A stretch of 64,000 nucleotides of DNA from Nevskia sp. (lineage in GTDB: Bacteria; Pseudomonadota; Gammaproteobacteria; Nevskiales; Nevskiaceae). The notes beneath the pieces are model-generated. The model was not told the DNA's origin. It saw only the letters and a list, made by a program, of their open reading frames with translations, and did not search any database. Positions within the stretch are counted from its first letter, which is position 1, and each line of letters begins with the position of its first letter. This document shows positions 1 to 64,000 of the stretch, piece by piece. A program made the translations under genes and the position numbers. The stretch covers positions 36,198 to 100,197 of the forward strand of contig NZ_JAKFUM010000006.1 in the NCBI RefSeq assembly GCF_021732705.1, written 5' to 3'.

Positions 1-352
1 CCACCTGATTGAGCACGATGCCGCTGCGCAGCGCGGTATGCCGGGCGTTGTCCGGATCGACATCGAGCGCCGTCAGCGCCTGCCGGGCCAGTGCCCGGGA
101 GGTGTTGACCAGCTGGCCCCAGAGCTGGCGCGCTTCCCACCAGCGGCCGTAGGCGGCGTTGGCGCGGAAGGCAAGGAAGATCGCCAGCGCCGAGCCGAGC
201 GTGCCGATCGGCAGCGCATCGAAGGCCAGCCAGTGCCAGTCGAGGAAGACGTAGAGGCCGGCCACCGCGCAATCAAAGGCCAGCAGCAGCATCAGGCGCT
301 TGAAGGTGCGCGGCCAGAGCCGCTGCAACGGAACGCTTTCGCGAAGGATCAT
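1..352 (-). CDS. Bestrophin-family ion channel, N-terminal part (runs off the window start)
   Basis: Manual minus-strand translation from ATG at 352: MILRESVPLQRLWPRTFKRL...LAIFLAFRANAAYGRWWEARQLWGQLVNTSR. The FR-N-AY-RWWEAR-LWG signature is typical of bacterial bestrophins. Not in the ORF track because it is truncated. Confidence 0.85.
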   Translation of the reverse strand, partial: MILRESVPLQRLWPRTFKRLMLLLAFDCAVAGLYVFLDWHWLAFDALPIGTLGSALAIFLAFRANAAYGRWWEARQLWGQLVNTSRALARQALTALDVDPDNARHTALRSGIVLNQV

Positions 353-553
353 GACGACACCGGAAATCGGGGGACGTCGCCATTACAGTCAGCCGGGCGC
401 GGCCTGTCTGCTATCGAGCCGTCATCGGATGGCCGCCCGTTTCGCAGCCTTGGATTGGCCGGCGGATGGCCCGAGGCTATCTTTCGATGGGTTCAGGAAC
501 CTGCGCGGCATCCGCCGATCAGAAGAAAATTCCCAATTCGCAAAACTGCCCGC

Positions 554-1981
554 ATGGACCGTTTGAAGCTGCCGTTCGAAGTGCGCGGCAAGGTGGTGAA
601 GCTGAGCTACGGCACGACGTTGTGGATCGCCGCGGCGATGCTGGTGATCCTGTTCGTGGCCGAGTGGTACTCGCATCTCGGCGTGTCGCTGGGGCTGCTG
701 TACATCCTGCCGGTGGTGGTCGCGGCCACAGTGCTGACGCGCGGGCAGATCGTCATGGCGGCGATCGCCTGCGCCGCGCTGCGCGGCATCTACGTGACCA
801 GCGAGCGCGAAGTCGAACAGTTGCTGCGCTTCATCATGGCCACCGTCGCCTATGCCGGCTGCGGCCTGCTGGTCGCCGAGATCAGCCGCACGCGGCGGGT
901 GATCCTCGGCCACTACGCGCGGCTGCGTGCCGAACAGCAGCTGCGCCGTCGCGCCGAGCGCCAGTTGCGGCTGCTCGCCGAAAGCAGCCCGGCGGCGATC
1001 CTCACGGTGGCGGCCGATGGTCGCATCGTCGCCGCCAATCGCGCCACGCAGGACATGCTGGCGCTGGAGCCGGCGCAATCGCTGATCGGCCAGCCGGTGC
1101 GCGAATTCCTGCCGGTGCTGCACGACGCCCTGTCGGTCAGCGCAACGGTCGACGGCATGCGCACCTCGACCTCGACCTGGGGCCGGCGCGCCGATGGCAG
1201 CGGCTTCCCGGCGACGATCTGGTTCTCGGTCTACGGCAACCGCGAAGCCCGGCACCTGGCGGCGATCGTCGTCGACGTGTCCGACGAAGTCCGCGAGCGC
1301 GAGTACGCGCACTTCCAGGATCTGCACAAGTACAACCGGCTGCTGGCTGGCGCTGTGTCGCACGAGATCCGCAACCTGTGCTCGGCGGCCGGCGTGGTCA
1401 GCTCCAACCTGTCGCGCCACCCGGCGATGCAGGACGATCCCGATCTGGCCGCGCTGCGCAGTCTGGTGCAGGCGCTGCTCGAACTGGCCTCGTTCGACCT
1501 GCGCCGGCAGGCCAGCCCGTCGATCAGCCCGACCCGGCTGCAGACGCTGTGCAACGAGCTCGACGTGATCATCGCCCCCGACTGGTCGGACATCGACGGC
1601 GAGGTGCAGATCGACGTGCCGGCCAATTTCCCGCCGGTGCGCGCCGATCGCCACGCGCTGCTGCAGGTGCTGCTGAACCTGTCGCAGAACGCGCTGCGCG
1701 CCGTGGCACCGCAGCCGGTGCGGCGGCTGACGCTGAGCGCCCGGATCAGCGAAGGGCGCGCGGTGCTGCGGGTACAGGATTCCGGGCCCGGCCTTGCTCA
1801 TCCGGAGCGCCTGTTCCAACCGTTCCGGCCCGGCGCCGATGGCACCGGCCTAGGGCTGTACATCTCGCGGACCCTGATGAGCCATCAGAACGGCCAGCTG
1901 CGCCACGTGCCAGGCACCGCCGGCTGCTGTTTCGAACTGCTGCTGCCGCTCGCGCAGGCCGACGAGGCCGCGCATGACTGA
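554..1981 (+). CDS. Membrane PAS-domain sensor histidine kinase
   Basis: N-terminal TM helices, PAS-like region (ESSPAAILTVAADGRIVAANRA), H-box SHEIRN, N-box LLNLSQNAL, G1 QDSGPG, F-box LFQPF, G2 GTGLGL. Start taken at MDRLK (554). Confidence 0.88.
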   Translation: MDRLKLPFEVRGKVVKLSYGTTLWIAAAMLVILFVAEWYSHLGVSLGLLYILPVVVAATVLTRGQIVMAAIACAALRGIYVTSEREVEQLLRFIMATVAYAGCGLLVAEISRTRRVILGHYARLRAEQQLRRRAERQLRLLAESSPAAILTVAADGRIVAANRATQDMLALEPAQSLIGQPVREFLPVLHDALSVSATVDGMRTSTSTWGRRADGSGFPATIWFSVYGNREARHLAAIVVDVSDEVREREYAHFQDLHKYNRLLAGAVSHEIRNLCSAAGVVSSNLSRHPAMQDDPDLAALRSLVQALLELASFDLRRQASPSISPTRLQTLCNELDVIIAPDWSDIDGEVQIDVPANFPPVRADRHALLQVLLNLSQNALRAVAPQPVRRLTLSARISEGRAVLRVQDSGPGLAHPERLFQPFRPGADGTGLGLYISRTLMSHQNGQLRHVPGTAGCCFELLLPLAQADEAAHD

Positions 1982-2609
1982 AACACCGGCGGCGATCCGG
2001 CTGTACCTGCTCGACGATCACACGCTGTTCCGCGAAGGCCTGCTGCGCCTGCTCGCAGCCGACCCGCGCTTCGTGGTCGTCGGCCAGTCCGGGCTGCTGG
2101 AACCGGCGCTGGCCGAGCTCGAACAGTTGCGCCCGGACGTGGTGATCGTCGATTACGACCTCGGCGAGCACAGCGCGCTGGACTTCATGCGCCGGCGCCC
2201 GGCCAAGGCCGGTGCGGCGCTGCTGGTCACCGCGGGCGTGCCGGAACGCGATGCGCTGGAGCTGATCCGCCTCGGCGTCTCCGGCATCTGCCGCAAGGAA
2301 GTGTCGACCGACGAACTCAAGGCCAGCATCCACGCCGTGGCGATGGGTCAGGTGCTGATCGAGCAGCGCTACCTGCAGTCGATCGTCGCTGCGAGTGCGG
2401 GCAGCGACCGGGTCAGCTTCACCGAACGCGAACGCGCGGTGCTGCGCGGCCTGCTGCAGGGCTACTCGAACAAGCAGATCGCGCGCCAGCTCGGCAGCTC
2501 GGAAAGCGCGATCAAGGCCAGCTTCCAGCAGCTGTTCAACAAGCTCGACGTGCGCTCGCGCAGCCAGCTGGTGATGGTCGTGATCCAGCAGTACGGCGAT
2601 CTGATCTGA
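1974..2609 (+). CDS. NarL/LuxR-family response regulator
   Basis: Receiver domain (LLDDH, VIVDYDL) plus LuxR HTH (FTERERAVLRGLLQGYSNKQIA). Overlaps the kinase stop. Confidence 0.92.
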   Translation: MTETPAAIRLYLLDDHTLFREGLLRLLAADPRFVVVGQSGLLEPALAELEQLRPDVVIVDYDLGEHSALDFMRRRPAKAGAALLVTAGVPERDALELIRLGVSGICRKEVSTDELKASIHAVAMGQVLIEQRYLQSIVAASAGSDRVSFTERERAVLRGLLQGYSNKQIARQLGSSESAIKASFQQLFNKLDVRSRSQLVMVVIQQYGDLI

Positions 2610-2926
2610 GACACGTCATTACGTCTTGCACCATCGGCGACAGCGCTGCGGCCTAGCGTTGGCGATGGCGATGCTGTCTGCGGGCCGCTGACATCTGAGC
2701 AACGTGCTTGTGTGGCGTGTGGCCGCCCGGCTCGCGCGCCCGCGAACCGACCCGGTGCCGATCGACCGCGCGTGTCAGCCGAAGAACGCGGCGATTCGCG
2801 CGGCCGTCACCGGTGCGCCAGCCGATCCGCGGGCGCGGGCACGGCGAATGCGGTCCTCCAGAGCATGCAAGCCAGACGCGTCGGCATTCGCCGATGCGCG
2901 GTATCCGCCTCATCTGGAGTCAAGCC

Positions 2927-3010
2927 ATGCAGCCTTATCTTGCGATCTTCCTGATCGTTACGCCGCTCGTCCTCGCGGTCATCGACCGCATCCTGATGCC
3001 GGCGCGATGA
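2927..3010 (+). CDS. Putative 27-aa single-TM small protein (MQPYLAIFLIVTPLVLAVIDRILMPAR)
   Basis: GGAG upstream of the ATG, host-like codons, one hydrophobic helix, ATGA overlap with the next ORF. Confidence 0.5.
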   Translation: MQPYLAIFLIVTPLVLAVIDRILMPAR

Positions 3011-3312
3011 AGACCCGCCCTGTGTCCGCCGCGATCATGAAGCCGATGCGCCACGAACCCTGGCTGTCGTCCCTCGCGCTCCTCCCGGTGCTGTCGGCGC
3101 GCGCAGCCGAGCGCGAGGATGGCGCGGCGGCCGCGACCGCCGGCAACCCGCTGCTGTGGCTCGCATTGCTGACGCTCGGCGCCGGCATCCTCTTCGTGTG
3201 CCTGCAATTGCTCAAGGTGCGCAAGGCGAAGCGGGAGAACACCCACTCGGCACTGAGCCGCGGCAACCAGAAAACCGAGCCCGGTTCTACCGACTCATCC
3301 AAGCGGTATTGA
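3007..3312 (+). CDS. Hypothetical small membrane protein (signal-like segment, one TM helix, basic tail)
   Basis: ATGA-coupled to the 27-aa ORF. WLSSLALLPVLSARA, then NPLLWLALLTLGAGILFVCLQLL, then KVRKAKR. Start uncertain (3007 or 3037). Confidence 0.5.
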   Translation: MKTRPVSAAIMKPMRHEPWLSSLALLPVLSARAAEREDGAAAATAGNPLLWLALLTLGAGILFVCLQLLKVRKAKRENTHSALSRGNQKTEPGSTDSSKRY

Positions 3313-3687
3313 CCGCGCATCGGCCTGACCGGTCAAGCGTGCCGAATCCAATCCGAAGTTGCGTACAAGGCGGAACGGCGGTCGATTGGACGTCGTCCGC
3401 TCTGATCTCGGTCATGACTCGTCCAGCAGCGTGGGCGATTCTCGCCAACACTCGGGACATGACGGCGCGCTTGTGAACCGGGCACGGCCGACTGTCCCGC
3501 AGAGGTGCATCCACGCGCTCTGCCGGGCGAGGCGATAACCAGCAACAGCCGCGCCCGTCCGGCAGCGATGCACGCGATGTGCCGATCGGGCACGGCGCGA
3601 AAGCCGATCGCTTCCGCCCTTGCCCGATCGTCCGCCGCGGCATGGCGGATTGAAGCGAGAGCGGGGTCGGCACCCGCCCCGCGCTGC

Positions 3688-5346
3688 TTAGGCCGCCCCT
3701 GCTTCCGCGTACTTCACGCGCAGCACCTTCTTGTCGAGCTTGCCGACGCTGGTCTTGTCGAGTGCTTCGACAAACAGCACGCGCTCCGGCACGCCGTACT
3801 TGGAGATCACACCCTTGTCGGCGAAGGTCATCATGTAGCGCTTGATCTCGGCTTCGTCGCCGGTCGCGTCCGGCTTCAGCACGATCAATGCGACCGGGCG
3901 TTCGCCCCACTTCGGGTCCTTGATGCCGATGACGGCGACTTCGCTGACCGTCGGGTGGGCGGAGATCAGATTTTCGAGATCGAGCGACGACACCCATTCG
4001 CCGCCGGTCTTGATCACGTCCTTCACGCGGTCGGAGATCACCAGCACGCCATCGTCGCCGAAGGTGCCGATGTCGCCGGAGTGCATCCAGCCGCCTTTCC
4101 ACAGTTCTTCGGAGGCGTTGGGGTTCTTGTAGTAGCCCTGCGTGGTCCAGACCGAGCGGAACACGATTTCGCCGACGGCCTTGCCGTCGTTCGGCAGCAC
4201 GTTGACCTGATCGTCGATCGTGCGCACGTCGCACAGCAGCGCCGGCCGGCCGGTGCGCACGCGCAAGCTGGCCTGGTGGTCGCTGTCGCCGCCGAGCTGG
4301 TCGGTGGGGATGTGGTTGATGACCTGCAGCGGGCCGGTTTCGGACATGCCGTAGCCGGTGAAGACGTCGATGCCGCGATCGAGCGCGGCCTTGGCCAGGC
4401 CCTTCGGAAGCGCGGAGCCGCCGATCAGCACCTTCCAGCGCGACAGGTCGACACCCTTCGCGGCCGGGTGGCTCAGGATCATGTGCAGGATCGTCGGCAC
4501 GCAGTGCGAGTACGTGACGTTTTCCTTCGCCAGCAGCTGCAGCAGCATGTCCGGCGTGTAGCGTCCGGCGTAGACCTGCTTGATGCCGAGCAAGGTGGCG
4601 ACATACGGCATGCCCCAGGCGTGGACGTGGAACATCGGCGTGATCGCCATGTAGACGTCGTCCTGATGGATGCGGCCCTGTACGCCGGCGGTGCCGAAGG
4701 TCGAGGCCACGGCGAGCGTGTGCAGCATCATCTGGCGGTGGCTGTAGTACACGCCCTTCGGCAGACCGGTGGTGCCGGACGTGTAGAACGTCGACATCCG
4801 CGTGTTCTCGTCGAACTCCGGGAACGTGAAGTGATCGCCGGCCTGCGCCAGCAGGGATTCGTACTCGCCCACGAACGGCAGCTTCGAGGCCGGCTTCGAA
4901 CCGTCATCGGAGATCAGCACGAAGGTCTTCGCGGTTTCGAGCTTGTCATGCAGGCTTTCGAGCACCGGCACGAAATCGGTGGCGACCAGCACCATGTCGG
5001 CAGCGGCATGGTTCAGGGTGTAGAGGATCTGGTCCGGGCTCAGGCGGATGTTCACGGTCTGCATCACGCAGCCGAGCATCGGAATCGCGAAATAGAGTTC
5101 GAGATAGCGGTGGCTGTCCCACTCCATCACGGCAATGGTCTGGCCCGGCTTGGCGCCGAGCGCGGTCAATACGTTGGCCAGGCGGTTCACGCGCGCGACG
5201 AACTGCGGATAGGTGAAGCGCGCCTGATCGCGATAGACGATTTCGTGCTTCGACGCGCGGGCGATCGGGCTGGTCAGCAGGTGCTTGATCAGCAGCTGGT
5301 AGTCGTAGGCGCTGGTAGTGCGTTCGATGTTGTTGAAGCTGTTCAC
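3688..5346 (-). CDS. Fatty-acid--CoA ligase (AMP-binding family)
   Basis: YTSGTTGLPKG, GYGMSET, HSGD, DRVKDVIKTGGEW, DKTSVGKLDKK. GTG start at 5346. Confidence 0.92.
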   Translation of the reverse strand: MNSFNNIERTTSAYDYQLLIKHLLTSPIARASKHEIVYRDQARFTYPQFVARVNRLANVLTALGAKPGQTIAVMEWDSHRYLELYFAIPMLGCVMQTVNIRLSPDQILYTLNHAAADMVLVATDFVPVLESLHDKLETAKTFVLISDDGSKPASKLPFVGEYESLLAQAGDHFTFPEFDENTRMSTFYTSGTTGLPKGVYYSHRQMMLHTLAVASTFGTAGVQGRIHQDDVYMAITPMFHVHAWGMPYVATLLGIKQVYAGRYTPDMLLQLLAKENVTYSHCVPTILHMILSHPAAKGVDLSRWKVLIGGSALPKGLAKAALDRGIDVFTGYGMSETGPLQVINHIPTDQLGGDSDHQASLRVRTGRPALLCDVRTIDDQVNVLPNDGKAVGEIVFRSVWTTQGYYKNPNASEELWKGGWMHSGDIGTFGDDGVLVISDRVKDVIKTGGEWVSSLDLENLISAHPTVSEVAVIGIKDPKWGERPVALIVLKPDATGDEAEIKRYMMTFADKGVISKYGVPERVLFVEALDKTSVGKLDKKVLRVKYAEAGAA

Positions 5347-5414
5347 GGAAGTGATCTCGTCAAGGCAGTGAATGGAGTGATGACGCGCGACCGATCGCTC
5401 AGCCGGCGCGCCGC

Positions 5415-6203
5415 TCAGGGCAGTTGCTGCAGGAAAGCGTCGATCAGCGGATTGACCGCTTCGGGATGCGTCAGATTCGCGGCGTGACCGGCACCGGGAA
5501 TCACTTCGAGCCGGGCGCCGGGAATGGCATCGACCATGGCCTGCGCGCGAGCCACGCTGATCGCGACATCGTCCGCGCCGTGGATCGCCAGGGTCGGGGC
5601 GCGAATCGCGCGGACGGACTCGCTGATGTCGTCGCGCTCGCCCAGCGTGGCGAAGCACGCCGCGAGGTTGTGCGGCTGCCACGTGGCCCACTTCGCACGC
5701 CATTCGGCGGCACCATTCCAACCGTTGCCGAGGATGATCTGCTCGATGATGGTGGCGGTCTGCTCGGACAGGCCGTTCCGGCACCAGTCGTCGATCATCG
5801 CCAGGTAGCCCGGCATCTTGGTGGCGTCTTCGGGGCCGGACTGGGTGTCGATCAGCACCAGCGCGCGTACCACCTGCGGGTGACGCAGGGCCACGCGCTG
5901 GCTCAGGTAACCGCCCTGCGACATGCCGATCAGCACCGCCTGCTCGATGCCGAGATGCCGAAGCAGCGCGGCGGCATCGTCGGCGGAGTCGTAGTAGCTG
6001 AACGGGGCGATGCTGTCGCCGGCGGTCTGGCCATGGCCGCGCTCGTCCCAGGCGATGCAGCGGTAGCGGTCGCGGAATGCGGCGACCTGCGGCGCGAACA
6101 TCGCGTGGTCCATCAGCAGGCCATGCGAGAACAGCAGGGCCGGGTGGTTGCCGCCGCTGTCCTGATAGAACAGCCGCTGGCCGTTGACGTGGGCGTGGGG
6201 CAT
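5415..6203 (-). CDS. Alpha/beta-fold hydrolase
   Basis: HG oxyanion motif, nucleophile elbow GMSQGG, GADD acid, AGH catalytic His. Confidence 0.9.
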   Translation of the reverse strand: MPHAHVNGQRLFYQDSGGNHPALLFSHGLLMDHAMFAPQVAAFRDRYRCIAWDERGHGQTAGDSIAPFSYYDSADDAAALLRHLGIEQAVLIGMSQGGYLSQRVALRHPQVVRALVLIDTQSGPEDATKMPGYLAMIDDWCRNGLSEQTATIIEQIILGNGWNGAAEWRAKWATWQPHNLAACFATLGERDDISESVRAIRAPTLAIHGADDVAISVARAQAMVDAIPGARLEVIPGAGHAANLTHPEAVNPLIDAFLQQLP

Positions 6204-6317
6204 CGCGCTCCTCGAAAGTGAAGAAATAGTCGTTGTTTTCCGCAGGGCTCGCGATCTCGCCCTGTTTCCAAAACTATAACCCGCGGCGATGCGCCGGCGA
6301 CGCCGCTCCCGCAGCGA

Positions 6318-6878
6318 TCAGCCGGGCTTCAGGAACGCGAACAGCGCGCGCCGTTCGGCGAGCGTCATCGCCTTCATCTTGCGGATGTTTTCGGCCGGAA
6401 TGCCGTCCGGGTCCGGGTGCGCGTCGATGGCCGCTTCGACGCTGTCCTCACGCAGGATGTGCAGCAGTGGCACTGGCGAGCGATTGGTGAAGTTTTCGGC
6501 ATCGGTCGGCAACGTGCCGTCGAACTGGTAATCCGGATGGAAGCTCGCCACCTGGAACTCGCCGGTCCACTCGTACTGGTCGAGCAGGGCGTCGACCTGA
6601 TCGAGAAAATCGTTGTAGTCGGCGAAATCCGCCAGCATCTTCGGAATCGCGATCAGTGTGGTTTCGAGATCGCGCGCCGGGGTCTCGTTCAGCCGGGTCA
6701 GCTCCAGCTGAAGCTCGGTCAGCAGGTCGATGTCGGTCGCGGCCTCGCTGACCACGATCCGGATGCGGCCATTGCGAAACGGGTGCCCGGCGAACGGGCA
6801 CAGGTTCAGGCCGATGACGATGGTTTCGAGCCAGCCGCGTACGGCCACCTCGACCGGATGCGGCGCCGGAGCCGACAT
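6318..6878 (-). CDS. DUF1415-family protein
   Basis: VIGLNLCPFA, FQVASFHPDYQF and NFTNRSP-P-LHILRE motifs. Confidence 0.85.
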   Translation of the reverse strand: MSAPAPHPVEVAVRGWLETIVIGLNLCPFAGHPFRNGRIRIVVSEAATDIDLLTELQLELTRLNETPARDLETTLIAIPKMLADFADYNDFLDQVDALLDQYEWTGEFQVASFHPDYQFDGTLPTDAENFTNRSPVPLLHILREDSVEAAIDAHPDPDGIPAENIRKMKAMTLAERRALFAFLKPG

Positions 6879-7495
6879 CAGCGATCGTCCCGCAGCTGCT
6901 TCAACATGGTTTCGATGTCCTGCAGCACCGCCAGCGGATCATTGGCTTCGAGCAGCTTCTGCTTGCGCTCCGGCGACACCGGCAGCAGTTCGGCCAGCCG
7001 GTAGCCGACCCATGCGGCATCGTCGAGCCGGGCCGGCTTGGCGAAGTTGTCCTCGCCGATTTCCTTGATCAGGTCGGTCAGCAACTGCTGCAGCGGCTCG
7101 AAGCGTTCCGGCAGCGACATCGGGTCCGGCGGGTCGAGGTATTCGATCGTGCCGATGATCAGGCCGTCCGGCCGGGTGCGCCGTTCCAGCAGCCGGAACA
7201 CGCTTTCGCCCTGCGACTGCAGGTTGAACAAACCGGGGTTCGGCACATCCCACTCGACGATGCGCGCGGAACAGCCGATGTCCGACGGAATCGCCGGCGT
7301 GCCGGCTTCGAAGCCGGCCTTGATCAGGCAGACGCCGAACACGCTGTTGTCGCGGATGCAGGCCTTGGTCATGTCGACGTAGCGCGGCTCGAAGATCCGC
7401 AGCGCCAGCTTGCCGGCCGGATACAGCACGGTGCCGAGCGGGAAGATCGGGATCTCGATGACCGTGGGGATGCGCATCGGGTTGGGGCTCGCCAT
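6878..7495 (-). CDS. LON peptidase substrate-binding domain protein (stand-alone)
   Basis: IPIFPLGTVLYP, LRIFEPRYVDM, FGVCLI; no ATPase or protease domain. ATGA overlap with the DUF1415 gene. Confidence 0.85.
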   Translation of the reverse strand: MASPNPMRIPTVIEIPIFPLGTVLYPAGKLALRIFEPRYVDMTKACIRDNSVFGVCLIKAGFEAGTPAIPSDIGCSARIVEWDVPNPGLFNLQSQGESVFRLLERRTRPDGLIIGTIEYLDPPDPMSLPERFEPLQQLLTDLIKEIGEDNFAKPARLDDAAWVGYRLAELLPVSPERKQKLLEANDPLAVLQDIETMLKQLRDDR

Positions 7496-7509
7496 CTCGC
7501 GTGACCGCG

Positions 7510-8286
7510 TTACAGGCCGCCGCAGCCGATCAGGCCACCGTCGACGGTCAGCGTGGTGCCGGTGACATAGCTCGCGGCAGGCGACACCAGATACAGGATC
7601 GCCGGGGCGATCTCGGCCGGCTGCGCCACGCGGTTCAGCGGAATCTGCGGCAGCACCTGCTTCAGCAGCTGCTCGTTCTTGGTCAGCGCCGAGGCGAACT
7701 TGGTTTCGGTCAGGCCGGGCAGCACGGCGTTGCAGCGCACGCCCCACGGCGCGCATTCCTTGGCGAAGGCCTGCGTCAGATTGATCACGGCCGCCTTGGT
7801 GATCGAATAGATGCCCTGGAACATGCCGGGCTTCACGCCGTTGATCGACGCGATGTTGACGATGGCGCCGCCGCCGCCGCGCTTCATCAGCTTGGAGGCC
7901 AGCGCGGCGAGCTCGAAATAGCCCTTGATGTTGACCTGCATGGTCTTGTCGACCATCGACATGTCGGTATCGCTGATGTGGCCGAAGTACGGGTTGGTGG
8001 CGGCGTTGTTGACCAGGATGTCGAGCCGGCCGAACTGGCTGTCGATGTCGGCGATCAGCGCCTTCAGCGCCGCCGATTCGCCCTGATGCGCAGCGATGGC
8101 GGTGGCCTTGCCGCCGCTGGCGACGATGCTGGCGGCGACCTTGTCCAGATCTTCCTGCTTGCGGCTGGAGATCACGACATGCGCGCCCTGCTCGGCCAGC
8201 AGGCGGGCGGTGGCCTCGCCGATGCCGCGCGAGGCGCCGGTGATCAGGGCGACCTTGCCGGTCAGGTCAAAAAGTTGAGTCGCCAC
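7510..8286 (-). CDS. Short-chain dehydrogenase/reductase
   Basis: TGASRGIG, NNAA, YSITK (YxxxK). GTG start with AGGAG upstream. Confidence 0.92.
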   Translation of the reverse strand: MATQLFDLTGKVALITGASRGIGEATARLLAEQGAHVVISSRKQEDLDKVAASIVASGGKATAIAAHQGESAALKALIADIDSQFGRLDILVNNAATNPYFGHISDTDMSMVDKTMQVNIKGYFELAALASKLMKRGGGGAIVNIASINGVKPGMFQGIYSITKAAVINLTQAFAKECAPWGVRCNAVLPGLTETKFASALTKNEQLLKQVLPQIPLNRVAQPAEIAPAILYLVSPAASYVTGTTLTVDGGLIGCGGL

Positions 8287-8368
8287 GGCTGCTCCTGTTG
8301 CGTATTTTGGGTGCGGCGAGTGTAGCCGCTCGCTACCCACGATGAAGACCGGTGGAGGCCGGAACGCG

Positions 8369-10222
8369 ATGACCGAGCAGCAGTTCGAGACCCTGGTGCA
8401 ACGCCTGACCGAGCGCGCGCAGCGACAGCCGCTGCGCTATCGGCTGGAACTGCTGGGGCTGGCAGCGATCGGGTATGTCTATGTGCTGGTGCTGGTGGTC
8501 ATCGCGCTGGCGTTCAGCATCGGCATCGCCGTGATCTGCCTGCTGCAGCCGATCCTGCTGGTCAAGCTGCTGAAGGTGGTCTGGTTGCCGGTGTGGTTCG
8601 CATGGTCGGTGCTGAGCGCGCTGTGGATTCGCTTCGATCCGCCGCAGGGCCGCGAGCTGAAGCCGGCCGAAGCCCCGGAACTGTTCGCGGAAATCGCCCG
8701 GATTCGCGCCGCGATTCCCGGTCCGGCGCCGCATCACGTGCTGATCACCGAGGATTTCAATGCCGCCGTCACCGAGCATGCGCGGCTCGGGCCGCTGGGC
8801 TGGTGGCGCAACTATCTGATCCTCGGGCTGCCGATGATGTCGGCGCTGTCGCCGGATCAGTTCCGGGCGGTGCTGGCACACGAGTTCGGCCACTTCGGCG
8901 CGGGCGATTCGCGGATGACGGGCCGGATCTACCGCATGCGCATCCTGTGGGGCCGCCTGCAGGGACAGTTCGAGCAGCGCGGCGGATTCTTCTTCCGGCG
9001 ATTCTTCGCCTGGTTCGGACCGAAGTTCAATGCCTACTCGTTCGTCATGGCGCGGGCCCAGGAATACGCCGCCGATGCCGCCAGCGCGCGGCTGGTCGGC
9101 GCACGGCCGGCGGCCGAAGCGCTGATGCTGGCGCGACTCGGCAGCGCCTATCAGCAGCAGCAGGTCTGGCAGCCGCTGTGGAAGCGGGTGCGCGACGAGG
9201 CGCAGCCCAGCGTGCTGCCGAATGCGCAACTGCTGCAGGCGCCGCCGCGCTACACGGAGTGGGGCGAGGCCGGCAGCCAGCTCGATCGTGCGCTGAAGGT
9301 CCGTACCGCATGGTCCGACACCCATCCGGCGCTGGTCGACCGGCTGGCCGCGATCGGGCAGGCCCCGGTACTGCCGACGGAGTCCGGACCGTCCGCCGCA
9401 ACCGTGTTTCTCGGCGCCAGCGCCGAGCGTATCGCCCGCGAGTTCGACGAGCGCTGGAAGGCCGATATCGCCGAGCCGTGGCGCGATCTGCACCAGCGCC
9501 GCCAGCAGGAGCAGCAGGAACTGGCCGATCTCGATCGCGCCGCAGCGGAGCAGCCGCTGGAATGCGAGGCGAGCTACCGGCGCGCGTCGCTGACCGAACT
9601 GCTGCATGACGATCCGGCCGATGCGCTGCCGCAGGTGCAGCAGCATCTCGAGCGCTTCCCCGACGATGCCGGGGCGATGTTCATGCTCGGCCGCCGCCTG
9701 CTCGCGCGCGACGACGATGCCGGCCTCGACTGGCTCACACGGGCGATGCAGGCCGATGCCGAGGCGATCAAGCCCGGTGCCGAACTGGCCTGGGACTACC
9801 TGATGAAGCACGGACGCGAGGCTGAAACCGAGCCGTTCGTGCAGGCCTGGCGCGAACGCGAGGCGCTGGAGCAGCAGGCGATGGCCGAACGCGCGCAGTT
9901 CGTCGCCACCGACGACTATCTGGGCCATGCGCTGGACGAGGCAGCACTCGACACGCTGCGCACGGCGAGTCGCCGCCTGCGCTGGCTCGGCACGGTCTGG
10001 CTGGTGCGCAAGAAAGTGACGGTGTTCCCGGATCGGCCGGCCTGGCTGCTGCTGGCGAAGCCGAACTGGCTCTCGCTCATCCGTCAGGCCACGGCGCTGG
10101 CAGAACTGCGGTCGACGCTCGCGCTGGACCCGTCGATCACCGTGGCCGTCTACAGCAGCGATCTGAAAGCGCTGTTCAAGAAGGTCCGGAAGGTCGACGG
10201 CAGCCTGGTCTACCGAGCCTGA
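8369..10222 (+). CDS. M48-family (HtpX-like) membrane zinc metalloprotease with a long helical/TPR-like C-terminus
   Basis: Two N-terminal TM helices, FNAA, HEFGH (HExxH), QEYAAD, DTHP. Confidence 0.85.
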   Translation: MTEQQFETLVQRLTERAQRQPLRYRLELLGLAAIGYVYVLVLVVIALAFSIGIAVICLLQPILLVKLLKVVWLPVWFAWSVLSALWIRFDPPQGRELKPAEAPELFAEIARIRAAIPGPAPHHVLITEDFNAAVTEHARLGPLGWWRNYLILGLPMMSALSPDQFRAVLAHEFGHFGAGDSRMTGRIYRMRILWGRLQGQFEQRGGFFFRRFFAWFGPKFNAYSFVMARAQEYAADAASARLVGARPAAEALMLARLGSAYQQQQVWQPLWKRVRDEAQPSVLPNAQLLQAPPRYTEWGEAGSQLDRALKVRTAWSDTHPALVDRLAAIGQAPVLPTESGPSAATVFLGASAERIAREFDERWKADIAEPWRDLHQRRQQEQQELADLDRAAAEQPLECEASYRRASLTELLHDDPADALPQVQQHLERFPDDAGAMFMLGRRLLARDDDAGLDWLTRAMQADAEAIKPGAELAWDYLMKHGREAETEPFVQAWREREALEQQAMAERAQFVATDDYLGHALDEAALDTLRTASRRLRWLGTVWLVRKKVTVFPDRPAWLLLAKPNWLSLIRQATALAELRSTLALDPSITVAVYSSDLKALFKKVRKVDGSLVYRA

Positions 10223-10246
10223 ACGGCACGGACCCGGCCGCGGCCG

Positions 10247-10588
10247 CTACAGGATCGAGTAGACGACGAAGAAGCCGGTGGTGACCAGCACGGTCATGGC
10301 CGCCAGAAACAGGTATTCGACCGCCGACAGCAGCTGCGCGGTCAGCCGGCGGCTGCTGGTGCGCAGGCCCCAGACGATCAGGTAGCAGCAGATCAGGAAC
10401 ATCAGCGCGTTCAGCGCAAGGACGTCGTCGGCAACGGTCTCGATCTTCTGCGAGCGGCTGAACGCGTTGACGGCGCCGAGCAGGCCGACGCAGATGCCGG
10501 TCATGCTGGTGGCGGCGCTGAGCATCCGTTCGAGGATGCGCTCGTGGCGCGCGTCGTCCTCGGCGCTGATCGGATCGTGCAGGCTCAT
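10247..10588 (-). CDS. Hypothetical small membrane protein (about 3 TM helices)
   Basis: 113 aa with three hydrophobic segments and host-like codons; lies directly downstream of the phosphotransferase gene. Confidence 0.7.
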   Translation of the reverse strand: MSLHDPISAEDDARHERILERMLSAATSMTGICVGLLGAVNAFSRSQKIETVADDVLALNALMFLICCYLIVWGLRTSSRRLTAQLLSAVEYLFLAAMTVLVTTGFFVVYSIL

Positions 10589-10609
10589 CGGCGGCGATCG
10601 GTGCCCGGC

Positions 10610-11692
10610 TCAGACGCGGGACTTGGCGATGACCCGCTCGCTGACCTGCGCCAGCACGGTCACGAACAGGCCGAAGGCCTTGAACTTCGGATTCGTGGTC
10701 TGGCCCAGCTTGTAGCGGTAGTAGATCTGCTGCGCGATGACGCCGAGGCGGAACAGGCCGAACACGTAGTACCAGTCGGCGTTCGGGATCGCGCGGCCGG
10801 TCTTTTCCTCGTAGTGCCGGATGATCTCGGCGCGCGTCAGCATGCCGGGGATGTTCGACGGCTGCATGCGGATCGCCTGCATCTCCGGCGGATCGCCGGC
10901 TTCGACCCAGTAGGCGAGCGACGAACCGAGATCGAGCAGCGGGTCGCCGAGCGTGGCCATTTCCCAGTCGAGCACGCCGATGACGCGCATCTGGTCGTCC
11001 GGCGACAGCACGACGTTGTCGAAGCGGTAGTCGTTGTGGATGATCGCCGGTCGCGCCGAATCCGCCGGCTGGTGCTCGGCGAGCCAGCGGATGATCGCGT
11101 CGTAGCTCGGGATGTCATCGGTGATGACGCGGCCGAAGCGCTCGCTCCAGCCGCTGACCTGGCGGCCGACGTAACCGGCCGGCTTGCCCATGTCGGCAAG
11201 CCCTGCGGCTTCGTAATCCAGCTCGTGCAGCGCAATCTGGGTGTCGATCAGGTTCAGGCACAGCTGCCGCGCGCGGGCCGGATCGTAGCCAACGCCCTTG
11301 GGCAGGTCGCGGCGCAGGATGACGCCGGTGAGCTTGTCCATCACGTAGAAATCCGAGCCGATCAGGCTCGTGTCCTCGCAGTAGGCCAGCGGCTTCGGGC
11401 AGGCGAAATGCGGATTCAGCCGGGCCAGCACGCGGAACTCGCGGCCCATGTCATGCGCGCCCTTGGCCTTGGTGCCGGACGGCGGTCGGCGCAGGATCAT
11501 CTCGCGGCCGCCGACGGTCAGCTGATAGGTCAGGTTCGAGGCGCCGCCGGGAAACTGCCGCAGCTCCAGCGGACCATCGGCCAGCCCTGGAATCCGCGAC
11601 TGCAGGAACGGCAGGATCGCCTGCGGATCGAAGGCGTTCTCGTCGCGCACGGCGCCGGCGGAATCGAGCGGAACGGTCGGGATGTCGGTCAT
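10610..11692 (-). CDS. Phosphotransferase family protein (APH/ACAD10-like kinase fold)
   Basis: GGASNLTY, LRRPP, HDMGRE, IHNDYRFDN, VLDWEMATLGDPLLDLG. Confidence 0.9.
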   Translation of the reverse strand: MTDIPTVPLDSAGAVRDENAFDPQAILPFLQSRIPGLADGPLELRQFPGGASNLTYQLTVGGREMILRRPPSGTKAKGAHDMGREFRVLARLNPHFACPKPLAYCEDTSLIGSDFYVMDKLTGVILRRDLPKGVGYDPARARQLCLNLIDTQIALHELDYEAAGLADMGKPAGYVGRQVSGWSERFGRVITDDIPSYDAIIRWLAEHQPADSARPAIIHNDYRFDNVVLSPDDQMRVIGVLDWEMATLGDPLLDLGSSLAYWVEAGDPPEMQAIRMQPSNIPGMLTRAEIIRHYEEKTGRAIPNADWYYVFGLFRLGVIAQQIYYRYKLGQTTNPKFKAFGLFVTVLAQVSERVIAKSRV

Positions 11693-11803
11693 CGGCAGGC
11701 GGGACGGGCAGGGCGCGGCAAGGCGCGGGCAGGCGGCGATGATAGCAATGCCGTTCGGGCCGTCGTGCAGGCGTGTGCAGGGTGCCGCGCCGCTGGCGCG
11801 GGC

Positions 11804-13357
11804 TCAGCGCACGCGGTGCTTGTGCAGATAGACGCGCAGCGCATCGACCGACATCGCCGGCGCGAAATACCAGCCCTGCACGTAGTCGATGCCGAGATTG
11901 GCCAGATATTCGAGCTGCTCGATGGTCTCCACCCCTTCCGCCACCACCTGCAGCTGCAGGCGGCGCGCCATCGCGAGCATGTCGTTGACCAGCCCGGCGG
12001 TGATCGATTCGGTGCCGATCGAATCGATGAAGGCCTTGTCGACCTTCAGCAGATCGAACTTGAACTGAGCGAGATAGCGCAGCGACGAGTAGCCGGTGCC
12101 GAAGTCATCGAGCGCGATGCGGGCACCGCTGCGGCGCAGTGCCCGGATCACCTCGTGCACGGTCTTGTTCGATGCCGCCAGCAGCTCGCGCTCGGTGACC
12201 TTGAACACGAGGCGGCCGGACGAGAACGGCTCGGCGAAGATGTCCTCGATCAGGCTCGGCAGCGTCGCGTCGGTGAAGTGCTTCGGGCTCAGGTTCAGCG
12301 CGATGTAGAAATCCGGGTTTTCCTTCATCACGTCGTGCAGGTCGCTGCGCACGCGCTGCATCAGCCAGTGCGTCATCGGGATGATGAAGCCGGTTTCCTC
12401 GGCCATCGGCACGAAGACGCTCGGCAGGATCATGCCGCGCATCGGATGCTGCCAGCGCAGCAGCGCCTCGGCACCGACCACGCGCAGGCTGCCGGCCGCG
12501 TGGATCGGCTGGTAGTGCACGCGCAGCTCGCCGTTGTCGAGCGCATCGCGCAGCTGCGCGTCCATCGAACGCTCGCGCCGGTCGAGGTGCGACAGCACGA
12601 GGAACAGCGGCAGCGACATCGCCAGACCGAGTGCGACGAACAGCGTCGCGTTTTCCCACCAGCGGTGCAGCATCGCGCCGCGCGGCCCGGTGACCACGGC
12701 GCGGAAGCCATAGCGCTGCGAGACCCGGCTCACGTTCAGGGAATCGCCGTCGTCGACCACTGCGGCACTGCCGGCGCGGGCCAGCACTGCACCGTCCTTG
12801 CGCTCGATCCGCAGCGCCAGGTTGTTCTCGCCGATGGCGTCGCGGATCGGCTCCAGCAGTTGCCGCGGATTCAGCAGCAGATTGACCGCAACCCCGCCGC
12901 TGACGCCGTGGAAGACGATGATCGACACCTCCTGTTCCAGGGTCAGATCCGGCGCGGCGATGTGGATGCCGTCCTGCGGCCAGACCTGATGATCCGGGTT
13001 GGTGATCGTCACCGGGCGCTCGAGGACGCGGACGCTGGTGCATTGCACCGAGCCGTCGTAGATCAGCCCGGCTTCGCGAAAGTACAGGGAGTTGTAGACC
13101 GCCTTGCGCAGGGTTTCGAAGCTGGCCTGCGTGCAGTTGCGGTCGAGATGCGTGGCCAGATCCTGCAGCGTGGATTCGGCGTTGCCGAAGATTTCGTCGG
13201 AGCGGCGTTCGATCAGGCTGGCATAGCTTGCGAGCCGCTGTTCGGCTTCGCGCACGGCCTGACGATAGGTCACGGCGAGGGTCAGCAGCGGCGGCAGGAT
13301 GCCGGCCACCACGGCGGCAATGGCGATCCAGGCCAGCCTTCGTCTGCGCCGCTTCAT
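11804..13357 (-). CDS. CSS-motif/EAL-domain protein (c-di-GMP phosphodiesterase family)
   Basis: TM, periplasmic domain with two Cys, TM, then YQPI, AEALLRW, ALNLS, DDFGTGYSSL, KVD, VAEGVE, QGW. One metal-ligand Glu reads Lys (see findings). Confidence 0.88.
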   Translation of the reverse strand: MKRRRRRLAWIAIAAVVAGILPPLLTLAVTYRQAVREAEQRLASYASLIERRSDEIFGNAESTLQDLATHLDRNCTQASFETLRKAVYNSLYFREAGLIYDGSVQCTSVRVLERPVTITNPDHQVWPQDGIHIAAPDLTLEQEVSIIVFHGVSGGVAVNLLLNPRQLLEPIRDAIGENNLALRIERKDGAVLARAGSAAVVDDGDSLNVSRVSQRYGFRAVVTGPRGAMLHRWWENATLFVALGLAMSLPLFLVLSHLDRRERSMDAQLRDALDNGELRVHYQPIHAAGSLRVVGAEALLRWQHPMRGMILPSVFVPMAEETGFIIPMTHWLMQRVRSDLHDVMKENPDFYIALNLSPKHFTDATLPSLIEDIFAEPFSSGRLVFKVTERELLAASNKTVHEVIRALRRSGARIALDDFGTGYSSLRYLAQFKFDLLKVDKAFIDSIGTESITAGLVNDMLAMARRLQLQVVAEGVETIEQLEYLANLGIDYVQGWYFAPAMSVDALRVYLHKHRVR

Positions 13358-13468
13358 TCTCCTTCTGGACTCCGTGAAAGGTTTGGGTTCGAACCACCGT
13401 CGAACACGGCATTCCGTCGTCCCGACACGATATCGTCGGCAGCCGCCGGGAGCCAGCGTTGCCCGTGC

Positions 13469-14308
13469 CTAGCGGGTGTGGTCACTGTCACCGGCGGCAG
13501 CAGGCGGGGGATGACCGGGGCCGTGATGGTGCTTGGCATCCTCCTTGTCCTGCAGCGCGCCGCGCAGCTGATCGACGTTCTCGCGCAGGATGTCGGCCAC
13601 CAGTTCGTCGGTGCGCGGGTCGGCCAGCACCTCGTGCGCGAGGCTCAAGCCGGCATCGATGACGCTGGCGACGATGTCGTTGTAGAACGGCAGCCGGCTC
13701 AGCGTCTTGGTGCGCGGGTTCTGCTTCAGCTTCTCGGCAATCATCGCCCGCAGCTCGCGATCGTTCTCCTCCAGCGCCCGGGCAATGTTGCGGGTGTAGG
13801 TGCCCTTCTTCAGCACGTCCGACACTTCGGCCAGCACGGCGAGGGTGATCATGCCGCCGATCGCCCGCATGATCGCGTCCTTGAAGCGATTGACCAGGCG
13901 GTAGGTGAATTCGTCGCCCAGCGCGCGGTCGGCGGCCATGCCGAAGCGCGACAGCAGGATCACGATGCGGATGACGCGGAACAGCCGGAAGCCGCGCAGC
14001 GCGGGCTCCGACACCGGAATCATGCCGAGCACTTCGTACCAGTTGCGCGCGAGGTAGCCGCGGGTCCAGCCGACGGCCTGCCAGCGCCACAGGAATTCGG
14101 CGGCGAAGATCGCGCAGATCGCGTAGTCGGCGCGGATCAGCAGGCGACTCTGTTCCGGCGTCACATTGCCCCAGGTCTCGTAGCTCAACAGGCCGATCGA
14201 GATCAGCGCAAGGATCAGCAGCAGCCAGTCGAGCAGCGGCACGCGCGCCATCATGCCGGGCGCGGGCGGGGCCGGTGCGGCGGAGGATTCCGGGGTGCGA
14301 TCGGTCAT
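13469..14308 (-). CDS. Ion-transport family protein containing only a voltage-sensor-like S1-S4 domain plus a helical C-terminus
   Basis: S2 DYAICAIFAAEF, S3 NWYEVLGMIP, S4 LRGFRLFRVIR. No S5-P-S6 or TVGYG filter. Confidence 0.75.
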   Translation of the reverse strand: MTDRTPESSAAPAPPAPGMMARVPLLDWLLLILALISIGLLSYETWGNVTPEQSRLLIRADYAICAIFAAEFLWRWQAVGWTRGYLARNWYEVLGMIPVSEPALRGFRLFRVIRIVILLSRFGMAADRALGDEFTYRLVNRFKDAIMRAIGGMITLAVLAEVSDVLKKGTYTRNIARALEENDRELRAMIAEKLKQNPRTKTLSRLPFYNDIVASVIDAGLSLAHEVLADPRTDELVADILRENVDQLRGALQDKEDAKHHHGPGHPPPAAAGDSDHTR

Positions 14309-14463
14309 CGGGAGCGAAGGGTTCGGAGCAGGCGGGCGGACCTGACGAGTGTATGCAAGCGCCTGCCGGAATTCGCCTGCCGCAGCCGTTGCGGCCATGC
14401 ACGGCGAGATGCGGCACGGCACCGTGCCTTGACAGCCGGCAGCGCGCGCCACGAAATGCCGGC

Positions 14464-15390
14464 ATGAACACCGAAACGCCGCTGTGGATCACGCATCCCG
14501 CCTGCACGCTGCACGAGATGGGGCCGTCGCATCCGGAATCGATCGCGCGTCTGCATGCGATTCAGGACCGGATGATCGCCAGCGGCCTGCTGCCGATGTT
14601 CCGGCCGCTGACCGCGCCGTTGGCGCCGCGCGAGGCGCTGGTGCGCGTGCATGACGAGCGCCTCGTCGATGCGCTGCTGGCGGCCAAGCCGACCGAGGGC
14701 TACATCCGCGTCGATCCCGACACGGCGCTGAACGCGCACAGCTCGGAAGCGGCGCAGGCGGCGGCCGGTGCCGTGATGCTGGCGGTCGACGAGGTGCTGG
14801 CCGGCCGCGCGCATTTCGCGTTCTGCGCGGTGCGGCCGCCCGGTCATCACGCCGAGCGTCGTCGGGCGATGGGCTTCTGCCTGTTCGACAGCATCGCCGT
14901 CGGCGCGGCGCACGCACTGGCCTGCGGGCTGGCGCGCGTCGCGATCCTCGATTTCGACGTGCACTACGGCAACGGCACCTCGAACATCTTCCGCGACGAC
15001 CCGCGGGTGATGGTCTGCAACACCTATCAGGACCCGTTCTACCCCGGCTGGGTCAGCGATCCGGACCGCCCGCACATCGTCGATGCGCCGCTGAAGCGCG
15101 GCGACGGCAGCGCCGAATTCCGGGCAGCGGTCACTTCGCGCTGGCTGCCGGCGCTCGAAGCGTTCGAGCCGCAGCTGATCCTCGTGTCTGCCGGCTTCGA
15201 TGCCCATGCCGCCGATCCGCTGGCCGGGTTGCAGCTCGGTTACGCCGACTACGCCTGGATCGGCGACCAGATTCGCGGCTGGGGCGAGCGCTGGAGTCAG
15301 GGCCGCGTCGTGGCATCGCTCGAAGGCGGCTACGACCTGCATGCGCTGGCCCGCTCGGTCGAGGAATTCGTCAGAGCGTCCGCGTTCTGA
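14464..15390 (+). CDS. Histone deacetylase-family (AcuC/AphA-like) deacetylase
   Basis: HPES, RPPGHHA, GFCLF, DFDVHYGNGT, SAGFDAH, LEGGY. Confidence 0.92.
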   Translation: MNTETPLWITHPACTLHEMGPSHPESIARLHAIQDRMIASGLLPMFRPLTAPLAPREALVRVHDERLVDALLAAKPTEGYIRVDPDTALNAHSSEAAQAAAGAVMLAVDEVLAGRAHFAFCAVRPPGHHAERRRAMGFCLFDSIAVGAAHALACGLARVAILDFDVHYGNGTSNIFRDDPRVMVCNTYQDPFYPGWVSDPDRPHIVDAPLKRGDGSAEFRAAVTSRWLPALEAFEPQLILVSAGFDAHAADPLAGLQLGYADYAWIGDQIRGWGERWSQGRVVASLEGGYDLHALARSVEEFVRASAF

Positions 15391-15782
15391 GCCATTCGCG
15401 GGCGATAGTGCCCGGACATCGAAAGATCAGGAAAATTTGATTTCCCGGCGACGCGTCGGGTCCTTAATGTCGCGGTATCGGCGAAGGAATCGCCAGACAA
15501 GGATGTTCAACGTGCCGCACCAGCCGATTGCCTGGAGTTTTCGCCGCAACCTGTCCCGTCTGTGTGTCGCCGAGCCCGAAGCCGCCGGTGGCCTCGCCGC
15601 CGCGACCGATCGCGGTGCCGAACCCGATCCACGGCGCAGCGAACGCCAGACCCGGGCCGAGCCGGCCGCCCATGCCGGCGAACGACACCTGCCGCGCGGC
15701 CGCTGAGCTGCAGCCGCGCCTCGCTCGATGATCGATCCGCCGTCACGCCGCGGCGTGACCGCATGAGCCGGCGGCGCGTGCC

Positions 15783-17141
15783 TCAGGCCTGTTCCAGCGC
15801 CGCCTTGCGCTTGCTCAGCAGCAGGACACCGACCAGTACCGCCAGCGTCAGCGCGAAGCCGATTTCGGTCAGCAGATCGTTGCGCAGGGTGCGTTCGAGG
15901 AACCAGAACGCGCCGGCCAGAAACACGAAGCTGCCCAGCGCCAGGTGCACGCGCGGATACCACGGACGGCGGGCGAGGGCGGCCAGCACCGGCACCACGG
16001 CGCAGACCAGCAGCAGCTGGAAGAACTCGATGCCGACATTGAAGCTCAGCAGGCCGATCAGGTTCAGCTTGCTGTCGGCGCCGACGCTTTCAGCCAGCGC
16101 GCCGGCAAAGCCGAAGCCGTGGATCAGGCCGAAACCGAATGCCAGCACCGGACCATGCTTCGCGCGCCGGGTCCTGAGCGCGACGATGCCGACATAGGCG
16201 ATCGTCGCCGCGATCAGCGCCTCCACCCAGTTCGGCGGCGGCGTCACCAGCCCCTGCGAGGCCAGACCCAGCGTGATGCTGTGCGCCACGGTGAACGCGG
16301 TGACCGTGAACGCGAGTTGCTTCAGGTTGCCGGACAGCAGCACCAGCCCGAGCAGGAAGATCAGGTGATCCCAGCCGATCGCGATGTGATGCACGCCGAG
16401 CTTGAAGAATGACCAGACCGTCGGGCTCTGCCGGGTCTGCTCCGGTTGCGCGGCACCGCTGCGCGCGCCGATTTCGAGGACCACCGGGGGGGCGGCCGCC
16501 GGCGCATCAGCCGCCGCCAGCGCCACTTGCGCCGTCGCCGAGGTGATCGCCGGCGGGCCTTCGGCACGCGGCGTGAAATCGGTCATCGACTTCGTGCGGC
16601 TGATCGCCGGCACATCGGACGACACGATCCGGACGCCGGCTGCCGCACTGATCGAAACCTCGCGCCAGCCCAGCCGCTCCGGATTGCCATCGCGATAGGC
16701 CAGTGCGACGGCAGCGTCGGTCAGCGCCAGCGGCGCCTTCATTTTCGCCAGCAGCCGCAGCGTCGTCAGGCCGGATTGGCCGGGCGAGAGCGCCCAGCTC
16801 TGACTTTCCAGTTCCAACGAAAGCGGCTGGCCACCGACCTCGACCACGATCTTGCCCGGCACATCCTTGGCCCAGCGTTCGGCATAGGTCGCCCATTCGC
16901 CATCGGCGATCTCGCCGTTGCCGTCGGTATCGGCTTCGGAGCCGGCTTCCAGCGTCGGGATCTCGGCCAGATCCAGCAGGTAGTCGAGATGCACCTGATC
17001 CGGCGCCACCACGATCGCCGCCTCGCGGTTGAACGCGTTCTGGCCAAGCGGGTGGGCGTGGGCCGTGCCGAAGCCGGCCACGGCAAGGGCTGCGCTGGTG
17101 GCAAGCGCCCGGAGCAGGCGATGGCTGGGGCAGAGGGTCAT
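15783..17141 (-). CDS. HupE/UreJ-family membrane protein with a large exported N-terminal domain
   Basis: Signal peptide ending AHA followed by HPLGQN; C-terminal LGVHHIAIGWDHLIFL, FTVAHSITL, FGFGLIHGFGFAGAL and FNVGIE motifs of the HupE/UreJ_2 type. Confidence 0.82.
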   Translation of the reverse strand: MTLCPSHRLLRALATSAALAVAGFGTAHAHPLGQNAFNREAAIVVAPDQVHLDYLLDLAEIPTLEAGSEADTDGNGEIADGEWATYAERWAKDVPGKIVVEVGGQPLSLELESQSWALSPGQSGLTTLRLLAKMKAPLALTDAAVALAYRDGNPERLGWREVSISAAAGVRIVSSDVPAISRTKSMTDFTPRAEGPPAITSATAQVALAAADAPAAAPPVVLEIGARSGAAQPEQTRQSPTVWSFFKLGVHHIAIGWDHLIFLLGLVLLSGNLKQLAFTVTAFTVAHSITLGLASQGLVTPPPNWVEALIAATIAYVGIVALRTRRAKHGPVLAFGFGLIHGFGFAGALAESVGADSKLNLIGLLSFNVGIEFFQLLLVCAVVPVLAALARRPWYPRVHLALGSFVFLAGAFWFLERTLRNDLLTEIGFALTLAVLVGVLLLSKRKAALEQA

Positions 17142-17161
17142 CGGAATTCTCGAACGTCGGA

Positions 17162-18400
17162 TCAGGGCTTCGGCTTGCCAGCGTTCAGCGAGGTGGTGGT
17201 TCCGGCCTTCAGCTTCTCGAGCGCGTTTTCGCCCAGCGGCTCGCCGGCCGCCAGCGCGGCGTCGTACACGTTCTTGTAGATCGCCTTGCTTTCGCTGTTC
17301 GGACGAATCTCCAGATCGACCGCCGCATACTTCGCCGCGGCGTCGAAATCACCCTTGGCCATCTTCAGGATCGCCAGCGGGCGTACATAGCCGTAGAAAC
17401 CGGTGTTGTAGGACCACTCGTAGAACTTCTCGGCGGCGCGGCGCAGCTGTTTCGCTTCCTTTACGTCGCCGCGGCGTTCGCGCAAGTCGGCCAGTTTCAC
17501 CTGATAGTCCGCGTTCGGCCATTCGGTTTCGATCAAGGCGCGAAGCAGGTCCTCGGCGTCCTGATCGCGGCCTTCATATTGGGCGATGTCCGACAGGCCT
17601 GCCCGGGCTTGCGCGAAGGTCGGTTCCAGATTCACCGCTTCGTTGTAGTACTGCTTGGCAACCGCCAGCTTGCCGAGCTTGGACTGCACGTCGCCCTGCA
17701 CGGAATAGACATAGGCCAGACGCAGGCGTGGCAGCGGCTTCGGGAACCGCGCCTCCGGCGCCCGCTTCAGCAGTTCCGAGGCCTGTTCCAGGTCACCGGA
17801 AATCTCGGCCCAATAGGCGAGGCCGATGAAATTGTTGGGGACGCGGGGTTCGTCGGAAACCAGCTTGCGCAGATAGATCTCGCCAGCGTTCAGATCGCCT
17901 GCCTGCACGGCTGCTTCGCCCGCGATCGCCATCAGGCCCGTTTCGTTCTGGTACTTGCGCAGCGCCTTCTCGGCCACGGCGCGGGCTTCGACGAAACGGT
18001 GCTGTGCCGCCAGCAGTTTGGCACGCGCCGCGAACAGTTCCGGAATGGCGGTGGCGCCGTCTTCGGTGCGGGTGCGGGTCGCAATCAGCGACTCCGATGA
18101 GTCGATCACCGCCATCGCATTGGCGAAGTCGCGCCCGTCAGCCGTGACTTTCGCGCGGTTCAGCATGGCTTCGACCAGCGTCACCGCGTAGTCGAGGTCC
18201 GTGCGCCGCTGCGAGCCCTGCTGCTGCACAAGATCGATCTGGTGATCGAAGTACTTCAGTTTCTTGACGCCGGCGGCATTGATGTACGGCAGCCGCTCAT
18301 TGCCACCTTGCAGGAAGTACCAGGCCGCGCCGGCGAGGCCGATCATGGCCACGACGCCAACGGCGAGCCATCGGAACTTGCGCTTTTCAACAGCCATCAT
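17162..18400 (-). CDS. Membrane-anchored tetratricopeptide-repeat protein
   Basis: Basic N-terminus plus TM anchor; repeated TPR-like helices (AKQYYNEAVNLEPTF, AQARAGLSDIAQYEG). GGAG upstream of the ATG. Confidence 0.8.
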   Translation of the reverse strand: MMAVEKRKFRWLAVGVVAMIGLAGAAWYFLQGGNERLPYINAAGVKKLKYFDHQIDLVQQQGSQRRTDLDYAVTLVEAMLNRAKVTADGRDFANAMAVIDSSESLIATRTRTEDGATAIPELFAARAKLLAAQHRFVEARAVAEKALRKYQNETGLMAIAGEAAVQAGDLNAGEIYLRKLVSDEPRVPNNFIGLAYWAEISGDLEQASELLKRAPEARFPKPLPRLRLAYVYSVQGDVQSKLGKLAVAKQYYNEAVNLEPTFAQARAGLSDIAQYEGRDQDAEDLLRALIETEWPNADYQVKLADLRERRGDVKEAKQLRRAAEKFYEWSYNTGFYGYVRPLAILKMAKGDFDAAAKYAAVDLEIRPNSESKAIYKNVYDAALAAGEPLGENALEKLKAGTTTSLNAGKPKP

Positions 18401-18468
18401 GTGTCTCCACCCGCAGGGCGGGTTTGCTTCGAATTCGGGAAAGATGCCGCGACGCGGCACCGCAAATG

Positions 18469-18503
18469 AAAATGGCGGGAAGAGTACGAAACTCTCCCCG
18501 CCA
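18469..18503 (-). terminator. Intrinsic terminator or attenuator between the DUF4331 and TPR genes
   Basis: Minus strand TGGCGGGGAGAGT-TTCGT-ACTCTTCCCGCCA followed by TTTT: a 13-bp stem with one G-U pair. Confidence 0.7.
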
Positions 18504-18590
18504 CTGTGTCACGCAACTTGTCTCGATGAAACGGTCAGACCAGCGACGTTGCCCTGTTGCCGGCCTGCCGTTTCTCGGTCCGACGCCCGA

Positions 18591-20747
18591 TTACGGGTTG
18601 GTCGGGCCGAAGCCGTTGTCGCCAGCTTCGCCGTGCAGCGGGTTGAAGCCGATGTACGGGAACGTGTTGCGGAGGTGCTGCTGTTCGCTGTTCTGCGTCG
18701 CGACGTTGGCAACATCGCCAGCCGGCTCGATCCAGTCGGTGCCCTGCAGCACCAGGAACACGCGGCTGTCTTCGCACGGGGTCAGCACGTTCAGGCTCAG
18801 ACGGCCGAGCAGGCCATCCGACTCACCCGGACGCAGCAGACCAGCGACGCCACCGTTGATGAGGTTGCCGATCAGGCCGCCGTTCAGGATGCCACCGGCG
18901 ACGTTCAGCTCTTCGCAGTTCACAGCGCGGCGAGCAAAGCCGTTCGGGAACGCAGCGCTCGGCGGCGTCCAGCGCGGACCGGAACCCGGAACCACGTTGG
19001 CGATGCCCGGCAGAACCAGCGTGTCCGGGAACTTCACGTCAGCCGTTTCACGCGTGATGCGAATCACGATGTCGGTGACGTCGTCCGCCGGACGGCGGCC
19101 GTTCTGGAGACCCCACTGGTGCAGAGCCAGCGTCGGCGAGTTGTTGTTCGCCGCGGCGGCGCCCGGACGGGCAGCGCCCGGAGCCGAGTCGAACGTCGTG
19201 TTGAGGTTGATGCGCAGGTAGTCCGGCAGCGCCAGCTGAGCCTGGAGGCGACGGTTCTGGTTCTGGCTGAGGCTTGCGAACTGGCCCTGGTACAGCGGCA
19301 CGCCGTTGATGCCGAAGCTGTTGAAGCCCAGGACGGTCAGGATCGCCTGACGGGCCTGAACGGTGTTGCCACCGCCGATCAGCAGGTTCGACAGACCACC
19401 CAGCAGACCGCCGAGCAGACCACCACCGCTGTTGTTGGCGCCAGCCGGCGTCGGGGTCAGGAAGTCGAGGTACATACGATCCCACAGGCGGAAGTCATGT
19501 TCCGGACCCGTTGCGTTGTGCAGGTCCTTCAGCGTTGCGGTGCTGATCGGGTTGCTGCTGGCCGGGACGGTGACGCCGGTGCCTTCGAAGTCAGCCGGGA
19601 CGAGGTGCGGATACACGCCGTTCGGGTACTGCGCGCTGACCTGCAGCATCGGCTGCTGGAACACGAAGACCGTCGCGGTGATCTGCTGGCCCATGCGCTC
19701 GAACTGGTGCCACGGACCGGTGGCGGTCTGCTGGTAGCCATTGAACGCGGTGGAAGCCGGACGCGACACGGTGCCCCAGGTGCCAATCAGGTTGCCGTTG
19801 ATGGCGCCGCCGAGGCTCTGATCCGGGATGCCCGGGCCACGGAGGAGCGAACCCGGAATCGAAACGGCGAACAGCGAGCCGTTGAAGCCGCCGAAGGTGT
19901 CGATGCCCGAACGGCCGTTGAGCTGGACCGGACGGCCGCGCAGACCGCCGATGATGTCACCGGTGATGCCGCGGAACAGATCCTGCGTGTGGTTCGGCTG
20001 GTTGTCCGAGCCGGTGGTGAACGCCGCCGGAGCGGTCATGCCGGTACGCAGCGACTGCACCGTGCGCGAACGGGCGTTGGCGTTGAGGCCAATGCGGAGA
20101 ATGGCCTGCGTGGCGTCGGTGATGAACGAGTCATCGGCGATGCCGGCGTAGCACTTCACTGTGCCGTTGTCGAAGATGTAGTTGTCCTGCACGTCCGTGC
20201 CGAGACGAGCCGCATTCGGGCTCGAAGCCGAGCTGGTCGCAGCGCCGGTGAAGGCAGTCGGCTGGCCGTTCGTGGTGAACGGAGCGTTCAGCGGCTGGGC
20301 GCAGAGGTTGGTGACGCCCGGGGCGCCTTCGACCAGACGAGTGGTGATCGCCGAGCCGGTGGCCGGGCCGAGCAGCACGCGGTACGGCTGGTTGGGAGCG
20401 CGGTTCGACACGCCAGCGAATTCGACCTGCATCACGAGGTCGGCAGCCGGGCCGTTGGCCTGGTTGTTGTCGATCTGGATCTGGTACAGGAACGGAGCCG
20501 AGAAGCGATACGAGGTAGTCAGACCCGGCGTCGCGAACGGGTTGACCATGCCGGCCAGAATGATGTTGCCGGGACGATCCGGGTCCGGCCAGCCGAACGC
20601 GTCGGTGTAGTCGCCTTCGATTTCCGAGTCGACGGCGAAGGAGTCGCGGTGGTCGGCGCCCATGGCGGCCGGCGCGAAAGCGCCAACGGCCAGGAACGCT
20701 GCGCCAGCGGCGAGCATCCAGTTCTTGCTATTCATCTTGAGTGTCAT
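18591..20747 (-). CDS. Secreted DUF4331-family protein (718 aa)
   Basis: Signal peptide, then ADHRDS...GDYTDAF; DDSFITD, DTFGGFNG, QFERMGQ, QNGRRPADDVTD and C-terminal FPYI motifs as recalled for DUF4331. GGAG upstream of the ATG. Confidence 0.78.
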   Translation of the reverse strand: MTLKMNSKNWMLAAGAAFLAVGAFAPAAMGADHRDSFAVDSEIEGDYTDAFGWPDPDRPGNIILAGMVNPFATPGLTTSYRFSAPFLYQIQIDNNQANGPAADLVMQVEFAGVSNRAPNQPYRVLLGPATGSAITTRLVEGAPGVTNLCAQPLNAPFTTNGQPTAFTGAATSSASSPNAARLGTDVQDNYIFDNGTVKCYAGIADDSFITDATQAILRIGLNANARSRTVQSLRTGMTAPAAFTTGSDNQPNHTQDLFRGITGDIIGGLRGRPVQLNGRSGIDTFGGFNGSLFAVSIPGSLLRGPGIPDQSLGGAINGNLIGTWGTVSRPASTAFNGYQQTATGPWHQFERMGQQITATVFVFQQPMLQVSAQYPNGVYPHLVPADFEGTGVTVPASSNPISTATLKDLHNATGPEHDFRLWDRMYLDFLTPTPAGANNSGGGLLGGLLGGLSNLLIGGGNTVQARQAILTVLGFNSFGINGVPLYQGQFASLSQNQNRRLQAQLALPDYLRINLNTTFDSAPGAARPGAAAANNNSPTLALHQWGLQNGRRPADDVTDIVIRITRETADVKFPDTLVLPGIANVVPGSGPRWTPPSAAFPNGFARRAVNCEELNVAGGILNGGLIGNLINGGVAGLLRPGESDGLLGRLSLNVLTPCEDSRVFLVLQGTDWIEPAGDVANVATQNSEQQHLRNTFPYIGFNPLHGEAGDNGFGPTNP

Positions 20748-20935
20748 GTGTGACTCCGATTGATTTCTGTTCTTCGCCGAGATCCGGCGAAGTCCAACCC
20801 CCATGCCCTGTCCCTGTGCTGACCTCAAATCATCCCCACATCCCGAGGACCGCACCGGCCAAGCTGGGTCACCGCTTTTCCAATCCTTGATTACTGCGTT
20901 GCACCACGAGCGGCAGTCTTTCACCGCTGGACGGC

Positions 20936-20978
20936 AATGTAATTAACGTCCGTCAGGGCAGGAATTGATCAGAATCAA
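20936..20978 (-). promoter_or_regulatory. FNR-type box (TTGAT-N4-ATCAA) with a -10 element at class II spacing, directed toward the DUF4331 gene
   Basis: TTGATCAGAATCAA at 20965-20978 is a perfect FNR consensus. Minus-strand TACATT at 20941-20936 places the box centre at about -42. Confidence 0.7.
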
Positions 20979-21763
20979 GAGTAGTTTGAAAATACCCGCT
21001 CGATTTGTTGCGGGTTTTCAGGCACTTAACTTGCAGGAGTGACGCCGATCAAGCTGGAATACGGCGTCGATCGGTGCGCTGGATCACGGTCGCCAGATTG
21101 TGGATTTGTGACGATTTGCTCGTTTTTGCGGTGCAGCACGAACAAATCAATTCGGACACGGTTTCATGTCGCCCTTTGCAGGGCGCGCCAACGGCCACGC
21201 GGGCTGGTATCGTTTGCATGTTGGTGATGCAGATTTCCAGTCGACTGAGGGTCTGCCAGCGGACAACGATGCACATGCCGAGCGCGCCGTCAGAGCCCGC
21301 CGCAATCCCGGACGGTAATCCTTCTTCCTCCCCCACCGTTTCCCGAGCCGTCGCGTCCCCCTCAGTCGGGGTCGTGGCCAAGTGCTTGTTTTAGGACGGC
21401 TTTCGGAAAGAATCGTGACTGGGTGAACATTGTTCCGCGAACAAGCGCGAAACCAGACTTGAAGTTTGGTGAACAATGCTATTCAAATGTCGGAATGTGG
21501 CGCGGGCTTTGCTGAGTGTTTCGGGCCTGCAGCCGACAGTGAGTTCAGGGAGGCAGCCTGGGAAGCGAAGATGCAGTTTTTCGGGCACCCGCCCGGGAAG
21601 CGGCAGAAGGCCTCCCAATTTTGAAGAATGCAGAACGTGCGGGTGTCTGCTGGCTGCAACGTGCAGTTGGCAGACTTGACGCATGCATCGGGTGGATCAG
21701 TACGCAGGGTCGTCTGGAGTGGCGGCCGTTCGATGCATTTACGGGGAAAGGGGACGTACCAGA

Positions 21764-22441
21764 ATGAGCAAAGTGGAAGAGGTGCACGCCACCCGCGTGT
21801 CGACCAGTCCGTGTTTCGGGCTGTTTGATTCGACGCCGGCGCTGGCTTACGCGGAAGGCACGATCCTGTTCAAGCAGGGTGCCAACGCACGGGATGTCTA
21901 TCTGCTGGAACAGGGCCTCGTGAAGGTGATCTTCCTCGACCCTGGCGGCGAAGAAGTGATCACCCACCTGTGCAGCGCGCCCGGCACGCTGATTGGCGAT
22001 TCCTGCGCCGTGCTGGGCAAGCATTTCGTCTCGGCGGCCGTGGTGACCCGCAACACGCGGATGCGACGCGTGGCGTCGGCGAGCTTCGTCGAACTGATCC
22101 GCACCAATGCCGAGATGTCGTGGCAGCTGCACAAGGCGCATTGCGCGCAGCACTCGGAACTGCTGGACCGCTCGGCCCAGCTCGGTTACCTGTCGGTCCG
22201 CCAGCGCGTCGAACAGCTGATCTGGAATCTGGCCGGCGCCTGCGAACTGGTGCCGACCAGCAAGGGCTTCCGGATGCAGCTGCCGCTGAAGTATCGCGAG
22301 CTGGCGCAGCTGATCACGGTGTCGCCGGAGCATCTGTGCCGCGTGCTCGGCACGATCGAGAAGGAAGGCCTGATCCGTCGCGAGAAGGGCTGGCTGTACC
22401 TGATCGAGCGCGACAAGCGCTACCACCGCCGCGGCGACTGA
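21764..22441 (+). CDS. Crp/Fnr-family transcriptional regulator
   Basis: cNMP-binding beta-barrel (LFKQG, YLLEQGLVKV, LIGD) and C-terminal HTH (ELAQLITVSPEHLCRVL). Start at MSKVEE with GGGGA upstream. Confidence 0.88.
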   Translation: MSKVEEVHATRVSTSPCFGLFDSTPALAYAEGTILFKQGANARDVYLLEQGLVKVIFLDPGGEEVITHLCSAPGTLIGDSCAVLGKHFVSAAVVTRNTRMRRVASASFVELIRTNAEMSWQLHKAHCAQHSELLDRSAQLGYLSVRQRVEQLIWNLAGACELVPTSKGFRMQLPLKYRELAQLITVSPEHLCRVLGTIEKEGLIRREKGWLYLIERDKRYHRRGD

Positions 22442-22469
22442 TCGCCCGATGGCGGTCGCGAACCCGCTG

Positions 22470-22487
22470 CCGATCAGAGTCGATCGG
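22470..22487. terminator. Short hairpin between the convergent Crp/Fnr and selO genes
   Basis: CCGATC-AGAGTC-GATCGG; no clear U-tract. Confidence 0.35.
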
Positions 22488-22529
22488 TGGCGGGGAGCCG
22501 GCGCGACGGCTGTCGAACCGGCATCCGCG

Positions 22530-24005
22530 TCAAGACGAACAGCTGACCTCGATCTGCCGCGCTTCGGGCGGCGGCTCCGCCGCGTAGGCCTCGTGTTCGG
22601 GCTGCTCGTCGAACGGCCGCGACAGCAGCGTGAACAGATGCTCGACCTCGCGGGCATCGCCGGCCTCGGCGCGTTCGATGGCGCGCTGCGCGAGGTGATT
22701 GCGCAGCACGTATTTCGGATTGACCGCGTTCATCCGCGCGGCGCGTTCGCCATCGACACTGCCTTCGGCGCGCAGGCGGGCCTGATAGTCCGGCAGCCAG
22801 GCATCGAATGCGGCGATGTCGGCAATCTCGTCACGCACGAGATCGGCCGACGAACCTTCCGCCGATGACACCGCGGACAGATGCCGCCAGCTGCGCGTGA
22901 AATCGGCGCGACTGCCCTGCAGCAGGCTCAGCCAGCGGTTGATCAGGCCCTCGTCGCCATCCTGCGCGGTCTGCAGCCCGAGCTTGCCGCGCCACGCCGC
23001 AATCATCGCCTCGCCGTAGGCGCGGGCATAGCCATCGGCAATCGGCTGGGCGATTTCGACGGCGGCCTTCGGCTCGCTGGCGAGCAACGGCAGGCAGGCC
23101 TGCAACATTTTGGTGCAGTTCCATTGGCCGATGACCGGCTGCCGATCCCAGGCATAGCGACCGCCTTCGTCGGAATGGTTGCAGATGTGATGGCTGTCGA
23201 AGGCGTCGAGGAAGCCGAACGGGCCGTAGTCGATGGTCAGGCCCAGTGCGGAGAAGTTGTCGGTGTTCATCACGCCATGGCAGAAGCCAACGGCCTGCCA
23301 TTGCGCCATCAGCCGCGCGGTACGGCTGACGACCTCGGTCAGCCATGCCGCGTAGCGATCCGGCCTGTCGGCGAATTCCGGGAAATGCCGTTCGATGACG
23401 TGATCGGCCAGCGGCTGCAGCCGTTCTGGCTCGCCGCGGTAGTACCAGAACTCGAAATGTCCGAAGCGGACAAAACTGGGCGCAACCCGACAGACCACGG
23501 CGGCGGTCTCGATGGTTTCGCGCCGCACCGGCTGCGGCGAGCCGATCAGCGCCAGCGCCCGCGTCGTCGGAATGCCGAGCGCGTGCATCGCTTCCGAACA
23601 CAGGTATTCGCGGATCGACGAGCGCAGCACGGCCCGGCCGTCGGCATGGCGCGAGTACGGCGTCGGGCCGGCACCTTTGAGCTGGATTTCATGGCCGCGG
23701 CCGGCGCGGTCGTCGATTTCCGCAATCAGCAGCGCCCGGCCATCGCCGAGCTGCGGCACGAACTGGCCGAACTGATGCCCGGCGTAGACCGAAGCACGCG
23801 GCTCGAAGCCGGGCCACGGCGCGTTGCCGGCCAGGATCGAGGCGAATTCCGGCGTGGCACGGTCTTCCGGGCCGATGCCCAGTGATTCGGCGAGCGCGAC
23901 GTTCAGGTGCAGCAGCGTCGGCGTCGGCAGCGGCCGGGTCGGGTAGGCAGTGGAGTACGGATCGCCCAGCGCGGCGAAGCGGGGCGTGGTAACGGGCAGG
24001 GTCAT
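22530..24005 (-). CDS. selO: Protein adenylyltransferase SelO (YdiU)
   Basis: YAGHQFG, LGDGRA, QLKGAGPTPYSR, DGRAVLRSSIREYL, HGVMNTDN and C-terminal VSCSS. Confidence 0.95.
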   Translation of the reverse strand: MTLPVTTPRFAALGDPYSTAYPTRPLPTPTLLHLNVALAESLGIGPEDRATPEFASILAGNAPWPGFEPRASVYAGHQFGQFVPQLGDGRALLIAEIDDRAGRGHEIQLKGAGPTPYSRHADGRAVLRSSIREYLCSEAMHALGIPTTRALALIGSPQPVRRETIETAAVVCRVAPSFVRFGHFEFWYYRGEPERLQPLADHVIERHFPEFADRPDRYAAWLTEVVSRTARLMAQWQAVGFCHGVMNTDNFSALGLTIDYGPFGFLDAFDSHHICNHSDEGGRYAWDRQPVIGQWNCTKMLQACLPLLASEPKAAVEIAQPIADGYARAYGEAMIAAWRGKLGLQTAQDGDEGLINRWLSLLQGSRADFTRSWRHLSAVSSAEGSSADLVRDEIADIAAFDAWLPDYQARLRAEGSVDGERAARMNAVNPKYVLRNHLAQRAIERAEAGDAREVEHLFTLLSRPFDEQPEHEAYAAEPPPEARQIEVSCSS

Positions 24006-25273
24006 CGGGATTCGGGGTCGGCGGCATCGCTGCCGACGATCAGACGTGCGGCGCGGCTGTAGCTCAGGTAGTTGAAGAACCATTGTGTCGCGACCAGCAT
24101 GCGGTTGCGCGCGCCGATCAGGAAATAGACGTGGGCGATACCCCACAGCCACCACGCGACGAGCCCCTTCATCCGGACGAAGCCGAAGTCGATCACGGCC
24201 GAATGCCGGCCGATGGTCGCCAGATTGCCGAAATCGCGGTAACGGAACGCTTGGGCGGCCGGCTTGCCGGCCAGCGCGGCACGGATCGCCTTCGCCACGA
24301 AATGGCCCTGCTGCTTCGCGGCCGGCGCCACGCCGGGCACCGGCTTGCCGTCCTGCACGACAGCGGCGGTATCGCCGATCACGAAGATGTTCGGCTGGCC
24401 GGGCACGGTCAGATTCGGTGCCACCTGCACGCGGCCGGCACGATCGGCCGCCACGCCGAGCCAGCGCGCCGCCGGCGATGCGGCCACGCCGGCCGCCCAC
24501 AGCACGGTGGCGCAGTCCAGCGCGCTGCCGTCGCCGAAGCGCAGGCCGTCGGCATCGCAGCCGGTGACCTTGGTGTTCAGCATCACGTCGACCCCCTTCT
24601 TCTGCAGTTCCGCCAGCGCGAACGCCGACAGCTCGGGCGGGAACGACAGCAGCACGCGATCCGCGCCTTCCACCAGCACGACGCGGACTTCGCGGGTGTC
24701 GATCGCGCGAAAGTCGTGCGCCAGCACTTTCTTCGACAGCTCGGCGATCGCGCCGGCCAGCTCGACACCGGTGGGACCGGCACCGACGATGGCGAACGTC
24801 ATCAGCTTGCGGCGCGCGATCGGGTCGTCGGTGTTCTCGGCGTGTTCCAGCGCCAGCAGCAGGCGCCGACGGATCAGTGTGGCGTCGTCGACACGCTTGA
24901 GACCCGGTGCGTGACGCGCCCAGTGGTCATTGCCGAAGTAGGTGTGGGTCGCGCCGGTCGCCAGAATCAGCCAGTCGTACGGCAGGCTGCGGCCGTCATC
25001 GAGCCGGACTTCGCGCGCGTCGGTGTCGATGCCGACGACTTCGCCAAGCAGCACACGGGCGTTCTTCTGCCGGCTCAGGATGCCGCGCACCGGCCAGGCG
25101 ACATCCGACGGATTCAGGCCGGCGGTCGCAACCTGATACAGAAGTGGTTGAAAAAGATGGAAATTCCGGCGATCGACGACGGTCAGGTCGATCGCCAGGC
25201 CATCCAGCGCGCGAGCGGCGGTGAGGCCGCCAAAACCAGCGCCGACGATCACGATGCGAGGCAGGGAAGTCAT
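24002..25273 (-). CDS. ndh: Type II NADH:quinone oxidoreductase (NAD(P)/FAD-dependent)
   Basis: GAGFGG, FQPLLYQVAT, GAGPTGVELAG, LWAAGV, GD, PGVAPAAKQQG, LATIGR. Confidence 0.88.
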   Translation of the reverse strand: MTSLPRIVIVGAGFGGLTAARALDGLAIDLTVVDRRNFHLFQPLLYQVATAGLNPSDVAWPVRGILSRQKNARVLLGEVVGIDTDAREVRLDDGRSLPYDWLILATGATHTYFGNDHWARHAPGLKRVDDATLIRRRLLLALEHAENTDDPIARRKLMTFAIVGAGPTGVELAGAIAELSKKVLAHDFRAIDTREVRVVLVEGADRVLLSFPPELSAFALAELQKKGVDVMLNTKVTGCDADGLRFGDGSALDCATVLWAAGVAASPAARWLGVAADRAGRVQVAPNLTVPGQPNIFVIGDTAAVVQDGKPVPGVAPAAKQQGHFVAKAIRAALAGKPAAQAFRYRDFGNLATIGRHSAVIDFGFVRMKGLVAWWLWGIAHVYFLIGARNRMLVATQWFFNYLSYSRAARLIVGSDAADPESR

Positions 25274-25371
25274 GGTCAGTCTCTCGAAGAATCGATCGGG
25301 CGTGTCCGGTTCACGGCTGGCCTGAGCATCGCGCACAATCGGCGGCCCATCCCACTGACACTCCCACGCCC

Positions 25372-25668
25372 ATGGACCAGCAACTTCGGGACCGTCTCGA
25401 CGCCGCCGTGCTTCGCCGCCTGCTTGCCCATCTCGACGACCGCAAGGATGTCCAGAACATCGACCTGATGAACCTGGCTGGCTTCTGCCGCAATTGCCTG
25501 TCGAAGTGGTACGCGGCCGCCGCGAAGGACCTCGGCGAGCCGGTCAGCGACGATGCCGCGCGCGAACGCGTCTACGGGATGCCGTACGGCGAGTGGAAGC
25601 GGCTTTATCAGAAGGACGCGAGCCCGGCGCAGCAGGCGGCTTTCGAGGCCGCGAAGCCTGCGGGCTGA
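25372..25668 (+). CDS. DUF1244-family protein
   Basis: DVQNIDLMNLAGFCRNCLSKWY and ARERVYGMPY-EWK motifs. Confidence 0.88.
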   Translation: MDQQLRDRLDAAVLRRLLAHLDDRKDVQNIDLMNLAGFCRNCLSKWYAAAAKDLGEPVSDDAARERVYGMPYGEWKRLYQKDASPAQQAAFEAAKPAG

Positions 25669-25676
25669 CGCTGCAG

Positions 25677-25850
25677 AAAAAAACGCTCGCGGCGACCACG
25701 CCCCGGTGCGGAGGAGGTGGGCGGGACCGCCGCGAGCGTCGACCTGCGAAAGCGTCGAACGAGCGTCACGCTGCAGCCTGGGGACGTCCGGGTCGGGGGC
25801 GGAAACCGATTGCTCGGTGGCCCAGCGTCATCGCTCGGTTCCTTACAGTA
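25677..25850 (-). ncRNA. Candidate small RNA with a CCTCCTCC loop and an intrinsic terminator
   Basis: Perfect 12-bp stem (25683-25694 with 25728-25739) followed by T7 on the minus strand. The loop reads CCCACCTCCTCCGCACC. Possible -10 TACTGT at 25850-25845. Confidence 0.4.
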
Positions 25851-25990
25851 GACAAGCCCCGCCGCCGCTGCCATGGGCCGAGTTCCCGATCGCGACGGTT
25901 GCGGCGGCGTCAATGACACGCGGTTCGCAGTCGGTCCTGCAGCCGACGCGTTAGGCTTGTCGCCATCACGGGGATGATGCCGGGGGCAGG

Positions 25991-26785
25991 ATGAAGCACG
26001 GTCGATGGCTGCGCAGCACGGTGTGCCTGGCAGCGCTGGCAATGATGGGCAATGCGCGGGCCGATGCCGCGGCACAGAAAGTGCTGGACTGCATGCGCGC
26101 CAATGTGCCGATCAGCCTTCAGATCAAGGAGGTGGAACTCAAGTCCATCGACCGCGCCGGGGCCGAACGCGTGCTGACCGGCAAGGTCTACGCCAGCCGG
26201 ATCGATGGCCTGGTCCGCGTGCTGCTGCTGATCTCGCGACCGCGCGATCTCGATGGTGCGGCCTACCTGCTGCGCGAAGGCGCGACCGGCGCCAAGGACG
26301 ACATCTTCCTGTTCCTGCCGGCGATCCAGCGCGTGCGCCGCATCACCGGCGCTTCCGCCGACGGTTCGCTGCTCGGCACCGACTTCAGCTACAACGACAT
26401 GAAGCAGTTGCAGAACGCATTCGGCGATGCCGTGGCCACGCTCGACAAGCCGACGATGATCGAGCAGCGTCCGGTGCAGGTGCTGAACCTCGCACCGCTC
26501 GCCGGTGCGCCGGCGCGCTACAGCCGCGTGCGCGCTTACGTCGATGACAAGGCCTGTGTCGCGTTGAAAGTGGAGTTCCTCGAAGGCAATGCCGTTCGCA
26601 AGGAACTGACGGCGCCGGTGGCCGGCCTGCAGCGCTCGGAAGGCTACTGGTATCTGTCCGACATCCTGATGCGCGACCTGAAGGACAAGACCAGCACGCG
26701 GCTCAAGGTGGTCGGCGTCGCCAGCGGCGACAAGGACCTGCCGTCGCGCCTGTTCGATCCGACCAGCTTCTACCGCGCGCACTGA
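25991..26785 (+). CDS. Outer-membrane lipoprotein-sorting protein (LolA-like family)
   Basis: Signal peptide; FLFLPAIQRVRRITG and LLGTDFSYND motifs; adjacent to an MMPL gene. Confidence 0.82.
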   Translation: MKHGRWLRSTVCLAALAMMGNARADAAAQKVLDCMRANVPISLQIKEVELKSIDRAGAERVLTGKVYASRIDGLVRVLLLISRPRDLDGAAYLLREGATGAKDDIFLFLPAIQRVRRITGASADGSLLGTDFSYNDMKQLQNAFGDAVATLDKPTMIEQRPVQVLNLAPLAGAPARYSRVRAYVDDKACVALKVEFLEGNAVRKELTAPVAGLQRSEGYWYLSDILMRDLKDKTSTRLKVVGVASGDKDLPSRLFDPTSFYRAH

Positions 26786-26812
26786 CGTTCCCGATCCGCG
26801 CGTGATCCCGTC

Positions 26813-29548
26813 ATGAACACGGTAGCCTGGCTCGGCGCAGTGGCACGGCGCCCGCGCACGGTGCTGGCCACGGTCGCGATCGCCAGCCTGATCGCGCTGC
26901 TGATCTGCATCGATCCGCTGACCCGCAGCGTCCGTTTCCATGTCGACCCGTCGGCCGAGGCGCTGCTGCCGGCGCACGATCCCGGACGCGCCGTGCTCGA
27001 ACAGGTGCGCCAGACCTTCGGCGAGGACGATCCGCTGATCGTCGCGGTGCGCTTCGAGCCGCAGGTGCTGACGGCGGCCAATCTCGAAAAGGTTGCCGCG
27101 CTGACCGAGCGCTTCAAGGCGCTGCCCGGCGTCACCGGCGTGTTCTCGCTGGCAACGGCGCCGAATCTGCAGGCGACGGGCGACGAGATCGACGTCACCA
27201 CGTTCACCGAACAGGCGCGCGCGAACCCGGCGCTGATCGATGGTTTCGCCGGCCAGATCGCGGCGAATCCGCTGTATCGCGGCACGCTGGTGGCCGATGA
27301 CGGCGCCACGGCGGCGTTCGCGCTGACGGTGCCCGATCTGTCGCCGAAGGACTATCTGGCGGCGGATTTCGAAGGCCAGCTCCGGCGCGCGGCGGCCGAC
27401 ATCGCCGGGGACTCCAAAGTCCACCTCAGCGGCACGCTGCCGGTGCGCGCGGCCACCAGCGGCGCGCTGGACCGGACCTTGCGCTTCACCGTGCCGGCGG
27501 TGTTCGCGGTGATCGCGGTGTTCCTGCTGGGCGCTTTCCGCAGCCCGGTGGCGGCACTGTCGGCGCTGCTCGCTGTCGGCATCGCGCTGCTGTGGACGGT
27601 GGCGAGCGCGGTGCTGCTCGGCATCCGCTTCAATCTGGTCAGCGCCATCGTGCCGCCGCTGGTGATCACCATCGGGCTGTCGTACACGATCCACCTGCTG
27701 TCGGCGCATTTCCTGTCGAACAGCACGATCCCGGCGGCGCGTCCGACGCAACGCGCCGAGTGGGTGATGCGCCGGATCTCGACCGGCCTGACGCTGTCGG
27801 CGACGACCACCGTCATCGGCTTCCTGTCGCTGCTGCTGAACCCGCTGCCGGCCGTGCGCGATTTCGCCTGGCTGGCGAGCCTCGGCACCTTGTACATGGG
27901 CGCGCTGACGCACCTGTTCCTGCCGGCGCTGCTGAACGCTGGCGGCGTGCGCAAGCCGCTGCCGTCGATCGCCGCGCGTTTCTTCATTCCGTTCGCGGCA
28001 CGGCTCACGGCGTTCAACCTGCGTCATCGTCGCGCGATCATCGCCGTGGCCGCCGTGCTGATCGTCATCGGCTTTGCTGCGGCCGCGCGGATTCGCAGCG
28101 GCGCCGATTTCATCGCGAGCTTCGCCGAGACCACGACCGTCCGGCAGGATTTCGAAGCGATCAGCAAGACCTTCAATGGCGCGAACTTCATCACCGTCTA
28201 TCTCGACGGCCAGTTGCCGGAAGCCCTGACCAACCCGACCGTGATCGAGGCCATCGGCAGCTTTCAGGACTGGCTGCGGGCGCAGCCGGAAGTGGGGCAG
28301 GCGGTGTCGTTCGTCGATCAGCTGAAGCTGACCAATCTGGCGCTGAACAACAACGACCCGCTGTACTTCGCCATCCCCGACAACGCCCCGGCGATCAAGC
28401 AGATCCTGCTGTTCTCGAGCGGCGAGGCGCAGGCCCGCCTGATCGACCCGCAGTACCGCAGCGCGCTGATGTCGGTGCGGATCAATGTCGACGGCTCGCT
28501 GGCCATCGGCGATTTCCTCGAGCGGGTCGAAGCGCGGATGGCGGAACTGCCGCCGCCGGTGCAGGCGCGGCTGACCGGCAGCCCGGTGCTGGCCACGCGT
28601 GCCGTGAACCAGCTGGCCAGTGGCCATTTCGCGTCGATCATCATCGCCGTCATCGCGATCTGGGTGCTGCTGTCGCTGATGTTCACGTCGGCGCGCGCCG
28701 GTCTGATCGCGACCTTGCCGAACATCGTGCCGATCGCGGTCTACTTCGGCACGCTCGGCGTGCTCGGCATTCCGCTGAACCCGACGACCAGCCTGATCGC
28801 CTGCATCGTGCTCGGCATCGCCGTCAACGATACCGTGCACTTCCTCGCGCGGTTCAACAGCGATGCCCGCGAGCAGGGCAAGGAAGCCGGCGCGGTGCGC
28901 TCGGCGCTCGAGGCCGTGCTGCGACCGATCACGATGGCGACGATCTCGCTGTGCCTCGGTTTCCTCGTGTTCACCGGCAGCGAACTGCGCAATCAGGTGC
29001 AGTTCGGCGCGCTCGGCGCGTGGACCTTGTTCATGGCACTGATCGCGGACATGACGCTGACGCCGGCGCTCGGCTCGCGGCTGCGCATCGTCACCCTGTG
29101 GGACCTGCTGCGGCTCGATCTGGGCCGCAGCCCGCAGCACACGATTCCGCTGCTGTCCGGCCTGTCGAACCGGCAGGCGCGGCTGTTCGCGCTGATGTCG
29201 CGGCTGGAGCGGCAGCCGGCCGGTACCCGGATCATTCAGGAAGGCGAGATGGCGCGGGACATCTACGTCGTCGTCGATGGCACGGTCGAGGCCACGGTGG
29301 AGCGCGACGACGAGAAGCGCGTGCTGTCGACGATGTCGCGCGGCGCGGTGATGGGCGAGGCCGGTTACTTCGGCCAGCGCCGCACGGCCAGTGTCGACAC
29401 CGTGACCGATGTCCGGCTGCTGCGCTTCAACTCGCAGGATCTGGAGCGCCTGCGCGAACGCTATCCGGCAATCGCGGCGACCGTGTTCCGGAATCTGAAC
29501 CGGATCCAGGCCGAGCGCATCGCGCGCATGACGGCACTGGTGCGCTGA
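26813..29548 (+). CDS. MMPL/RND-family transporter with a C-terminal cyclic-nucleotide-binding domain
   Basis: Two RND halves (IGLSYTIH, LGIAVNDTVHF), then IIQEGE, IYVVVDGTVE and GEAGYFGQRRTAS. Confidence 0.88.
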   Translation: MNTVAWLGAVARRPRTVLATVAIASLIALLICIDPLTRSVRFHVDPSAEALLPAHDPGRAVLEQVRQTFGEDDPLIVAVRFEPQVLTAANLEKVAALTERFKALPGVTGVFSLATAPNLQATGDEIDVTTFTEQARANPALIDGFAGQIAANPLYRGTLVADDGATAAFALTVPDLSPKDYLAADFEGQLRRAAADIAGDSKVHLSGTLPVRAATSGALDRTLRFTVPAVFAVIAVFLLGAFRSPVAALSALLAVGIALLWTVASAVLLGIRFNLVSAIVPPLVITIGLSYTIHLLSAHFLSNSTIPAARPTQRAEWVMRRISTGLTLSATTTVIGFLSLLLNPLPAVRDFAWLASLGTLYMGALTHLFLPALLNAGGVRKPLPSIAARFFIPFAARLTAFNLRHRRAIIAVAAVLIVIGFAAAARIRSGADFIASFAETTTVRQDFEAISKTFNGANFITVYLDGQLPEALTNPTVIEAIGSFQDWLRAQPEVGQAVSFVDQLKLTNLALNNNDPLYFAIPDNAPAIKQILLFSSGEAQARLIDPQYRSALMSVRINVDGSLAIGDFLERVEARMAELPPPVQARLTGSPVLATRAVNQLASGHFASIIIAVIAIWVLLSLMFTSARAGLIATLPNIVPIAVYFGTLGVLGIPLNPTTSLIACIVLGIAVNDTVHFLARFNSDAREQGKEAGAVRSALEAVLRPITMATISLCLGFLVFTGSELRNQVQFGALGAWTLFMALIADMTLTPALGSRLRIVTLWDLLRLDLGRSPQHTIPLLSGLSNRQARLFALMSRLERQPAGTRIIQEGEMARDIYVVVDGTVEATVERDDEKRVLSTMSRGAVMGEAGYFGQRRTASVDTVTDVRLLRFNSQDLERLRERYPAIAATVFRNLNRIQAERIARMTALVR

Positions 29549-29669
29549 CGCCGCATGCGCTGCGGAAGGGGCCGCGAACAGCGCCGCGGGTGACGCTGCC
29601 GGACAGCGCCGCTGCCATACTGCGCGCCATCGCTTGCACTCCATTCGAAACGCTCATCGGGGACAACAC

Positions 29670-30572
29670 ATGCTCAGGAAATGGCTCATCGCCGCGGTCG
29701 TCGCGGCACCGGTCGTGGCGGCGGCGCAGGGTCCGCAGGCGGCACCGATCAAGACCACCCGGATCGCCGGCTCGGTCTCGATGCTGGAAGGCGTCGGCGG
29801 CAACATCGGCGTGTCGAGCGGGCCGGACGGCATCGTCATTATCGACGACCAGTACGCGGTGATGTCCGACAACATCCGCAAGGCCCTGCAGGCGCTCGGA
29901 CCGCAGCCGCTGAAGTTCATCGTCAACACGCACTGGCACGGCGACCACACCGGCGGCAACGAAGGCTTCGGCAAGGCCGGTGCCGTGATCGTGGCGCATG
30001 ACAACGTCCGCAAGCGGATGAGCACCGAACAGTTCATCAAGGCCTTCGGCCTCAAGGTGCCGGCATCGCCCGCCGCCGCGCTGCCGGTGATCACGTTCGC
30101 CGAAGCGGTGACGTTCCACCTGAACGGTGACGAGATCAGCGTCACGCACGTCGAGGCCGGCCACACCGACGGCGACAGCATCGTGCTGTTCAAGAAGGCC
30201 AACGTGTTGCACACCGGCGACCTGTTCACCAACGGCACGTATCCGTTCATCGACGTGTCGAGCGGTGGATCGATCGATGGCGTCATCGCCAATGTCGGCC
30301 GGCTGATCAACAGCGTCGACGACGACACGAGGATCATTCCGGGCCACGGTCCGCTGGGCGACCGTCAGGCGCTGATCGCGTACCGCGACATGCTGTCGAC
30401 GGTTCGCGGACGCTTGAAGGCGGCGATCCAGCGCGGCGACAGTCTGGCCAAGATCCAGTCGGACAAGCCGACGGCCGATCTCGATGCCGTCTGGGGCAAG
30501 GGTTTCCTGAAGCCGGAGCAGTTCGTCGCGATCGTCCACGCGAGCCTGCTGGCGCCGCCGTCGGACAACTGA
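29670..30572 (+). CDS. Exported metallo-beta-lactamase-fold hydrolase (cyclase-like)
   Basis: Signal peptide, [17 protein letters not shown] (HxHxDH), GHTDGD, HTGD, PGHG. Confidence 0.9.
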
Positions 30573-30600
30573 GTCGCCGACGCAGGCGCACCGCCACCGG

Positions 30601-31107
30601 ATGTCCCGCTACCGCGAGCCGCAGCCGAAAAGCTCTCCGTACATCACCGCGGAGGGCGCGGCGCGACTCAAGGCCGAGTACGACCAGCTCTGGCGGGTGC
30701 GCCGGCCGGAGGTGGTGCGGGCGCTGTCGGCGGCGGCAGCCGAGGGCGATCGTTCCGAAAACGCCGAATACATCTACAGAAAGAAGGAGTTGCGCGAGAT
30801 CGACCGCCGCGTGCACTACCTGCAGATGCGCATTCCGGATCTGAAGGTGGTCGACGCAGCACCCGGTGACCCGAGCAAGGTGTTCTTCGGCGCCTGGATC
30901 GACGTGGCCGACGATGCCGGTGTCGAGCATCGCTACCGGATCGTCGGCGCCGACGAGATCGACCCGCCACGCGGCTACATCAGCATCGACTCGCCGCTGG
31001 CGCGGGCGCTGCTGAAGCGTTCGGAAGGGGATGTGGTGAAGGTCGCGCTGCCCGGCGGGGAAAGCGAACTGGAATTGCTGGCGGTGCGTTACGGCGCTTC
31101 GCCGTGA
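30601..31107 (+). CDS. greB: Transcription elongation factor GreB
   Basis: [53 protein letters not shown]. Confidence 0.93.
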
Positions 31108-31123
31108 CGCACTCCGGATTCAG

Positions 31124-31154
31124 CGCGGGCGCTTGATGCGATCAAGCGCCCGCG
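31124..31154. terminator. Perfect 14-bp hairpin between the convergent greB and flavodoxin genes
   Basis: CGCGGGCGCTTGAT-GCG-ATCAAGCGCCCGCG. Confidence 0.6.
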
Positions 31155-31166
31155 GACGACCTGCGA

Positions 31167-31745
31167 TCAGGCAACGCCTTTGAACTGCTTGGTGATCTGG
31201 CCGATGCGCTCGCCGTACAGACGGGCGGTTTCCAGATCGCCCGGCAGCGGGCCTTCGTCGGGGCCGACGTCGCTCGGTGACTGCGCCAGCGCTCCGGAAA
31301 ACGCGCCGAGGTAGTTGACGTCGTTGCGCGTGGCCTTGCCCGAGTTCGATGGCATCAGCCCGGTGCCGACCCAGATCATGCTGTGCTGCATGGCCAGCGT
31401 GATCAGGTACTGGATCGTGGCGCCCTTGTCGCCGTTCATCGATGCCGAATTGGTGAAGCCGCCGGCGATCTTGTTCTTCCACTTCTGGCCGAACCATGGC
31501 TTGGAGCTGGCATCGGCAAACTTCTTGAAGTCCGCCGAGACGCCGCCCATGTAGGTCGGCGAGCCGAAGATGATGGCGTCGGCCTCTTCCAGCGCGGTCC
31601 AGACGTGATCGTTGAGATCGGCGACGTTGATCAGCTGCACGCCGATGCCGCCGACGCCGGCCACGCCTGCCCCGACGCTTTCCGCCTGCTTCTTGGTGTG
31701 GCCATAGCCGCTGTGATAGGCGATGACGATCTTGACCTTGTTCAT
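31167..31745 (-). CDS. WrbA-like flavodoxin family protein
   Basis: YHSGYGHT, IIFGSPTYMG, GGFTNSASMNGDK. Confidence 0.9.
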   Translation of the reverse strand: MNKVKIVIAYHSGYGHTKKQAESVGAGVAGVGGIGVQLINVADLNDHVWTALEEADAIIFGSPTYMGGVSADFKKFADASSKPWFGQKWKNKIAGGFTNSASMNGDKGATIQYLITLAMQHSMIWVGTGLMPSNSGKATRNDVNYLGAFSGALAQSPSDVGPDEGPLPGDLETARLYGERIGQITKQFKGVA

Positions 31746-31928
31746 GTGCTTGCTCCTCGCGACTTGTCTGTTTGGTATCGAAAGGCACGCCCAGTTCGTG
31801 CCGATGGCGAACCTTAACCCGACGCATGCCAGATTTGTGTGAATGCCGCGGCTGTGCCTGCGGCCGGCTTGATGTCGATCAGCGTGGCGTTCGTGACGGC
31901 GGCACGGCGGCCTCCACTACAATGCAGG

Positions 31929-32984
<1,056 letters not shown>

Positions 32985-33090
32985 GCGAACCCGCGCATTG
33001 CCCCGCGCGCGCTCCGCGCCATCGTCCGCCGGCTGTCTTGCTGCGCTGCGACATCCGCTACCATTACAGTGACTTGCCAGTGAAATCCGG

Positions 33091-33540
33091 ATGAACCCAG
33101 CGCTGTTCACGTGGCCCCTGCGGGTCTATTACGAAGATACCGACGTCAGTGGCGTGGTCTATCACGCGAACTACCTGAAGTTCTTCGAGCGCGCCCGCAC
33201 CGAGTGGCTGCGTGCGCTGGGCTATTCGCAGGAGGCGCTGCGACACGAGGTTCAGGTGGCGTTCACGGTCAGCCACGTAGAAGTCGCGTTTCGAATGCCG
33301 GCGCGGCTCGACGACGAGCTGATCGCGAGTGTCGCGGTCACCGAGTGTCGACGTGCCAGCCTGACGATGGCTCAGGAGCTTCGGCTGGCGCAGGACGCAA
33401 CGCGGCTGCTGGCGACGGCGCAGGTGCGCGTGGCCTGTGTCGACGCCGTGCAGTTCAAGCCCTGCGGTCTGCCCGCGGGCCTGCGCGAGCGGCTGGTGCC
33501 GCGTCTGCCGCAGCCGGCGCGGCAAGCGACAACCCATTGA
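33091..33540 (+). CDS. ybgC: Tol-pal-associated acyl-CoA thioesterase
   Basis: [30 protein letters not shown]; located upstream of tolQ. Confidence 0.93.
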   Translation: [149 protein letters not shown]

Positions 33541-33568
33541 TCAAGAAAGATAAAAGGAAGAATTGCGC

Positions 33569-34255
33569 ATGAGTGGCACGATCTCGCTGTCGCAACTGGT
33601 ACTGCAGGCCAGCATCCCGGTCCAGCTGGTGATGGGCGCGCTGCTGGCGGCGTCGCTGACGTCCTGGGCGGTGATCCTCGCCAAGCGCGGACTGCTGGCG
33701 CGCATCCAGAATCAGGCGATCGCGTTCGAGGCCAAGTTCTGGTCCGGCGGCTCGCTCGCCGATCTGTACGAAGGCTTGCGGCGAGGTCGTGATCCCGAGG
33801 AAGGCCTGCCGCAGATCTTCCGGGCCGGTTACGAGGAATACACGCGGCAGCAGTCGCTGAAGGGCCAGACCGACGACGCGCTGGCCGCCGTGCAGCGCCA
33901 GATGCGCGTGGCGATGTCGCGCGAGACCGAGAAGCTCGAAGGCGGGCTGAGCCTGCTGGCCACGATCGGCTCGACCAGCCCGTACGTGGGCCTGCTCGGC
34001 ACCGTATGGGGGATCATCAATGCCTTCGTCGCGATCGGCAACGTCAAGCAGGCCACGCTGGCGAGCGTTGCGCCCGGCATTGCCGAGGCGCTGATCGCGA
34101 CCGCCATCGGCCTGTTCGCGGCGATTCCGGCGGTCATCGCCTACAACTTCTTCACCGCGCGGGTCGACAGCATCGAGAATCGCTTCTCGACGTTTGCGGA
34201 AGAAATGACCGGCATTGTCGAACGCGGCCTGCGCGGCGGCTCGAGGAACGCCTGA
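33569..34255 (+). CDS. tolQ: TolQ
   Basis: LATIGSTSPYVGLLGTVWGI, VAPGIAEALIATAIGLFAAIPAV. Confidence 0.95.
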   Translation: MSGTISLSQLVLQASIPVQLVMGALLAASLTSWAVILAKRGLLARIQNQAIAFEAKFWSGGSLADLYEGLRRGRDPEEGLPQIFRAGYEEYTRQQSLKGQTDDALAAVQRQMRVAMSRETEKLEGGLSLLATIGSTSPYVGLLGTVWGIINAFVAIGNVKQATLASVAPGIAEALIATAIGLFAAIPAVIAYNFFTARVDSIENRFSTFAEEMTGIVERGLRGGSRNA

Positions 34256-34719
34256 TGGCGGGCTCGGTGTCACCGAAGAAGGGCAAGCGCCGGCTCGCGG
34301 CGGAAATGAACGTCGTGCCGTACATCGACGTGATGCTCGTATTGCTGGTGATCTTCATGGTCACCGCGCCACTGCTGACGCAGGGCATCGACGTCGAACT
34401 GCCGCAGGCGAGTGCCGAAACGATCACCGCCGACGACGAGCCGCTGACCCTGTTCGTCAATGCCCGCGGCGAGTATTTCCTCGACGCCGGCGGCGATACC
34501 AAGAAGCCGCTCGGCGACCAGACGGTGATCGACCGCGTCGGTGCGGTGCTGCGCAACAAGCCGCAGACCCTGGTGCTGATCCGCGCGGACAAGGCCGTGA
34601 CCTATGACCGCGTGGCCAACGGCATGTCGCTGCTGCAGGCGGCCGGTGCCGCGAAGATCGGCTTCGTCACCGATGCCCCGAGCGTGCCGCGCGGCGCGGA
34701 CAAACCGACGCGCGGATGA
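34255..34719 (+). CDS. tolR: TolR
   Basis: EMNVVPYIDVMLVLLVIFMVTAPLL. Confidence 0.95.
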   Translation: MAGSVSPKKGKRRLAAEMNVVPYIDVMLVLLVIFMVTAPLLTQGIDVELPQASAETITADDEPLTLFVNARGEYFLDAGGDTKKPLGDQTVIDRVGAVLRNKPQTLVLIRADKAVTYDRVANGMSLLQAAGAAKIGFVTDAPSVPRGADKPTRG

Positions 34720-35588
34720 AGCTTTCGTCGCGCCACTTCGTTGCGGCGGTTGCGCTGCATCTCGCCGTATTCGGCCTGCTGTTCAGCGGCGTGCAGTGCG
34801 GCCGCGTGCCGGAGCCGGTCAACATCATTCAGGGCCAGCTGATTTCGTCGAAGGAACTGCCGAAGCCGCAGGCCGAGCCGAAAGCACCGCCAACGCCGGA
34901 ACCGCCGGCACCGGAACCGGAAACGCCGAAGGCGAATCCCGAGCCGCCGAAGCCGGACCCGCAGGAAGTGCTGCGCGAGAAGAAGGCGGAGGAGGCGAAA
35001 GCCGCCGAAGCCAAGCGCGAGCAGGAGGTCAAGGCGGCCGAGCAGAAGGCCGCGCAGGACGCGCTGCTCAAAAAGCAGGCGGCGGAAGTCGCCGACAAGA
35101 AGCGGCTGGCCGAGGAAGCGAAGAAGAAGAAGGAAGCCGAAAACGCGAAGCGCGAGGAAGAACTGGCGCGCGCGGCGATCGAGGAAGAGGAAAAGCGGCT
35201 GCAGGCCGACAAGAAGAACAAGGCCGAGCAGGCCAAGCGCGATGCCGAAGCCAAGCGCGTGCGCGAAGCCGAACTCGCGGCCGCTCTCGGCGCCGAGGCG
35301 GAACAGCGCTCGGCGCAGGAGATCAGCTTGTGGGCCACGCAGCTGACGGCGGCGATCCAGCGGGTCTGGACCCGTCCGTCGACCGTCGACAACAACCTGA
35401 AATGCGTGATCAACATGCAGCTGTCGGCGACGGGTGAAGTGCTGTCGGCGAGCATCCGCACGCCAAGCGGCAACAGCCTGTTCGACGAATCCGTGCTGCG
35501 CGCGGTCTACAAGGCAAGCCCGATGCCGTTGCCGCGGGATCCCACCGTCTTCAAGCCCGGCATCAACATCACCTTCGTGCCGCGCTGA
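34716..35588 (+). CDS. tolA: TolA cell-envelope integrity protein
   Basis: TM anchor with HLAVF, Pro-rich and Ala/Glu/Lys-rich stalk, C-terminal SGNSLFDESVLRAV domain; synteny. Confidence 0.9.
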   Translation: MKLSSRHFVAAVALHLAVFGLLFSGVQCGRVPEPVNIIQGQLISSKELPKPQAEPKAPPTPEPPAPEPETPKANPEPPKPDPQEVLREKKAEEAKAAEAKREQEVKAAEQKAAQDALLKKQAAEVADKKRLAEEAKKKKEAENAKREEELARAAIEEEEKRLQADKKNKAEQAKRDAEAKRVREAELAAALGAEAEQRSAQEISLWATQLTAAIQRVWTRPSTVDNNLKCVINMQLSATGEVLSASIRTPSGNSLFDESVLRAVYKASPMPLPRDPTVFKPGINITFVPR

Positions 35589-35611
35589 CACCCACCCGAA
35601 CGAATCAGGAC

Positions 35612-36907
35612 ATGGCCATGAACAAGATCCTTGCGGGACTCCTGCTGTCGACCAGCTTCGCGGCGTCGGCCGATCTCGACATCACCGTGGTCGGCGGCGC
35701 CCGGGCCGCGCAGCCGATCGCCGTCGTGCCGTTCGCGCAGGCGACCGGCCAGCCGGCCGACATCGCCGCGATCATCGCCGCCGATCTCGATCGCAGCGGC
35801 CTGTTCCGTTCGCTGAAACGCGACGACATGAAGGGCTTCGACCCGCTGCCGACCGAGGAAGCGCAGGTCGACTACCGCACCTGGCGTGCGCTGGGTCAGG
35901 AAGCGCTGGTGATCGGCCGCGTGCAGGCCTTCACCGGCTGGGTCGCGAAGGCCAATGCCGAACTGTTCGACGTCTTCCGCACGACCAAGACCCTGAACAT
36001 CGAGGCGTCGGCCACGCGCGCCAGCGACTGGCGTTCGATGGCGCACAAGATGGCCGACCAGATCTACGAAAAGCTGACCGGCGTGCGCGGCGTGTTCGAC
36101 ACCCGCATCGCCTATGTCACCGTCGCCAATGTCGGCGGGCGGCGTCAGTACAAGCTGATCTGGGCCGATGCCGACGGCGAGAACCCGCGCGAGATCGCGC
36201 GCAGCTTCGAGCCGCTGCTGTCGCCGGCGTGGTCGCCGGACGGCAAGCGGATCGCGTATGTGACGTTCGAAGGCGGGCGTTCGAAAGTCATCATCCAGAC
36301 GCCGGCGACCGGCGAATACGTGACCTTCCTCGGCGAGAAGGGCATCAACAGCGCGCCGGCCTGGACCCCCGACGGCAACAAGCTGGTGGTGACGCTGAGC
36401 TTCCAGAAGAATTCCGATCTCTACGTCATCGACCTGGCGACCAAGGCTCGTCGCCGGCTGACCGACAGTTTCGCGATCGACACCTCGCCAACCGTTTCGC
36501 CCGATGGCCGGACCGTCGCGTTCCTGTCCGATCGCAGCGGAACCGCGCAGATCTACACGGTCAGCATCGATGGAGGCGAGGCACGGCGGCTGACTTTCGA
36601 CGGACGGCGCAACGAGCAGCCCCGTTTTTCGCCAGATGGCAAGACTCTTGCACTAGTCAACTACGACGGTTCCGGTTATCGTATTGGGCTTGTGGATGTC
36701 GCAACCAAGGCCATGCGCCTGGTCAGTGACGGACCGCTGGATGAAGGTCCGAGCTTTGCCCCAAACAGTGCCGTCGTGATCTACACACGCCAGGGTCCCA
36801 GTGGCGCGGAACTCGCGACCGTTTCGACGGATGGTGCAGTGCGGCAACAGTTGCGGCACACTGGTGAGGTTCGTGAACCGGCTTGGGCACCGTACGCCAA
36901 GCCCTGA
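35612..36907 (+). CDS. tolB: TolB beta-propeller protein
   Basis: Signal peptide, PIAVVPF, repeated SPAWSPDG/PAWTPDG/PSFAPN propeller motifs. Confidence 0.95.
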   Translation: MAMNKILAGLLLSTSFAASADLDITVVGGARAAQPIAVVPFAQATGQPADIAAIIAADLDRSGLFRSLKRDDMKGFDPLPTEEAQVDYRTWRALGQEALVIGRVQAFTGWVAKANAELFDVFRTTKTLNIEASATRASDWRSMAHKMADQIYEKLTGVRGVFDTRIAYVTVANVGGRRQYKLIWADADGENPREIARSFEPLLSPAWSPDGKRIAYVTFEGGRSKVIIQTPATGEYVTFLGEKGINSAPAWTPDGNKLVVTLSFQKNSDLYVIDLATKARRRLTDSFAIDTSPTVSPDGRTVAFLSDRSGTAQIYTVSIDGGEARRLTFDGRRNEQPRFSPDGKTLALVNYDGSGYRIGLVDVATKAMRLVSDGPLDEGPSFAPNSAVVIYTRQGPSGAELATVSTDGAVRQQLRHTGEVREPAWAPYAKP

Positions 36908-36986
36908 GCTTGTCAAGATTTCGTTAGTAGAGTTTTCCTGTCCGCGTCTTCTATTCGTTTTTGCTGTCGTCATGGAGTGTAAAAAA

Positions 36987-37499
36987 ATGCTGAACAACAA
37001 GTGGTTTGCCTGCGCTACCCTCGCTCTCACTGCCGTCGCCACCGGCTGCTCCAGCACCGGCGACAAGAATGCCAATGCTGCTGCCGAGCCGGTCAAGCAG
37101 ACGACCACCTCGCAGGGCTCGCCGGCTTCGACCGCCGCAGCCGCGTCGACCACCGGCACCCGTCCGGCCTCGACCCAGAGCGTCGTCTACTTCGACTTCG
37201 ACTCGAGCGATCTGAAGCCGGAATCGAAGGACGTGGTTGCTGCCTGGGCCCGTTACCTGACCGCCAACCCGACCGCGAAGGCCCAGCTGCAGGGCAACAC
37301 CGACGAGCGCGGCACCCGCGAGTACAACATCTCGCTCGGCGAGCGCCGCTCGGCCGCCGTCGGCGCCGCGCTGCAGTCGGCCGGCGTTGCCGCTGGCCAG
37401 CTCGAACTGACCTCGAACGGCGAAGAGAAGCCGGTCGCCACGGGTCACGACGAAGCCTCGTGGTCGCAGAACCGTCGCGTCGAGATCGTCGGCCAGTAA
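36987..37499 (+). CDS. pal: Peptidoglycan-associated lipoprotein Pal
   Basis: Lipobox ATGC, VYFDFDSS, GNTDERGTREYNISLGERR, NRRVE. Confidence 0.95.
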   Translation: MLNNKWFACATLALTAVATGCSSTGDKNANAAAEPVKQTTTSQGSPASTAAAASTTGTRPASTQSVVYFDFDSSDLKPESKDVVAAWARYLTANPTAKAQLQGNTDERGTREYNISLGERRSAAVGAALQSAGVAAGQLELTSNGEEKPVATGHDEASWSQNRRVEIVGQ

Positions 37500-37543
37500 T
37501 AATCGGCCTTCGATTCGAAACGAGATCGGCCACCGTGATCGAC

Positions 37544-38353
37544 ATGGACAAGTCCCGCAAGCTGTTCCGCGCCACTGCTCCGCTGCTTGCAGCGCTGACT
37601 CTGGCCGGGTGTGCGTCGAATTACGGTGGTCCGATCAACGGCGAGCAGGCGCTGAGTCCGGAAGAGCGGCGCCTGCAAGCGGTCGAGACGAAAGTCGCCG
37701 AGCTGTCGCGTCGCATCACCGCGAACGATGCCGGACGCGATCAGAAGTCGAGTCAGGAGTTGGGCCAGTTGCGCGGTCTGATCGAGCAGTTGCGTTACGA
37801 CTTCGACCAGGCGCAGCGGCGCAACCAGGAACTGGCCGGTTCGCTCGACGGTCGCCTGAAGACACTCGAAGCGGCTGCATTGGCCGCGGCTCCAGCCACG
37901 CTGGACGGCAGTCTGCCGCCGGGCGCAGTGCCCGGCGCCGTGACGCCACCGGTGGGTGCGGCGCCCGCCAGTTCGGCGGCCGACGAGGAAGCGCTCTACC
38001 TGCGCAGCTTCGATCAGTTGAAGGCAGCGAAGTACGACGATGCCATTCGCGGTTTCAAGTCGATGCTCGACAAGTACCCGCAAGGCAATTATTCCGACAA
38101 CGCCTGGTACTGGACCGGCGAGTGTCATTACATCAAGAAGGACTATCCGGCCGCGCTGTCGAGCTACCGCTCGCTGCTCGAGAAGTTTCCGGCCAGCCCG
38201 AAGGTGCCGGATGCGTTGCTGAAGACCGGCATCATCCAGCAGGAACAGAAGAAGAATGATCAGGCGCGAGCCGCTTACCAGCGCGTGATCAAGGAATTCC
38301 CGAACGCCAGCGCCGCCGCGCAGGCACGCAGCCGACTGGCACAGCTGAAATAG
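37544..38353 (+). CDS. cpoB: Tol-pal protein CpoB (YbgF)
   Basis: Lipobox LAGC, coiled coil, TPR region (NAWYWTGE, SPKVPDALLK); follows pal. Confidence 0.92.
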   Translation: MDKSRKLFRATAPLLAALTLAGCASNYGGPINGEQALSPEERRLQAVETKVAELSRRITANDAGRDQKSSQELGQLRGLIEQLRYDFDQAQRRNQELAGSLDGRLKTLEAAALAAAPATLDGSLPPGAVPGAVTPPVGAAPASSAADEEALYLRSFDQLKAAKYDDAIRGFKSMLDKYPQGNYSDNAWYWTGECHYIKKDYPAALSSYRSLLEKFPASPKVPDALLKTGIIQQEQKKNDQARAAYQRVIKEFPNASAAAQARSRLAQLK

Positions 38354-38360
38354 TGCGCCT

Positions 38361-39071
38361 GTGACCTCGCTCGCTATCGGTTCCGAGCGCCTTGCGCCTC
38401 GGTCCACGACGGCGACCAAGGCTGCCAGCAGTACCCGCCTCAAGCTCACCGAGATCTTTCTGTCGCTGCAGGGCGAATCGACGTTCGTCGGCTGCCCGAC
38501 CGTGTTCGTGCGTCTCACCGGTTGCCCGCTGCGCTGCGGCTACTGCGACACTGAATACGCGTTCCATGGCGGCCGATGGCACGAGCAGGCGGAGGTGCTC
38601 GCCACCGTCGCCAGCCTTGGCGCACGGCACGTCTGCGTGACCGGCGGCGAGCCGCTGGCCCAGAAAGCGTGCCTGCCGCTGCTGACGGCGCTGTGCGACG
38701 CGGGCTACACCGTCTCGCTCGAAACCAGTGGCGCGCTCGATGTGTCCGGTGTCGATCCGCGCGTGGTCAAGATCCTCGACATCAAGACGCCCGGCTCGAA
38801 CGAAGTGGCGCGCAATCGCTGGGACAACCTGCCGCTGCTCCTGCCGCAGGACCAGATCAAGTTCGTGTTGTGCAGCCGCGACGACTACGACTGGGCCAAG
38901 CGCATCGTTGCCGAACATGCGCTGACCGACCGCCACACCGTGCTGTTCTCGCCCAGCGCGAACCAGCTGCCGGCGCGCGACCTGGCGGACTGGATCGTCG
39001 CCGATCGCCTGCACGTGCGCTTCCAGATGCAGCTGCACAAGCTGCTGTGGGGCGCGGAGCCCGGGCGCTAG
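38361..39071 (+). CDS. queE: 7-carboxy-7-deazaguanine synthase (radical SAM)
   Basis: EIFLSLQGES, FVRLTGCPLRCGYCDT (CxxxCxxC), TGGEPL, ETSG, QLHK. Confidence 0.95.
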   Translation: MTSLAIGSERLAPRSTTATKAASSTRLKLTEIFLSLQGESTFVGCPTVFVRLTGCPLRCGYCDTEYAFHGGRWHEQAEVLATVASLGARHVCVTGGEPLAQKACLPLLTALCDAGYTVSLETSGALDVSGVDPRVVKILDIKTPGSNEVARNRWDNLPLLLPQDQIKFVLCSRDDYDWAKRIVAEHALTDRHTVLFSPSANQLPARDLADWIVADRLHVRFQMQLHKLLWGAEPGR

Positions 39072-39181
39072 CGATCGACTCGCGAAGCATCGCGCCCGCT
39101 GTCTAGCGCCCTGTCGGTGGCTGACGCTGGCGCGAGAGGCCGTGTCATGGCCGGCGGGTGAAACTTCAACTGGAGTGACTG

Positions 39182-39874
39182 ATGGACCCTCAGAAAAGCG
39201 CCGTCGTCCTGCTGTCCGGCGGGCTGGATTCCGCGACCGTGCTGGCCATCGCCCGCGCCGGCGGCTATCGCTGCCACTGCCTGAGCGTGGCCTACGGTCA
39301 GCGCCACAGTGCCGAACTGGCGGCATCGGAAAAGGTCGCGAAGCGTCTCGGCGCGGCCTCGCATCGCCTGATTCACGTGAATCTCGACTTGATCGGCGGC
39401 TCGGCCCTGACCGATCCTTCCATCGCCGTGCCGGAAGCCGCGACACCGGGCATTCCGGTGACTTATGTGCCGGCGCGCAACACGCTGTTCCTGTCGCTGG
39501 CGCTCGGCTTGGCGGAAGTGCAGGGTGCGGAAGCGCTGTTCATCGGCGTCAACGCGGTCGACTACAGCGGCTATCCGGACTGCCGGCCCGAGTTCATTGC
39601 CGCGTTCGAGAAGGTTGCCCAGCTCGCCACGCGCGCCGGCGTCGAGGGAGGTGCGCTGAAGATCCAGACGCCGCTGATCGCGATGAGCAAGGCGCAGATC
39701 ATCACGCTCGGCACGCAGCTCGGTGTCGACTTCGCCGAGACCGTGTCCTGCTATCAGGCCGATGCCGAGGGCCGCGCCTGCGGTCGCTGCGATTCCTGCC
39801 GGCTGCGGCGTGACGGATTCATCGCCGCCGGCATCGCCGATCCAACCCGCTATCAGGCCGTTTCAGCAGGCTGA
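39182..39874 (+). CDS. queC: 7-cyano-7-deazaguanine synthase
   Basis: [36 protein letters not shown]. Confidence 0.96.
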
Positions 39875-39901
39875 GCATGCGGAATTCGGCACGCTTGCCG
39901 C

Positions 39902-39914
39902 TATAATCCGCGCC
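39902..39914 (+). promoter_or_regulatory. Stable-RNA-type -10 element with GC-rich discriminator for tRNA-Lys
   Basis: TATAAT at 39902-39907 followed by CCGCGCC, about 20 nt before the tRNA. Confidence 0.55.
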
Positions 39915-39927
39915 TCGCGAAGATCAA

Positions 39928-40003
39928 GGGTCGTTAGCTCAGTCGGTAGAGCATCGGACTTTTAATCCGTTGGTCCTGGGTTCGAGTCCCAGACGACCCA
40001 CCA
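39928..40003 (+). tRNA. tRNA-Lys (anticodon TTT)
   Basis: 76-nt cloverleaf GGGTCGT...ACGACCCACCA, anticodon loop CTTTTAA, GTTCGA T-loop, encoded CCA. Confidence 0.97.
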
Positions 40004-40033
40004 CTTGATCGCTTCCATCGACGCCACCGCCCG

Positions 40034-40762
40034 TCAGATCGTCGGAAATTTCAGCTTCGCCGCCGCCAGCAACTCCGGCGCCCGTGCGGCGATCGCTCCC
40101 CAGAACAGCAGCAGGATGAAGCGCTCGGCCTCGCGCTTGATGTCGGCCTGGCGCGACGGCTGTTCCAGGTAGTCCATCGAGAAGAACACCATCTGGCGCA
40201 CGATCACGCGCGCCACGGCCAGCAGTTCCTCGTGCGACACCGCCGGCAGCATCAGCACGCCGAGCAGGTCTTCGGTCATGTCGACGGCAATGCCGTCGAG
40301 CAGGCCCTGCATCGCCTTTCGCATCACCGGGCTGGTGCCGTGCAGCTCGCGGATGCCGACGGTGTAGGCCTCGCGGTGATCCATGACGAAATCGAGCACG
40401 AGTCCGACCGACTCGCGCGCCAGCGCCTGCGCCTGCGCGAGGCCTTCCGCCGGGTTCGAGAAGTCCGACAGCTTGAAGCCCTCCTGGGCGGGTCGCATCC
40501 GCGCTTCGCGCAGGCCGGCGCGCAGTTCGGTGCCGAGCTCATCCAGCATCGCCACGCCCAGATCGTCGAAGTCCTTGAAATGGCGATAGAAAGTGTTCGG
40601 GTTCAAGCCTGCGTGGCGGGCGACTTCGCGCAGACCGAGGCTCGCCAGGCTCCGCGTGGTGGCGGCCAGTTCCAGCGCCGCTTCCATCAGCTTCTGACGA
40701 CCGCTCGGGACGCGTTCCGGCGTCCTGTCCTGGCCCCGACCGCCATCTGAATTTTTCGCCAT
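40034..40762 (-). CDS. TetR-family regulator, FabR/DesT-like
   Basis: SLGLREVARHAGLNPNTFYRHFKDFDDLG resembles the FabR HTH; divergent from a lipid-type operon. Confidence 0.88.
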   Translation of the reverse strand: MAKNSDGGRGQDRTPERVPSGRQKLMEAALELAATTRSLASLGLREVARHAGLNPNTFYRHFKDFDDLGVAMLDELGTELRAGLREARMRPAQEGFKLSDFSNPAEGLAQAQALARESVGLVLDFVMDHREAYTVGIRELHGTSPVMRKAMQGLLDGIAVDMTEDLLGVLMLPAVSHEELLAVARVIVRQMVFFSMDYLEQPSRQADIKREAERFILLLFWGAIAARAPELLAAAKLKFPTI

Positions 40763-40818
40763 GTCAGGGATTTACGTTCTTGCCATCAAATAATGTCACA
40801 GAGACTGTTGACGTCATT

Positions 40819-40857
40819 GTCTACAGTCGTCTACTGTCCACGTAGACGATTGTATAC
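40819..40857. promoter_or_regulatory. Putative TetR operator (imperfect 16-bp inverted repeat)
   Basis: GTCTACAGTCGTCTAC-N7-GTAGACGATTGTATAC (14/16 match) in the divergent intergenic region. Confidence 0.6.
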
Positions 40858-40901
40858 CTGATGCCGGCAAGGCTTCGGGGATTCCAGTGAGGAGAACGAA
40901 G

Positions 40902-41798
40902 ATGAGCGTCATCGATACCCAGAAGCCCACCCGCAACGCCAAGTCGAAGACCGTGATGCCGGTTCGCCGCGACGCGCAGTTTCCGCTGCCCGCCGAGCGC
41001 GCGCATGACTGGGTCGGCGATGGCGGCGTGCAGTTCACGCAACTGATGAACACCATGTCGCTGGTGATTCCGGTCGGCGAGCGCTTCTTCATCGACGCCG
41101 TCCGTCACTACCGCGACCAGATCACCGATCCGGACCTCAAGAAGGCCGCGACCGCGTTCATCGGCCAGGAAGCGATGCACGGCCGCGAGCACGACGAGTA
41201 CAACGACCGCGTGATCCAGCGACTGCCGTCGGCTGCGGTGTTCGAGAAGCGCGTCAAGGCGCTGCTCGACTGGTTCCAGAATTCGACGCCGCCGGCCATG
41301 CGCCTGTCCGGCACCATCGCGCTGGAGCACATCACCGCGATCATGGCCGATGCGCTGCTGAAGGAACCGCGGATCAGCGAGAACGCCGAAAAGGGCTACG
41401 CGGCGCTGTGGCGCTGGCATGCGCTCGAGGAAACCGAGCACAAGGGCGTGGCCTACGACGTCTGGGAAGCCGCGATGGGCAAGGGCGCGCAGGCCTACAT
41501 CATCCGTGCGTTTGGCCTGGTGCTCGCCACCAGCGTGTTCTGGGCGATGGTGACGCCGCACTTCCTGAATTTCGTCCGTCAGGAAGGCAAGCTGACTGAT
41601 CTCAAGGGCTGGAAGTCGTTCTACCGCATGGCGTTCGGCGAAGTCGGCTTCCTGCGCAAGATGGTGCGTCCGTGGTTCGACTATTTCCGCCCGGGCTTCC
41701 ACCCATGGGATGACGACAACAGCCACTACCTGGCCGAAGTCGAGTCCTTCACCGAAGCCTTCCGCACGCCGCGCGCGGCATACCTGAAGGCCGCGTAA
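40902..41798 (+). CDS. Predicted metal-dependent hydrolase family (ExxH motifs, probably ferritin-like fold)
   Basis: IPVGERFF, GQEAMHGREH, LEHITA, WHALEETEHK. Confidence 0.85.
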   Translation: MSVIDTQKPTRNAKSKTVMPVRRDAQFPLPAERAHDWVGDGGVQFTQLMNTMSLVIPVGERFFIDAVRHYRDQITDPDLKKAATAFIGQEAMHGREHDEYNDRVIQRLPSAAVFEKRVKALLDWFQNSTPPAMRLSGTIALEHITAIMADALLKEPRISENAEKGYAALWRWHALEETEHKGVAYDVWEAAMGKGAQAYIIRAFGLVLATSVFWAMVTPHFLNFVRQEGKLTDLKGWKSFYRMAFGEVGFLRKMVRPWFDYFRPGFHPWDDDNSHYLAEVESFTEAFRTPRAAYLKAA

Positions 41799-41914
41799 GC
41801 CGCCGCTGCCGGGCATCGCGATGCACGGCGGCGGTACTCCTCTCCAAGCTCCCAGCCGGGCTGCCTGACAGCCCGCCGGGAATGCTGCGCCCGCAGTTCA
41901 CTCCGGAATTCCTC

Positions 41915-42742
41915 ATGGCCAGAAAGAAGATCACTCGTGATGCCACCGCCGTCGTCACGGGTGCCGGCAGCGGCATCGGTCGCGCGTTCGCGCTGGAACT
42001 GGCGCGCCGTGGCAGCCGCGTGGTCTGCGCCGACATCAACCTCGCGGCCGCGAAGGAAACCGTGAAGCTGATCGAGGAACTCGGCTCGACCGGCACCGCG
42101 CTGCGCTGCGATGTCTCGAAGGTCGAGGACGTCGAAGCGCTGGCCGCCAAGGCCGAAGCCTGGTTCAAGGGGCCGGCGACTGTGGTCATCAACAACGCCG
42201 GGGTTGGCGCCGGTGGCAAGCCGGTCGGTGCCACATCGATGGACGACTGGAACTGGGTGCTCGGCGTGAACCTGTGGGGCGTGATCCACGGCTGCCATGT
42301 GTTTGCGCCCCGGCTGCGCGCGGCCGGACGCGGCGGAATCATCAACGTCGGCTCCACCGCGAGCTTCGCCGCCGCGCCGATGATGGGCCCGTACAACGTG
42401 TCGAAGGCTGCCGTGCTCGCACTCAGCGAAACGATGGCCGCCGAACTGCAGGGCAGCGGCATCCACATCACCGCACTGTGCCCGACCTTCGTGAAAACGA
42501 ACATCGTCAAGGATGGCCGCATCGACGCCGGCACCTCCGGCTTCGCTGAGAAGGTCATGCGCTGGACCGGCATCGAAGCCGATGGCGTGGCGAAGCAGAC
42601 GCTCGATGCGCTCGACCGCAACCAGCTCTACGTGCTGCCGCAGCTGGAAGCGCGCGCCATCTGGCGCATGAAGCGCCTGGCGCCGGGCCTCTATGCCCGC
42701 GGTGCCGGTGTGCTCAATCGCTTCATGACGGCGAAGGCCTGA
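41915..42742 (+). CDS. Short-chain dehydrogenase/reductase
   Basis: TGAGSGIG, NNAGVG, YNVSK. Confidence 0.92.
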   Translation: MARKKITRDATAVVTGAGSGIGRAFALELARRGSRVVCADINLAAAKETVKLIEELGSTGTALRCDVSKVEDVEALAAKAEAWFKGPATVVINNAGVGAGGKPVGATSMDDWNWVLGVNLWGVIHGCHVFAPRLRAAGRGGIINVGSTASFAAAPMMGPYNVSKAAVLALSETMAAELQGSGIHITALCPTFVKTNIVKDGRIDAGTSGFAEKVMRWTGIEADGVAKQTLDALDRNQLYVLPQLEARAIWRMKRLAPGLYARGAGVLNRFMTAKA

Positions 42743-42785
42743 TCCCCGAATTCATCTCGATCACCAGAACTGGAGGAGATTTCCG

Positions 42786-43724
42786 ATGCAACTCGATACC
42801 GCGAAGATGCTGGCCAAGATCAAGAACACCCAGTGGGCGCTGGCCGACATCGACTGGGATGCGCCGGGTGCCGAACTGGTGACCGGCGATCCGGAGCTGT
42901 ACGCCAAGCTCAAGGTGTTCATGGCCGACCTGATGTGGATCGAACACGTCGGCGCGCGCGCCTTCGCGGCGATGGCCAAGAAGGCGCCGGATGACACGCT
43001 GGCCGAGATCTATCGCTACTTCCACGCCGAAGAGCAGCGCCACGCCAATGTCGAAATGGCGTTGATGAAGCGCTGGGGCATGCTCGAAGGCGATGCCGAC
43101 AACCCGATTCTGCCGGAGCCGAACATCAACCTGCGGCTGGTCATCGACTGGCTCGACACCTACAGCGACGAGATGCCGCTGGAAGTGCTCGGCTCGGTGA
43201 TCCCGAGTCTGGAAATCGCGCTTGACGGCGCGCTGTGCAAGTTCCTGCTGGATACGGTGAAGGATCCGGTCTGCCACGCCGCGTTCGAGAAGATCAACGA
43301 GGACGAGGCGCGCCATCTTGGCATCGGTTTCCACGTGCTCGAAGTGATGGGCCACGGCAAGCTGCATCAGCTGCTGGTCAAGGCCGCTGGCAACCTGCTG
43401 AACCCGAAGCTGATCATCGGCATCGCCGCCTACCTGCCGCTGCTGAACCGCATGCGCGACAACCTGGTGAAACTGGGCCTGAAGGAAGAGCGCCTGTACG
43501 AAGCGATGAACAAGTACAAGCGCATCGGCGGCCGCACCGAGCAGGGCCGGCGCAACCCGTGGTTCCAGATCATCAGCCACCAGTCGGCGATGGTCGTCGA
43601 CCGCAAGTCGCTGTACCACGTGCCGGTCGATGCGCTGGTGCGCCTGACCGACTACTACCCGCGCCGTCTGCTGAAGGCGACGCCGACCTGGGTCAAGGGC
43701 CTGACCTGGAAGACGGCGGCCTGA
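42786..43724 (+). CDS. Ferritin-like diiron protein
   Basis: WIEHVGARAF, EEQRHA, LEIALD, DEARH: a four-helix diiron ligand pattern. Confidence 0.8.
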   Translation: MQLDTAKMLAKIKNTQWALADIDWDAPGAELVTGDPELYAKLKVFMADLMWIEHVGARAFAAMAKKAPDDTLAEIYRYFHAEEQRHANVEMALMKRWGMLEGDADNPILPEPNINLRLVIDWLDTYSDEMPLEVLGSVIPSLEIALDGALCKFLLDTVKDPVCHAAFEKINEDEARHLGIGFHVLEVMGHGKLHQLLVKAAGNLLNPKLIIGIAAYLPLLNRMRDNLVKLGLKEERLYEAMNKYKRIGGRTEQGRRNPWFQIISHQSAMVVDRKSLYHVPVDALVRLTDYYPRRLLKATPTWVKGLTWKTAA

Positions 43725-43751
43725 TCCGGCTTTACGCGAGCCCGACGAACG

Positions 43752-43893
43752 TCAACCGTTAAACGCAAAGGCGCAAAGGAAACAGAAAGGACGCAAAGAA
43801 AGGCAATCGAAAGAGTGCGGTTTCCAGTTGTCATCGCTGTTCCTTTGCGTCCCTTCTTTTGTCGTTCTTTGCGCCTCTGCGTTGAACTTTTGA
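43752..43893. repeat. Palindromic interspersed element, copy 1 (CGCAAAG x3 arm, spacer, CTTTGCG-type x3 arm)
   Basis: About 50-bp imperfect inverted arms; AACCGTTAA left end and TTTTGA right end shared with the copy at 46128-46260. Confidence 0.85.
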
Positions 43894-43939
43894 TTCGGCT
43901 TTTCCCGCTCCAAGTCAGACCCTGCACGAGCAAGAACAC

Positions 43940-45460
43940 ATGACCCAGTACCTCGACAAAGCCCCCGACGCCGGCCGCCGTTCCCGCAAGGCGGCCGATC
44001 CCTCCGCCGTGAAAGTGGTTGAGGTGCTGATCGTCGGCGCCGGCTTTGCCGGGCTCGGCAGCGCCATCCAGCTGCGCAAGGCCGGCATCACCGACATCGC
44101 GATCGTCGAGCGCGGCACCGAGGTCGGTGGTACCTGGCGCGACAACCAGTATCCGGGTGCGGCCTGCGACATTCCGTCGAACCTCTATTCGTTCTCGTTC
44201 GCCCAGAACCCGGGCTGGACGCGCGGCTACTCGGGCAGCCGGGAAATCCTTGCGTACATCAAGGGGCTGGCGCGCGATCATGACCTGCTGCCGCTGATCC
44301 GCTTCCAGCACAACGTCGAGGCGCTGCATTTCGATGGCGGTGAAGGCGTGTGGACCGTGACCCTGACCGGCCGCGAGCCGATCAAGGCGCGCTCGGTGGT
44401 GATGGCGCAGGGTCCGCTGTCGAACGCCGGCTTCCCGAACATGCGCGGCATCGAGACCTTCCAGGGCAAGAAGATCCACAGCGCGCGCTGGGATCATTCG
44501 TACGACTTCGCCGGCAAGCGCGTGGCCGTGATCGGTACCGGCGCATCCGCTGTCCAGATCATCCCGGAACTGGTCAAGGTCGCCGACAAGGTCAAGGTTT
44601 TCCAGCGCACACCGGGCTGGGTGCTGCCGCGCTTCGACTTCCAGTCGCCGGAGTGGACGAAGGCGCTGTTCGCCAAGCTGCCGGTGTCGCAGACCGCGGT
44701 GCGTGAGGCGATGTACTGGATTCACGAATCGATGGCGCTCGGGATGATCTGGAACACGCCGATGACCAAGGCGCTGGAAATCCTCGGCAATCGCTTCCGC
44801 GAAGCGCAGGTCAAGGACGCCTGGCTGCGTCGCCAGCTGACGCCGGACTTCAAGATCGGCTGCAAGCGCGTGCTGATGACCAACGATTACTACCCGGCGC
44901 TGCAGAAGCCGAACTGCGAGCTGATCTCCTGGCCGATCGCCAACATCTCGGAGAAGGGCATTCGCAGTGTCGAAGGGCTGGAACATCAGGTCGACTGCAT
45001 CGTCTTCGCGACCGGCTTCGAGGTGTCGAAGAACGGCACGCCGTTCCCGGTGCACGGCCTCGGCGGTCGCGATCTGAACGCCGAGTGGTCGGGCGGGGCG
45101 CAGGCCTACAAGAGCGTGCAGGTGTCCGGCTATCCGAACCTGTACTTCACGTTCGGTCCGAATTCAGGCCCCGGCCACAATTCCGCGCTGGTCTACATGG
45201 AATCGCAGATCGATTACATCGTCCGCTCGATCGGCAGGCTGGCGGCGGGCAAGCTCAAGTACATCGACGTGCGTGCCGACGCACAGAAGACCTACAACGT
45301 CGACATTCAGAAGCGGCTCGCGAAGACCAACTGGAACTCCGGCTGCAAGAGCTGGTACCTGTCGGCCGACGGCTTCAACTCGACGATGTTCCCGGGCTTC
45401 GCGACCCAGTTCGCGAAGCAGATGGCGACGTTCCGCGAGCGCGATTACCGGCTGGTCTGA
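43940..45460 (+). CDS. Baeyer-Villiger-type flavin monooxygenase
   Basis: GAGFAG, GGTWRDNQYPGAACD, BVMO fingerprint FQGKKIHSARWD, GTGASA, FATGF. Confidence 0.92.
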   Translation: MTQYLDKAPDAGRRSRKAADPSAVKVVEVLIVGAGFAGLGSAIQLRKAGITDIAIVERGTEVGGTWRDNQYPGAACDIPSNLYSFSFAQNPGWTRGYSGSREILAYIKGLARDHDLLPLIRFQHNVEALHFDGGEGVWTVTLTGREPIKARSVVMAQGPLSNAGFPNMRGIETFQGKKIHSARWDHSYDFAGKRVAVIGTGASAVQIIPELVKVADKVKVFQRTPGWVLPRFDFQSPEWTKALFAKLPVSQTAVREAMYWIHESMALGMIWNTPMTKALEILGNRFREAQVKDAWLRRQLTPDFKIGCKRVLMTNDYYPALQKPNCELISWPIANISEKGIRSVEGLEHQVDCIVFATGFEVSKNGTPFPVHGLGGRDLNAEWSGGAQAYKSVQVSGYPNLYFTFGPNSGPGHNSALVYMESQIDYIVRSIGRLAAGKLKYIDVRADAQKTYNVDIQKRLAKTNWNSGCKSWYLSADGFNSTMFPGFATQFAKQMATFRERDYRLV

Positions 45461-45531
45461 GGTTCACGGAAAAGGGACAGCCGCCTGCGCTAAGCTTTCG
45501 CGGCCGCTCCCACGCTCCACGAGTCAACGAC

Positions 45532-46092
45532 ATGAGTCTTTCGCTGCGCGACCAGCTGCTGCAGGCGGGTCTGATCACCAAGAAGCAGGCCGAGAAGGCA
45601 CAGGCCGCCACCGGCAAGGACAAGCCGCGCGGTCAGCACAATCACGGCAAGCCGGTCGTGGCACAAGCGCCGAATGCCGAAGCGCTGAAGGCCGCGGAAG
45701 CCGCGCGTCTGGCCAAGGCCGCGAAAGATCGCGAACTGATGGAAAAGGCCAAGGAAAAACAGGCCCTGAAGGCGAAGTACGCCGAGATCAAGCAGCTGGT
45801 CGAAGCCAACAAGCTGCCGCCGGTCGCGAGCGAGATGCTCTACAACTTCACCGACCGCAAGAACAATATCCGCCGCATTCCGGTGACGCCGGAACTGCGC
45901 GCCCAGATCATCGACGGCCGCCTCGCGATTGCCCGCTGCGAAGGCCGCTATTTCCTGGTGCCGGCCGCGGTCGGCGACAAGATTCGCGAGCGCGATCCGA
46001 ACGCCGTGGCGGTGATCAACCGCGAGTCCGACAAGGTCGATGAAAACGATCCGTACAAGGACTACAAGGTGCCGGACGATCTGATCTGGTGA
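45532..46092 (+). CDS. DUF2058-family (YaiL-like) protein
   Basis: MSLSLRDQLLQAGL start and DENDPYKDYKVPDDLIW end. Confidence 0.88.
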   Translation: MSLSLRDQLLQAGLITKKQAEKAQAATGKDKPRGQHNHGKPVVAQAPNAEALKAAEAARLAKAAKDRELMEKAKEKQALKAKYAEIKQLVEANKLPPVASEMLYNFTDRKNNIRRIPVTPELRAQIIDGRLAIARCEGRYFLVPAAVGDKIRERDPNAVAVINRESDKVDENDPYKDYKVPDDLIW

Positions 46093-46127
46093 CCATGCCC
46101 CCTCATTCCAGGGGGTCAAGGACAAGG

Positions 46128-46260
46128 CAACCGTTAACCGCAAAGACGCAAAGGAAAAAATCAAGGACGCAAAGATAATCGTGGTGGACGCGACCGCTCA
46201 CAATTTTCCCTTTGCGTCCTCCTTTTTGCCTTTCTTTGCGCCTTTGCGCTTAAATTTTGA
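46128..46260. repeat. Palindromic interspersed element, copy 2
   Basis: Same arm architecture and termini as 43752-43893, with an unrelated central spacer. Confidence 0.85.
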
Positions 46261-46287
46261 GGTGCCTGCTTCAACGCGACGCCGGCT

Positions 46288-47967
46288 TCAGAACAGCCCG
46301 CTGATGTTGCCGTCGGCGTCGACGTCGATCACTTCCGCAGCCGGCCGTGCCGGCAGGCCCGGCATGGTCATGATCTCGCCGCAGACGGCGACGATGAAGC
46401 CGGCACCGGCCGACAGCCGCACCTCGCGCACCGGCAGCATATGGCCGGTCGGTGCGCCCTTCAGGTTCGGGTCGGTCGAGAACGAGTACTGGGTCTTGGC
46501 GATGCAGACCGGGAAGTGGCCGTAACCGGCATCCGCCCATTCCTTCAGCTGCTTCCTGACCTTGCCTTCGGCGCTGACACCGGACGCGCCATAGACCCGC
46601 TTCGCGATCGCTTCGATCTTGCCGAGCAGCGGCAGCTCGTCGGCGTACACCGGTGTCGCGCCCGGCGCGGCGTTCGCTTCGCAAAGCTCGACGACGATCC
46701 GCGCCAGCGCCTCGGCACCGGCGGCACCCTCGGCCCAGTGGCGCGCTTCGACGCAGGCCACGCCCATCGCGGCACAGGCTTCGCGGATCACGGCGAGTTC
46801 GGCCGCCGTGTCGGCCGTGAAATGGTTGATCGACACGACGCACGGCAGGCCGTAGACCTCGCGGACATTGGCCACATGCTTCTGCAGGTTGGCGAGGCCG
46901 GCGCGAACCGCGTCGACGTTCTCGCGGCCCATGTCCGGCATCGCGACGCCGCCGTGGAACTTGATCGCCCGCACCGTGGCGACGATCACCGCGCAGGCCG
47001 GCTTCAGGCCCGCCTGCCGGCACTTGATGTCGATGAACTTCTCGGCGCCCAGATCGGCACCGAAGCCGGCCTCCGTCACCACATATTCTCCGAGCTTCAG
47101 CGCCGTCTGCGTGGCGATCACCGAATTGCAGCCGTGGGCGATATTGGCGAACGGACCCCCGTGGATGATTGCCGGATTGCCGGCGAGGGTCTGGACCAGG
47201 TTCGGCTTGATCGCGTCCTTGAGCAGTGCGGCCATCGCGCCGTCGCACTTCAGATCCTTCGCCGTGACCGGTGCGCCGTCGCGGGTCGATGCGACGACGA
47301 TGCGGCCGAGCCGCGCCTTGAGATCGGCCAGCGACGTCGCCAGACACAGAATCGCCATCACTTCCGAGGCGACCACGATGTTGAAACCGTCCTGCCGCGG
47401 GAAGCCGTTGCCGGGCCCGCCGAGCGACACCACGATGTCGCGCAGCGCGCGGTCGTTCATGTCGACGACGCGCTTCCAGGTGATGCGTCGCACATCGATG
47501 CCCAGCGCGTTGCCGTGATGGATGTGGTTGTCCAGCATCGCGGCCAGCAGGTTATTGGCGAGTGCGATGGCGTGGAAGTCGCCGGTGAAATGGAGGTTGA
47601 TGTCCTCCATCGGCAGCACCTGACTCTGGCCGCCGCCGGTGGCGCCGCCCTTCATGCCGAAGCACGGACCGAGCGAGGGCTCGCGCACGCAGGTGATCGC
47701 GCGCTTGCCGATCAGGTTCAGGGCATCGCCGAGGCCGACCGTCGTCGTGGTCTTGCCTTCACCCGGTGGGGTCGGCGTGATCGCCGTGACCAGCACCAGA
47801 TGGCCATCCGGGCGTGCGCGCAGGCCGGCAATGTAGTCGAGCGACAGCTTGGCCTTGTAATGACCGTAAGGCTCCATTTCGATCGCCGGAATTCCGAGAC
47901 GGGATTCGATCAGCGGAATGATCGGCTGCAGGGTGGCGGCCTTGGCAATCTCGATATCGCTTTTCAT
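46288..47967 (-). CDS. fhs: Formate--tetrahydrofolate ligase
   Basis: [57 protein letters not shown]. Confidence 0.96.
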
Positions 47968-48036
47968 GGGCTCTTCTGTCATGCGCGCCGGCAGCGCGTC
48001 GTGCCGAAATGATAGTCCAACGCCACCCGGTCGCGA

Positions 48037-48966
48037 TCAGGCCTTGGCGGCGGGTGCGCGCTTGCCGAACAGGCGTGTTCCCAGCATGAAGACCGCCAGT
48101 GCAACGGCACCGGCAACGACGCCGATGACCCCATTCAGCAGTGGCGCGAGCACCGCGCCGCCGATGCTGCCGGCGCTTTCGGCCAGATGGTGCACGGTGG
48201 CTTCGCCGCCCGGAATGCCGTGCACGAGAATGCCGCCGCCGACGAGGAACATCGCCGCAGTGCCGACCACCGAAAGCGTCTTCATCAGCTTCGGCGCCGT
48301 TGCCAGCAGTAGGCGGCCGAGCGCCTGCTGACCCGTGCCGGGCTTGCGGCTCAGGTAGAGACCGGCGTCATCGAGCTTGACGATCGCGGCGACGAGACCA
48401 TAGACGCCGACGGTCATGATCACCGAAATGCCGGACAGCACCGCCAGCTGTGACGTCAGCGCGGCACCGGCGACCGTGCCGAGGCTGATCACGATGATCT
48501 CGGCCGACAGCACGAAATCGGTCCGGATCGCGCCCTTGATCTTGTCCCGCTCGAATGCGACCAGATCGATCGCCGGATCCGCCAGCGCGTTCGTCAGTTC
48601 GGCATGGTGAGCCTCGTCTTCTGCGGCCGGATGCAGGAACTTGTGCGCGAGCTTCTCCACACCTTCGAAGCACAGATAGAGGCCGCCAATCATCAGCAGC
48701 GGCAGCACCAGCCCGGGCGCCAGCGCGCTGATCGCCAGCGCCAGCGGCACCAGGATCAGCTTGTTGATGAACGAGCCCTTGGCCACGGCCCAGACCACCG
48801 GCAGTTCGCGCTCGGAGGCGATGCCGGACACCTGCTGCGCATTCAGCGCCAGATCGTCGCCGAGCACGCCGGCGGTCTTGCGCGCGGCGACCTTGGTCAT
48901 CGCGGCGACGTCGTCGAGCAGGGTCGCGATGTCGTCGATCAGGGCAAACAGACTGCTTCCAGCCAC
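48037..48966 (-). CDS. DUF808-family (YedI-like) inner membrane protein
   Basis: SLFALIDDIATLLDDVA, GVLGDDLALNAQQV, GAIRTDFVLSAEI. GTG start with AAGGA upstream. Confidence 0.9.
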   Translation of the reverse strand: MAGSSLFALIDDIATLLDDVAAMTKVAARKTAGVLGDDLALNAQQVSGIASERELPVVWAVAKGSFINKLILVPLALAISALAPGLVLPLLMIGGLYLCFEGVEKLAHKFLHPAAEDEAHHAELTNALADPAIDLVAFERDKIKGAIRTDFVLSAEIIVISLGTVAGAALTSQLAVLSGISVIMTVGVYGLVAAIVKLDDAGLYLSRKPGTGQQALGRLLLATAPKLMKTLSVVGTAAMFLVGGGILVHGIPGGEATVHHLAESAGSIGGAVLAPLLNGVIGVVAGAVALAVFMLGTRLFGKRAPAAKA

Positions 48967-49313
48967 GGCGGCGTTCCTTGTCGGCAAGCGCGAGCGAGCG
49001 CGCGGGAACAGCAGTATGACCGTCCGGGGCCGGTGCGGCAGCGAGCGGGCGACGCCGATTCGACGCGCGCCGGGATTGTCATCGACCTCACGTTAAACTG
49101 TTGTCAACGTTACCGAACTTCACCCGAATGGGGCTTGCGGCGACTGTTGCGTCTGCCGCAAGGTAACCGTGCAGTTCCGGATGTTCCCGGCGGGAACCCT
49201 GATCGGATGCGGCGACTGAACGGAATGCCGTTCCCGCGCGTCCAAGCGACTTCGGCGACGCCCCGGCCCGATGCTTTCGGGCCACACCCACTTCTCAAGA
49301 TGGAGCAAACAGC

Positions 49314-50675
49314 ATGCGCAGAGTCGTCGCTATCGCGCTGGTCATTGGCGCGATCGCCGTGCTCGGTTGGTTCGTGTTTCTTCGCAAGCCGGCGGCGACG
49401 CTCGCGGATGGCAGCGATGCCCCGGCCGCCGCCGGCAAGCCGGGCGAAGGCAAGCGCATCCGGCGCGGCCCCGGCGGTCCCGGTGGCTTCGACGGCCCCA
49501 TTCCGGTCGCCCTGGGCGATGTCGCGCGTCGCGACGTGCCGATCTATCTCGATGGCCTCGGTACCGTGCAGGCGTTCAACACGGTGACGGTCCGGCCGCA
49601 GGTCAGCGGCCAGCTGGTATCGGTCGCGTTCAAGGAGGGGCAGGAGGTGAAGGCCGGCGACCTGCTGGCGCAGATCGACCCGCGCAGCTTCGAAGCACAG
49701 TTGCAGCAGGCGCTGGCGCAGAAATCCCAGAACGAGGCGCTGCTGAACACGGCCAGGCGCGATCTGCAGCGTTTCAGCGAGCTGGTGGGAGACGGTTATG
49801 TCTCCAAGCAGCAGCTCGACACCCAGGCACAGACCGTGGCGCAGCTGCAGGCCACGGTGAAGGCCAACGAGGCGGCGGTGCAGAACGCCCGCATCTCCGT
49901 CGGCTATGCCCGCGTCACCGCACCGATCAGCGGCATCACCGGCCTGCGCCTGGTCGACGTCGGCAATCTGGTCGACGCCGGCACCACCGGCGGGCTGGTC
50001 GTGGTCACGCAGATCAAGCCGATCTCGGTGCTGTTCACCTTGCCCGAGCAGAGTCTCGGCGACATTCGCGCCGCTGGCGGGCAGGGGCTCAAGGTCCTCG
50101 CCTTCGATCGTGACAACACCCGGCAGTTGGCCGCCGGCGAGCTGACCGTGGTCGACAACCAGATCAACCAGACCACCGGCACGATCCTGCTGAAGGCGAC
50201 GTTCCCGAACGATGACAAGGCCCTGTGGCCGGGCCAGTTCGTCAACATGAAGCTGCTGGTCCGCACCGAGAAGAACGGTCTGGTGATTCCGGCCAACGCC
50301 GTGCAGCGCGGCCCGAACGGCGACTTCGTCTATGTCTCCACCGCCAACGAAAAGGGCGAGGCGACCGCCGAGATGCGGCCGATCAAGGTCGCGCTCAGCG
50401 AGGGCGGCACGGCCCTGATCGCCAGCGGACTGAACGACGGCGACCGCATCGTCGTCGATGGCCAGTACCGGCTGCAGCCGGGCTCCAGGATCAAGCCGGC
50501 TGGCGATGCTCCGGCTGCTGATCCGGCGGCTGCGGCCGCACCCGGCGGTGACGCTGCCGGCAAGCCGGGCGAACCGGGCGGCGAACGCAAGCGACGGCGG
50601 CGACCGGATGATGCCGGCGCCGGTCCGGCACCGGTTGAAGCACCGACGCCAGCACCGTCGCCGGCAAAGCCCTGA
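49314..50675 (+). CDS. mdtA: RND efflux periplasmic adaptor, MdtA-type
   Basis: GTVQAFNTVTVRPQVSGQL, APISGITGLRLVDVGN, DNQINQTTGTI-LKA-F-N, LWPGQFVN. Confidence 0.9.
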   Translation: MRRVVAIALVIGAIAVLGWFVFLRKPAATLADGSDAPAAAGKPGEGKRIRRGPGGPGGFDGPIPVALGDVARRDVPIYLDGLGTVQAFNTVTVRPQVSGQLVSVAFKEGQEVKAGDLLAQIDPRSFEAQLQQALAQKSQNEALLNTARRDLQRFSELVGDGYVSKQQLDTQAQTVAQLQATVKANEAAVQNARISVGYARVTAPISGITGLRLVDVGNLVDAGTTGGLVVVTQIKPISVLFTLPEQSLGDIRAAGGQGLKVLAFDRDNTRQLAAGELTVVDNQINQTTGTILLKATFPNDDKALWPGQFVNMKLLVRTEKNGLVIPANAVQRGPNGDFVYVSTANEKGEATAEMRPIKVALSEGGTALIASGLNDGDRIVVDGQYRLQPGSRIKPAGDAPAADPAAAAAPGGDAAGKPGEPGGERKRRRRPDDAGAGPAPVEAPTPAPSPAKP

Positions 50676-50695
50676 GCCCCGAGCCTGCCGCCGCC

Positions 50696-53600
50696 ATGAG
50701 CATTTCCGCGCCGTTCATCTCGCGCCCGATCGCCACCACGCTGATGATGATCGCGGTGGTGCTGCTCGGCGCGCTCGGCTATCGCGGGCTGCCGATCTCG
50801 GCCTTGCCGGCGGTCGATTTCCCGACGATCCAGGTCACCACGCAGTTGCCGGGTGCCAGCCCGCAGGTGATGGAGTCGCTGGTCACGACGCCGCTCGAAC
50901 GGCAGTTCGGCACCATCGCCGGTCTGGCGTCGATGAACTCGAATTCGGCGTTCGGGCTGTCGACGATCACGCTGCAGTTCGTGCTCGATCGCGATATCGA
51001 CAACGCCGCGCAGGACGTGCAGGCCTCGATCAACGCCGCTCGCGGCACCCTGCCGAATGACCTGCCGTATCCGCCGGTCTACAACAAGGTCAACCCGGCC
51101 GATGCGCCGATCCTGCAGCTCGCGATCAGCTCCGACGTGCTGCCGCAGAACCAGGTCGCCGATCTTGCCGATTCGGTGCTGGCGCAGAAGCTGTCGCAGG
51201 TCAGCGGCGTCGGCCTCGTGTCGATCCAGGGCAACCAGCGGCCCGCCGTCCGCGTGCAGGCCAACCCGACCGCGCTCGCGAGCCTCGATCTCGGCCTCGA
51301 AGACATTCGCACGGCGCTGCAGCAGGCGAACGTCAACGCACCGAAAGGCACGTTCGACGGCCCCAAGCAGAGCTTCACCATCGGCTCGAACGACCAGATC
51401 GTCTCCGCCGACGAGTACAAGCCCGTGATCGTCGCGTACCGCAACGGCGCGCCGGTGCGGTTGTCGGACATCGCGACCGTCATCGAAGGCGTCGAAAACG
51501 AGCAGCTCGCCGCTTGGGTGAGTGCGACGAGCTTTGCGAGCACTGCTCGCACGTCGCACGAACGCCCGGGCGTCGGAGACGACCGGGCCGGAACGAGTGC
51601 GACGAGCTTTGCGAGCACTGCTCGCACGTCGCACGAACGCCCCGCCAGGGATGGCGGGGCCGGCGTCAGCGAGACGCGCGAAGTCTCGCCGGGGACGGCA
51701 AGTGCAATCTTTGCCCAAGCAAACTCGACTGCCGCTCAGCAATCCCAACCCCCATCCCGCCCCGCCGTCCTTGTCGACATCCGCCGCCAGCCGGGCGCGA
51801 ACATCATCGAGACCGTCGCGCGCATTCAGGCGCTGCTGCCGCAGCTGACGTCGAGCTTCCCGGCCTCGGTCAAGGTCACGGTGCTGGCCGATCGCACCGA
51901 AACCATCCGTGCCTCGGTGCACGACGTGCAGTTCACGATGCTGCTGACCGTGGCCCTGGTGGTGATGGTGATCTTCGTGTTCCTGCGCAAGCTGTGGGCG
52001 ACTGTGATCCCGAGCATCGCGCTGCCGCTGTCGATCATCGGCACCTTCGGCGTCATGGGCCTGTGCGGCTTTTCGCTCGACAACCTGAGCCTGATGGCGC
52101 TGACCATCGCCACCGGCTTCGTCGTCGACGATGCCATCGTGATGATCGAGAACATCGTCCGCTACATCGAGAAGGGCGAGGACCCGGAAACCGCCGCGCG
52201 CAATGGTGCCAGGCAGATCGGCTTCACCGTGATCTCGCTGACGGTGAGCCTGATCGCCGTGTTCATCCCGCTGCTGTTCATGAGCGGCGTCATCGGCCGG
52301 CTGTTCCGCGAGTTCGCGCTGGTGCTGACCATTGCGGTCACGATCTCGGCCTTCGTCTCGCTGACCCTGACGCCGATGATGTGCGCCAAGCTGCTGAAGC
52401 CCGAGGCGCACGACAAGCCGCGCGGCAAGCTGTTCGACTGGTCCGAGCGCCAGTTCGACAACCTGCTCGGTGGCTACGAGCGCAGCTTGCGCTGGGTCAT
52501 GGCGCGGCCGAAGCAGACGATGCTGGTGTTCGCCTCGACGCTCGTCGCCACCGTGCTGCTGTTCCTGGTGATTCCGAAAGGCCTGCTGCCGCAGCAGGAC
52601 ACGGGCGTGATCGTCGGCGTCGCCGAAGCCGAGGCCAGCATCTCGTTCCCGGCGATGCGGGCGCGGACGCAGGCGCTGACCGACGTCATCCGGCAGGATC
52701 CGGACGTGCAGTCGGTCGCCGCCTTTGTCGGCAGCGGCAGCATCAATCCGACCCTGAACACCGGCCGCCTGAACATCGTGCTGAAGCCGCGGGCGCAGCG
52801 TTCGTCGTCGGCGGACGACGTGATCAAGCGGCTGAAGACGCTGTCCGAGGACGTTGAAGGCATCACGCTGTTCATGCAGCCGGTGCAGGACCTGCAGATC
52901 GACAGTCGCATTGCCCGCACCCAGTACCAGTACGAGCTGAAGAGTCTCGATGCCAGCGAACTGGCCGAGTGGACGCCGAAGCTGATCGAGTCGCTGAAGG
53001 CGCAGGCGCAGCTGACCGATGTCACCACCGAGCAGCAGACCGATGGCCTGTACCTTTCGCTGGCCATCCAGCGCGATCGCGCATCGCGGCTCGGCGTGCC
53101 GGTGCAGGCGATCGACGACACCCTGTACGACGCTTTCGGCCAGCGTCAGGTCACGACCATCTTCACCGCGATCAACCAGTATCGCGTCGTGCTCGAAGTG
53201 CCACCCGAATTCCGCAAGCGGCCCGATGCCCTCGATCAGCTCTACGTGAAATCGACCACCGGCGCGCTGGTGCCGCTGTCGGCCGTGGCGACGGCGACGA
53301 CGACCCGCGGCCCGCTGGTGCTGAGCCATCAGGGCCAGCTGCCGGCGGCGACGATCTCGTTCAACCTGGCACCCGGCTACAGCCTGAGCGATGCGCTGCC
53401 GGCGATCGCGGCCGCCGAGGCCGCGATCGGCCTGCCGGTGTCGGTGCAGCGCAGCTTCACCGGCACGGCCGCCGAATTCCAGAGCGCGCTGGCCAGCATG
53501 CCGTGGCTGATTCTCGCGGCGATCGTCGTGATCTACATCGTGCTCGGCGTGCTGTACGAGAGCTACATCCACCCGATCACGATCCTGTCGACCCTGCCGT

Positions 53601-54049
53601 CGGCCGGCGTCGGTGCGCTGCTGGCGCTGCTGGTCACCGGGCAGGATTTCTCGGTCGTCGCGCTGATCGGCGTGGTGCTGCTGATCGGCATCGTCAAGAA
53701 GAACGCGATCATGATGATCGACTTCGCGCTGGAAGCCGAACGCGATCATGGCAAGGCCCCGCACGAGGCGATCTTCGAAGCGGCGCTGCTGCGTTTCCGG
53801 CCGATCATGATGACGACGATGGCGGCACTGCTCGGTGCATTGCCGCTGGCGCTGGAATCCGGCACCGGTTCCGAGCTTCGCAATCCGCTCGGCATCGCCA
53901 TCGTCGGCGGTCTGGTGCTGAGCCAGATGCTGACCCTGTACACGACGCCGGTGATCTACCTGTACATGGGGCAACTGGCCGAGCGCCTGTCGAAGCGCTT
54001 CGGCCGCGCCGATGACGCGCCGGACGCGGTCGCAGGCCGGTACCCGTGA
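50696..54049 (+). CDS. mdtB: RND efflux permease, MdtB-type, with an in-frame insertion of about 77 aa
   Basis: FISRPIATTL, ATGFVVDDAIVMIENI, GIVKKNAIMMIDFA, RFRPIMMTT. Insertion at 51521-51757. Confidence 0.92.
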   Translation: MSISAPFISRPIATTLMMIAVVLLGALGYRGLPISALPAVDFPTIQVTTQLPGASPQVMESLVTTPLERQFGTIAGLASMNSNSAFGLSTITLQFVLDRDIDNAAQDVQASINAARGTLPNDLPYPPVYNKVNPADAPILQLAISSDVLPQNQVADLADSVLAQKLSQVSGVGLVSIQGNQRPAVRVQANPTALASLDLGLEDIRTALQQANVNAPKGTFDGPKQSFTIGSNDQIVSADEYKPVIVAYRNGAPVRLSDIATVIEGVENEQLAAWVSATSFASTARTSHERPGVGDDRAGTSATSFASTARTSHERPARDGGAGVSETREVSPGTASAIFAQANSTAAQQSQPPSRPAVLVDIRRQPGANIIETVARIQALLPQLTSSFPASVKVTVLADRTETIRASVHDVQFTMLLTVALVVMVIFVFLRKLWATVIPSIALPLSIIGTFGVMGLCGFSLDNLSLMALTIATGFVVDDAIVMIENIVRYIEKGEDPETAARNGARQIGFTVISLTVSLIAVFIPLLFMSGVIGRLFREFALVLTIAVTISAFVSLTLTPMMCAKLLKPEAHDKPRGKLFDWSERQFDNLLGGYERSLRWVMARPKQTMLVFASTLVATVLLFLVIPKGLLPQQDTGVIVGVAEAEASISFPAMRARTQALTDVIRQDPDVQSVAAFVGSGSINPTLNTGRLNIVLKPRAQRSSSADDVIKRLKTLSEDVEGITLFMQPVQDLQIDSRIARTQYQYELKSLDASELAEWTPKLIESLKAQAQLTDVTTEQQTDGLYLSLAIQRDRASRLGVPVQAIDDTLYDAFGQRQVTTIFTAINQYRVVLEVPPEFRKRPDALDQLYVKSTTGALVPLSAVATATTTRGPLVLSHQGQLPAATISFNLAPGYSLSDALPAIAAAEAAIGLPVSVQRSFTGTAAEFQSALASMPWLILAAIVVIYIVLGVLYESYIHPITILSTLPSAGVGALLALLVTGQDFSVVALIGVVLLIGIVKKNAIMMIDFALEAERDHGKAPHEAIFEAALLRFRPIMMTTMAALLGALPLALESGTGSELRNPLGIAIVGGLVLSQMLTLYTTPVIYLYMGQLAERLSKRFGRADDAPDAVAGRYP
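51520..51642. repeat. Two identical 48-bp hairpin-forming direct repeats inside mdtB
   Basis: GAGTGCGACGAGCTTTGCGAGCACTGCTCGCACGTCGCACGAACGCCC at 51520-51567 and 51595-51642, 75 bp apart. Confidence 0.92.
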
Positions 54050-57000
54050 ACTTCAGCGCCGCGTTCATCCGGCGGCCGATCGGCACCTCGCTGCTGGCGA
54101 TCGGGGTGTTCCTGATCGGCGTGCTGGCGTATTCGCGGCTGCCGGTGGCGCCGCTGCCGCAGGTCGAGTTCCCGATCATCTTCGTGTCGACCCAGCAGCC
54201 CGGCGCCAGCCCGGAAACGATGGCGCAGACCGTGGCGGCGCCGCTCGAACGGCGCTTCGGCCAGATCCCCGGCGTCAACGAGATCACCTCGACCAGCGCG
54301 CTGGGCAGCACGACGATCATCCTGCAGTTCGACCTGAACCGGGAGATCGACGGGGCCGCGCGCGATGTGCAGGCCGCGATCAACGCGTCGCTGGCCGATC
54401 TGCCGGCCGGGCTGCCGTCGCCGCCGACCTATCGCAAGGCCAATCCCAACGACGCGCCGATCCTGATCCTGGCGATGACCTCGGACAATGTCGGCCTCGA
54501 CAAGGTCTACGAGGTTGCCGACACCCAGTTGAGCCCGAGCCTGTCGCAGATTCCGGGCGTGGCCGAAGTCCAGATTTCCGGCGCTGCCAAACCGGCGATC
54601 CGCATCCAGGCCAATCCCGGCGCGCTGGCGCGGATGGGCCTGTCGATGGCGACCGTCCGCAATGCCGTGACCAGCCTCACGGTCAATCGCTCGAAAGGCT
54701 CGCTCAGCGATGAATCGAGCACCTGGGTGCTCGATGCCAACGATCAGCTGGCGACGGTCGAGGACTTCAAGAACGCGATCATCTCGACCCGCGACGGCGT
54801 GCCGATTCCGCTGTCGTCGGTCGCCACCGTGATCGAAGGACAGGAGAACACGCGGCTGGCCGGCTGGTTCAATGGCAAGCGCGCGGTGCTGCTGTTCATT
54901 CGCAAGCAGGCCGATGCCAACGTCATCGAGACCGTCGACCAGATCCTGGCCGAGCTGCCGGCCTTGCGTGCCAGCATGCCGGCGGGCGTCGACATCTCGA
55001 TCCAGGCCGATCGCACGCAGACCATCCGCGCGTCGGTGCACGAGGTGCAGATCGCGCTGGTGGTATCGACGGCGCTGGTCATCCTCGTGATGTTCATGTT
55101 CCTGCGCCGCGGCGTGCCGACGGCGATTGCCGGCGTCACCGTGCCGCTGGCGCTGGCGGCGACCTTCGCGGCGATGTGGCTGCTCGACTACAGCCTCGAC
55201 AACCTGTCGCTGATCGCATTGACCGTCTCGGTCGGCTTCGTCGTCGATGACGCGATCGTCGTGATCGAGAACATCGTCCGGCACATCGAGCGCGGCGAGA
55301 AGCCGATGCAGGCGGCGCTGCGCGGCACGCGCGAGATCGGCTTCACGGTGCTGTCGATCACCGTCAGCCTGATCGCCGTGTTCGTGCCGATCCTGTTCCT
55401 CGGCGGCATCCCGGGGCGCCTGTTCCGCGAGTTCTCGGTGACCCTGTCGATCGCCGTCGTGGTGTCGGCGCTGATTTCGCTGACCCTGACGCCCGCGCTG
55501 TGCGCGCGCTTCCTGCGCGCCGAGCGCCATGACCGGCCGCCCGGCATCGTCGGCCGCAGCCTCGAAGCGATGCTCGACCGCATGCTCGGCGCCTATCGGG
55601 TCTGCCTCGACTGGACCCTGCGCCACACGCGGATCATGGCCGTGCTGACCGTGGCCATGGTCTTCGTCACCGGCTGGCTGTACGGCGTGGTGCCCAAAGG
55701 CTTCTTCCCGCAGCAGGACACCGGCCTGATCAACGGCAGCATCGTGGCGGCGCAGGACACCTCGTTCGAGGCCATCACCGACAAGGTGCTGAAGCTCGCC
55801 GATGTCGTGCTGGCCGATCCGGCGGTGGCGTCGGCCGTCTACTTCGTCGGCGGCAATCGGCGCGCGTCGAACTCCGGTCGCATGTTCATCAACCTGAAGA
55901 CGCCGGAGCAGGGCCGCAAGGTCACGGCCGATCAGGTGATCGAACGGCTGCGGCCGAAGTCGGCGAAGGTCGAAGGGGTCGAGATGTTCCTGCGGCCGAT
56001 CCAGGACCTGCGCGCCGGTGGCCGTGCCGGGCGCGCGCAGTTCATCTACGCCCTGTCGTCGCCGGAAACGGCGGACCTTTACGAGTGGACGCCGAAGCTG
56101 GTCGAGCGCCTGAAGAAGCTGCCGCAGCTGCGCGATGTCAGCTCCGATCTCGAAACCGGCGCGCTGCAGCTGAACGTCATCGTCAATCGCGATGCCGCGT
56201 CGCGGCTCGGCCTGCGGCCGGCGACGATCGATCAGGCGCTGTACGACGCCTTCGGCCAGCGCCAGATCGCGCTGCTGTACGACCGCACCAACCAGTACCG
56301 CGTGATCCTCGAAGCCACGCCGGACGAGCAGCGCGATCCCTCCGCGCTGGGCCGCGTGCAGATCGCGACACCGACCGGCGCCAGCGTGCCGCTGTCATCG
56401 GTCGCGCGCTTCGAGTTCGGCACGGCGCCGCTGTCGATCAACCACGAAGGCCAGTTCACCGTCGTCAACCTGACCTTCAATCTGGCACCCGGTGCCTCGC
56501 TGCCGCAGGTCACGCCGCTGATCCAGCGCGAGATGGCGGAAATCCAGATGCCGGGCACCATACGCGGGAGCTTCGGCGGCAGTGCCGCGTTGTTCGCCAG
56601 CGGCCTGTCGAGCTTTCCGATCCTGCTGATCACCGCACTGCTCGCCGTCTACATCGTGCTCGGCATGCTGTACGAAAGCTGGATCCATCCGCTGACCATC
56701 CTGTCGACGATTCCGTCGGCCGGCATCGGCGCGCTGCTGGCGCTGCTCGCGTTCAACATGGAACTGTCGCTGGTCGCGATCATCGGCATCATCCTGCTGA
56801 TCGGCATCGTCAAGAAGAACGCGATCCTGATGATCGACTTCGCGCTGGAAGCGCAGCGCAATCGCGGCCTGACGCCGCGCGAGGCGATCCACGAAGCCTG
56901 CCTGACCCGGTTCCGGCCGATCACGATGACGACGATGGCCGCCGTGTTCGGCGCCGTGCCGCTGGCGATCGGGCTCGGCACCGGCTCGGAACTGCGTCAG

Positions 57001-57156
57001 CCCCTCGGCGTGGCGATCATCGGTGGCCTGCTGCTGAGCCAGTTGCTGACGCTGTTCACGACGCCGGTGGTCTATCTCGGCTTCGAGAAGCTCAGCCGCG
57101 GCGTGCGCCGCCTGCGCGCACGATTGCCGCGTCGTGTGGCGGTCAACCCGGCCTGA
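54046..57156 (+). CDS. mdtC: RND efflux permease, MdtC-type
   Basis: Second paralogous RND permease, GTGA-overlapping mdtB; VGFVVDDAIVVIENI, GIVKKNAILMIDFA. Confidence 0.92.
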   Translation: MNFSAAFIRRPIGTSLLAIGVFLIGVLAYSRLPVAPLPQVEFPIIFVSTQQPGASPETMAQTVAAPLERRFGQIPGVNEITSTSALGSTTIILQFDLNREIDGAARDVQAAINASLADLPAGLPSPPTYRKANPNDAPILILAMTSDNVGLDKVYEVADTQLSPSLSQIPGVAEVQISGAAKPAIRIQANPGALARMGLSMATVRNAVTSLTVNRSKGSLSDESSTWVLDANDQLATVEDFKNAIISTRDGVPIPLSSVATVIEGQENTRLAGWFNGKRAVLLFIRKQADANVIETVDQILAELPALRASMPAGVDISIQADRTQTIRASVHEVQIALVVSTALVILVMFMFLRRGVPTAIAGVTVPLALAATFAAMWLLDYSLDNLSLIALTVSVGFVVDDAIVVIENIVRHIERGEKPMQAALRGTREIGFTVLSITVSLIAVFVPILFLGGIPGRLFREFSVTLSIAVVVSALISLTLTPALCARFLRAERHDRPPGIVGRSLEAMLDRMLGAYRVCLDWTLRHTRIMAVLTVAMVFVTGWLYGVVPKGFFPQQDTGLINGSIVAAQDTSFEAITDKVLKLADVVLADPAVASAVYFVGGNRRASNSGRMFINLKTPEQGRKVTADQVIERLRPKSAKVEGVEMFLRPIQDLRAGGRAGRAQFIYALSSPETADLYEWTPKLVERLKKLPQLRDVSSDLETGALQLNVIVNRDAASRLGLRPATIDQALYDAFGQRQIALLYDRTNQYRVILEATPDEQRDPSALGRVQIATPTGASVPLSSVARFEFGTAPLSINHEGQFTVVNLTFNLAPGASLPQVTPLIQREMAEIQMPGTIRGSFGGSAALFASGLSSFPILLITALLAVYIVLGMLYESWIHPLTILSTIPSAGIGALLALLAFNMELSLVAIIGIILLIGIVKKNAILMIDFALEAQRNRGLTPREAIHEACLTRFRPITMTTMAAVFGAVPLAIGLGTGSELRQPLGVAIIGGLLLSQLLTLFTTPVVYLGFEKLSRGVRRLRARLPRRVAVNPA

Positions 57157-57218
57157 TCCCGGCATCCGTCGACGAAAGCCGCACCGCTGCGTCGGCAAAC
57201 GAGTAAACTGCGCGCCTT

Positions 57219-57295
57219 CGGAGAGTAGCTCAGCTTGGTAGAGCACCTGCTTTGGGAGCAGGGGGTCGCAGGTTCGATTCCTGTCTCTCCGACCA
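57219..57295 (+). tRNA. tRNA-Pro (anticodon TGG)
   Basis: 77-nt cloverleaf CGGAGAG...CTCTCCGACCA, anticodon arm CCTGC-TTTGGGA-GCAGG. TAAACT plus a GC-rich discriminator lies upstream. Confidence 0.97.
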
Positions 57296-57312
57296 GTTTT
57301 CGCATTCGCATT

Positions 57313-57349
57313 ACGACAAAGGCCGCTCATCGAGCGGCCTTTGTCGTTT
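57313..57349. terminator. Intrinsic, probably bidirectional, terminator between tRNA-Pro and the P450 gene
   Basis: ACGACAAAGGCCGCTC...GAGCGGCCTTTGTCGT followed by TT: a 16-bp perfect stem. Confidence 0.8.
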
Positions 57350-57375
57350 CCGGGGCTCGCCTGCCCGCTACGAGA

Positions 57376-59001
57376 TCAGGCGCCGAAGGCTTCCTGGGCC
57401 GCCGCGGTGTTCATGAAGTCGCGGAAGTGCAGCCACTTGCCGTTGCGGATCGTGATCACGTGGACGAAGTCGGAGTCGATGCTGCCGCCGGTCTTGCGCG
57501 CGGTCAGGCGCAGGTGGCCGGTGACCACCACCTTGTCGCCGCTGGCGATGAATTCCTCGGCGTCGAACTGGTGGATGTCGACCGAGGCCAGCACGGTGTC
57601 GAAGAAGCGACGGGCTTCGTCGCGCGTCCGGTAATGGCCGGCGTACGGAATCGTGGCCGGACCGTAGAAGTCGATCACCACGTCGTCGTCGAGCAGTTCG
57701 AGTATGCCCGGCACGTCGGCGGCGCCGAAGCGGGCGAAGACTTCCCTGACCATCGCGATGTTGCTGGCCTCTAAGCTCGCAAGCTTGGGCTCCAGGATCA
57801 GCGGCAGCGTGGTGCAGCTGTGCTGCAGCAGGGTCGCGGTCTGTGCAACGGTGGGCGCGAGCCCGGGTCGCAGGCTGCGGTAACCATCGAGCAGACCGGC
57901 AATCAGGCACTCCACTTCCAGGCTCGCCAGCGGGGCGCCGAGGCAGTAGTGGATGCCGTGGCCGAAGCTCAGATGCTGGCCGGCGTTCTCGCGATTGAGG
58001 CTGAAGCGCATCGGGTCCGGGAAGACCTCGGGGTCGTGGTTGGCGGCGGCGAAGAACAGCGCTACCCATTCGCCGGCGGCGATCGTGCGACCGCCGATCT
58101 CGACGTCTCGTGTCACCTGCCGGAACAGGCGCTGCGGCGGGCCGGTCATGCGCAGCGTTTCGTGCAGGAAGCGGCCGATCTTCGAGCGGTCGGTCTGCAG
58201 TTCGGCCCAGACCTCGGGATGTTCGGCCAGCACTTTCAGGCAGTTGGCGGCGAAGTACATCGTGGTTTCGCTGCCGGCGACGACGAGGGTGAAGCAGAAG
58301 CGCCAGACCTCGTCGGTGCTGAGCGTCTGGCCTTCGGATTCGGCGGTCAGCAGGGCATCGATCAGGTCGTCGTTCGGGCTTGCGCCGGCGGCGAGCCGTG
58401 CCGCGCGCTCGGCGACGGTCTGCACGAAGTAGCCGACCATCTCGCGATTGCTGATGTCGCGGTCTTCCGCCGACAGGTCGGCACTGAGCATGAAGGCGTT
58501 GGACCAGCGCTGGAAGCGGTCGGTCAGATCGGCCGGAAGCCCCAGCAGATGCACCATCAGCCGCGCCGGCAGGCCCGCACACAGCGCGGACACGCCATCG
58601 AATTCGCCAGCCGGCAGCTGGCCGATCAGATCACGCACCACCGCTTCGATTGCCGGCCGCAGTTCGCGCACCCGCTTCGGCGTGAACGCCTTGACCACGA
58701 TGCGGCGCAGCTTCGCGTGTTCCGGATCGTCGTGGTTGACCAGCATCAGGATCGGCGCGCCGGTGCCTTGCTGGAAGTTGGCGGACGAGAACGTGACCGG
58801 ATCGCGCGCGGCCGCCTGCACGTGTGCGTGCTTGAGCAGCGCCCAGGCCCGCAGCGGCGCGTCGCGGCCGGGAACGGTGCCGGGCGGCCAATCGGCATAG
58901 CCGGGCAGCGGCGATTCGGCGCGCAGCGCGGCGTAGGCCGGGTAGGGATTGGCGATGACCTCGGGCGTGGCCAGATCGCGGGCTTCGTAGCGTGGGTGCA
59001 T
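57376..59001 (-). CDS. Cytochrome P450 fused to a C-terminal SnoaL/NTF2-like domain
   Basis: I-helix VAGSETT, K-helix ETLR, AANHDP, heme motif FGHGIHYCLG. Continuous ORF into NIAMVREVFARF...GDKVVVTG...FVHVITIRNGKW-HFRDFMNT. Confidence 0.88.
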   Translation of the reverse strand: MHPRYEARDLATPEVIANPYPAYAALRAESPLPGYADWPPGTVPGRDAPLRAWALLKHAHVQAAARDPVTFSSANFQQGTGAPILMLVNHDDPEHAKLRRIVVKAFTPKRVRELRPAIEAVVRDLIGQLPAGEFDGVSALCAGLPARLMVHLLGLPADLTDRFQRWSNAFMLSADLSAEDRDISNREMVGYFVQTVAERAARLAAGASPNDDLIDALLTAESEGQTLSTDEVWRFCFTLVVAGSETTMYFAANCLKVLAEHPEVWAELQTDRSKIGRFLHETLRMTGPPQRLFRQVTRDVEIGGRTIAAGEWVALFFAAANHDPEVFPDPMRFSLNRENAGQHLSFGHGIHYCLGAPLASLEVECLIAGLLDGYRSLRPGLAPTVAQTATLLQHSCTTLPLILEPKLASLEASNIAMVREVFARFGAADVPGILELLDDDVVIDFYGPATIPYAGHYRTRDEARRFFDTVLASVDIHQFDAEEFIASGDKVVVTGHLRLTARKTGGSIDSDFVHVITIRNGKWLHFRDFMNTAAAQEAFGA

Positions 59002-59073
59002 CGTCGTCTCCTCGCTGCTCGATAATGGTTTCCAGGGATCAACCGGCATCCCGTTTTATGGCGACGTTCAACT

Positions 59074-59718
59074 ATGTCCTCAGGACACAATAAGTCCGCG
59101 ATTCCGGCGAGGTCAAACCGTGCGCGGTCGACGAAGAGCGCAACCGTGCCCGCGACACCGTCGCCCGATGCCGCGCCGTCGCCGGTGTCGCAGGCCGCGC
59201 GGGACTTTCTCAATCTGTTCTATCCGGTGCACTACAAGATCGGCATTGGGATCGAGGACGCGCTGCGAGGCGGCCGGCTGACCCGCCATCAGGTGGCGAT
59301 CCTGTGGCTGATCCGCTCCGAAGGCGAGGGCGGCAAGCGCATCGCCCGCAAGGAGATCGAGCGTTCGATCACCCGCTGGTTCGAAATCGGCAACTCGGCG
59401 ATTTCCAAGGCCTTGCGGGTGCTGGCGAAGCCGCCGCACGAGCTGCTGGCGATCGTCGAGAACCCGCTGTCGGCACGCGAGCGCTACGTGCTGCTGACGC
59501 CTGCGGGCGAGCAGCAGATCGAATGGATGATCGATCAGGGCCACCGTTTCCTGCAGCGCATGGTCGATCACCTGCGCGCCGACGAATCGGCGCAGGGCGT
59601 GCATTTCCTGACACGGGTCAGCGCGATCATCGACATCGTCGCGCGTGAAAAGCCGGTGGCGTCGGCGGCACCGGCAGCGGCTGCCGAAGGCCGCAAGCCG
59701 CGTCGGGCGCGGCGTTAG
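59074..59718 (+). CDS. MarR-like winged-helix regulator
   Basis: LTRHQVAILWLI, GNSAISKALRVL, RERYVLLTPAG; divergent from the P450. Start uncertain. Confidence 0.72.
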   Translation: MSSGHNKSAIPARSNRARSTKSATVPATPSPDAAPSPVSQAARDFLNLFYPVHYKIGIGIEDALRGGRLTRHQVAILWLIRSEGEGGKRIARKEIERSITRWFEIGNSAISKALRVLAKPPHELLAIVENPLSARERYVLLTPAGEQQIEWMIDQGHRFLQRMVDHLRADESAQGVHFLTRVSAIIDIVAREKPVASAAPAAAAEGRKPRRARR

Positions 59719-59739
59719 CGGCTTCCGGCGCGGATCGCT

Positions 59740-60831
59740 TCAGCGGATCTCGACGCTGCGCCGGGCAATCAGCTGGCCCTGCGACGTGCGCAGGTCGACC
59801 TGCCAGTGGCCGCGCGGGTCTTCGCCGAAGTGCAGCTTGCGGCTGTAGGTGCGGAAGCCGGCGTCGCGGCCGCCGGTGATCTCGGCGGGAATGCGGTCGA
59901 TCAGGCGACCGTCCTGCTGCCAGTCGAAGACCACGGCCTGCGACAGTCCGCGCGGCGCGCGCACGGCAACGAAGGCGATCAGCCCGGTTTCGGTCAGTTG
60001 CGTGATGGCGACCTGGTCGACCGCAGCGCCCGGCACGAAGCCGTCGAGCGTGGTCGTGATCCTCGCCTCGCGCACCCACAGCCCGGCAGGCGGGATCGCG
60101 GCGCGGCCCAGCCACATCAGCACGAGCAGCGCGGCCGCGATGGTGCCGACCGCGAGGTACCGCCGCTTTGCCGCACCATCGGCGGTCTGGCGCAGCAGCG
60201 CGACGAGGCTCAGCAGCAGGGTCAGCGCGGTGATGCCGAACGCGATCGGCAGCGCCTGTTCGACCGGCAGGTGCACGGCCAGCGGCAGGATCACCAGCGA
60301 CGCGACGAAGCTGCAGCCGCCGTGGAAGGCCATCGACAGCGCCGGGTTCGGCGCGATGCGGTGCCAGTACAGCGGATCGATCGCGGAGGCCACCGCCAGC
60401 GCACCGGCGGCGATCACGAACGCGATCTGGCCCGGCGCAGCCGCCGACATCGCCGTGAACAGGAACGGCAGCGAGAAGAACAGCAGTTCCTGCTGCACCT
60501 GCTGGGTGATGAAGCGGGCCGTGGCCTCCGGCAGACGGCCGCGCGTACGCCGCGCGAACCAGCGGCCGAGCACGCCTTCGGCCAGCAGCCACGGCCAGCC
60601 AAGCAGCGCGATCACCGCCATTACCCGCGCCATGTGCTCGCCGCGCTGCACCAGCAGGAAGCTGCCGACGCCGAACGCGAAGCTGGCCACCGGCAGCAGC
60701 AGCGGATGACGGTGCAGCAGGGCCAGCACGCGGCCCAGCAGCGTGCCCGAGACCGGCGTCACCGGGCTTGGTGGCGGCGCATCGGGATCGATCGGGGAGG
60801 GTGCCGACTCGGGCACTGGCGACTCGGACAT
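59740..60831 (-). CDS. Membrane protein, DUF5924/DUF2914-like
   Basis: Multi-TM N-terminus (QELLFFSLPF, IDPLY) and C-terminal beta domain (AVRAPRGL, GGRDAGFRTYSRK, GHWQVDLRT-QGQLI). Confidence 0.78.
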   Translation of the reverse strand: MSESPVPESAPSPIDPDAPPPSPVTPVSGTLLGRVLALLHRHPLLLPVASFAFGVGSFLLVQRGEHMARVMAVIALLGWPWLLAEGVLGRWFARRTRGRLPEATARFITQQVQQELLFFSLPFLFTAMSAAAPGQIAFVIAAGALAVASAIDPLYWHRIAPNPALSMAFHGGCSFVASLVILPLAVHLPVEQALPIAFGITALTLLLSLVALLRQTADGAAKRRYLAVGTIAAALLVLMWLGRAAIPPAGLWVREARITTTLDGFVPGAAVDQVAITQLTETGLIAFVAVRAPRGLSQAVVFDWQQDGRLIDRIPAEITGGRDAGFRTYSRKLHFGEDPRGHWQVDLRTSQGQLIARRSVEIR

Positions 60832-61013
60832 GTCGAAAAGCAGGGATGGACAGGCGGGCACGGCCGGGCAGACTGGACATCGGGCGATGCCTGCACGACG
60901 AACCGCACCCGGTCAGGCGGCGATTCTGCCCTGCGCGGCGAGGCGGTGCGTTGACGCGCCGACGCGAAGGCGGCACTCGCATGCCAAGGTCGCCACTGCC
61001 GCCGCGTCGCGGA

Positions 61014-61634
61014 TCAGCCTGCCACGTGGCCGGATCGGCTGCCCGCGTCGCCTCTCTGTGCGTCGACCAGTCGCGTCAGCAGGGCGATCTGCTGTTGCTG
61101 CATCGCCACCAACTCCCGCCACTGCTCCTCGCGAAGGCGGTCGACCTTCTGATGCAGCGCGAGGATTTCCAGTTCCGATTTCAGGTTGACCTCGTAGTCG
61201 TGCTCGGCGGCCGCGCGATCCTTCGCGGATTGCCGGTTCTGCGACATCATGATGACCGGCGCCTGCAGCGCCGCGAGCATCGACAGGATCAGGTTCAGGA
61301 ACACGAACGGATAGTGGTCGAACGGCGTGCCGAAACGCACCAGGATCACGCTGTTCAGGATCACCCAGACGATCAGCAGGCCGATGAAGCTCAGGATGAA
61401 GGTCCACGAGCCGCCGAACGCCGCGATGCGATCGGCGATGCGCTCGCCGACGCTCATGCCGTCCTCGTATTCCTGCTGCGCGTTGCGGCTGACGTGCAGG
61501 CGCCGACCGACGCGCTCGATGACATGGCGCTCGCTGCGCGACACGCGCTTGCCGTCGGCGGCGATGCGGGCCGTCAACTCGTCGAGCGATTTCGGGTCGG
61601 CGAGCGTCGGGTTCTGATCGAAATGGCGGGTCAT
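61014..61634 (-). CDS. DUF1003-family membrane protein
   Basis: GERIADRIAAFGGSWTFI, FDHYPFVFLNLILS-LAALQAPVIMMSQNRQ. Confidence 0.92.
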   Translation of the reverse strand: MTRHFDQNPTLADPKSLDELTARIAADGKRVSRSERHVIERVGRRLHVSRNAQQEYEDGMSVGERIADRIAAFGGSWTFILSFIGLLIVWVILNSVILVRFGTPFDHYPFVFLNLILSMLAALQAPVIMMSQNRQSAKDRAAAEHDYEVNLKSELEILALHQKVDRLREEQWRELVAMQQQQIALLTRLVDAQRGDAGSRSGHVAG

Positions 61635-61674
61635 CGCAAGAACTCCGGAGCCTGTGGACGATGCGCGACGGCGC

Positions 61675-62922
61675 TCAAGGTGCTCGGTCGGCGGCGTGAT
61701 AGTGCCCCTGAAGATACGCGCGCACGGCGGGCTGCAGGGTCAGGCCGATCGCCCGGGTGGCGGCGACGCGTGACGCGCCGGCCTCGCCGGTCAGCGCCAG
61801 CAGATGCGCGCGGGCGACCCAGTACGGCTGGTAGCGATCGATGCTCGCGGTGTCGATCCGGTCGAGCAGCGCCAGGCCCTGCACCGGATCGCCGGCCTCG
61901 CCGGTCGCAACCGCATGGCCGACCTGCGCGCCGATGGTCGGCGCAATCCGCAGCAGGTGCCGGTACAGGGTGACGATGCCGGCCCACGGCACGGTGCCGG
62001 TGAAGGCGCGCTGGGCGTGCGCGGCCTGAATGGCCGCTTCCAGCTGGAACGGACCCGGCTGGCGCAGGGCCGAGGCCCGCCACAACCACTGGTTGGCGTC
62101 GACGATCATCGCGCGATCCCAGCGCGCGCAGTCCTGCGCGTGCAGCGGCACGAACGCGCCATCCCGATCGAAGCGCGCGCCGCGGCGTGATTCGCAGAGC
62201 AGCATCAGCGCCAGCAGGCCCATCGCTTCGGCACTGTCCGGCTGCAGCGCCACGACCAGCTTCGCCAGGTACAGCGCTTCGTCGATCAGATCGGACGGCG
62301 TGTGGTCATCCGGGGCGACGGCGTCCCAGCCAAGGCTGAAGGCCGCGTAGATCGCTTCGAGCACGGCCTGCAGGCGCGCTGGCAGTTCCGGGCCTTCCGG
62401 CGGTTCGAAGCGCAGGCCGGCGTCGCGGATCCGCTTCTTGGCACGGACCAGCCGCTGCGCCAGCGTGGCCGGCGGCAGCAGGAAGGCCGAGGCGATCTGC
62501 CGGGCGTCGAGCCCGAGCACGGTCTGCAGCATCAATGCGGCATGCACGCGGGCGTCGAGCGCCGGATGGGCGCAGACGAACATCAGCTGCAGCCGGTGAT
62601 CGGGAATCGGCTGCAACAGCGGCGCGTCGGGGTCGTCGTGCGCGAACTCGTCATCGAGCATCGCGGTCACGGCCGGATCGCGGGTCAGCCGACGATGCCG
62701 CGCCACCTGCAGCAACGCGCGCTTGGCCACCGTCATCAGCCAGGCTTCCGGGGACGCCGGGATGCCGGTTTTCGGCCAGTGCTCGAGCGCCGCCAGCAGC
62801 GCGGTGGCCAGCGCATCCTCCGCCGCTTCGAGATCGCGCCACTGCCACGCCAGCCATGACAGCCGCCGCCCGTAGGCCTCGCGGGCGGCGGCCGCAGCCG
62901 CGATGGCGACGTCATCGGTCAT
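61675..62922 (-). CDS. ECF sigma factor with a C-terminal TPR-like extension (ECF42-type)
   Basis: AEDAL, PEAWLMTVAKR, RLQLMFVCAHPAL, QRLVRAK, GPFQLEAAIQAAH; preceded by a DGPF gene. Confidence 0.88.
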   Translation of the reverse strand: MTDDVAIAAAAAAREAYGRRLSWLAWQWRDLEAAEDALATALLAALEHWPKTGIPASPEAWLMTVAKRALLQVARHRRLTRDPAVTAMLDDEFAHDDPDAPLLQPIPDHRLQLMFVCAHPALDARVHAALMLQTVLGLDARQIASAFLLPPATLAQRLVRAKKRIRDAGLRFEPPEGPELPARLQAVLEAIYAAFSLGWDAVAPDDHTPSDLIDEALYLAKLVVALQPDSAEAMGLLALMLLCESRRGARFDRDGAFVPLHAQDCARWDRAMIVDANQWLWRASALRQPGPFQLEAAIQAAHAQRAFTGTVPWAGIVTLYRHLLRIAPTIGAQVGHAVATGEAGDPVQGLALLDRIDTASIDRYQPYWVARAHLLALTGEAGASRVAATRAIGLTLQPAVRAYLQGHYHAADRAP

Positions 62923-62952
62923 CGCGGCCTGCGCTCCATCTCGATGCCGGCC

Positions 62953-63318
62953 TCAGGCGCGGGCCGGCGGCGGCGGCAGCACCGGGCGGATCTCGGTCGA
63001 GCCGCGGGCGCAGGCCGGACTGCGCGCGGCCCATTCCAGCGCATCGTCAAGGGCTGGCACCTCGATGATCACGTAGCCGCCGAGATGCTCCTTGCTGTCG
63101 GCGAACGGGCCGTCCTGCACCTGCCGCTTGCCATCGCGCAGGCGCACGGTGGTGCCGGCGTGCGGCGGCTGCAGGCCGTTGCCGCTCAGCATGATGCCGG
63201 CCTGCGCGATCGAGCCGATGTAGGCGCTCCAGGCGCCCCAGTAGGCATCGGCGGTAGCGGGATCTTCGCGCAGCGCGAAGTCTTCGGCGGTTTCCTTGTA
63301 GATCAGCATGTATTGCAT
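62953..63318 (-). CDS. YciI/DGPF-family protein
   Basis: DGPFADSKEHLGGY, ALEWAARSP, EIRPV. Confidence 0.92.
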   Translation of the reverse strand: MQYMLIYKETAEDFALREDPATADAYWGAWSAYIGSIAQAGIMLSGNGLQPPHAGTTVRLRDGKRQVQDGPFADSKEHLGGYVIIEVPALDDALEWAARSPACARGSTEIRPVLPPPPARA

Positions 63319-63479
63319 GGCGCACTCCGGGTGTCGTCTAGGGTAGGGTCGATGTCAGCATTCCGCGATGATTCGCATTCGGGATTGACGTCGGCGCAGA
63401 GCGCGGCGCGATCACGGGCGGGCGCTTGGCGTCGGTCGTTCCCGGTGCCGGCGGGCCGGATGGCCCTGCCTGATGACTG

Positions 63480-63507
63480 GATGCGCGAAGCCGCCGGCAA
63501 TCGACAG
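63480..63507 (-). promoter_or_regulatory. Candidate ECF42-type autoregulatory promoter
   Basis: Minus strand TGTCGA-N16-CGCATC about 160 nt upstream of the DGPF start. TGTCGA matches the recalled ECF42 -35. Confidence 0.4.
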
Positions 63508-63561
63508 CACGACGAAATTTTTCGCAAGCGCGTCCGCGAACCCGTGATCCGCGACCGGCCG

Positions 63562-64000
63562 TCAGTAGCTGACGGTGATGATCAGACTGTCGACATAGCT
63601 GCCCGCGGCCGCAGGCTGCTGCGCCAGAATGCGGCCGTACACGGTGTGGGAAAAGGCAGTGCCGCCGAGGCCGATCAGAAAGCCGCCGCTGACCCCGGTG
63701 CTGTTGTCCCAGACCGTGGTGTAGCTGGCACTGGTGTAGAGGTTGTACGGAAGCGTGCTGGCCCCGGCGTTCATCCGGCGGCTCGCGGTATTGCCGCTGC
63801 CGCCGCCGGACAGCAGCACGGTGTAGCTGACCAGCAGACCGATGCCGGTGCAAGTCACCGTGACGGTGGCCGTGGCGGTGCTCGGCGATGCGGCAATCGG
63901 GTTGTAGCTGCCAAAGCTCAGGGTGCTGTTGGAGACGGTGCAGCTCGCCAGCAAGGCCTGCGCCGGTGCCGTGACCGCCAGCATGAACGTGGCGACCACC
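63562..64000 (-). CDS. Spore coat U / Csu-type chaperone-usher pilus subunit (5' end outside the window)
   Basis: SCTVSNSTLSFGSYNP, VTCT, LPYNLY, VYGRI, AAGSYVDSLIITVSY with a terminal aromatic residue. Confidence 0.88.
   Translation of the reverse strand, partial: VVATFMLAVTAPAQALLASCTVSNSTLSFGSYNPIAASPSTATATVTVTCTGIGLLVSYTVLLSGGGSGNTASRRMNAGASTLPYNLYTSASYTTVWDNSTGVSGGFLIGLGGTAFSHTVYGRILAQQPAAAGSYVDSLIITVSY

What the first reader, a model, noticed from the sequence alone, without database searches (positions are those of the whole stretch)
15783..22441. Candidate undescribed system: secreted DUF4331 + TPR + HupE/UreJ operon with a divergent Crp/Fnr regulator
Seen: three co-oriented genes encode a 718-aa signal-peptide protein (DUF4331-like), a membrane-anchored TPR protein and a HupE/UreJ membrane protein with an exported domain; the last two are 20 nt apart. 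A 1-kb regulatory region separates them from a divergent Crp/Fnr gene. Established: HupE/UreJ proteins are Ni/Co-type permeases or metal-delivery accessories. Recalled, not verified here: DUF4331 co-occurs with TPR and HupE/NiCoT-like genes across phyla and has no assigned function. Inference: DUF4331 is an abundant extracytoplasmic metalloprotein (conserved N-terminal His in ADHRD plus acidic motifs), folded or displayed by the TPR protein and metallated through the HupE protein, under low-oxygen control.
Basis: partly seen in the sequence, partly recalled or inferred. Interest (0 to 1): 0.8.

Follow-up and report, generated by a model that had tools for sequence, protein, structure and literature searches.

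The report
Secreted DUF4331 protein with metal-permease partners
A highly expressed secreted protein of unknown function (DUF4331), predicted to start with a copper/nickel-binding tip once processed, is encoded in many bacterial phyla next to a TPR adaptor and a metal permease that carries its own metal-catching domain, so the three probably form an uncharacterised metal capture-and-uptake system.

Summary
On the minus strand lie DUF4331 (18591-20747, 718 aa, Sec signal peptide), a membrane-anchored TPR protein (17162-18400) and a HupE_UreJ_2 protein with an exported N-terminal domain (15783-17141). A Crp/Fnr gene lies divergently.

The recalled co-occurrence is real. Of 46 related loci with enough downstream DNA, 44 have the TPR gene and 37 also have the permease, in the same order. 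Full triads occur in annotated Nostoc, Streptomyces, Marinobacter and Comamonadaceae replicons.

New points:
1. In every subfamily examined, DUF4331 is predicted to mature to X-[D/S]-His. That is an ATCUN Cu(II)/Ni(II) motif.
2. The conserved part of the third gene is its exported domain, which starts at His1. Its membrane part swaps between HupE_UreJ_2 and NicO. This architecture was published in 2025 as "anglerase" permeases that bind Cu and Ni.
3. A high-confidence DUF4331 model has no PDB fold relative.
4. A perfect FNR box and a -10 element are conserved upstream, and an intrinsic terminator is conserved after DUF4331. RNA contigs cover DUF4331 almost exclusively, at high depth.

Best reading (about 0.4): DUF4331 is an abundant extracytoplasmic metal-capture protein that hands Cu or Ni to the permease, docked by the TPR protein. 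The metal, the direction of transfer and any enzymatic role are untested.

The parts
20965..20978 (-). Perfect FNR/Crp-family box, TTGATTCTGATCAA as read on the gene strand. Its centre is about -42.5 from the predicted transcription start.
   Evidence: It is the only perfect TTGAT-N4-ATCAA in the 64-kb window; 0.52 matches with up to 1 mismatch are expected by chance. A perfect box at the same distance from the gene is present in L001, L060/L061 and L062.
20936..20946 (-). Conserved -10 region (TTAATTACATT), always 18 nt after the box. The predicted transcription start is near 20929.
   Evidence: The 18-nt spacing and the TTAATTACA core are identical in four lineages, while the flanking intergenic DNA has diverged.
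20915..20915 (-). Observed 5' end of the RNA contigs.
   Evidence: Contigs of two RNA runs end exactly here. In X26 the contig runs straight into Illumina adapter sequence.
18591..20747 (-). DUF4331 gene, 718 aa. The product is secreted and the mRNA is abundant.
   Evidence: PF14224 E 2.9e-26. There are 36 close homologues and 1429 wider ones. RNA contig depth is 15-55 over 18567-20915 in four runs.
20658..20747 (-). Sec-type signal peptide of DUF4331 (aa 1-30). Predicted cleavage is A-M-G|A-D-H.
   Evidence: Homologues show a hydrophobic core and small residues at -3 and -1 (A or G at -1 in 92/92). No twin-arginine motif was found.
20649..20657 (-). Codons for Ala31-Asp32-His33, the predicted mature N-terminus X-X-His (ATCUN Cu(II)/Ni(II) motif).
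   Evidence: [AS]-D-H-R-[DE] directly follows the cleavage site in 152/154 homologues. Nostoc has S-D-H and the Pseudoalteromonas, Streptomycetaceae and Marinobacter subfamilies have S-S-H. His33 is the only family-wide invariant His.
18471..18505 (-). Intrinsic-terminator-like hairpin (15 bp, 8 G-C pairs, then a U-rich tail) between DUF4331 and TPR.
   Evidence: Found. The region folds with z = -4.6. The same GGCGGGGAGA... stem with a T-run lies at the same place in L001, L060 and L062. RNA coverage stops at about 18567.
17162..18400 (-). TPR protein, 412 aa from ATG 18400, with an N-terminal membrane anchor (FRWLAVGVVAMIGLAGAAWYF) and a periplasmic TPR domain.
   Evidence: TPR_2, TPR_19 and TPR_14 hits. 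It lies directly downstream of DUF4331 in 44/46 loci. 56 orthologues show mostly TPR-type conservation, plus H154 in 54/56.
15783..17141 (-). Anglerase-type permease: signal peptide, exported domain starting at His1, Ala/Pro-rich linker, HupE_UreJ_2 membrane domain.
   Evidence: PF13795 E 1.1e-40 at aa 245-391. The architecture matches PMC12537917.
16527..17054 (-). Exported N-terminal domain (aa 30 to about 205), beginning A-H-A|H-P-L-G. It has no Pfam model.
   Evidence: This is the part conserved across loci (42/59 loci). 1798 cluster representatives match it. Of 150 top hits, 128 have HPLG and 13 have HPMG. Invariant residues are H1, P2, G4, D28, A30, E31, G129, W130 and E132. No Pfam family matches at E<=1.
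16896..16931 (-). EF-hand-like loop DTDGNGEIADGE inside the exported domain.
   Evidence: The domain profile matches only EF-hand proteins in the PDB, and only through this loop. The family consensus is D-x-D-G-D-G.
21683..22441 (+). Divergent Crp/Fnr-family regulator. The likely true start is M28 at 21764.
   Evidence: cNMP_binding and HTH_Crp_2 hits. It scores below the cut-off of every named NCBIfam subfamily. Orthologues at 77-80% identity sit divergently next to DUF4331 in L001, L060 and L062.

Best explanation
The locus encodes a three-part extracytoplasmic metal (Cu(II) or Ni(II)) capture-and-uptake system. DUF4331 is exported by the Sec pathway, and signal peptidase leaves Ala-Asp-His as its free N-terminus, an ATCUN site on a large domain of unknown fold. 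It is made in large excess over its partners, because a class-II FNR-type promoter drives it and a conserved terminator follows it. It acts as the metal-catching component. The membrane-anchored periplasmic TPR protein docks it at the inner membrane. The third protein takes the metal on its own tethered His1 ('anglerase') domain and passes it through its HupE_UreJ_2 channel. Shown here: the gene content, the conserved synteny, the conserved predicted N-termini, the swapping of the membrane module, the promoter and terminator conservation, and the RNA abundance. Inferred: metal binding by DUF4331, the identity of the metal, the direction of transfer, and the docking role of the TPR protein.
For: Synteny: 44/46 loci have TPR and 37/46 have TPR plus a His1-domain permease, in the same order and strand. 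Full triads occur in annotated Nostoc punctiforme, Streptomycetaceae, S. anulatus, Marinobacter adhaerens and Comamonadaceae replicons. ATCUN register: His is the third residue after an AxA-type cleavage site in 152/154 homologues and in all four more distant subfamilies sampled, and it is the only invariant His. Partner: the conserved element of gene 3 is the exported His1 domain, fused to HupE_UreJ_2 in 26 and to NicO in 60 of 93 top full-length homologues. Both membrane families are annotated as Ni/Co transporters. Domains of this architecture bind Cu2+ (about 70 nM) and Ni2+ (220 nM) and were proposed to feed the permease (PMC12537917). In three loci a TonB-dependent receptor, an import device, replaces the permease. 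An extracellular or surface location is suggested by an adjacent class F sortase in Streptomycetaceae and adjacent type II secretion genes in Paracoccus and Jannaschia. Stoichiometry: the conserved terminator and the RNA depth of 15-55 on DUF4331, against 0-2.6 on TPR and the permease.
Against: No metal-binding experiment exists for any DUF4331 protein, and signal-peptide cleavage is only predicted. A 480-720-aa domain with about 28 family-wide invariant residues (many Asp and Arg, e.g. GRRxxDD) is more than a metal-catching tip needs, and suggests an enzyme or a specific ligand binder. Cu(II)-ATCUN sites are usually much tighter (established chemistry) than the roughly 70 nM measured for mono-His-brace domains, so downhill transfer of Cu(II) to the permease is not obvious. 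No metal-responsive regulator or riboswitch was found, and no Ni-, Co- or Cu-dependent enzyme gene lies among the Pfam-scanned flanks, roughly 1-15.4 kb and 22.5-34.3 kb. Some NicO-family members are exporters (RcnA). Contig depth is a poor measure of expression.
Confidence: 0.4

Rival explanations
1. DUF4331 is an extracytoplasmic metalloprotein or metalloenzyme, and the permease and TPR protein exist to metallate and mature it. Metal moves out of the cytoplasm, or is handed over in the periplasm, to DUF4331, which is the end user.
For: The globular domain is large and strongly conserved, with many invariant charged residues. It has no PDB fold relative despite pLDDT 91, so its activity cannot be read from known folds. 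Sec export means the protein must acquire metal outside the cytoplasm. Some NicO-family members are exporters (established knowledge: RcnA). DUF4331 is far more abundant than its partners, as expected for a client and its maturation factors.
Against: TonB-dependent receptors, which only import, replace the permease in L002, L003 and L006. HupE/UreJ proteins and the published anglerase model point to uptake (PMC12537917). His33 is the only invariant His and there is no conserved Cys or Met ligand set, so a catalytic metal site beyond the N-terminal tip is not evident.
Confidence: 0.2
2. The system buffers or detoxifies metal. DUF4331 is an abundant periplasmic or surface sink for Cu(II)/Ni(II), and the permease (HupE- or RcnA-like NicO) moves metal out to it.
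For: ATCUN sites sequester Cu(II)/Ni(II) tightly (established chemistry). Expression is high. The NicO family includes the RcnA efflux pump.
Against: The locus has no metal-sensing regulator of the CueR, CsoR, RcnR or NikR type, and control is Crp/Fnr-type. One binding site per 70-kDa protein is an expensive sink. The TonB-receptor variants do not fit export.
Confidence: 0.1
3. DUF4331 has a function unrelated to transition-metal trafficking, for example a secreted hydrolase, adhesin or Ca2+-dependent binding protein. On this reading the conserved His is structural or catalytic inside the fold, and the TPR protein and permease serve another role.
For: Acidic motifs are conserved (D46, D49, D93, D103, D555, D556, D671), and the partner carries EF-hand-like loops. 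Both fit Ca2+. In the plasmid sample, some DUF4331 genes lack the partners or sit beside type II secretion genes. The Marinobacter copy lies beside phosphatase genes.
Against: This reading does not explain why His is always exactly the third residue after the cleavage site across subfamilies only 19-43% identical. It also does not explain why the partner always begins with His1 and carries a Ni/Co-type transporter module.
Confidence: 0.2

Closest known systems
Anglerase-HupE/UreJ-2 permeases, Ang-1 and Ang-2 (Franco Cairo et al., Nat Commun 2025, PMC12537917; structure 9GCE)
   Same: The third gene has the same architecture: signal peptide, mature His1, an exported domain of about 175 aa, a flexible linker, and a C-terminal PF13795 membrane domain. 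A DUF4331-linked HupE protein of Pseudoalteromonas weakly matches DUF6702, the related 'sequesterase' fold.
   Different: The window's exported domain has no detectable sequence similarity to any PDB chain, 9GCE included, and no Pfam model. It carries an EF-hand-like loop. It is fused to NicO-type membrane domains more often than to HupE_UreJ_2, a combination the paper does not mention. The paper does not discuss DUF4331 or TPR partners; DUF4331 appears only as 2 counts in a supplementary neighbour table.
Canonical HupE/UreJ nickel permeases of hydrogenase and urease clusters (PF04955)
   Same: The membrane domain is related (PF04955 E 2.7e-7, 30.7 bits against a cut-off of 23), and the mature N-terminus is a His.
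   Different: The window protein belongs to the HupE_UreJ_2 family and has a large extra exported domain. No hydrogenase or urease genes lie among the Pfam-scanned flanks, roughly 1-15.4 kb and 22.5-34.3 kb. Its partners are DUF4331 and TPR.
CopC/CopD (YcnJ) with YcnI, and PCuAC-type periplasmic copper chaperones
   Same: In both cases an extracytoplasmic protein with an N-terminal His brace hands metal to a membrane importer encoded in the same operon. This is an analogy drawn from established knowledge.
   Different: There is no sequence or domain relationship. DUF4331 is five to seven times larger and carries an X-X-His motif rather than His1. A TPR component is present.
Secreted protein metal scavengers that work with receptors (HasA haemophore with HasR; MopE/CorA copper-binding proteins of methanotrophs)
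   Same: An abundant secreted or surface protein captures a metal or cofactor and delivers it to a dedicated membrane receptor. The TonB-receptor variants L002, L003 and L006 fit this logic.
   Different: No homology exists. Metal binding by DUF4331 is only predicted.
ATCUN (NH2-X-X-His) sites, e.g. serum albumin Asp-Ala-His
   Same: The predicted mature N-terminus is Ala-Asp-His, with a free amine, a non-Pro residue at position 2 and His at position 3.
   Different: ATCUN is a motif, not a protein family. Here it would sit on a conserved bacterial secreted domain, and the flanking Arg-Asp/Glu is also conserved, which is more than the motif requires.

Membership tests
DUF4331 (Pfam PF14224) | Match to the family profile above the gathering score | tested here: met
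   93.1 bits against a cut-off of 27, E 2.9e-26. All 36 close homologues carry PF14224.
HupE_UreJ_2 (Pfam PF13795) | Match to the family profile above the gathering score in the membrane part | tested here: met
   139.4 bits against 24.5, aa 245-391.
Anglerase-permease (PMC12537917) | Signal peptide followed immediately by His as the first mature residue | tested here: met
   The window has A27-H28-A29|H30-P31-L32-G33. HP[LM]G follows the signal peptide in 141 of 150 relatives. Cleavage is predicted, not measured.
Anglerase-permease (PMC12537917) | Exported domain of about 175 aa, flexible linker and C-terminal HupE/UreJ-2 transmembrane domain | tested here: met
   The domain spans aa 30 to about 205, the Ala/Pro-rich linker about 205-244, and PF13795 aa 245-391.
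Anglerase-permease (PMC12537917) | Homology of the exported domain to Ang-1 (9GCE) or Ang-2 | tested here: not met
   No PDB chain matches at E<=1 with the protein or at E<=10 with a 25-sequence profile, except EF-hand loops.
Anglerase-permease (PMC12537917) | Cu2+/Ni2+ binding by the His1 domain | not testable with these tools
   Needs purified protein (thermal shift, EPR).
ATCUN motif | Free N-terminal amine, His at position 3, no Pro at position 2 | tested here: inconclusive
   The sequence register is met in 152/154 homologues plus four other subfamilies. The actual mature N-terminus depends on a predicted signal-peptidase cut.
Canonical HupE/UreJ nickel permease system | Genomic association with hydrogenase or urease genes | tested here: not met
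   No such genes lie among the Pfam-scanned flanks, roughly 1-15.4 kb and 22.5-34.3 kb, or in related loci.
FNR (oxygen-sensing Crp/Fnr subgroup) | N-terminal Cys cluster plus a central Cys that ligate a [4Fe-4S] cluster | tested here: not met
   There is no CX2CX5C cluster. The conserved Cys residues are scattered. The score against the NCBIfam Fnr model is 18 bits against a cut-off of 228.
Crp/Fnr superfamily regulator | cNMP-binding-like sensor domain plus C-terminal Crp-type HTH | tested here: met
   PF00027 E 5e-11 and PF13545 E 8e-9.
Single polycistronic operon of three genes | Co-transcription without internal terminators | tested here: inconclusive
   A conserved terminator hairpin follows gene 1. 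RNA contigs cover gene 1 at depth 15-55 and genes 2-3 at 0-2.6. Genes 2 and 3 are 20 nt apart and may depend on read-through.

The most novel reading that the evidence does not exclude
DUF4331 is a new-fold extracellular metalloenzyme. On this reading its catalytic centre is Cu or Ni held by the processed N-terminal X-X-His tip, a counterpart of the His-brace of LPMOs or the Ni-hook of NiSOD. It is served by a dedicated TPR adaptor and an anglerase permease that supply or recycle the metal, and it is switched on by a Crp/Fnr regulator together with low-oxygen respiration.
Probability: 0.12. Interest if true: 0.85.

Novelty: new variant of a known kind. Interest (0 to 1): 0.62.

Why it matters
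DUF4331 is a large family. More than 1400 clusters were retrieved from one short homologue alone, spread over at least six phyla, and no paper in the searchable library mentions it in its main text. Here it is among the most highly transcribed genes of its genome region in environmental RNA.

This work links it to a concrete, cheap-to-test hypothesis: an ATCUN tip, a TPR adaptor and a His1-domain permease. That turns a 'domain of unknown function' into an experiment. It also extends the anglerase concept, published only in 2025, to NicO-type permeases and to a three-component system. If confirmed, it would add a protein-based route of Cu/Ni acquisition in soil and water bacteria such as Acidobacteriota, Streptomyces and Nostoc. 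It would also provide a new fold for structural biology.

Tried and rejected
- **AF2 of the window protein.** With the 29-sequence alignment it gave pLDDT 55, and its Foldseek hits were meaningless. It was replaced by the 489-aa homologue P0029 with 142 sequences (pLDDT 91), which still found no PDB relative (best TM < 0.15).
- **Second homologue search.** Repeating the search with the alignment added almost nothing, probably because Gly/Leu-rich inserts saturate the word index.
- **Riboswitches.** Rfam at a permissive threshold found no riboswitch (NiCo, cobalamin or other) in 15000-23000, only one chance-level sRNA hit.
- **Sigma-70 consensus scan.** It found no promoter. The promoter was found through the FNR box and phylogenetic footprinting instead.
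- **PDB sequence searches.** DUF4331 and the permease returned nothing.
- **Fourth gene of relatives.** The small Cys-rich secreted protein of L060 and L062 was looked for in the window and in L001, and is absent from both.
- **Literature.** Searches for DUF4331, PF14224 and HupE_UreJ_2 returned no papers.
- **Sigma-54 promoter.** I considered one at the conserved TTGC, but there is no GG element at -24.
- **HupE membrane domain as the conserved partner.** Rejected. It is found only in the proteobacterial loci, whereas the exported His1 domain is what is conserved.

Full report
**1. What is there**

The minus strand of 15783-20747 carries three co-oriented genes.
- Gene 1 (18591-20747, 718 aa from the ATG of MTLKMNS) matches Pfam DUF4331 (PF14224, E 2.9e-26). 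It matches no NCBIfam model.
- Gene 2 is a TPR protein. The ORF list starts it at GTG 18460, but an ATG at 18400 preceded by GGAGA is the more likely start. It begins with a positively charged stretch and one hydrophobic helix, so the TPR domain should face the periplasm.
- Gene 3 (15783-17141, 452 aa) has a signal peptide, an exported domain of about 175 aa, an Ala/Pro-rich linker and a HupE_UreJ_2 membrane domain (PF13795, E 1.1e-40, aa 245-391). Genes 2 and 3 are 20 nt apart.
- A Crp/Fnr-family gene (21683-22441, +) lies divergently, 935 nt from the DUF4331 start codon.
- GC3 of all four genes is 0.80-0.83, like the rest of the window.
- The surroundings are ordinary chromosomal genes: CSS-EAL, HDAC-like, SelO, NDH-2, LolA-like, an MMPL transporter, GreA/GreB-family factor, RuvB and TolQ.
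- The closest public genome is a Nevskia sp. MAG (DUF4331 77% identical). Near-identical DNA occurs in drinking-water, wastewater and freshwater metagenomes.

**2. The co-occurrence is real and broad**

- A motif-seeded scan of one genome per species returned 59 loci. Most are Acidobacteriota, with some Proteobacteria, Binatota-like, Dormibacterota and 'delta' MAGs.
- Among the 46 loci with at least 4.5 kb downstream of DUF4331, 44 have the TPR gene directly downstream. 37 of these also have a third gene homologous to the window's gene 3, always in the same order and on the same strand.
- Three exceptions (L002, L003, L006) carry a TonB-dependent receptor in the third position.
- An independent, annotated sample came from tblastn against plasmids and chromids, which hit 62 records. 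I inspected ten:
  - Full triads: Nostoc punctiforme pNPUN01, a Streptomycetaceae plasmid (with a class F sortase inserted and gene 3 annotated 'nickel transporter'), S. anulatus, Marinobacter adhaerens pHP-187 and a Comamonadaceae plasmid. In the last two the 'hypothetical' middle genes are TPR proteins by Pfam.
  - Pseudoalteromonas has DUF4331 with a HupE/UreJ gene behind an ECF sigma/anti-sigma pair.
  - Miltoncostaea has DUF4331 and TPR followed by a transposase.
  - Paracoccus and Jannaschia have DUF4331 beside type II secretion genes.
  - One short Streptomyces copy stands alone.

**3. What is conserved in gene 3 is the exported domain, not the HupE channel**

- BLASTP between the window protein and the acidobacterial third genes aligns only residues 5-189 (31-33% identity, E about 1e-22). 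The membrane parts do not align.
- An iterated search finds this N-terminal domain in 42 loci. The window's membrane domain is found only in L001.
- The acidobacterial, Nostoc and Streptomyces versions carry a NicO (PF03824) membrane module instead.
- A full-library phmmer search with the window's residues 28-200 found 1798 cluster representatives (905 at E<=1e-10), always with the domain at the N-terminus.
- Of 93 full-length top hits, 60 carry NicO and 26 carry HupE_UreJ_2.
- In every case the signal peptide ends AxA and the next residues are H-P-[L/M]-G-N, so His is the first mature residue.
- Invariant positions are H1, P2, G4, D28, A30, E31, G129, W130 and E132.
- A canonical EF-hand loop (DTDGNGEIADGE in the window) is inserted between strands. 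It is the only part that matches anything in the PDB.
- One metal-tip domain swapped between two unrelated transporter families, both annotated for Ni/Co, is strong circumstantial evidence for a metal-handling role.

**4. This architecture is already published**

- Franco Cairo et al. (Nat Commun 2025, PMC12537917) searched for proteins with a His directly after the signal peptide. They described 'anglerases' Ang-1 (Pseudomonadota) and Ang-2 (Actinomycetota).
- These are beta-sandwich domains of about 175 aa with a mono-histidine brace, joined by a flexible linker to HupE/UreJ-2 permeases.
- They bind Cu2+ (Kd 62-74 nM), and for Ang-1 also Ni2+ (220 nM). The authors proposed that they fish metal ions and feed them to the permease.
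- The window's gene 3 fits that architecture. Its exported domain shows no sequence similarity to the solved Ang-1 structure or to any Pfam model, so it is at best a further clade.
- The NicO fusions are not mentioned in the paper. DUF4331 appears there only as two counts in a supplementary neighbour table.
- 'DUF4331', 'PF14224' and 'HupE_UreJ_2' occur in no main text of the searchable library.

**5. DUF4331 itself**

- All homologues have a Sec-type signal peptide, and none has a twin-arginine motif.
- Directly after a cleavage site with A or G at -1 and a small or aliphatic residue at -3 comes [A/S]-D-H-R-[D/E] in 152 of 154 sequences.
- The more distant subfamilies keep the register. Nostoc has ALA|SDH. 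Pseudoalteromonas, Streptomycetaceae and Marinobacter have xxA|SSH.
- The predicted mature protein therefore begins X-X-His, the amino-terminal Cu(II)/Ni(II) (ATCUN) motif. This His is the only His invariant across the family.
- The Pfam model also starts exactly at this motif.
- The rest of the protein is strongly conserved, for example D46, T48, D49, Y88, D93, D103, Q348, R351, G550-R-R-x-x-D-D556 and D671. A conserved Cys pair is present in the long forms.
- The window protein has Gly/Leu-rich insertions that modelled poorly (pLDDT 55).
- The 489-aa homologue P0029 with a 142-sequence alignment modelled well (pLDDT 91, pTM 0.88). It shows a beta-rich N-terminal half and a helical C-terminal half. 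The segment around the cleavage site and the tip is the only low-confidence part.
- Foldseek against the PDB found nothing (no hit at E<=1e-3, TM < 0.15). No solved structure explains the fold.
- The sortase signal in Streptomycetaceae and the type II secretion neighbours in Rhodobacterales suggest a surface or extracellular location.

**6. Regulation and expression**

- The only perfect TTGAT-N4-ATCAA in the window lies at 20965-20978.
- In four lineages (window; L001; L060/61; L062; DUF4331 47-77% identical) a perfect box sits 215-230 nt upstream of the start codon. Exactly 18 nt later comes TTAATTACA, while the rest of the intergenic DNA has diverged.
- With TACATT as the -10 hexamer, the box is centred at about -42.5, the geometry of a class II FNR/Crp-dependent promoter. 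The transcription start is then predicted near 20929.
- The divergent regulator is 77-80% identical in the four lineages. It probably starts at M28 and has an E...R recognition helix like FNR-type proteins. It lacks the FNR Cys cluster and reaches no NCBIfam subfamily cut-off.
- In the 50%-identical relatives this regulator is followed by cydAB (cytochrome bd), then SelO and NDH-2. The window has SelO and NDH-2 but no cydAB.
- The link to low-oxygen respiration is therefore suggestive only. Outside this group the regulators differ: ECF sigma, other Crp proteins, two-component systems.
- No riboswitch was found.
- Between DUF4331 and TPR lies a 15-bp G+C-rich hairpin followed by a U-rich tail (18471-18505). 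The same stem sequence with different loops occupies the same place in L001, L060 and L062.
- Public RNA runs contain this gene. In four of them, contigs cover 18567-20915 at word depth 15-55 (4-6 in the two shallower runs). TPR, the permease and crp are at 0-4.
- Two runs end exactly at 20915, one running into adapter sequence. That is 14 nt inside the predicted start, a plausible loss at a cDNA 5' end.
- Across the other 35 kb examined, genuine contigs are mostly below depth 5. Only about 36.9-38.2 kb (within the tol gene region; product not identified here) is comparable.
- Contig depth is a crude measure. Still, together with the conserved terminator it indicates that DUF4331 is made mainly as an abundant monocistronic mRNA, with TPR and permease expressed at a much lower level, probably by read-through.

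**7. Mechanism**

The best-supported model (confidence about 0.4) is a protein-based metal capture and uptake system.
- An abundant extracytoplasmic DUF4331 binds Cu(II) or Ni(II) at its processed ATCUN tip.
- The membrane-anchored TPR protein brings it to the inner membrane.
- The permease's tethered His1 domain takes over the ion and feeds it to the HupE_UreJ_2 (elsewhere NicO) channel.
- The TonB-receptor variants favour delivery towards the cell.

Against this model:
- Nothing has been measured.
- The large conserved body of DUF4331 suggests more than a metal-catching tip.
- Cu(II) transfer from an ATCUN site to a weaker site is not obviously downhill.

Rivals are metallation of DUF4331 as the end user (0.2), a buffering or efflux role (0.1), and a function unrelated to transition metals (0.2). 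The metal cannot be decided. The transporter families point to Ni/Co, the published His1 domains prefer Cu over Ni, and ATCUN binds both.

**8. Verdict**

- The finding is real and its recalled co-occurrence is verified. Its interpretation is partly right.
- Gene 3 is a new clade or variant of a kind described in 2025. The DUF4331 and TPR partnership, the ATCUN register, the NicO fusions and the promoter/terminator layout are, as far as the searchable literature shows, new.
- I rate it a new variant of a known kind, with interest 0.62. The family is widespread, highly expressed and structurally unassigned, and it now has a direct, inexpensive test.

Noticed in passing
L060:13033-13455 and L062:12867-13307 (absent from the window and from L001): Relatives with 47-50% identical DUF4331 carry a fourth gene after the permease. 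It encodes a 140-146-aa secreted protein made of repeats of C-A-x-[DN]-P-x-x-C, with no Pfam hit. It could be another metal-binding or disulfide-rich partner. tblastn finds no copy in the window.
   Followed up: partly
L060:2617-5172, L061, L062:3992-6384; window 22442-22530: In relatives the orthologous Crp regulator is followed by cydAB (cytochrome bd oxidase), then SelO and NDH-2. The window keeps Crp, SelO (22530-24026) and NDH-2 (24002-25336), but has no cydAB between them.
   Followed up: partly
window 25991-29548 (+): A LolA-like protein is followed by a 911-aa MMPL/RND-type transporter with a C-terminal cyclic-nucleotide-binding domain. This is an unusual fusion that suggests a ligand-gated exporter.
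   Followed up: no
L065:7854-8597; L068 and L072 flanks: DUF4331 is followed by a class F sortase in a Streptomycetaceae plasmid, and the protein ends in a hydrophobic segment plus RRRR tail. In Paracoccus and Jannaschia plasmids it sits inside a type II secretion gene cluster with an A24 prepilin peptidase.
   Followed up: partly
window 13469-14452 (-): A 327-aa predicted membrane protein with good coding signal (GC3 0.86) has no Pfam family at E<=1e-5.
   Followed up: no
window 18264-20753 (+) and 10544-14467 (+): Very long ORFs (829 and 1307 aa) lie antisense to real genes. They did not pass the codon-position coding filter, whereas the genes on the opposite strand did, so they are the usual shadow ORFs of a 66% G+C genome and not genes.
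   Followed up: yes
window 18437-18461 (-): A second short G+C-rich hairpin (GCCGCGUCGCGGC) directly follows the terminator hairpin, ahead of the TPR Shine-Dalgarno sequence. It might modulate read-through or translation of the TPR gene.
   Followed up: no
window 36900-38250: This is the only other region of the about 42 kb examined with RNA contig depth comparable to DUF4331 (depth 23.6 in run X28). It lies within the tol gene region; the product was not identified here.
   Followed up: no

Follow-up and report, generated by a model that had tools for sequence, protein, structure and literature searches.

The mdtB gene of a freshwater Nevskia bacterium carries an additional in-frame stretch of palindromic DNA at a turn where its paralogue mdtC keeps the canonical length. 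This raises the question of what kind of DNA resides here, and whether it is kept as protein, as nucleic acid or as neither. We addressed this question in the window, the whole stretch of DNA analysed (64,000 nt), and in sequencing runs, assemblies and related loci.

An in-frame insert in a permissive turn of MdtB

The gene is located in an mdtABC operon, the MdtA of which is identical to a product annotated with the RND-MFP Pfam families. MdtB matches PF00873 (ACR_tran) with 1085.8 bits, the match being split into two stretches at profile position 275, and its closest solved relative is E. coli MdtB (9lyq_B, E = 1.8e-73, 294-aa fragment). The full-length ACR_tran fold, the MdtB relative and the gene order mdtA-mdtB-mdtC identify it as an Mdt-type HAE-1 RND permease. 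The protein reads W274-V-[79 aa]-R-P-A-V-L, where the bracketed residues are codons 276-354 (51521-51757), with neither a stop codon nor a frameshift. Compared to MdtC (W-FNGKR-AVL), the net gain is 77 aa, confirming the in-frame insertion described in an earlier note on this DNA. Alignment with MdtB orthologues, which that note had proposed as a check, bounded the insert as listed in Table 1 and revealed homologues in two further species. The simplest placement relative to insert-free orthologues is between bases 2 and 3 of the Val275 codon, and the left edge coincides exactly with the start of the first 48-nt repeat. Excision in silico leaves TGG GTC CCA TCC CGC CCC GCC GTC (W-VPSR-PAV), which is the canonical length.

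The turn aligns with N282-G283 of AcrB, which agrees with the NG turn named before, and corresponds to the segment between W283 and Q288 in E. coli MdtB. Turn lengths were surveyed with a genome-contig search for orthologue loci: among the matches listed, all at ≤66% identity, the turn has 11 residues in 68 of the 72 scored loci, and this is also its length in N. ramosa. Length variants of +3, +4 and +16 residues (three loci) were found among the orthologue loci, and variants of +4, +5 and about +21 among protein matches. The insert is thus located in a permissive surface beta-turn that tolerates changes in length.

Table 1. Features of the mdtABC locus and of the insert in mdtB (window positions)
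Feature	Position	Strand	Description	Evidence
mdtA	49314..50675	+	membrane-fusion protein (453 aa) encoded at the start of the mdtABC operon	ORF, translation
mdtB	50696..54049	+	RND permease, 1117 aa; hosts the insert	ORF, Pfam ACR_tran
mdtC	54046..57156	+	RND permease paralogue, 1036 aa; turn canonical, W-FNGK-RAVL	
Insert	51520..51750	+	231 nt, in frame; junction uncertain by a few bases; same feature as 51521-51757 of the earlier note	
Full 75-nt unit	51520-51594	+	R1 + H2	
Repeat copy R1	51520..51567	+	holds nested hairpin H1 and perfect palindrome TGCGAGCACTGCTCGCA	
Hairpin H1 (nested)	51522-51559	+	in R1; palindrome TGCGAGCACTGCTCGCA at 51535-51551	
Hairpin H2	51564..51588	+	GCCCGGG-CGTC-GGA-GACG-ACCGGGC	z = -2.1
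Repeat copy R2	51595..51642	+	begins second, incomplete unit	
Hairpin H4	51639..51660	+	GCCCCGCCA-GGGA-TGGCGGGGC; 9 perfect pairs	z = -2.9
Hairpin H5	51669..51689	+	GCGAGAC...GTCTCGC; weak	z = -1.1, not better than shuffles
Insert tail	51701..51750	+	AIFAQANSTAAQQSQP; lower GC, few hairpins, fast-evolving	GC1/2/3 0.6/0.6/0.4

R1 and R2 are exact 48-nt copies spaced 75 nt apart, and no such pair is expected by chance (100 shuffles). The two identical repeats and their nested hairpins were already described in the earlier note, and both observations hold: in each copy, H1 consists of GUGCGACG/CGUCGCAC enclosing UGCGAGC-ACU-GCUCGCA (-24.4 kcal/mol, z = -3.5), and its 17-nt perfect palindrome has the form TGCGAGCA-C-TGCTCGCA. 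H4 occupies the place that corresponds to H2 of unit 1. Altogether, the stretch carries 1.64 units, two more hairpins and the tail; Tandem Repeats Finder did not report the array, which is below the length that this program detects. The further stems noted before are both present, but GCGAGAC/GTCTCGC does not fold better than its shuffles and GGCAA/TTGCC is weak (z = -0.4). The fold of the whole 251 nt has an energy of -133 kcal/mol (z = -5.0) and ranks only 48th among 1275 equal-sized windows of this GC-rich DNA. An origin of the insert by serial duplication of its flank (GVENEQ../GVGDD../GVSETRE..) was considered and dropped, with P = 0.05 for flank against spacer and P = 0.07-0.7 for unit C against units A and B.

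The GC content at the three codon positions is 0.62/0.72/0.67 in the insert versus 0.64/0.43/0.91 in the remaining mdtB, and the CAI-like index is 0.31 versus 0.78 (range 0.61-0.89), in line with the non-host codons reported before. The composition of the insert is non-coding, a coding signature is absent, and all six reading frames are nearly stop-free. An exhaustive phmmer search with the insert peptide gave 0 matches among 1.84 billion representatives, and no Pfam family was found on it. AlphaFold2 assigned pLDDT values of 30-43 to residues 282-351, while the flanking strands (273-276 and 354-364) are confident. The insert peptide is thus an orphan, with disorder predicted for it. The best Rfam score of the insert was 21.8 bits versus a gathering score of 168; with this sub-threshold value and no Pfam match, it does not qualify as a self-splicing intron, an intein or a known structured RNA.

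Recovery from reads and homologous inserts in other Nevskia species

The earlier note had raised the possibility of an assembly artefact; more broadly, the insert could stem from an error of assembly or sequencing such as a duplicated or chimeric stretch. The stretch is present in at least 20 runs, and nine runs with a coverage of at least about 5x contain identical unitigs for the left flank, the 48-mer, an 87-nt spacer, the 48-mer and the right flank. The 87-nt sequence that joins R1 to R2 (51538-51624) was recovered from all 12 runs that had the stretch assembled, either as a unitig (X1, X7-X9, X14, X19, X25, X36 and X38) or with the junction lying within a 105-nt contig (51538-51642; X26 and X29); only X27 lacks it. 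The X27 contig (depth 2.1) is shorter by one 75-nt unit, which may be a graph artefact; a contig skipping the entire insert was not found in the runs examined. In runs labelled 'RNA?', the depth was flat across 19 kb, with no drop in intergenic regions, which points to genomic DNA and not RNA. Five assemblies (L001, L003 and L088-L090) carry the insert; L088-L090 are identical to the window over 50533-52122 including the flanks and are therefore uninformative about constraint on the insert. The X27 contig would fit an artefact, as would the tendency of metagenome contigs to break at the repeat (L001 begins inside copy 1). However, the same sequence, R1-R2 junction included, was recovered from 12 runs of differing studies and years and from five independent assemblies, and homologous inserts are found in other species. 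We therefore give an artefact practically no credence.

The homologous inserts are located at the same mdtB codon in two other Nevskia species, L094 and L095. L094 carries four clean tandem 75-nt units (+101 aa) and lacks the tail, while L095 carries one good H1 plus remodelled hairpins (+67 aa). The frame is open in all three species, and the tails are unrelated between species. Three relatives, L091 (N. ramosa), L092 and L093, have no insert and show the canonical turn W-V-xx-R/K-S-A-V-L. Neighbouring genes in common, CobS upstream or P450-SnoaL/HTH_27 downstream, show that the mdtB genes compared are orthologous. The valine codon is GTC in all insert-free alleles and GTG in all insert-bearing ones, the left end of the insert (GAGTG...) is identical in the three species, and the empty sites of the sister species are seamless. 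Grouping by MdtB/MdtC similarity places L095 (insert present) with L091 and L093 (both without), L094 (present) with L092 (without), and the window (present) by itself. Presence and absence cut across these groups, so that the insert must have been lost seamlessly three times, or else gained or transferred three times. A recent transfer into L095 was rejected, since its flanks remain closest to L093 and L091. Taken across the genus, the insert is an old, genus-level and hypervariable array of 75-nt units with covarying hairpins, an aspect that the earlier note had missed.

A comparison with strain L003 showed 36 synonymous and 2 non-synonymous differences in mdtB outside the insert, from which it follows that the gene is under purifying selection. 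Inside the insert, 4 non-synonymous differences and 1 synonymous difference were found (Fisher P = 6e-4), and the amino-acid constraint is relaxed there. Four of these five differences are located at 51738-51754, positions 51753 and 51754 lying just past the end of the tail at 51750.

These data bear on the possibility that the additional loop serves as a functional protein module, for instance one that acts at the PN2/PC1 sheet on the docking of MdtA, the assembly of the trimer or the access of substrates. Such a module would suit the frame, which is still open in three species although the insert has been extensively remodelled, the FASTAR-like and RPA-DG-AG...PGT motifs that the proteins share, and the peripheral exposure of the PN2 subdomain (PMC8277102). 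The peptide is, however, an orphan with predicted disorder and is encoded by DNA of non-coding composition; the changes within the species are mostly non-synonymous, the number of extra residues varies from 67 to 101 with unrelated tails, and sister species do without the insert. Moreover, all six frames of the insert are nearly stop-free anyway. We consider a protein module very improbable.

Confinement to a single locus and the question of mobility

The search for further copies of the 48-mer, likewise proposed in the earlier note, returned mdtB only. With up to 3 mismatches allowed, the 64 kb contain no third copy, and in four runs that include the genome no other copies of the 48-mer or of the rest of the insert were found at a likeness of at least 80%. 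Another palindromic element of the same genome, located in the window at 43756-43895 and 46131-46260, served as positive control: its arm reached a depth of 155 versus 11.6 (~13x), and it was found in 7-30 contigs per run with many differing flanks. The 48-mer itself has about twice the depth of the flank (X38: 24.3 versus 11.7, spacer 11.9), although such unitig depth ratios scatter from 1x to 3x around a centre of 2 at 5-40x coverage and no copy-number claim is drawn from them. When a covariance model of R1 was run over 152 kb, its hits were confined to the mdtB inserts (E = 8e-17 to 7e-7), with everything else at E > 0.05 and sequences outside mdtB at E > 0.7, and among 95 loci the palindrome core is restricted to mdtB. 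The core had 0 matches in viral contigs; plasmid and phage searches gave chance-level matches, except for one 26/27-nt identical hairpin in a P. aeruginosa plasmid. A search of genome contigs with the hairpin pattern and searches of metagenome contigs with the hairpin and tail patterns gave no match, but they missed known carriers (the L001 contig) as well and are uninformative. The mdtB insert is confined to one locus in the genome.

Elements of the REP/REPIN/RPE or IS200/IS605 (PATE) kind have hairpin-bearing ends, insert site-specifically without target duplication and are excised seamlessly. The insert could be a non-autonomous element of this kind that landed in frame and is translated, as Rickettsia RPEs are. 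H1 and H4 are short GC-rich imperfect palindromes that form stable stem-loops, as in REPs and RPEs, and R1, spacer and R2 can pair as one long hairpin like a REP doublet. The common left end, the seamless empty sites and the patchy species distribution agree with such an origin. The same applies to the lack of a target-site duplication; if the best candidate direct repeat, GCCGCT, were one, the invariant Trp would be lost with it. In addition, REPs are documented in ORFs, and in some cases related species carry them at one and the same site (PMC3733652). A second copy was nowhere found, however, although the positive control worked. GTAG and CTAC tags are absent from the insert, and CGTC/GACG are present but located inside stems and not at an end. 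Tagged REPs have stems of 8-9 bp that start with A/T pairs, loops of 4-5 nt and a CCA tail (PMC3733652), whereas the stems of the insert all have G/C at the base, a CCA tail is absent and the geometry of the CGTC families is lacking. Terminal inverted repeats were not detected either (the best candidate matches at 12/20 positions), and the insert is not a MITE, since these combine terminal inverted repeats with a target-site duplication. Furthermore, the L095 flanks follow the species tree and give no sign of recent transfer, and the viral, plasmid and phage searches yielded nothing beyond chance save the one plasmid hairpin. We regard a mobile element as unlikely. From the REP/RPE-like element suggested in the earlier note, the presumably translated palindromic DNA in a functional gene remains, while the dispersed family, the tags, the terminal inverted repeats and the target-site duplication do not. 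Nor is such an event new for a free-living bacterium: in Thauera, Opitutus, Xanthomonas and Stenotrophomonas, ORFs have been described that contain REPs encoding up to 82 aa (PMC3733652).

The closest parallels are instructive in their differences. RPEs (Ogata et al., 2000, as summarised in PMC3733652) are also palindromic DNA that lies in frame in functional genes and, as would be the case here, adds a surface segment on translation. At a given site they too occur in some related species and not in others, and they evolve along with the host gene. They differ from the mdtB array in forming multicopy families within a genome, RPE-4 and RPE-6 with a terminal CGTC tag, whereas the Nevskia array is untagged, occupies one locus and consists of tandem 75-nt units. 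The GTAG/CGTC REPs in ORFs (Di Nocera et al., 2013; PMC3733652) and REPIN doublets are GC-rich stem-loops as found here and are sometimes clustered; the ORF-borne REPs add 20-82 residues to known proteins, and different REPs share a site in recB of two Xanthomonas species. Unlike the mdtB array, REPs are by definition present in high copy number and end in a tag whose stem and loop have fixed sizes; the GTAG REPs are associated with a RAYT transposase (PMC3733652). The dispersed palindromic element of the same genome resembles the insert in being a long imperfect hairpin, but is intergenic and AT-richer, consists of CGCAAAGG-type motifs and recurs at many loci; it has no sequence similarity to the insert.

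Conservation of the stems and a model for the array

Across the three species, a core of 17-18 nt is identical (L094 unit 1, L095 and the window), while the rest of the insert is only about 43-63% identical. Within this invariant core, five third positions are synonymous sites, and two of the codons (ACT and GCT) are rare ones that end in T. At least one perfect core beside the left junction is found in every insert-bearing species, while units 2-4 of L094 are degenerate. In the stem alignment, 88.7% of the cells are paired, versus 27-47% with the partners slid. Six pairs have changed on both sides compared to 3.1 ± 1.2 in shuffles (8 of 500 reach six), and the covariation score is 0.107 versus 0.060 (reached by 0 of 500 shuffles). 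H2 shows two compensatory pair changes relative to the L094 units and H4 shows one, its L095 form being GCCCGGCCA-TGGA-TGGCCGGGC, while in H1 several adjacent pairs are altered on both arms (ACG/CGT to GAC/GTC). In L095 the second H1 is replaced by a different perfect hairpin, and another hairpin (GGCGCG/CGCGCC) is located at the place homologous to H5. The stems are kept via compensatory changes while the remaining sequence drifts to about 60% identity. Relative to L003, 1 difference falls in the hairpin part, although the synonymous rate predicts 7.9 (P = 0.003; a single comparison). The two changes seen there within the species leave the structure intact, one being a C>U that gives a G.U pair and the other lying in a loop. 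Judged from the sequences, the invariance of the core looks like a constraint on the specific sequence; it would not be predicted for an array that is purely neutral or selfish.

Such a constraint could mean that selection acts on the array, or on the leftmost H1 with its palindrome, as a nucleic-acid element that works in cis: a protein-binding DNA site of the operator or looping type, or an RNA structure that sets stability or processing of the mdtABC mRNA or ribosome pausing, with the encoded peptide as the price paid. The core kept at synonymous sites and beside the left junction, the compensated stems and the low divergence of the hairpin part all speak for it. Three relatives including N. 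ramosa, however, do without the insert, the palindrome has no partner site in the window at up to 3 mismatches, and neither an Rfam family nor a terminator or promoter signature on the + strand was found. Moreover, the sample consists of three species only, and upkeep of palindromes by template switching can mimic covariation (PMC8794818). A selected element of this kind is fairly unlikely, in our judgement. We give a similarly low probability to the narrower proposal that the leftmost hairpin is a selected cis-element in coding DNA, be it a protein-binding site, an RNA structure or a recognition hairpin for seamless excision. If this were true, a 17-nt palindrome would have been kept across the divergence of several Nevskia species while the surrounding array expands, contracts and re-invents its stems, and a disordered pump loop of 67-101 aa would be the translated by-product of a nucleic-acid element.

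The reading we prefer, with about even confidence, is that this DNA represents the local version of a hairpin and tandem-repeat array that is restricted to Nevskia, occupies a single locus, maintains itself and is tolerated in the permissive mdtB loop. Its building block would be the 75-nt unit, i.e., nested H1 with the invariant palindrome followed by H2. The array may have arisen once, from non-coding-like or de novo palindromic DNA, and its unit number would alter by slippage between the direct repeats. Regeneration of the stems could be due to hairpin-mediated template switching, to selection that acts on structure, or to the two together. The ribosome would read through the array, and the loop, rich in Ser, Thr, Ala, Arg, Gly and Pro, would be a tolerated by-product and not an evolved domain. 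MdtB may also be the more permissive partner in the active B2C trimer, a suggestion taken from the literature (PMC12802153, introduction). Three observations weigh against this reading: the core is invariant, the hairpin part differs little from that of L003, and presence and absence of the insert cut across the similarity groups.

Several known processes resemble parts of this model. Template-switch hairpins (PMC8794818; in coding sequence, PMC8604942) share with the array the perfect or near-perfect stems, the joint change of both arms and the replacement of an old hairpin by a new one at the same place. Template switching is known from rRNA and from eukaryotic and yeast genes; for the Nevskia array it is a putative mechanism. 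Intragenic tandem repeats of the VNTR type have a comparable in-frame period (75 nt, 25 aa) and differing unit numbers (here ~1.6 versus 4), but the units of the array are themselves paired hairpins. Insertions into the same MdtB turn also exist in other phyla, with +16 aa in three Acidobacteriaceae (L036, L041 and L060); P0012 has about +21 aa there, and the closest clade outside Nevskia has +4/+5 aa. Unlike the mdtB array, these insertions outside Nevskia are shorter, and their sequences are unrelated to it.

The insert should not be taken as evidence that a family of RPE-like elements is spreading in a free-living bacterium. It is a natural case of non-coding-like palindromic DNA that resides inside a membrane transporter of essential fold and is probably read through as protein. 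With three diverged versions and three empty sites among close relatives, the upkeep of hairpins in coding DNA becomes testable, with structure selection set against template switching, as do the birth of disordered protein segments and the tolerance of the PN2/PC1 turn to insertions.

Structure and reality of the insert in mdtB

The genes mdtA, mdtB and mdtC form an operon in the window, and mdtB hosts the insert. Translation of the ORF and comparison with the short turn of MdtC (W-FNGKR-AVL) confirmed the in-frame insertion described in an earlier note: in MdtB, W274-V is followed by 79 residues (codons 276-354, 51521-51757) and then by R-P-A-V-L, with no stop and no frameshift. The two 48-nt repeats reported there are exact copies, with a chance expectation of none. 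They are the sole long exact direct repeat of the window, and no third copy with up to three mismatches was found across its 64 kb. Folding recovered the proposed nested hairpin in each copy (H1; -24.4 kcal/mol, z = -3.5) and two further good hairpins, H2 and H4, and the additional stems of the earlier note (GCGAGAC...GTCTCGC and GGCAA...TTGCC) were no better than shuffled sequence. The fold of the 251-nt region is 5 sd better than its own shuffles and ranks no higher than 48th among 1275 windows of its size, in a sequence of 66% GC.

Features of the mdtABC operon and of the array in mdtB
Feature	Position	Strand	Description
mdtA	49314-50675	+	ORF, operon mdtA-mdtB-mdtC
mdtB	50696-54049	+	ORF, host gene of the insert
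mdtC	54046-57156	+	ORF, same operon
48-nt copy 1	51520-51567		exact repeat
48-nt copy 2	51595-51642		exact repeat
Unit 1	51520-51594	+	H1 and H2
H2	51564-51588		hairpin
Unit 2	starts at second 48-mer (51595)	+	H1 and H4, H4 occupying the place of H2
H4	51639-51660		hairpin
H5, then tail	3' of unit 2	+	end of the array in the window

The suspected non-host codon usage was borne out: GC3 is 0.67 in the insert versus 0.91 in the remaining mdtB (lowest 237-nt window of the gene at least 0.81), GC2 is 0.72 versus 0.43, and no coding periodicity was seen in any phase on either strand. The composition of the insert is that of non-coding DNA. Elsewhere in the operon, MdtA has low-complexity Ala/Pro/Gly-rich tails (50478-50672, the 3' end of mdtA, and 49390-49500). 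Its C-terminal tail of about 65 aa reads KPAGDAPAADPAAAAAPGG...APTPAPSPAKP; the 3' tail has a GC3 of about 0.58-0.66, and four strain differences are grouped at 50518-50532.

The stretch is present in at least 20 public sequencing runs from different studies. Logan unitigs from nine runs with at least about 5x coverage showed one pattern: the left flank leads into the 48-mer, copies 1 and 2 are bridged by a unitig of 87 nt, and the right flank follows. In two runs of low coverage the identical bridging sequence lay on a contig of 105 nt. The depth of the 48-mer is about twice that of the flanks (24.3 versus 11.7 in run X38), no contig bypassing the whole insert was found in the runs examined, and the insert is present in five assemblies of the species. 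The number of runs, the uniform unitig pattern and the five assemblies rule out an assembly artefact. In run X27 one 230-nt contig (depth 2.1) joins 51519 straight to 51595, which may represent an allele shorter by exactly one 75-nt unit (25 aa) or a de Bruijn-graph artefact from spacer k-mers missing at low coverage.

The species was also seen in drinking-water, freshwater, air and wastewater metagenomes. In four RNA-labelled runs of other organisms (X8, X9, X25, X26), the Nevskia genome is covered over 42000-61000 at a flat depth of about 9-41x, across genes of both strands and intergenic DNA, which points to contaminating genomic DNA.

Insertion site and selection on the pump

The turn that carries the insert aligns with W283-Q288 of E. 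coli MdtB (9lyq_B) and with N282-G283 of AcrB, in agreement with the NG turn named in the earlier note, and runs from the strand after the DN subdomain into the strand that comes next in the PN2/PC1 sheet. Of 72 scored orthologue loci from many phyla, 68 show a Trp-to-RQPGAN distance of exactly 11 residues. Other loci differ by +3, +4 or +16 residues, the last in three Acidobacteriaceae (L036, L041, L060), and protein hits by +4, +5 or about +21 (P0012); the 16-aa and the approximately 21-aa insertions, from distant phyla, sit at precisely this MdtB turn and are unrelated in sequence. The clade closest to Nevskia has 4 or 5 additional residues there (e.g. WVADGRNGYKPAVLL). The MdtB turn is permissive. 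AlphaFold2, run on the 72-sequence alignment, gave a pLDDT of 30-43 for residues 282-351 and confident strands at 273-276 and 354-364. No relatives of the inserted peptide were found among 1.84 billion representative proteins.

Compared with L003, the most distant strain of the species (98.7% identity), mdtB shows 36 synonymous changes outside the insert and 2 that are non-synonymous, against 1 and 4, respectively, inside it (Fisher P = 6e-4). Thus, the pump is under purifying selection and the inserted peptide is not. Four of the nucleotide changes are crowded into 17 nt at the insert tail (51738-51754; QQSQPPS to LQPQPQS), suggesting one event that altered several nucleotides rather than independent substitutions. 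A tract of 1.6 kb (50533-52122) is identical between the window and the lineage of strains L088, L089 and L090. Divergence around it is ordinary, with about 20 differences across the remainder of mdtB and 542 over 23 kb, making this a within-species recombination mosaic.

Related inserts in other Nevskia species

Searching with MdtC identified N. ramosa and other Nevskia species at 79-84% identity, which assigns the window to a species of this genus, and their operons are orthologous, having CobS upstream or P450-SnoaL/HTH_27 downstream in common. Three loci, L091 (N. ramosa, three strains), L092 and L093, contain the canonical W-V-(GA/NA/DT)-(R/K)-S-A-V-L, and two, L094 and L095, carry an insert at the same codon. 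The L094 insert adds 101 aa in four 75-nt units arranged in tandem, one of SADRFASTARSPHERPSGGADRAGT and then three of SATDFSSTARSPHERPSGGADRAGT, and the L095 insert adds 67 aa (VSGTRLASTARS...QRPAMDGRAGASEARDVAPGT...SESRP). Both are homologous to the insert in the window: all three begin GT|GAGTG... within the Val codon, and the canonical turn length returns once they are removed. L095 is laid out like the window, with two units and a tail, the second H1 being swapped for a different perfect hairpin; in L094 the unit is amplified and the tail absent. Only unit 1 of L094 has a perfect hairpin. Its units 2-4 (2494-2718) are near-identical to each other, with a G>T change breaking the core palindrome and a mismatched outer stem, and amplification was therefore recent and begun from a degenerate unit.

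The outer stem of H1 is GTGCGACG/CGTCGCAC in the window versus GTGCGGAC/GTCCGCAC in unit 1 of L094, three adjacent pairs being changed on both sides. Compensatory changes affect two pairs in H2 (G-C to A-U, U-A to G-C) and one in H4 (C-G to G-C in L095). In the unit alignment 88.7% of cells are paired, versus 27-47% with slid partners; six pairs changed on both sides, versus 3.1 +/- 1.2 in shuffles (8/500 reach 6), and the covariation score was 0.107 versus 0.060 (0/500). For a small sample of related sequences, these figures amount to good evidence, short of proof, that the hairpins are maintained.

The window, unit 1 of L094 and L095 share the inner palindrome TGCGAGCA-C-TGCTCGCA without any change, also at five synonymous positions and in two rare codons ending in T. 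Identity is only 43-63% for the whole inserts and 84-94% for the flanking coding DNA. Every carrier species has at least one perfect core adjoining the left junction, units 2-4 of L094 being degenerate. A function of the array as nucleic acid, which we consider unlikely, would fit this invariant palindrome and the fact that the hairpin part has diverged little within the species (1 difference from L003 versus 7.9 expected, P = 0.003, in one comparison).

By similarity of MdtB and MdtC the loci group as L091, L093 and L095, as L092 and L094, and the window alone, so that the insert is both present and absent within each multi-member group. For the six taxa, one old gain with three seamless losses requires four events, and three gains or transfers require three. 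The identical junction, an insert divergence close to that of neutral DNA between these species, and L095 flanks closest to those of L093 and L091 argue for common descent. Repeated deletion sits uneasily with the Val codon, GTC in all insert-free alleles and GTG in all carriers, and needs the canonical length to be exactly restored three times. A site-specific mobile element would explain the seamless empty sites, and we regard such an element as distinctly improbable.

Dispersed repeats and the nature of the array

The earlier note proposed a REP/RPE-like element. The insert has no similarity to the rest of the window, and in contigs of four samples holding the genome, searched at 80% likeness to the 48-mer and to the remaining 125 nt, only the expected mdtB pieces were found. 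A control, another palindromic element of the window with two intergenic copies (43756-43895 and 46131-46260), was recovered on 7-30 contigs per run in the same test, with an arm depth of 155 versus 11.6 and many different flanks, showing that the method detects dispersed repeats. This genome has a dispersed palindromic family, and the mdtB insert is not a member. A covariance model of the unit matched mdtB inserts only, in 152 kb of DNA from Nevskia and relatives. Neither TIRs nor a TSD were found at the insert. GTAG is absent from it, and CGTC does not stand at its ends, the place that REP definitions assign to this tag (PMC3733652). Rfam, Pfam, plasmid, phage and viral-contig searches gave no match to the insert; scans of genome and metagenome collections carry no weight, because known carriers were missed too.

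The dispersed element itself is about 135 nt long, intergenic and AT richer than the genome; its arms are made of CGCAAAGG-type motifs, and the two copies fold at -55 and -52 kcal/mol. Arm depth is about 13x that of the genome in four runs, with many different flanks. Unrelated to the mdtB insert, it is a genuine dispersed MITE/REPIN-like family of this genome. The H4 region (51637-51663) matches an intergenic hairpin GCGCCCCGCCAGGGATGGCGGGGCCGG of P. aeruginosa plasmid pHPA0008-4 (NZ_CP137521.1, 1711-1740) at 26/27 nt including the loop (E = 1e-3), the only such match among 72,556 plasmids.

Of the proposed likeness, in-frame palindromic DNA that is presumably translated stands, as in RPEs and REPs inside ORFs; REPs within ORFs of free-living bacteria were already known, and their clusters can encode as many as 82 aa (PMC3733652). 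Membership in a dispersed family does not, as the array lacks both defining features of RPE and REP families that were examined, the copy number (in the four samples and the 152 kb searched) and the terminal tag. We therefore class it as akin to these families and not as a member.

We give about an even chance to the reading that the insert is a self-perpetuating, single-locus palindromic and tandem-repeat array tolerated in the permissive mdtB turn. It would have entered or arisen there in an ancestor of these Nevskia species. Slippage between direct repeats would alter the number of units, and hairpin-mediated template switching, a mechanism that has been described (PMC8794818, PMC8604942), selection on structure, or the two together would renew the stems. 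Translation of the array would yield a disordered loop that the pump tolerates. The active B2C trimer contains two copies of MdtB (PMC12802153). MdtB is perhaps the more permissive partner, which is a possible reason why the loop is tolerated.
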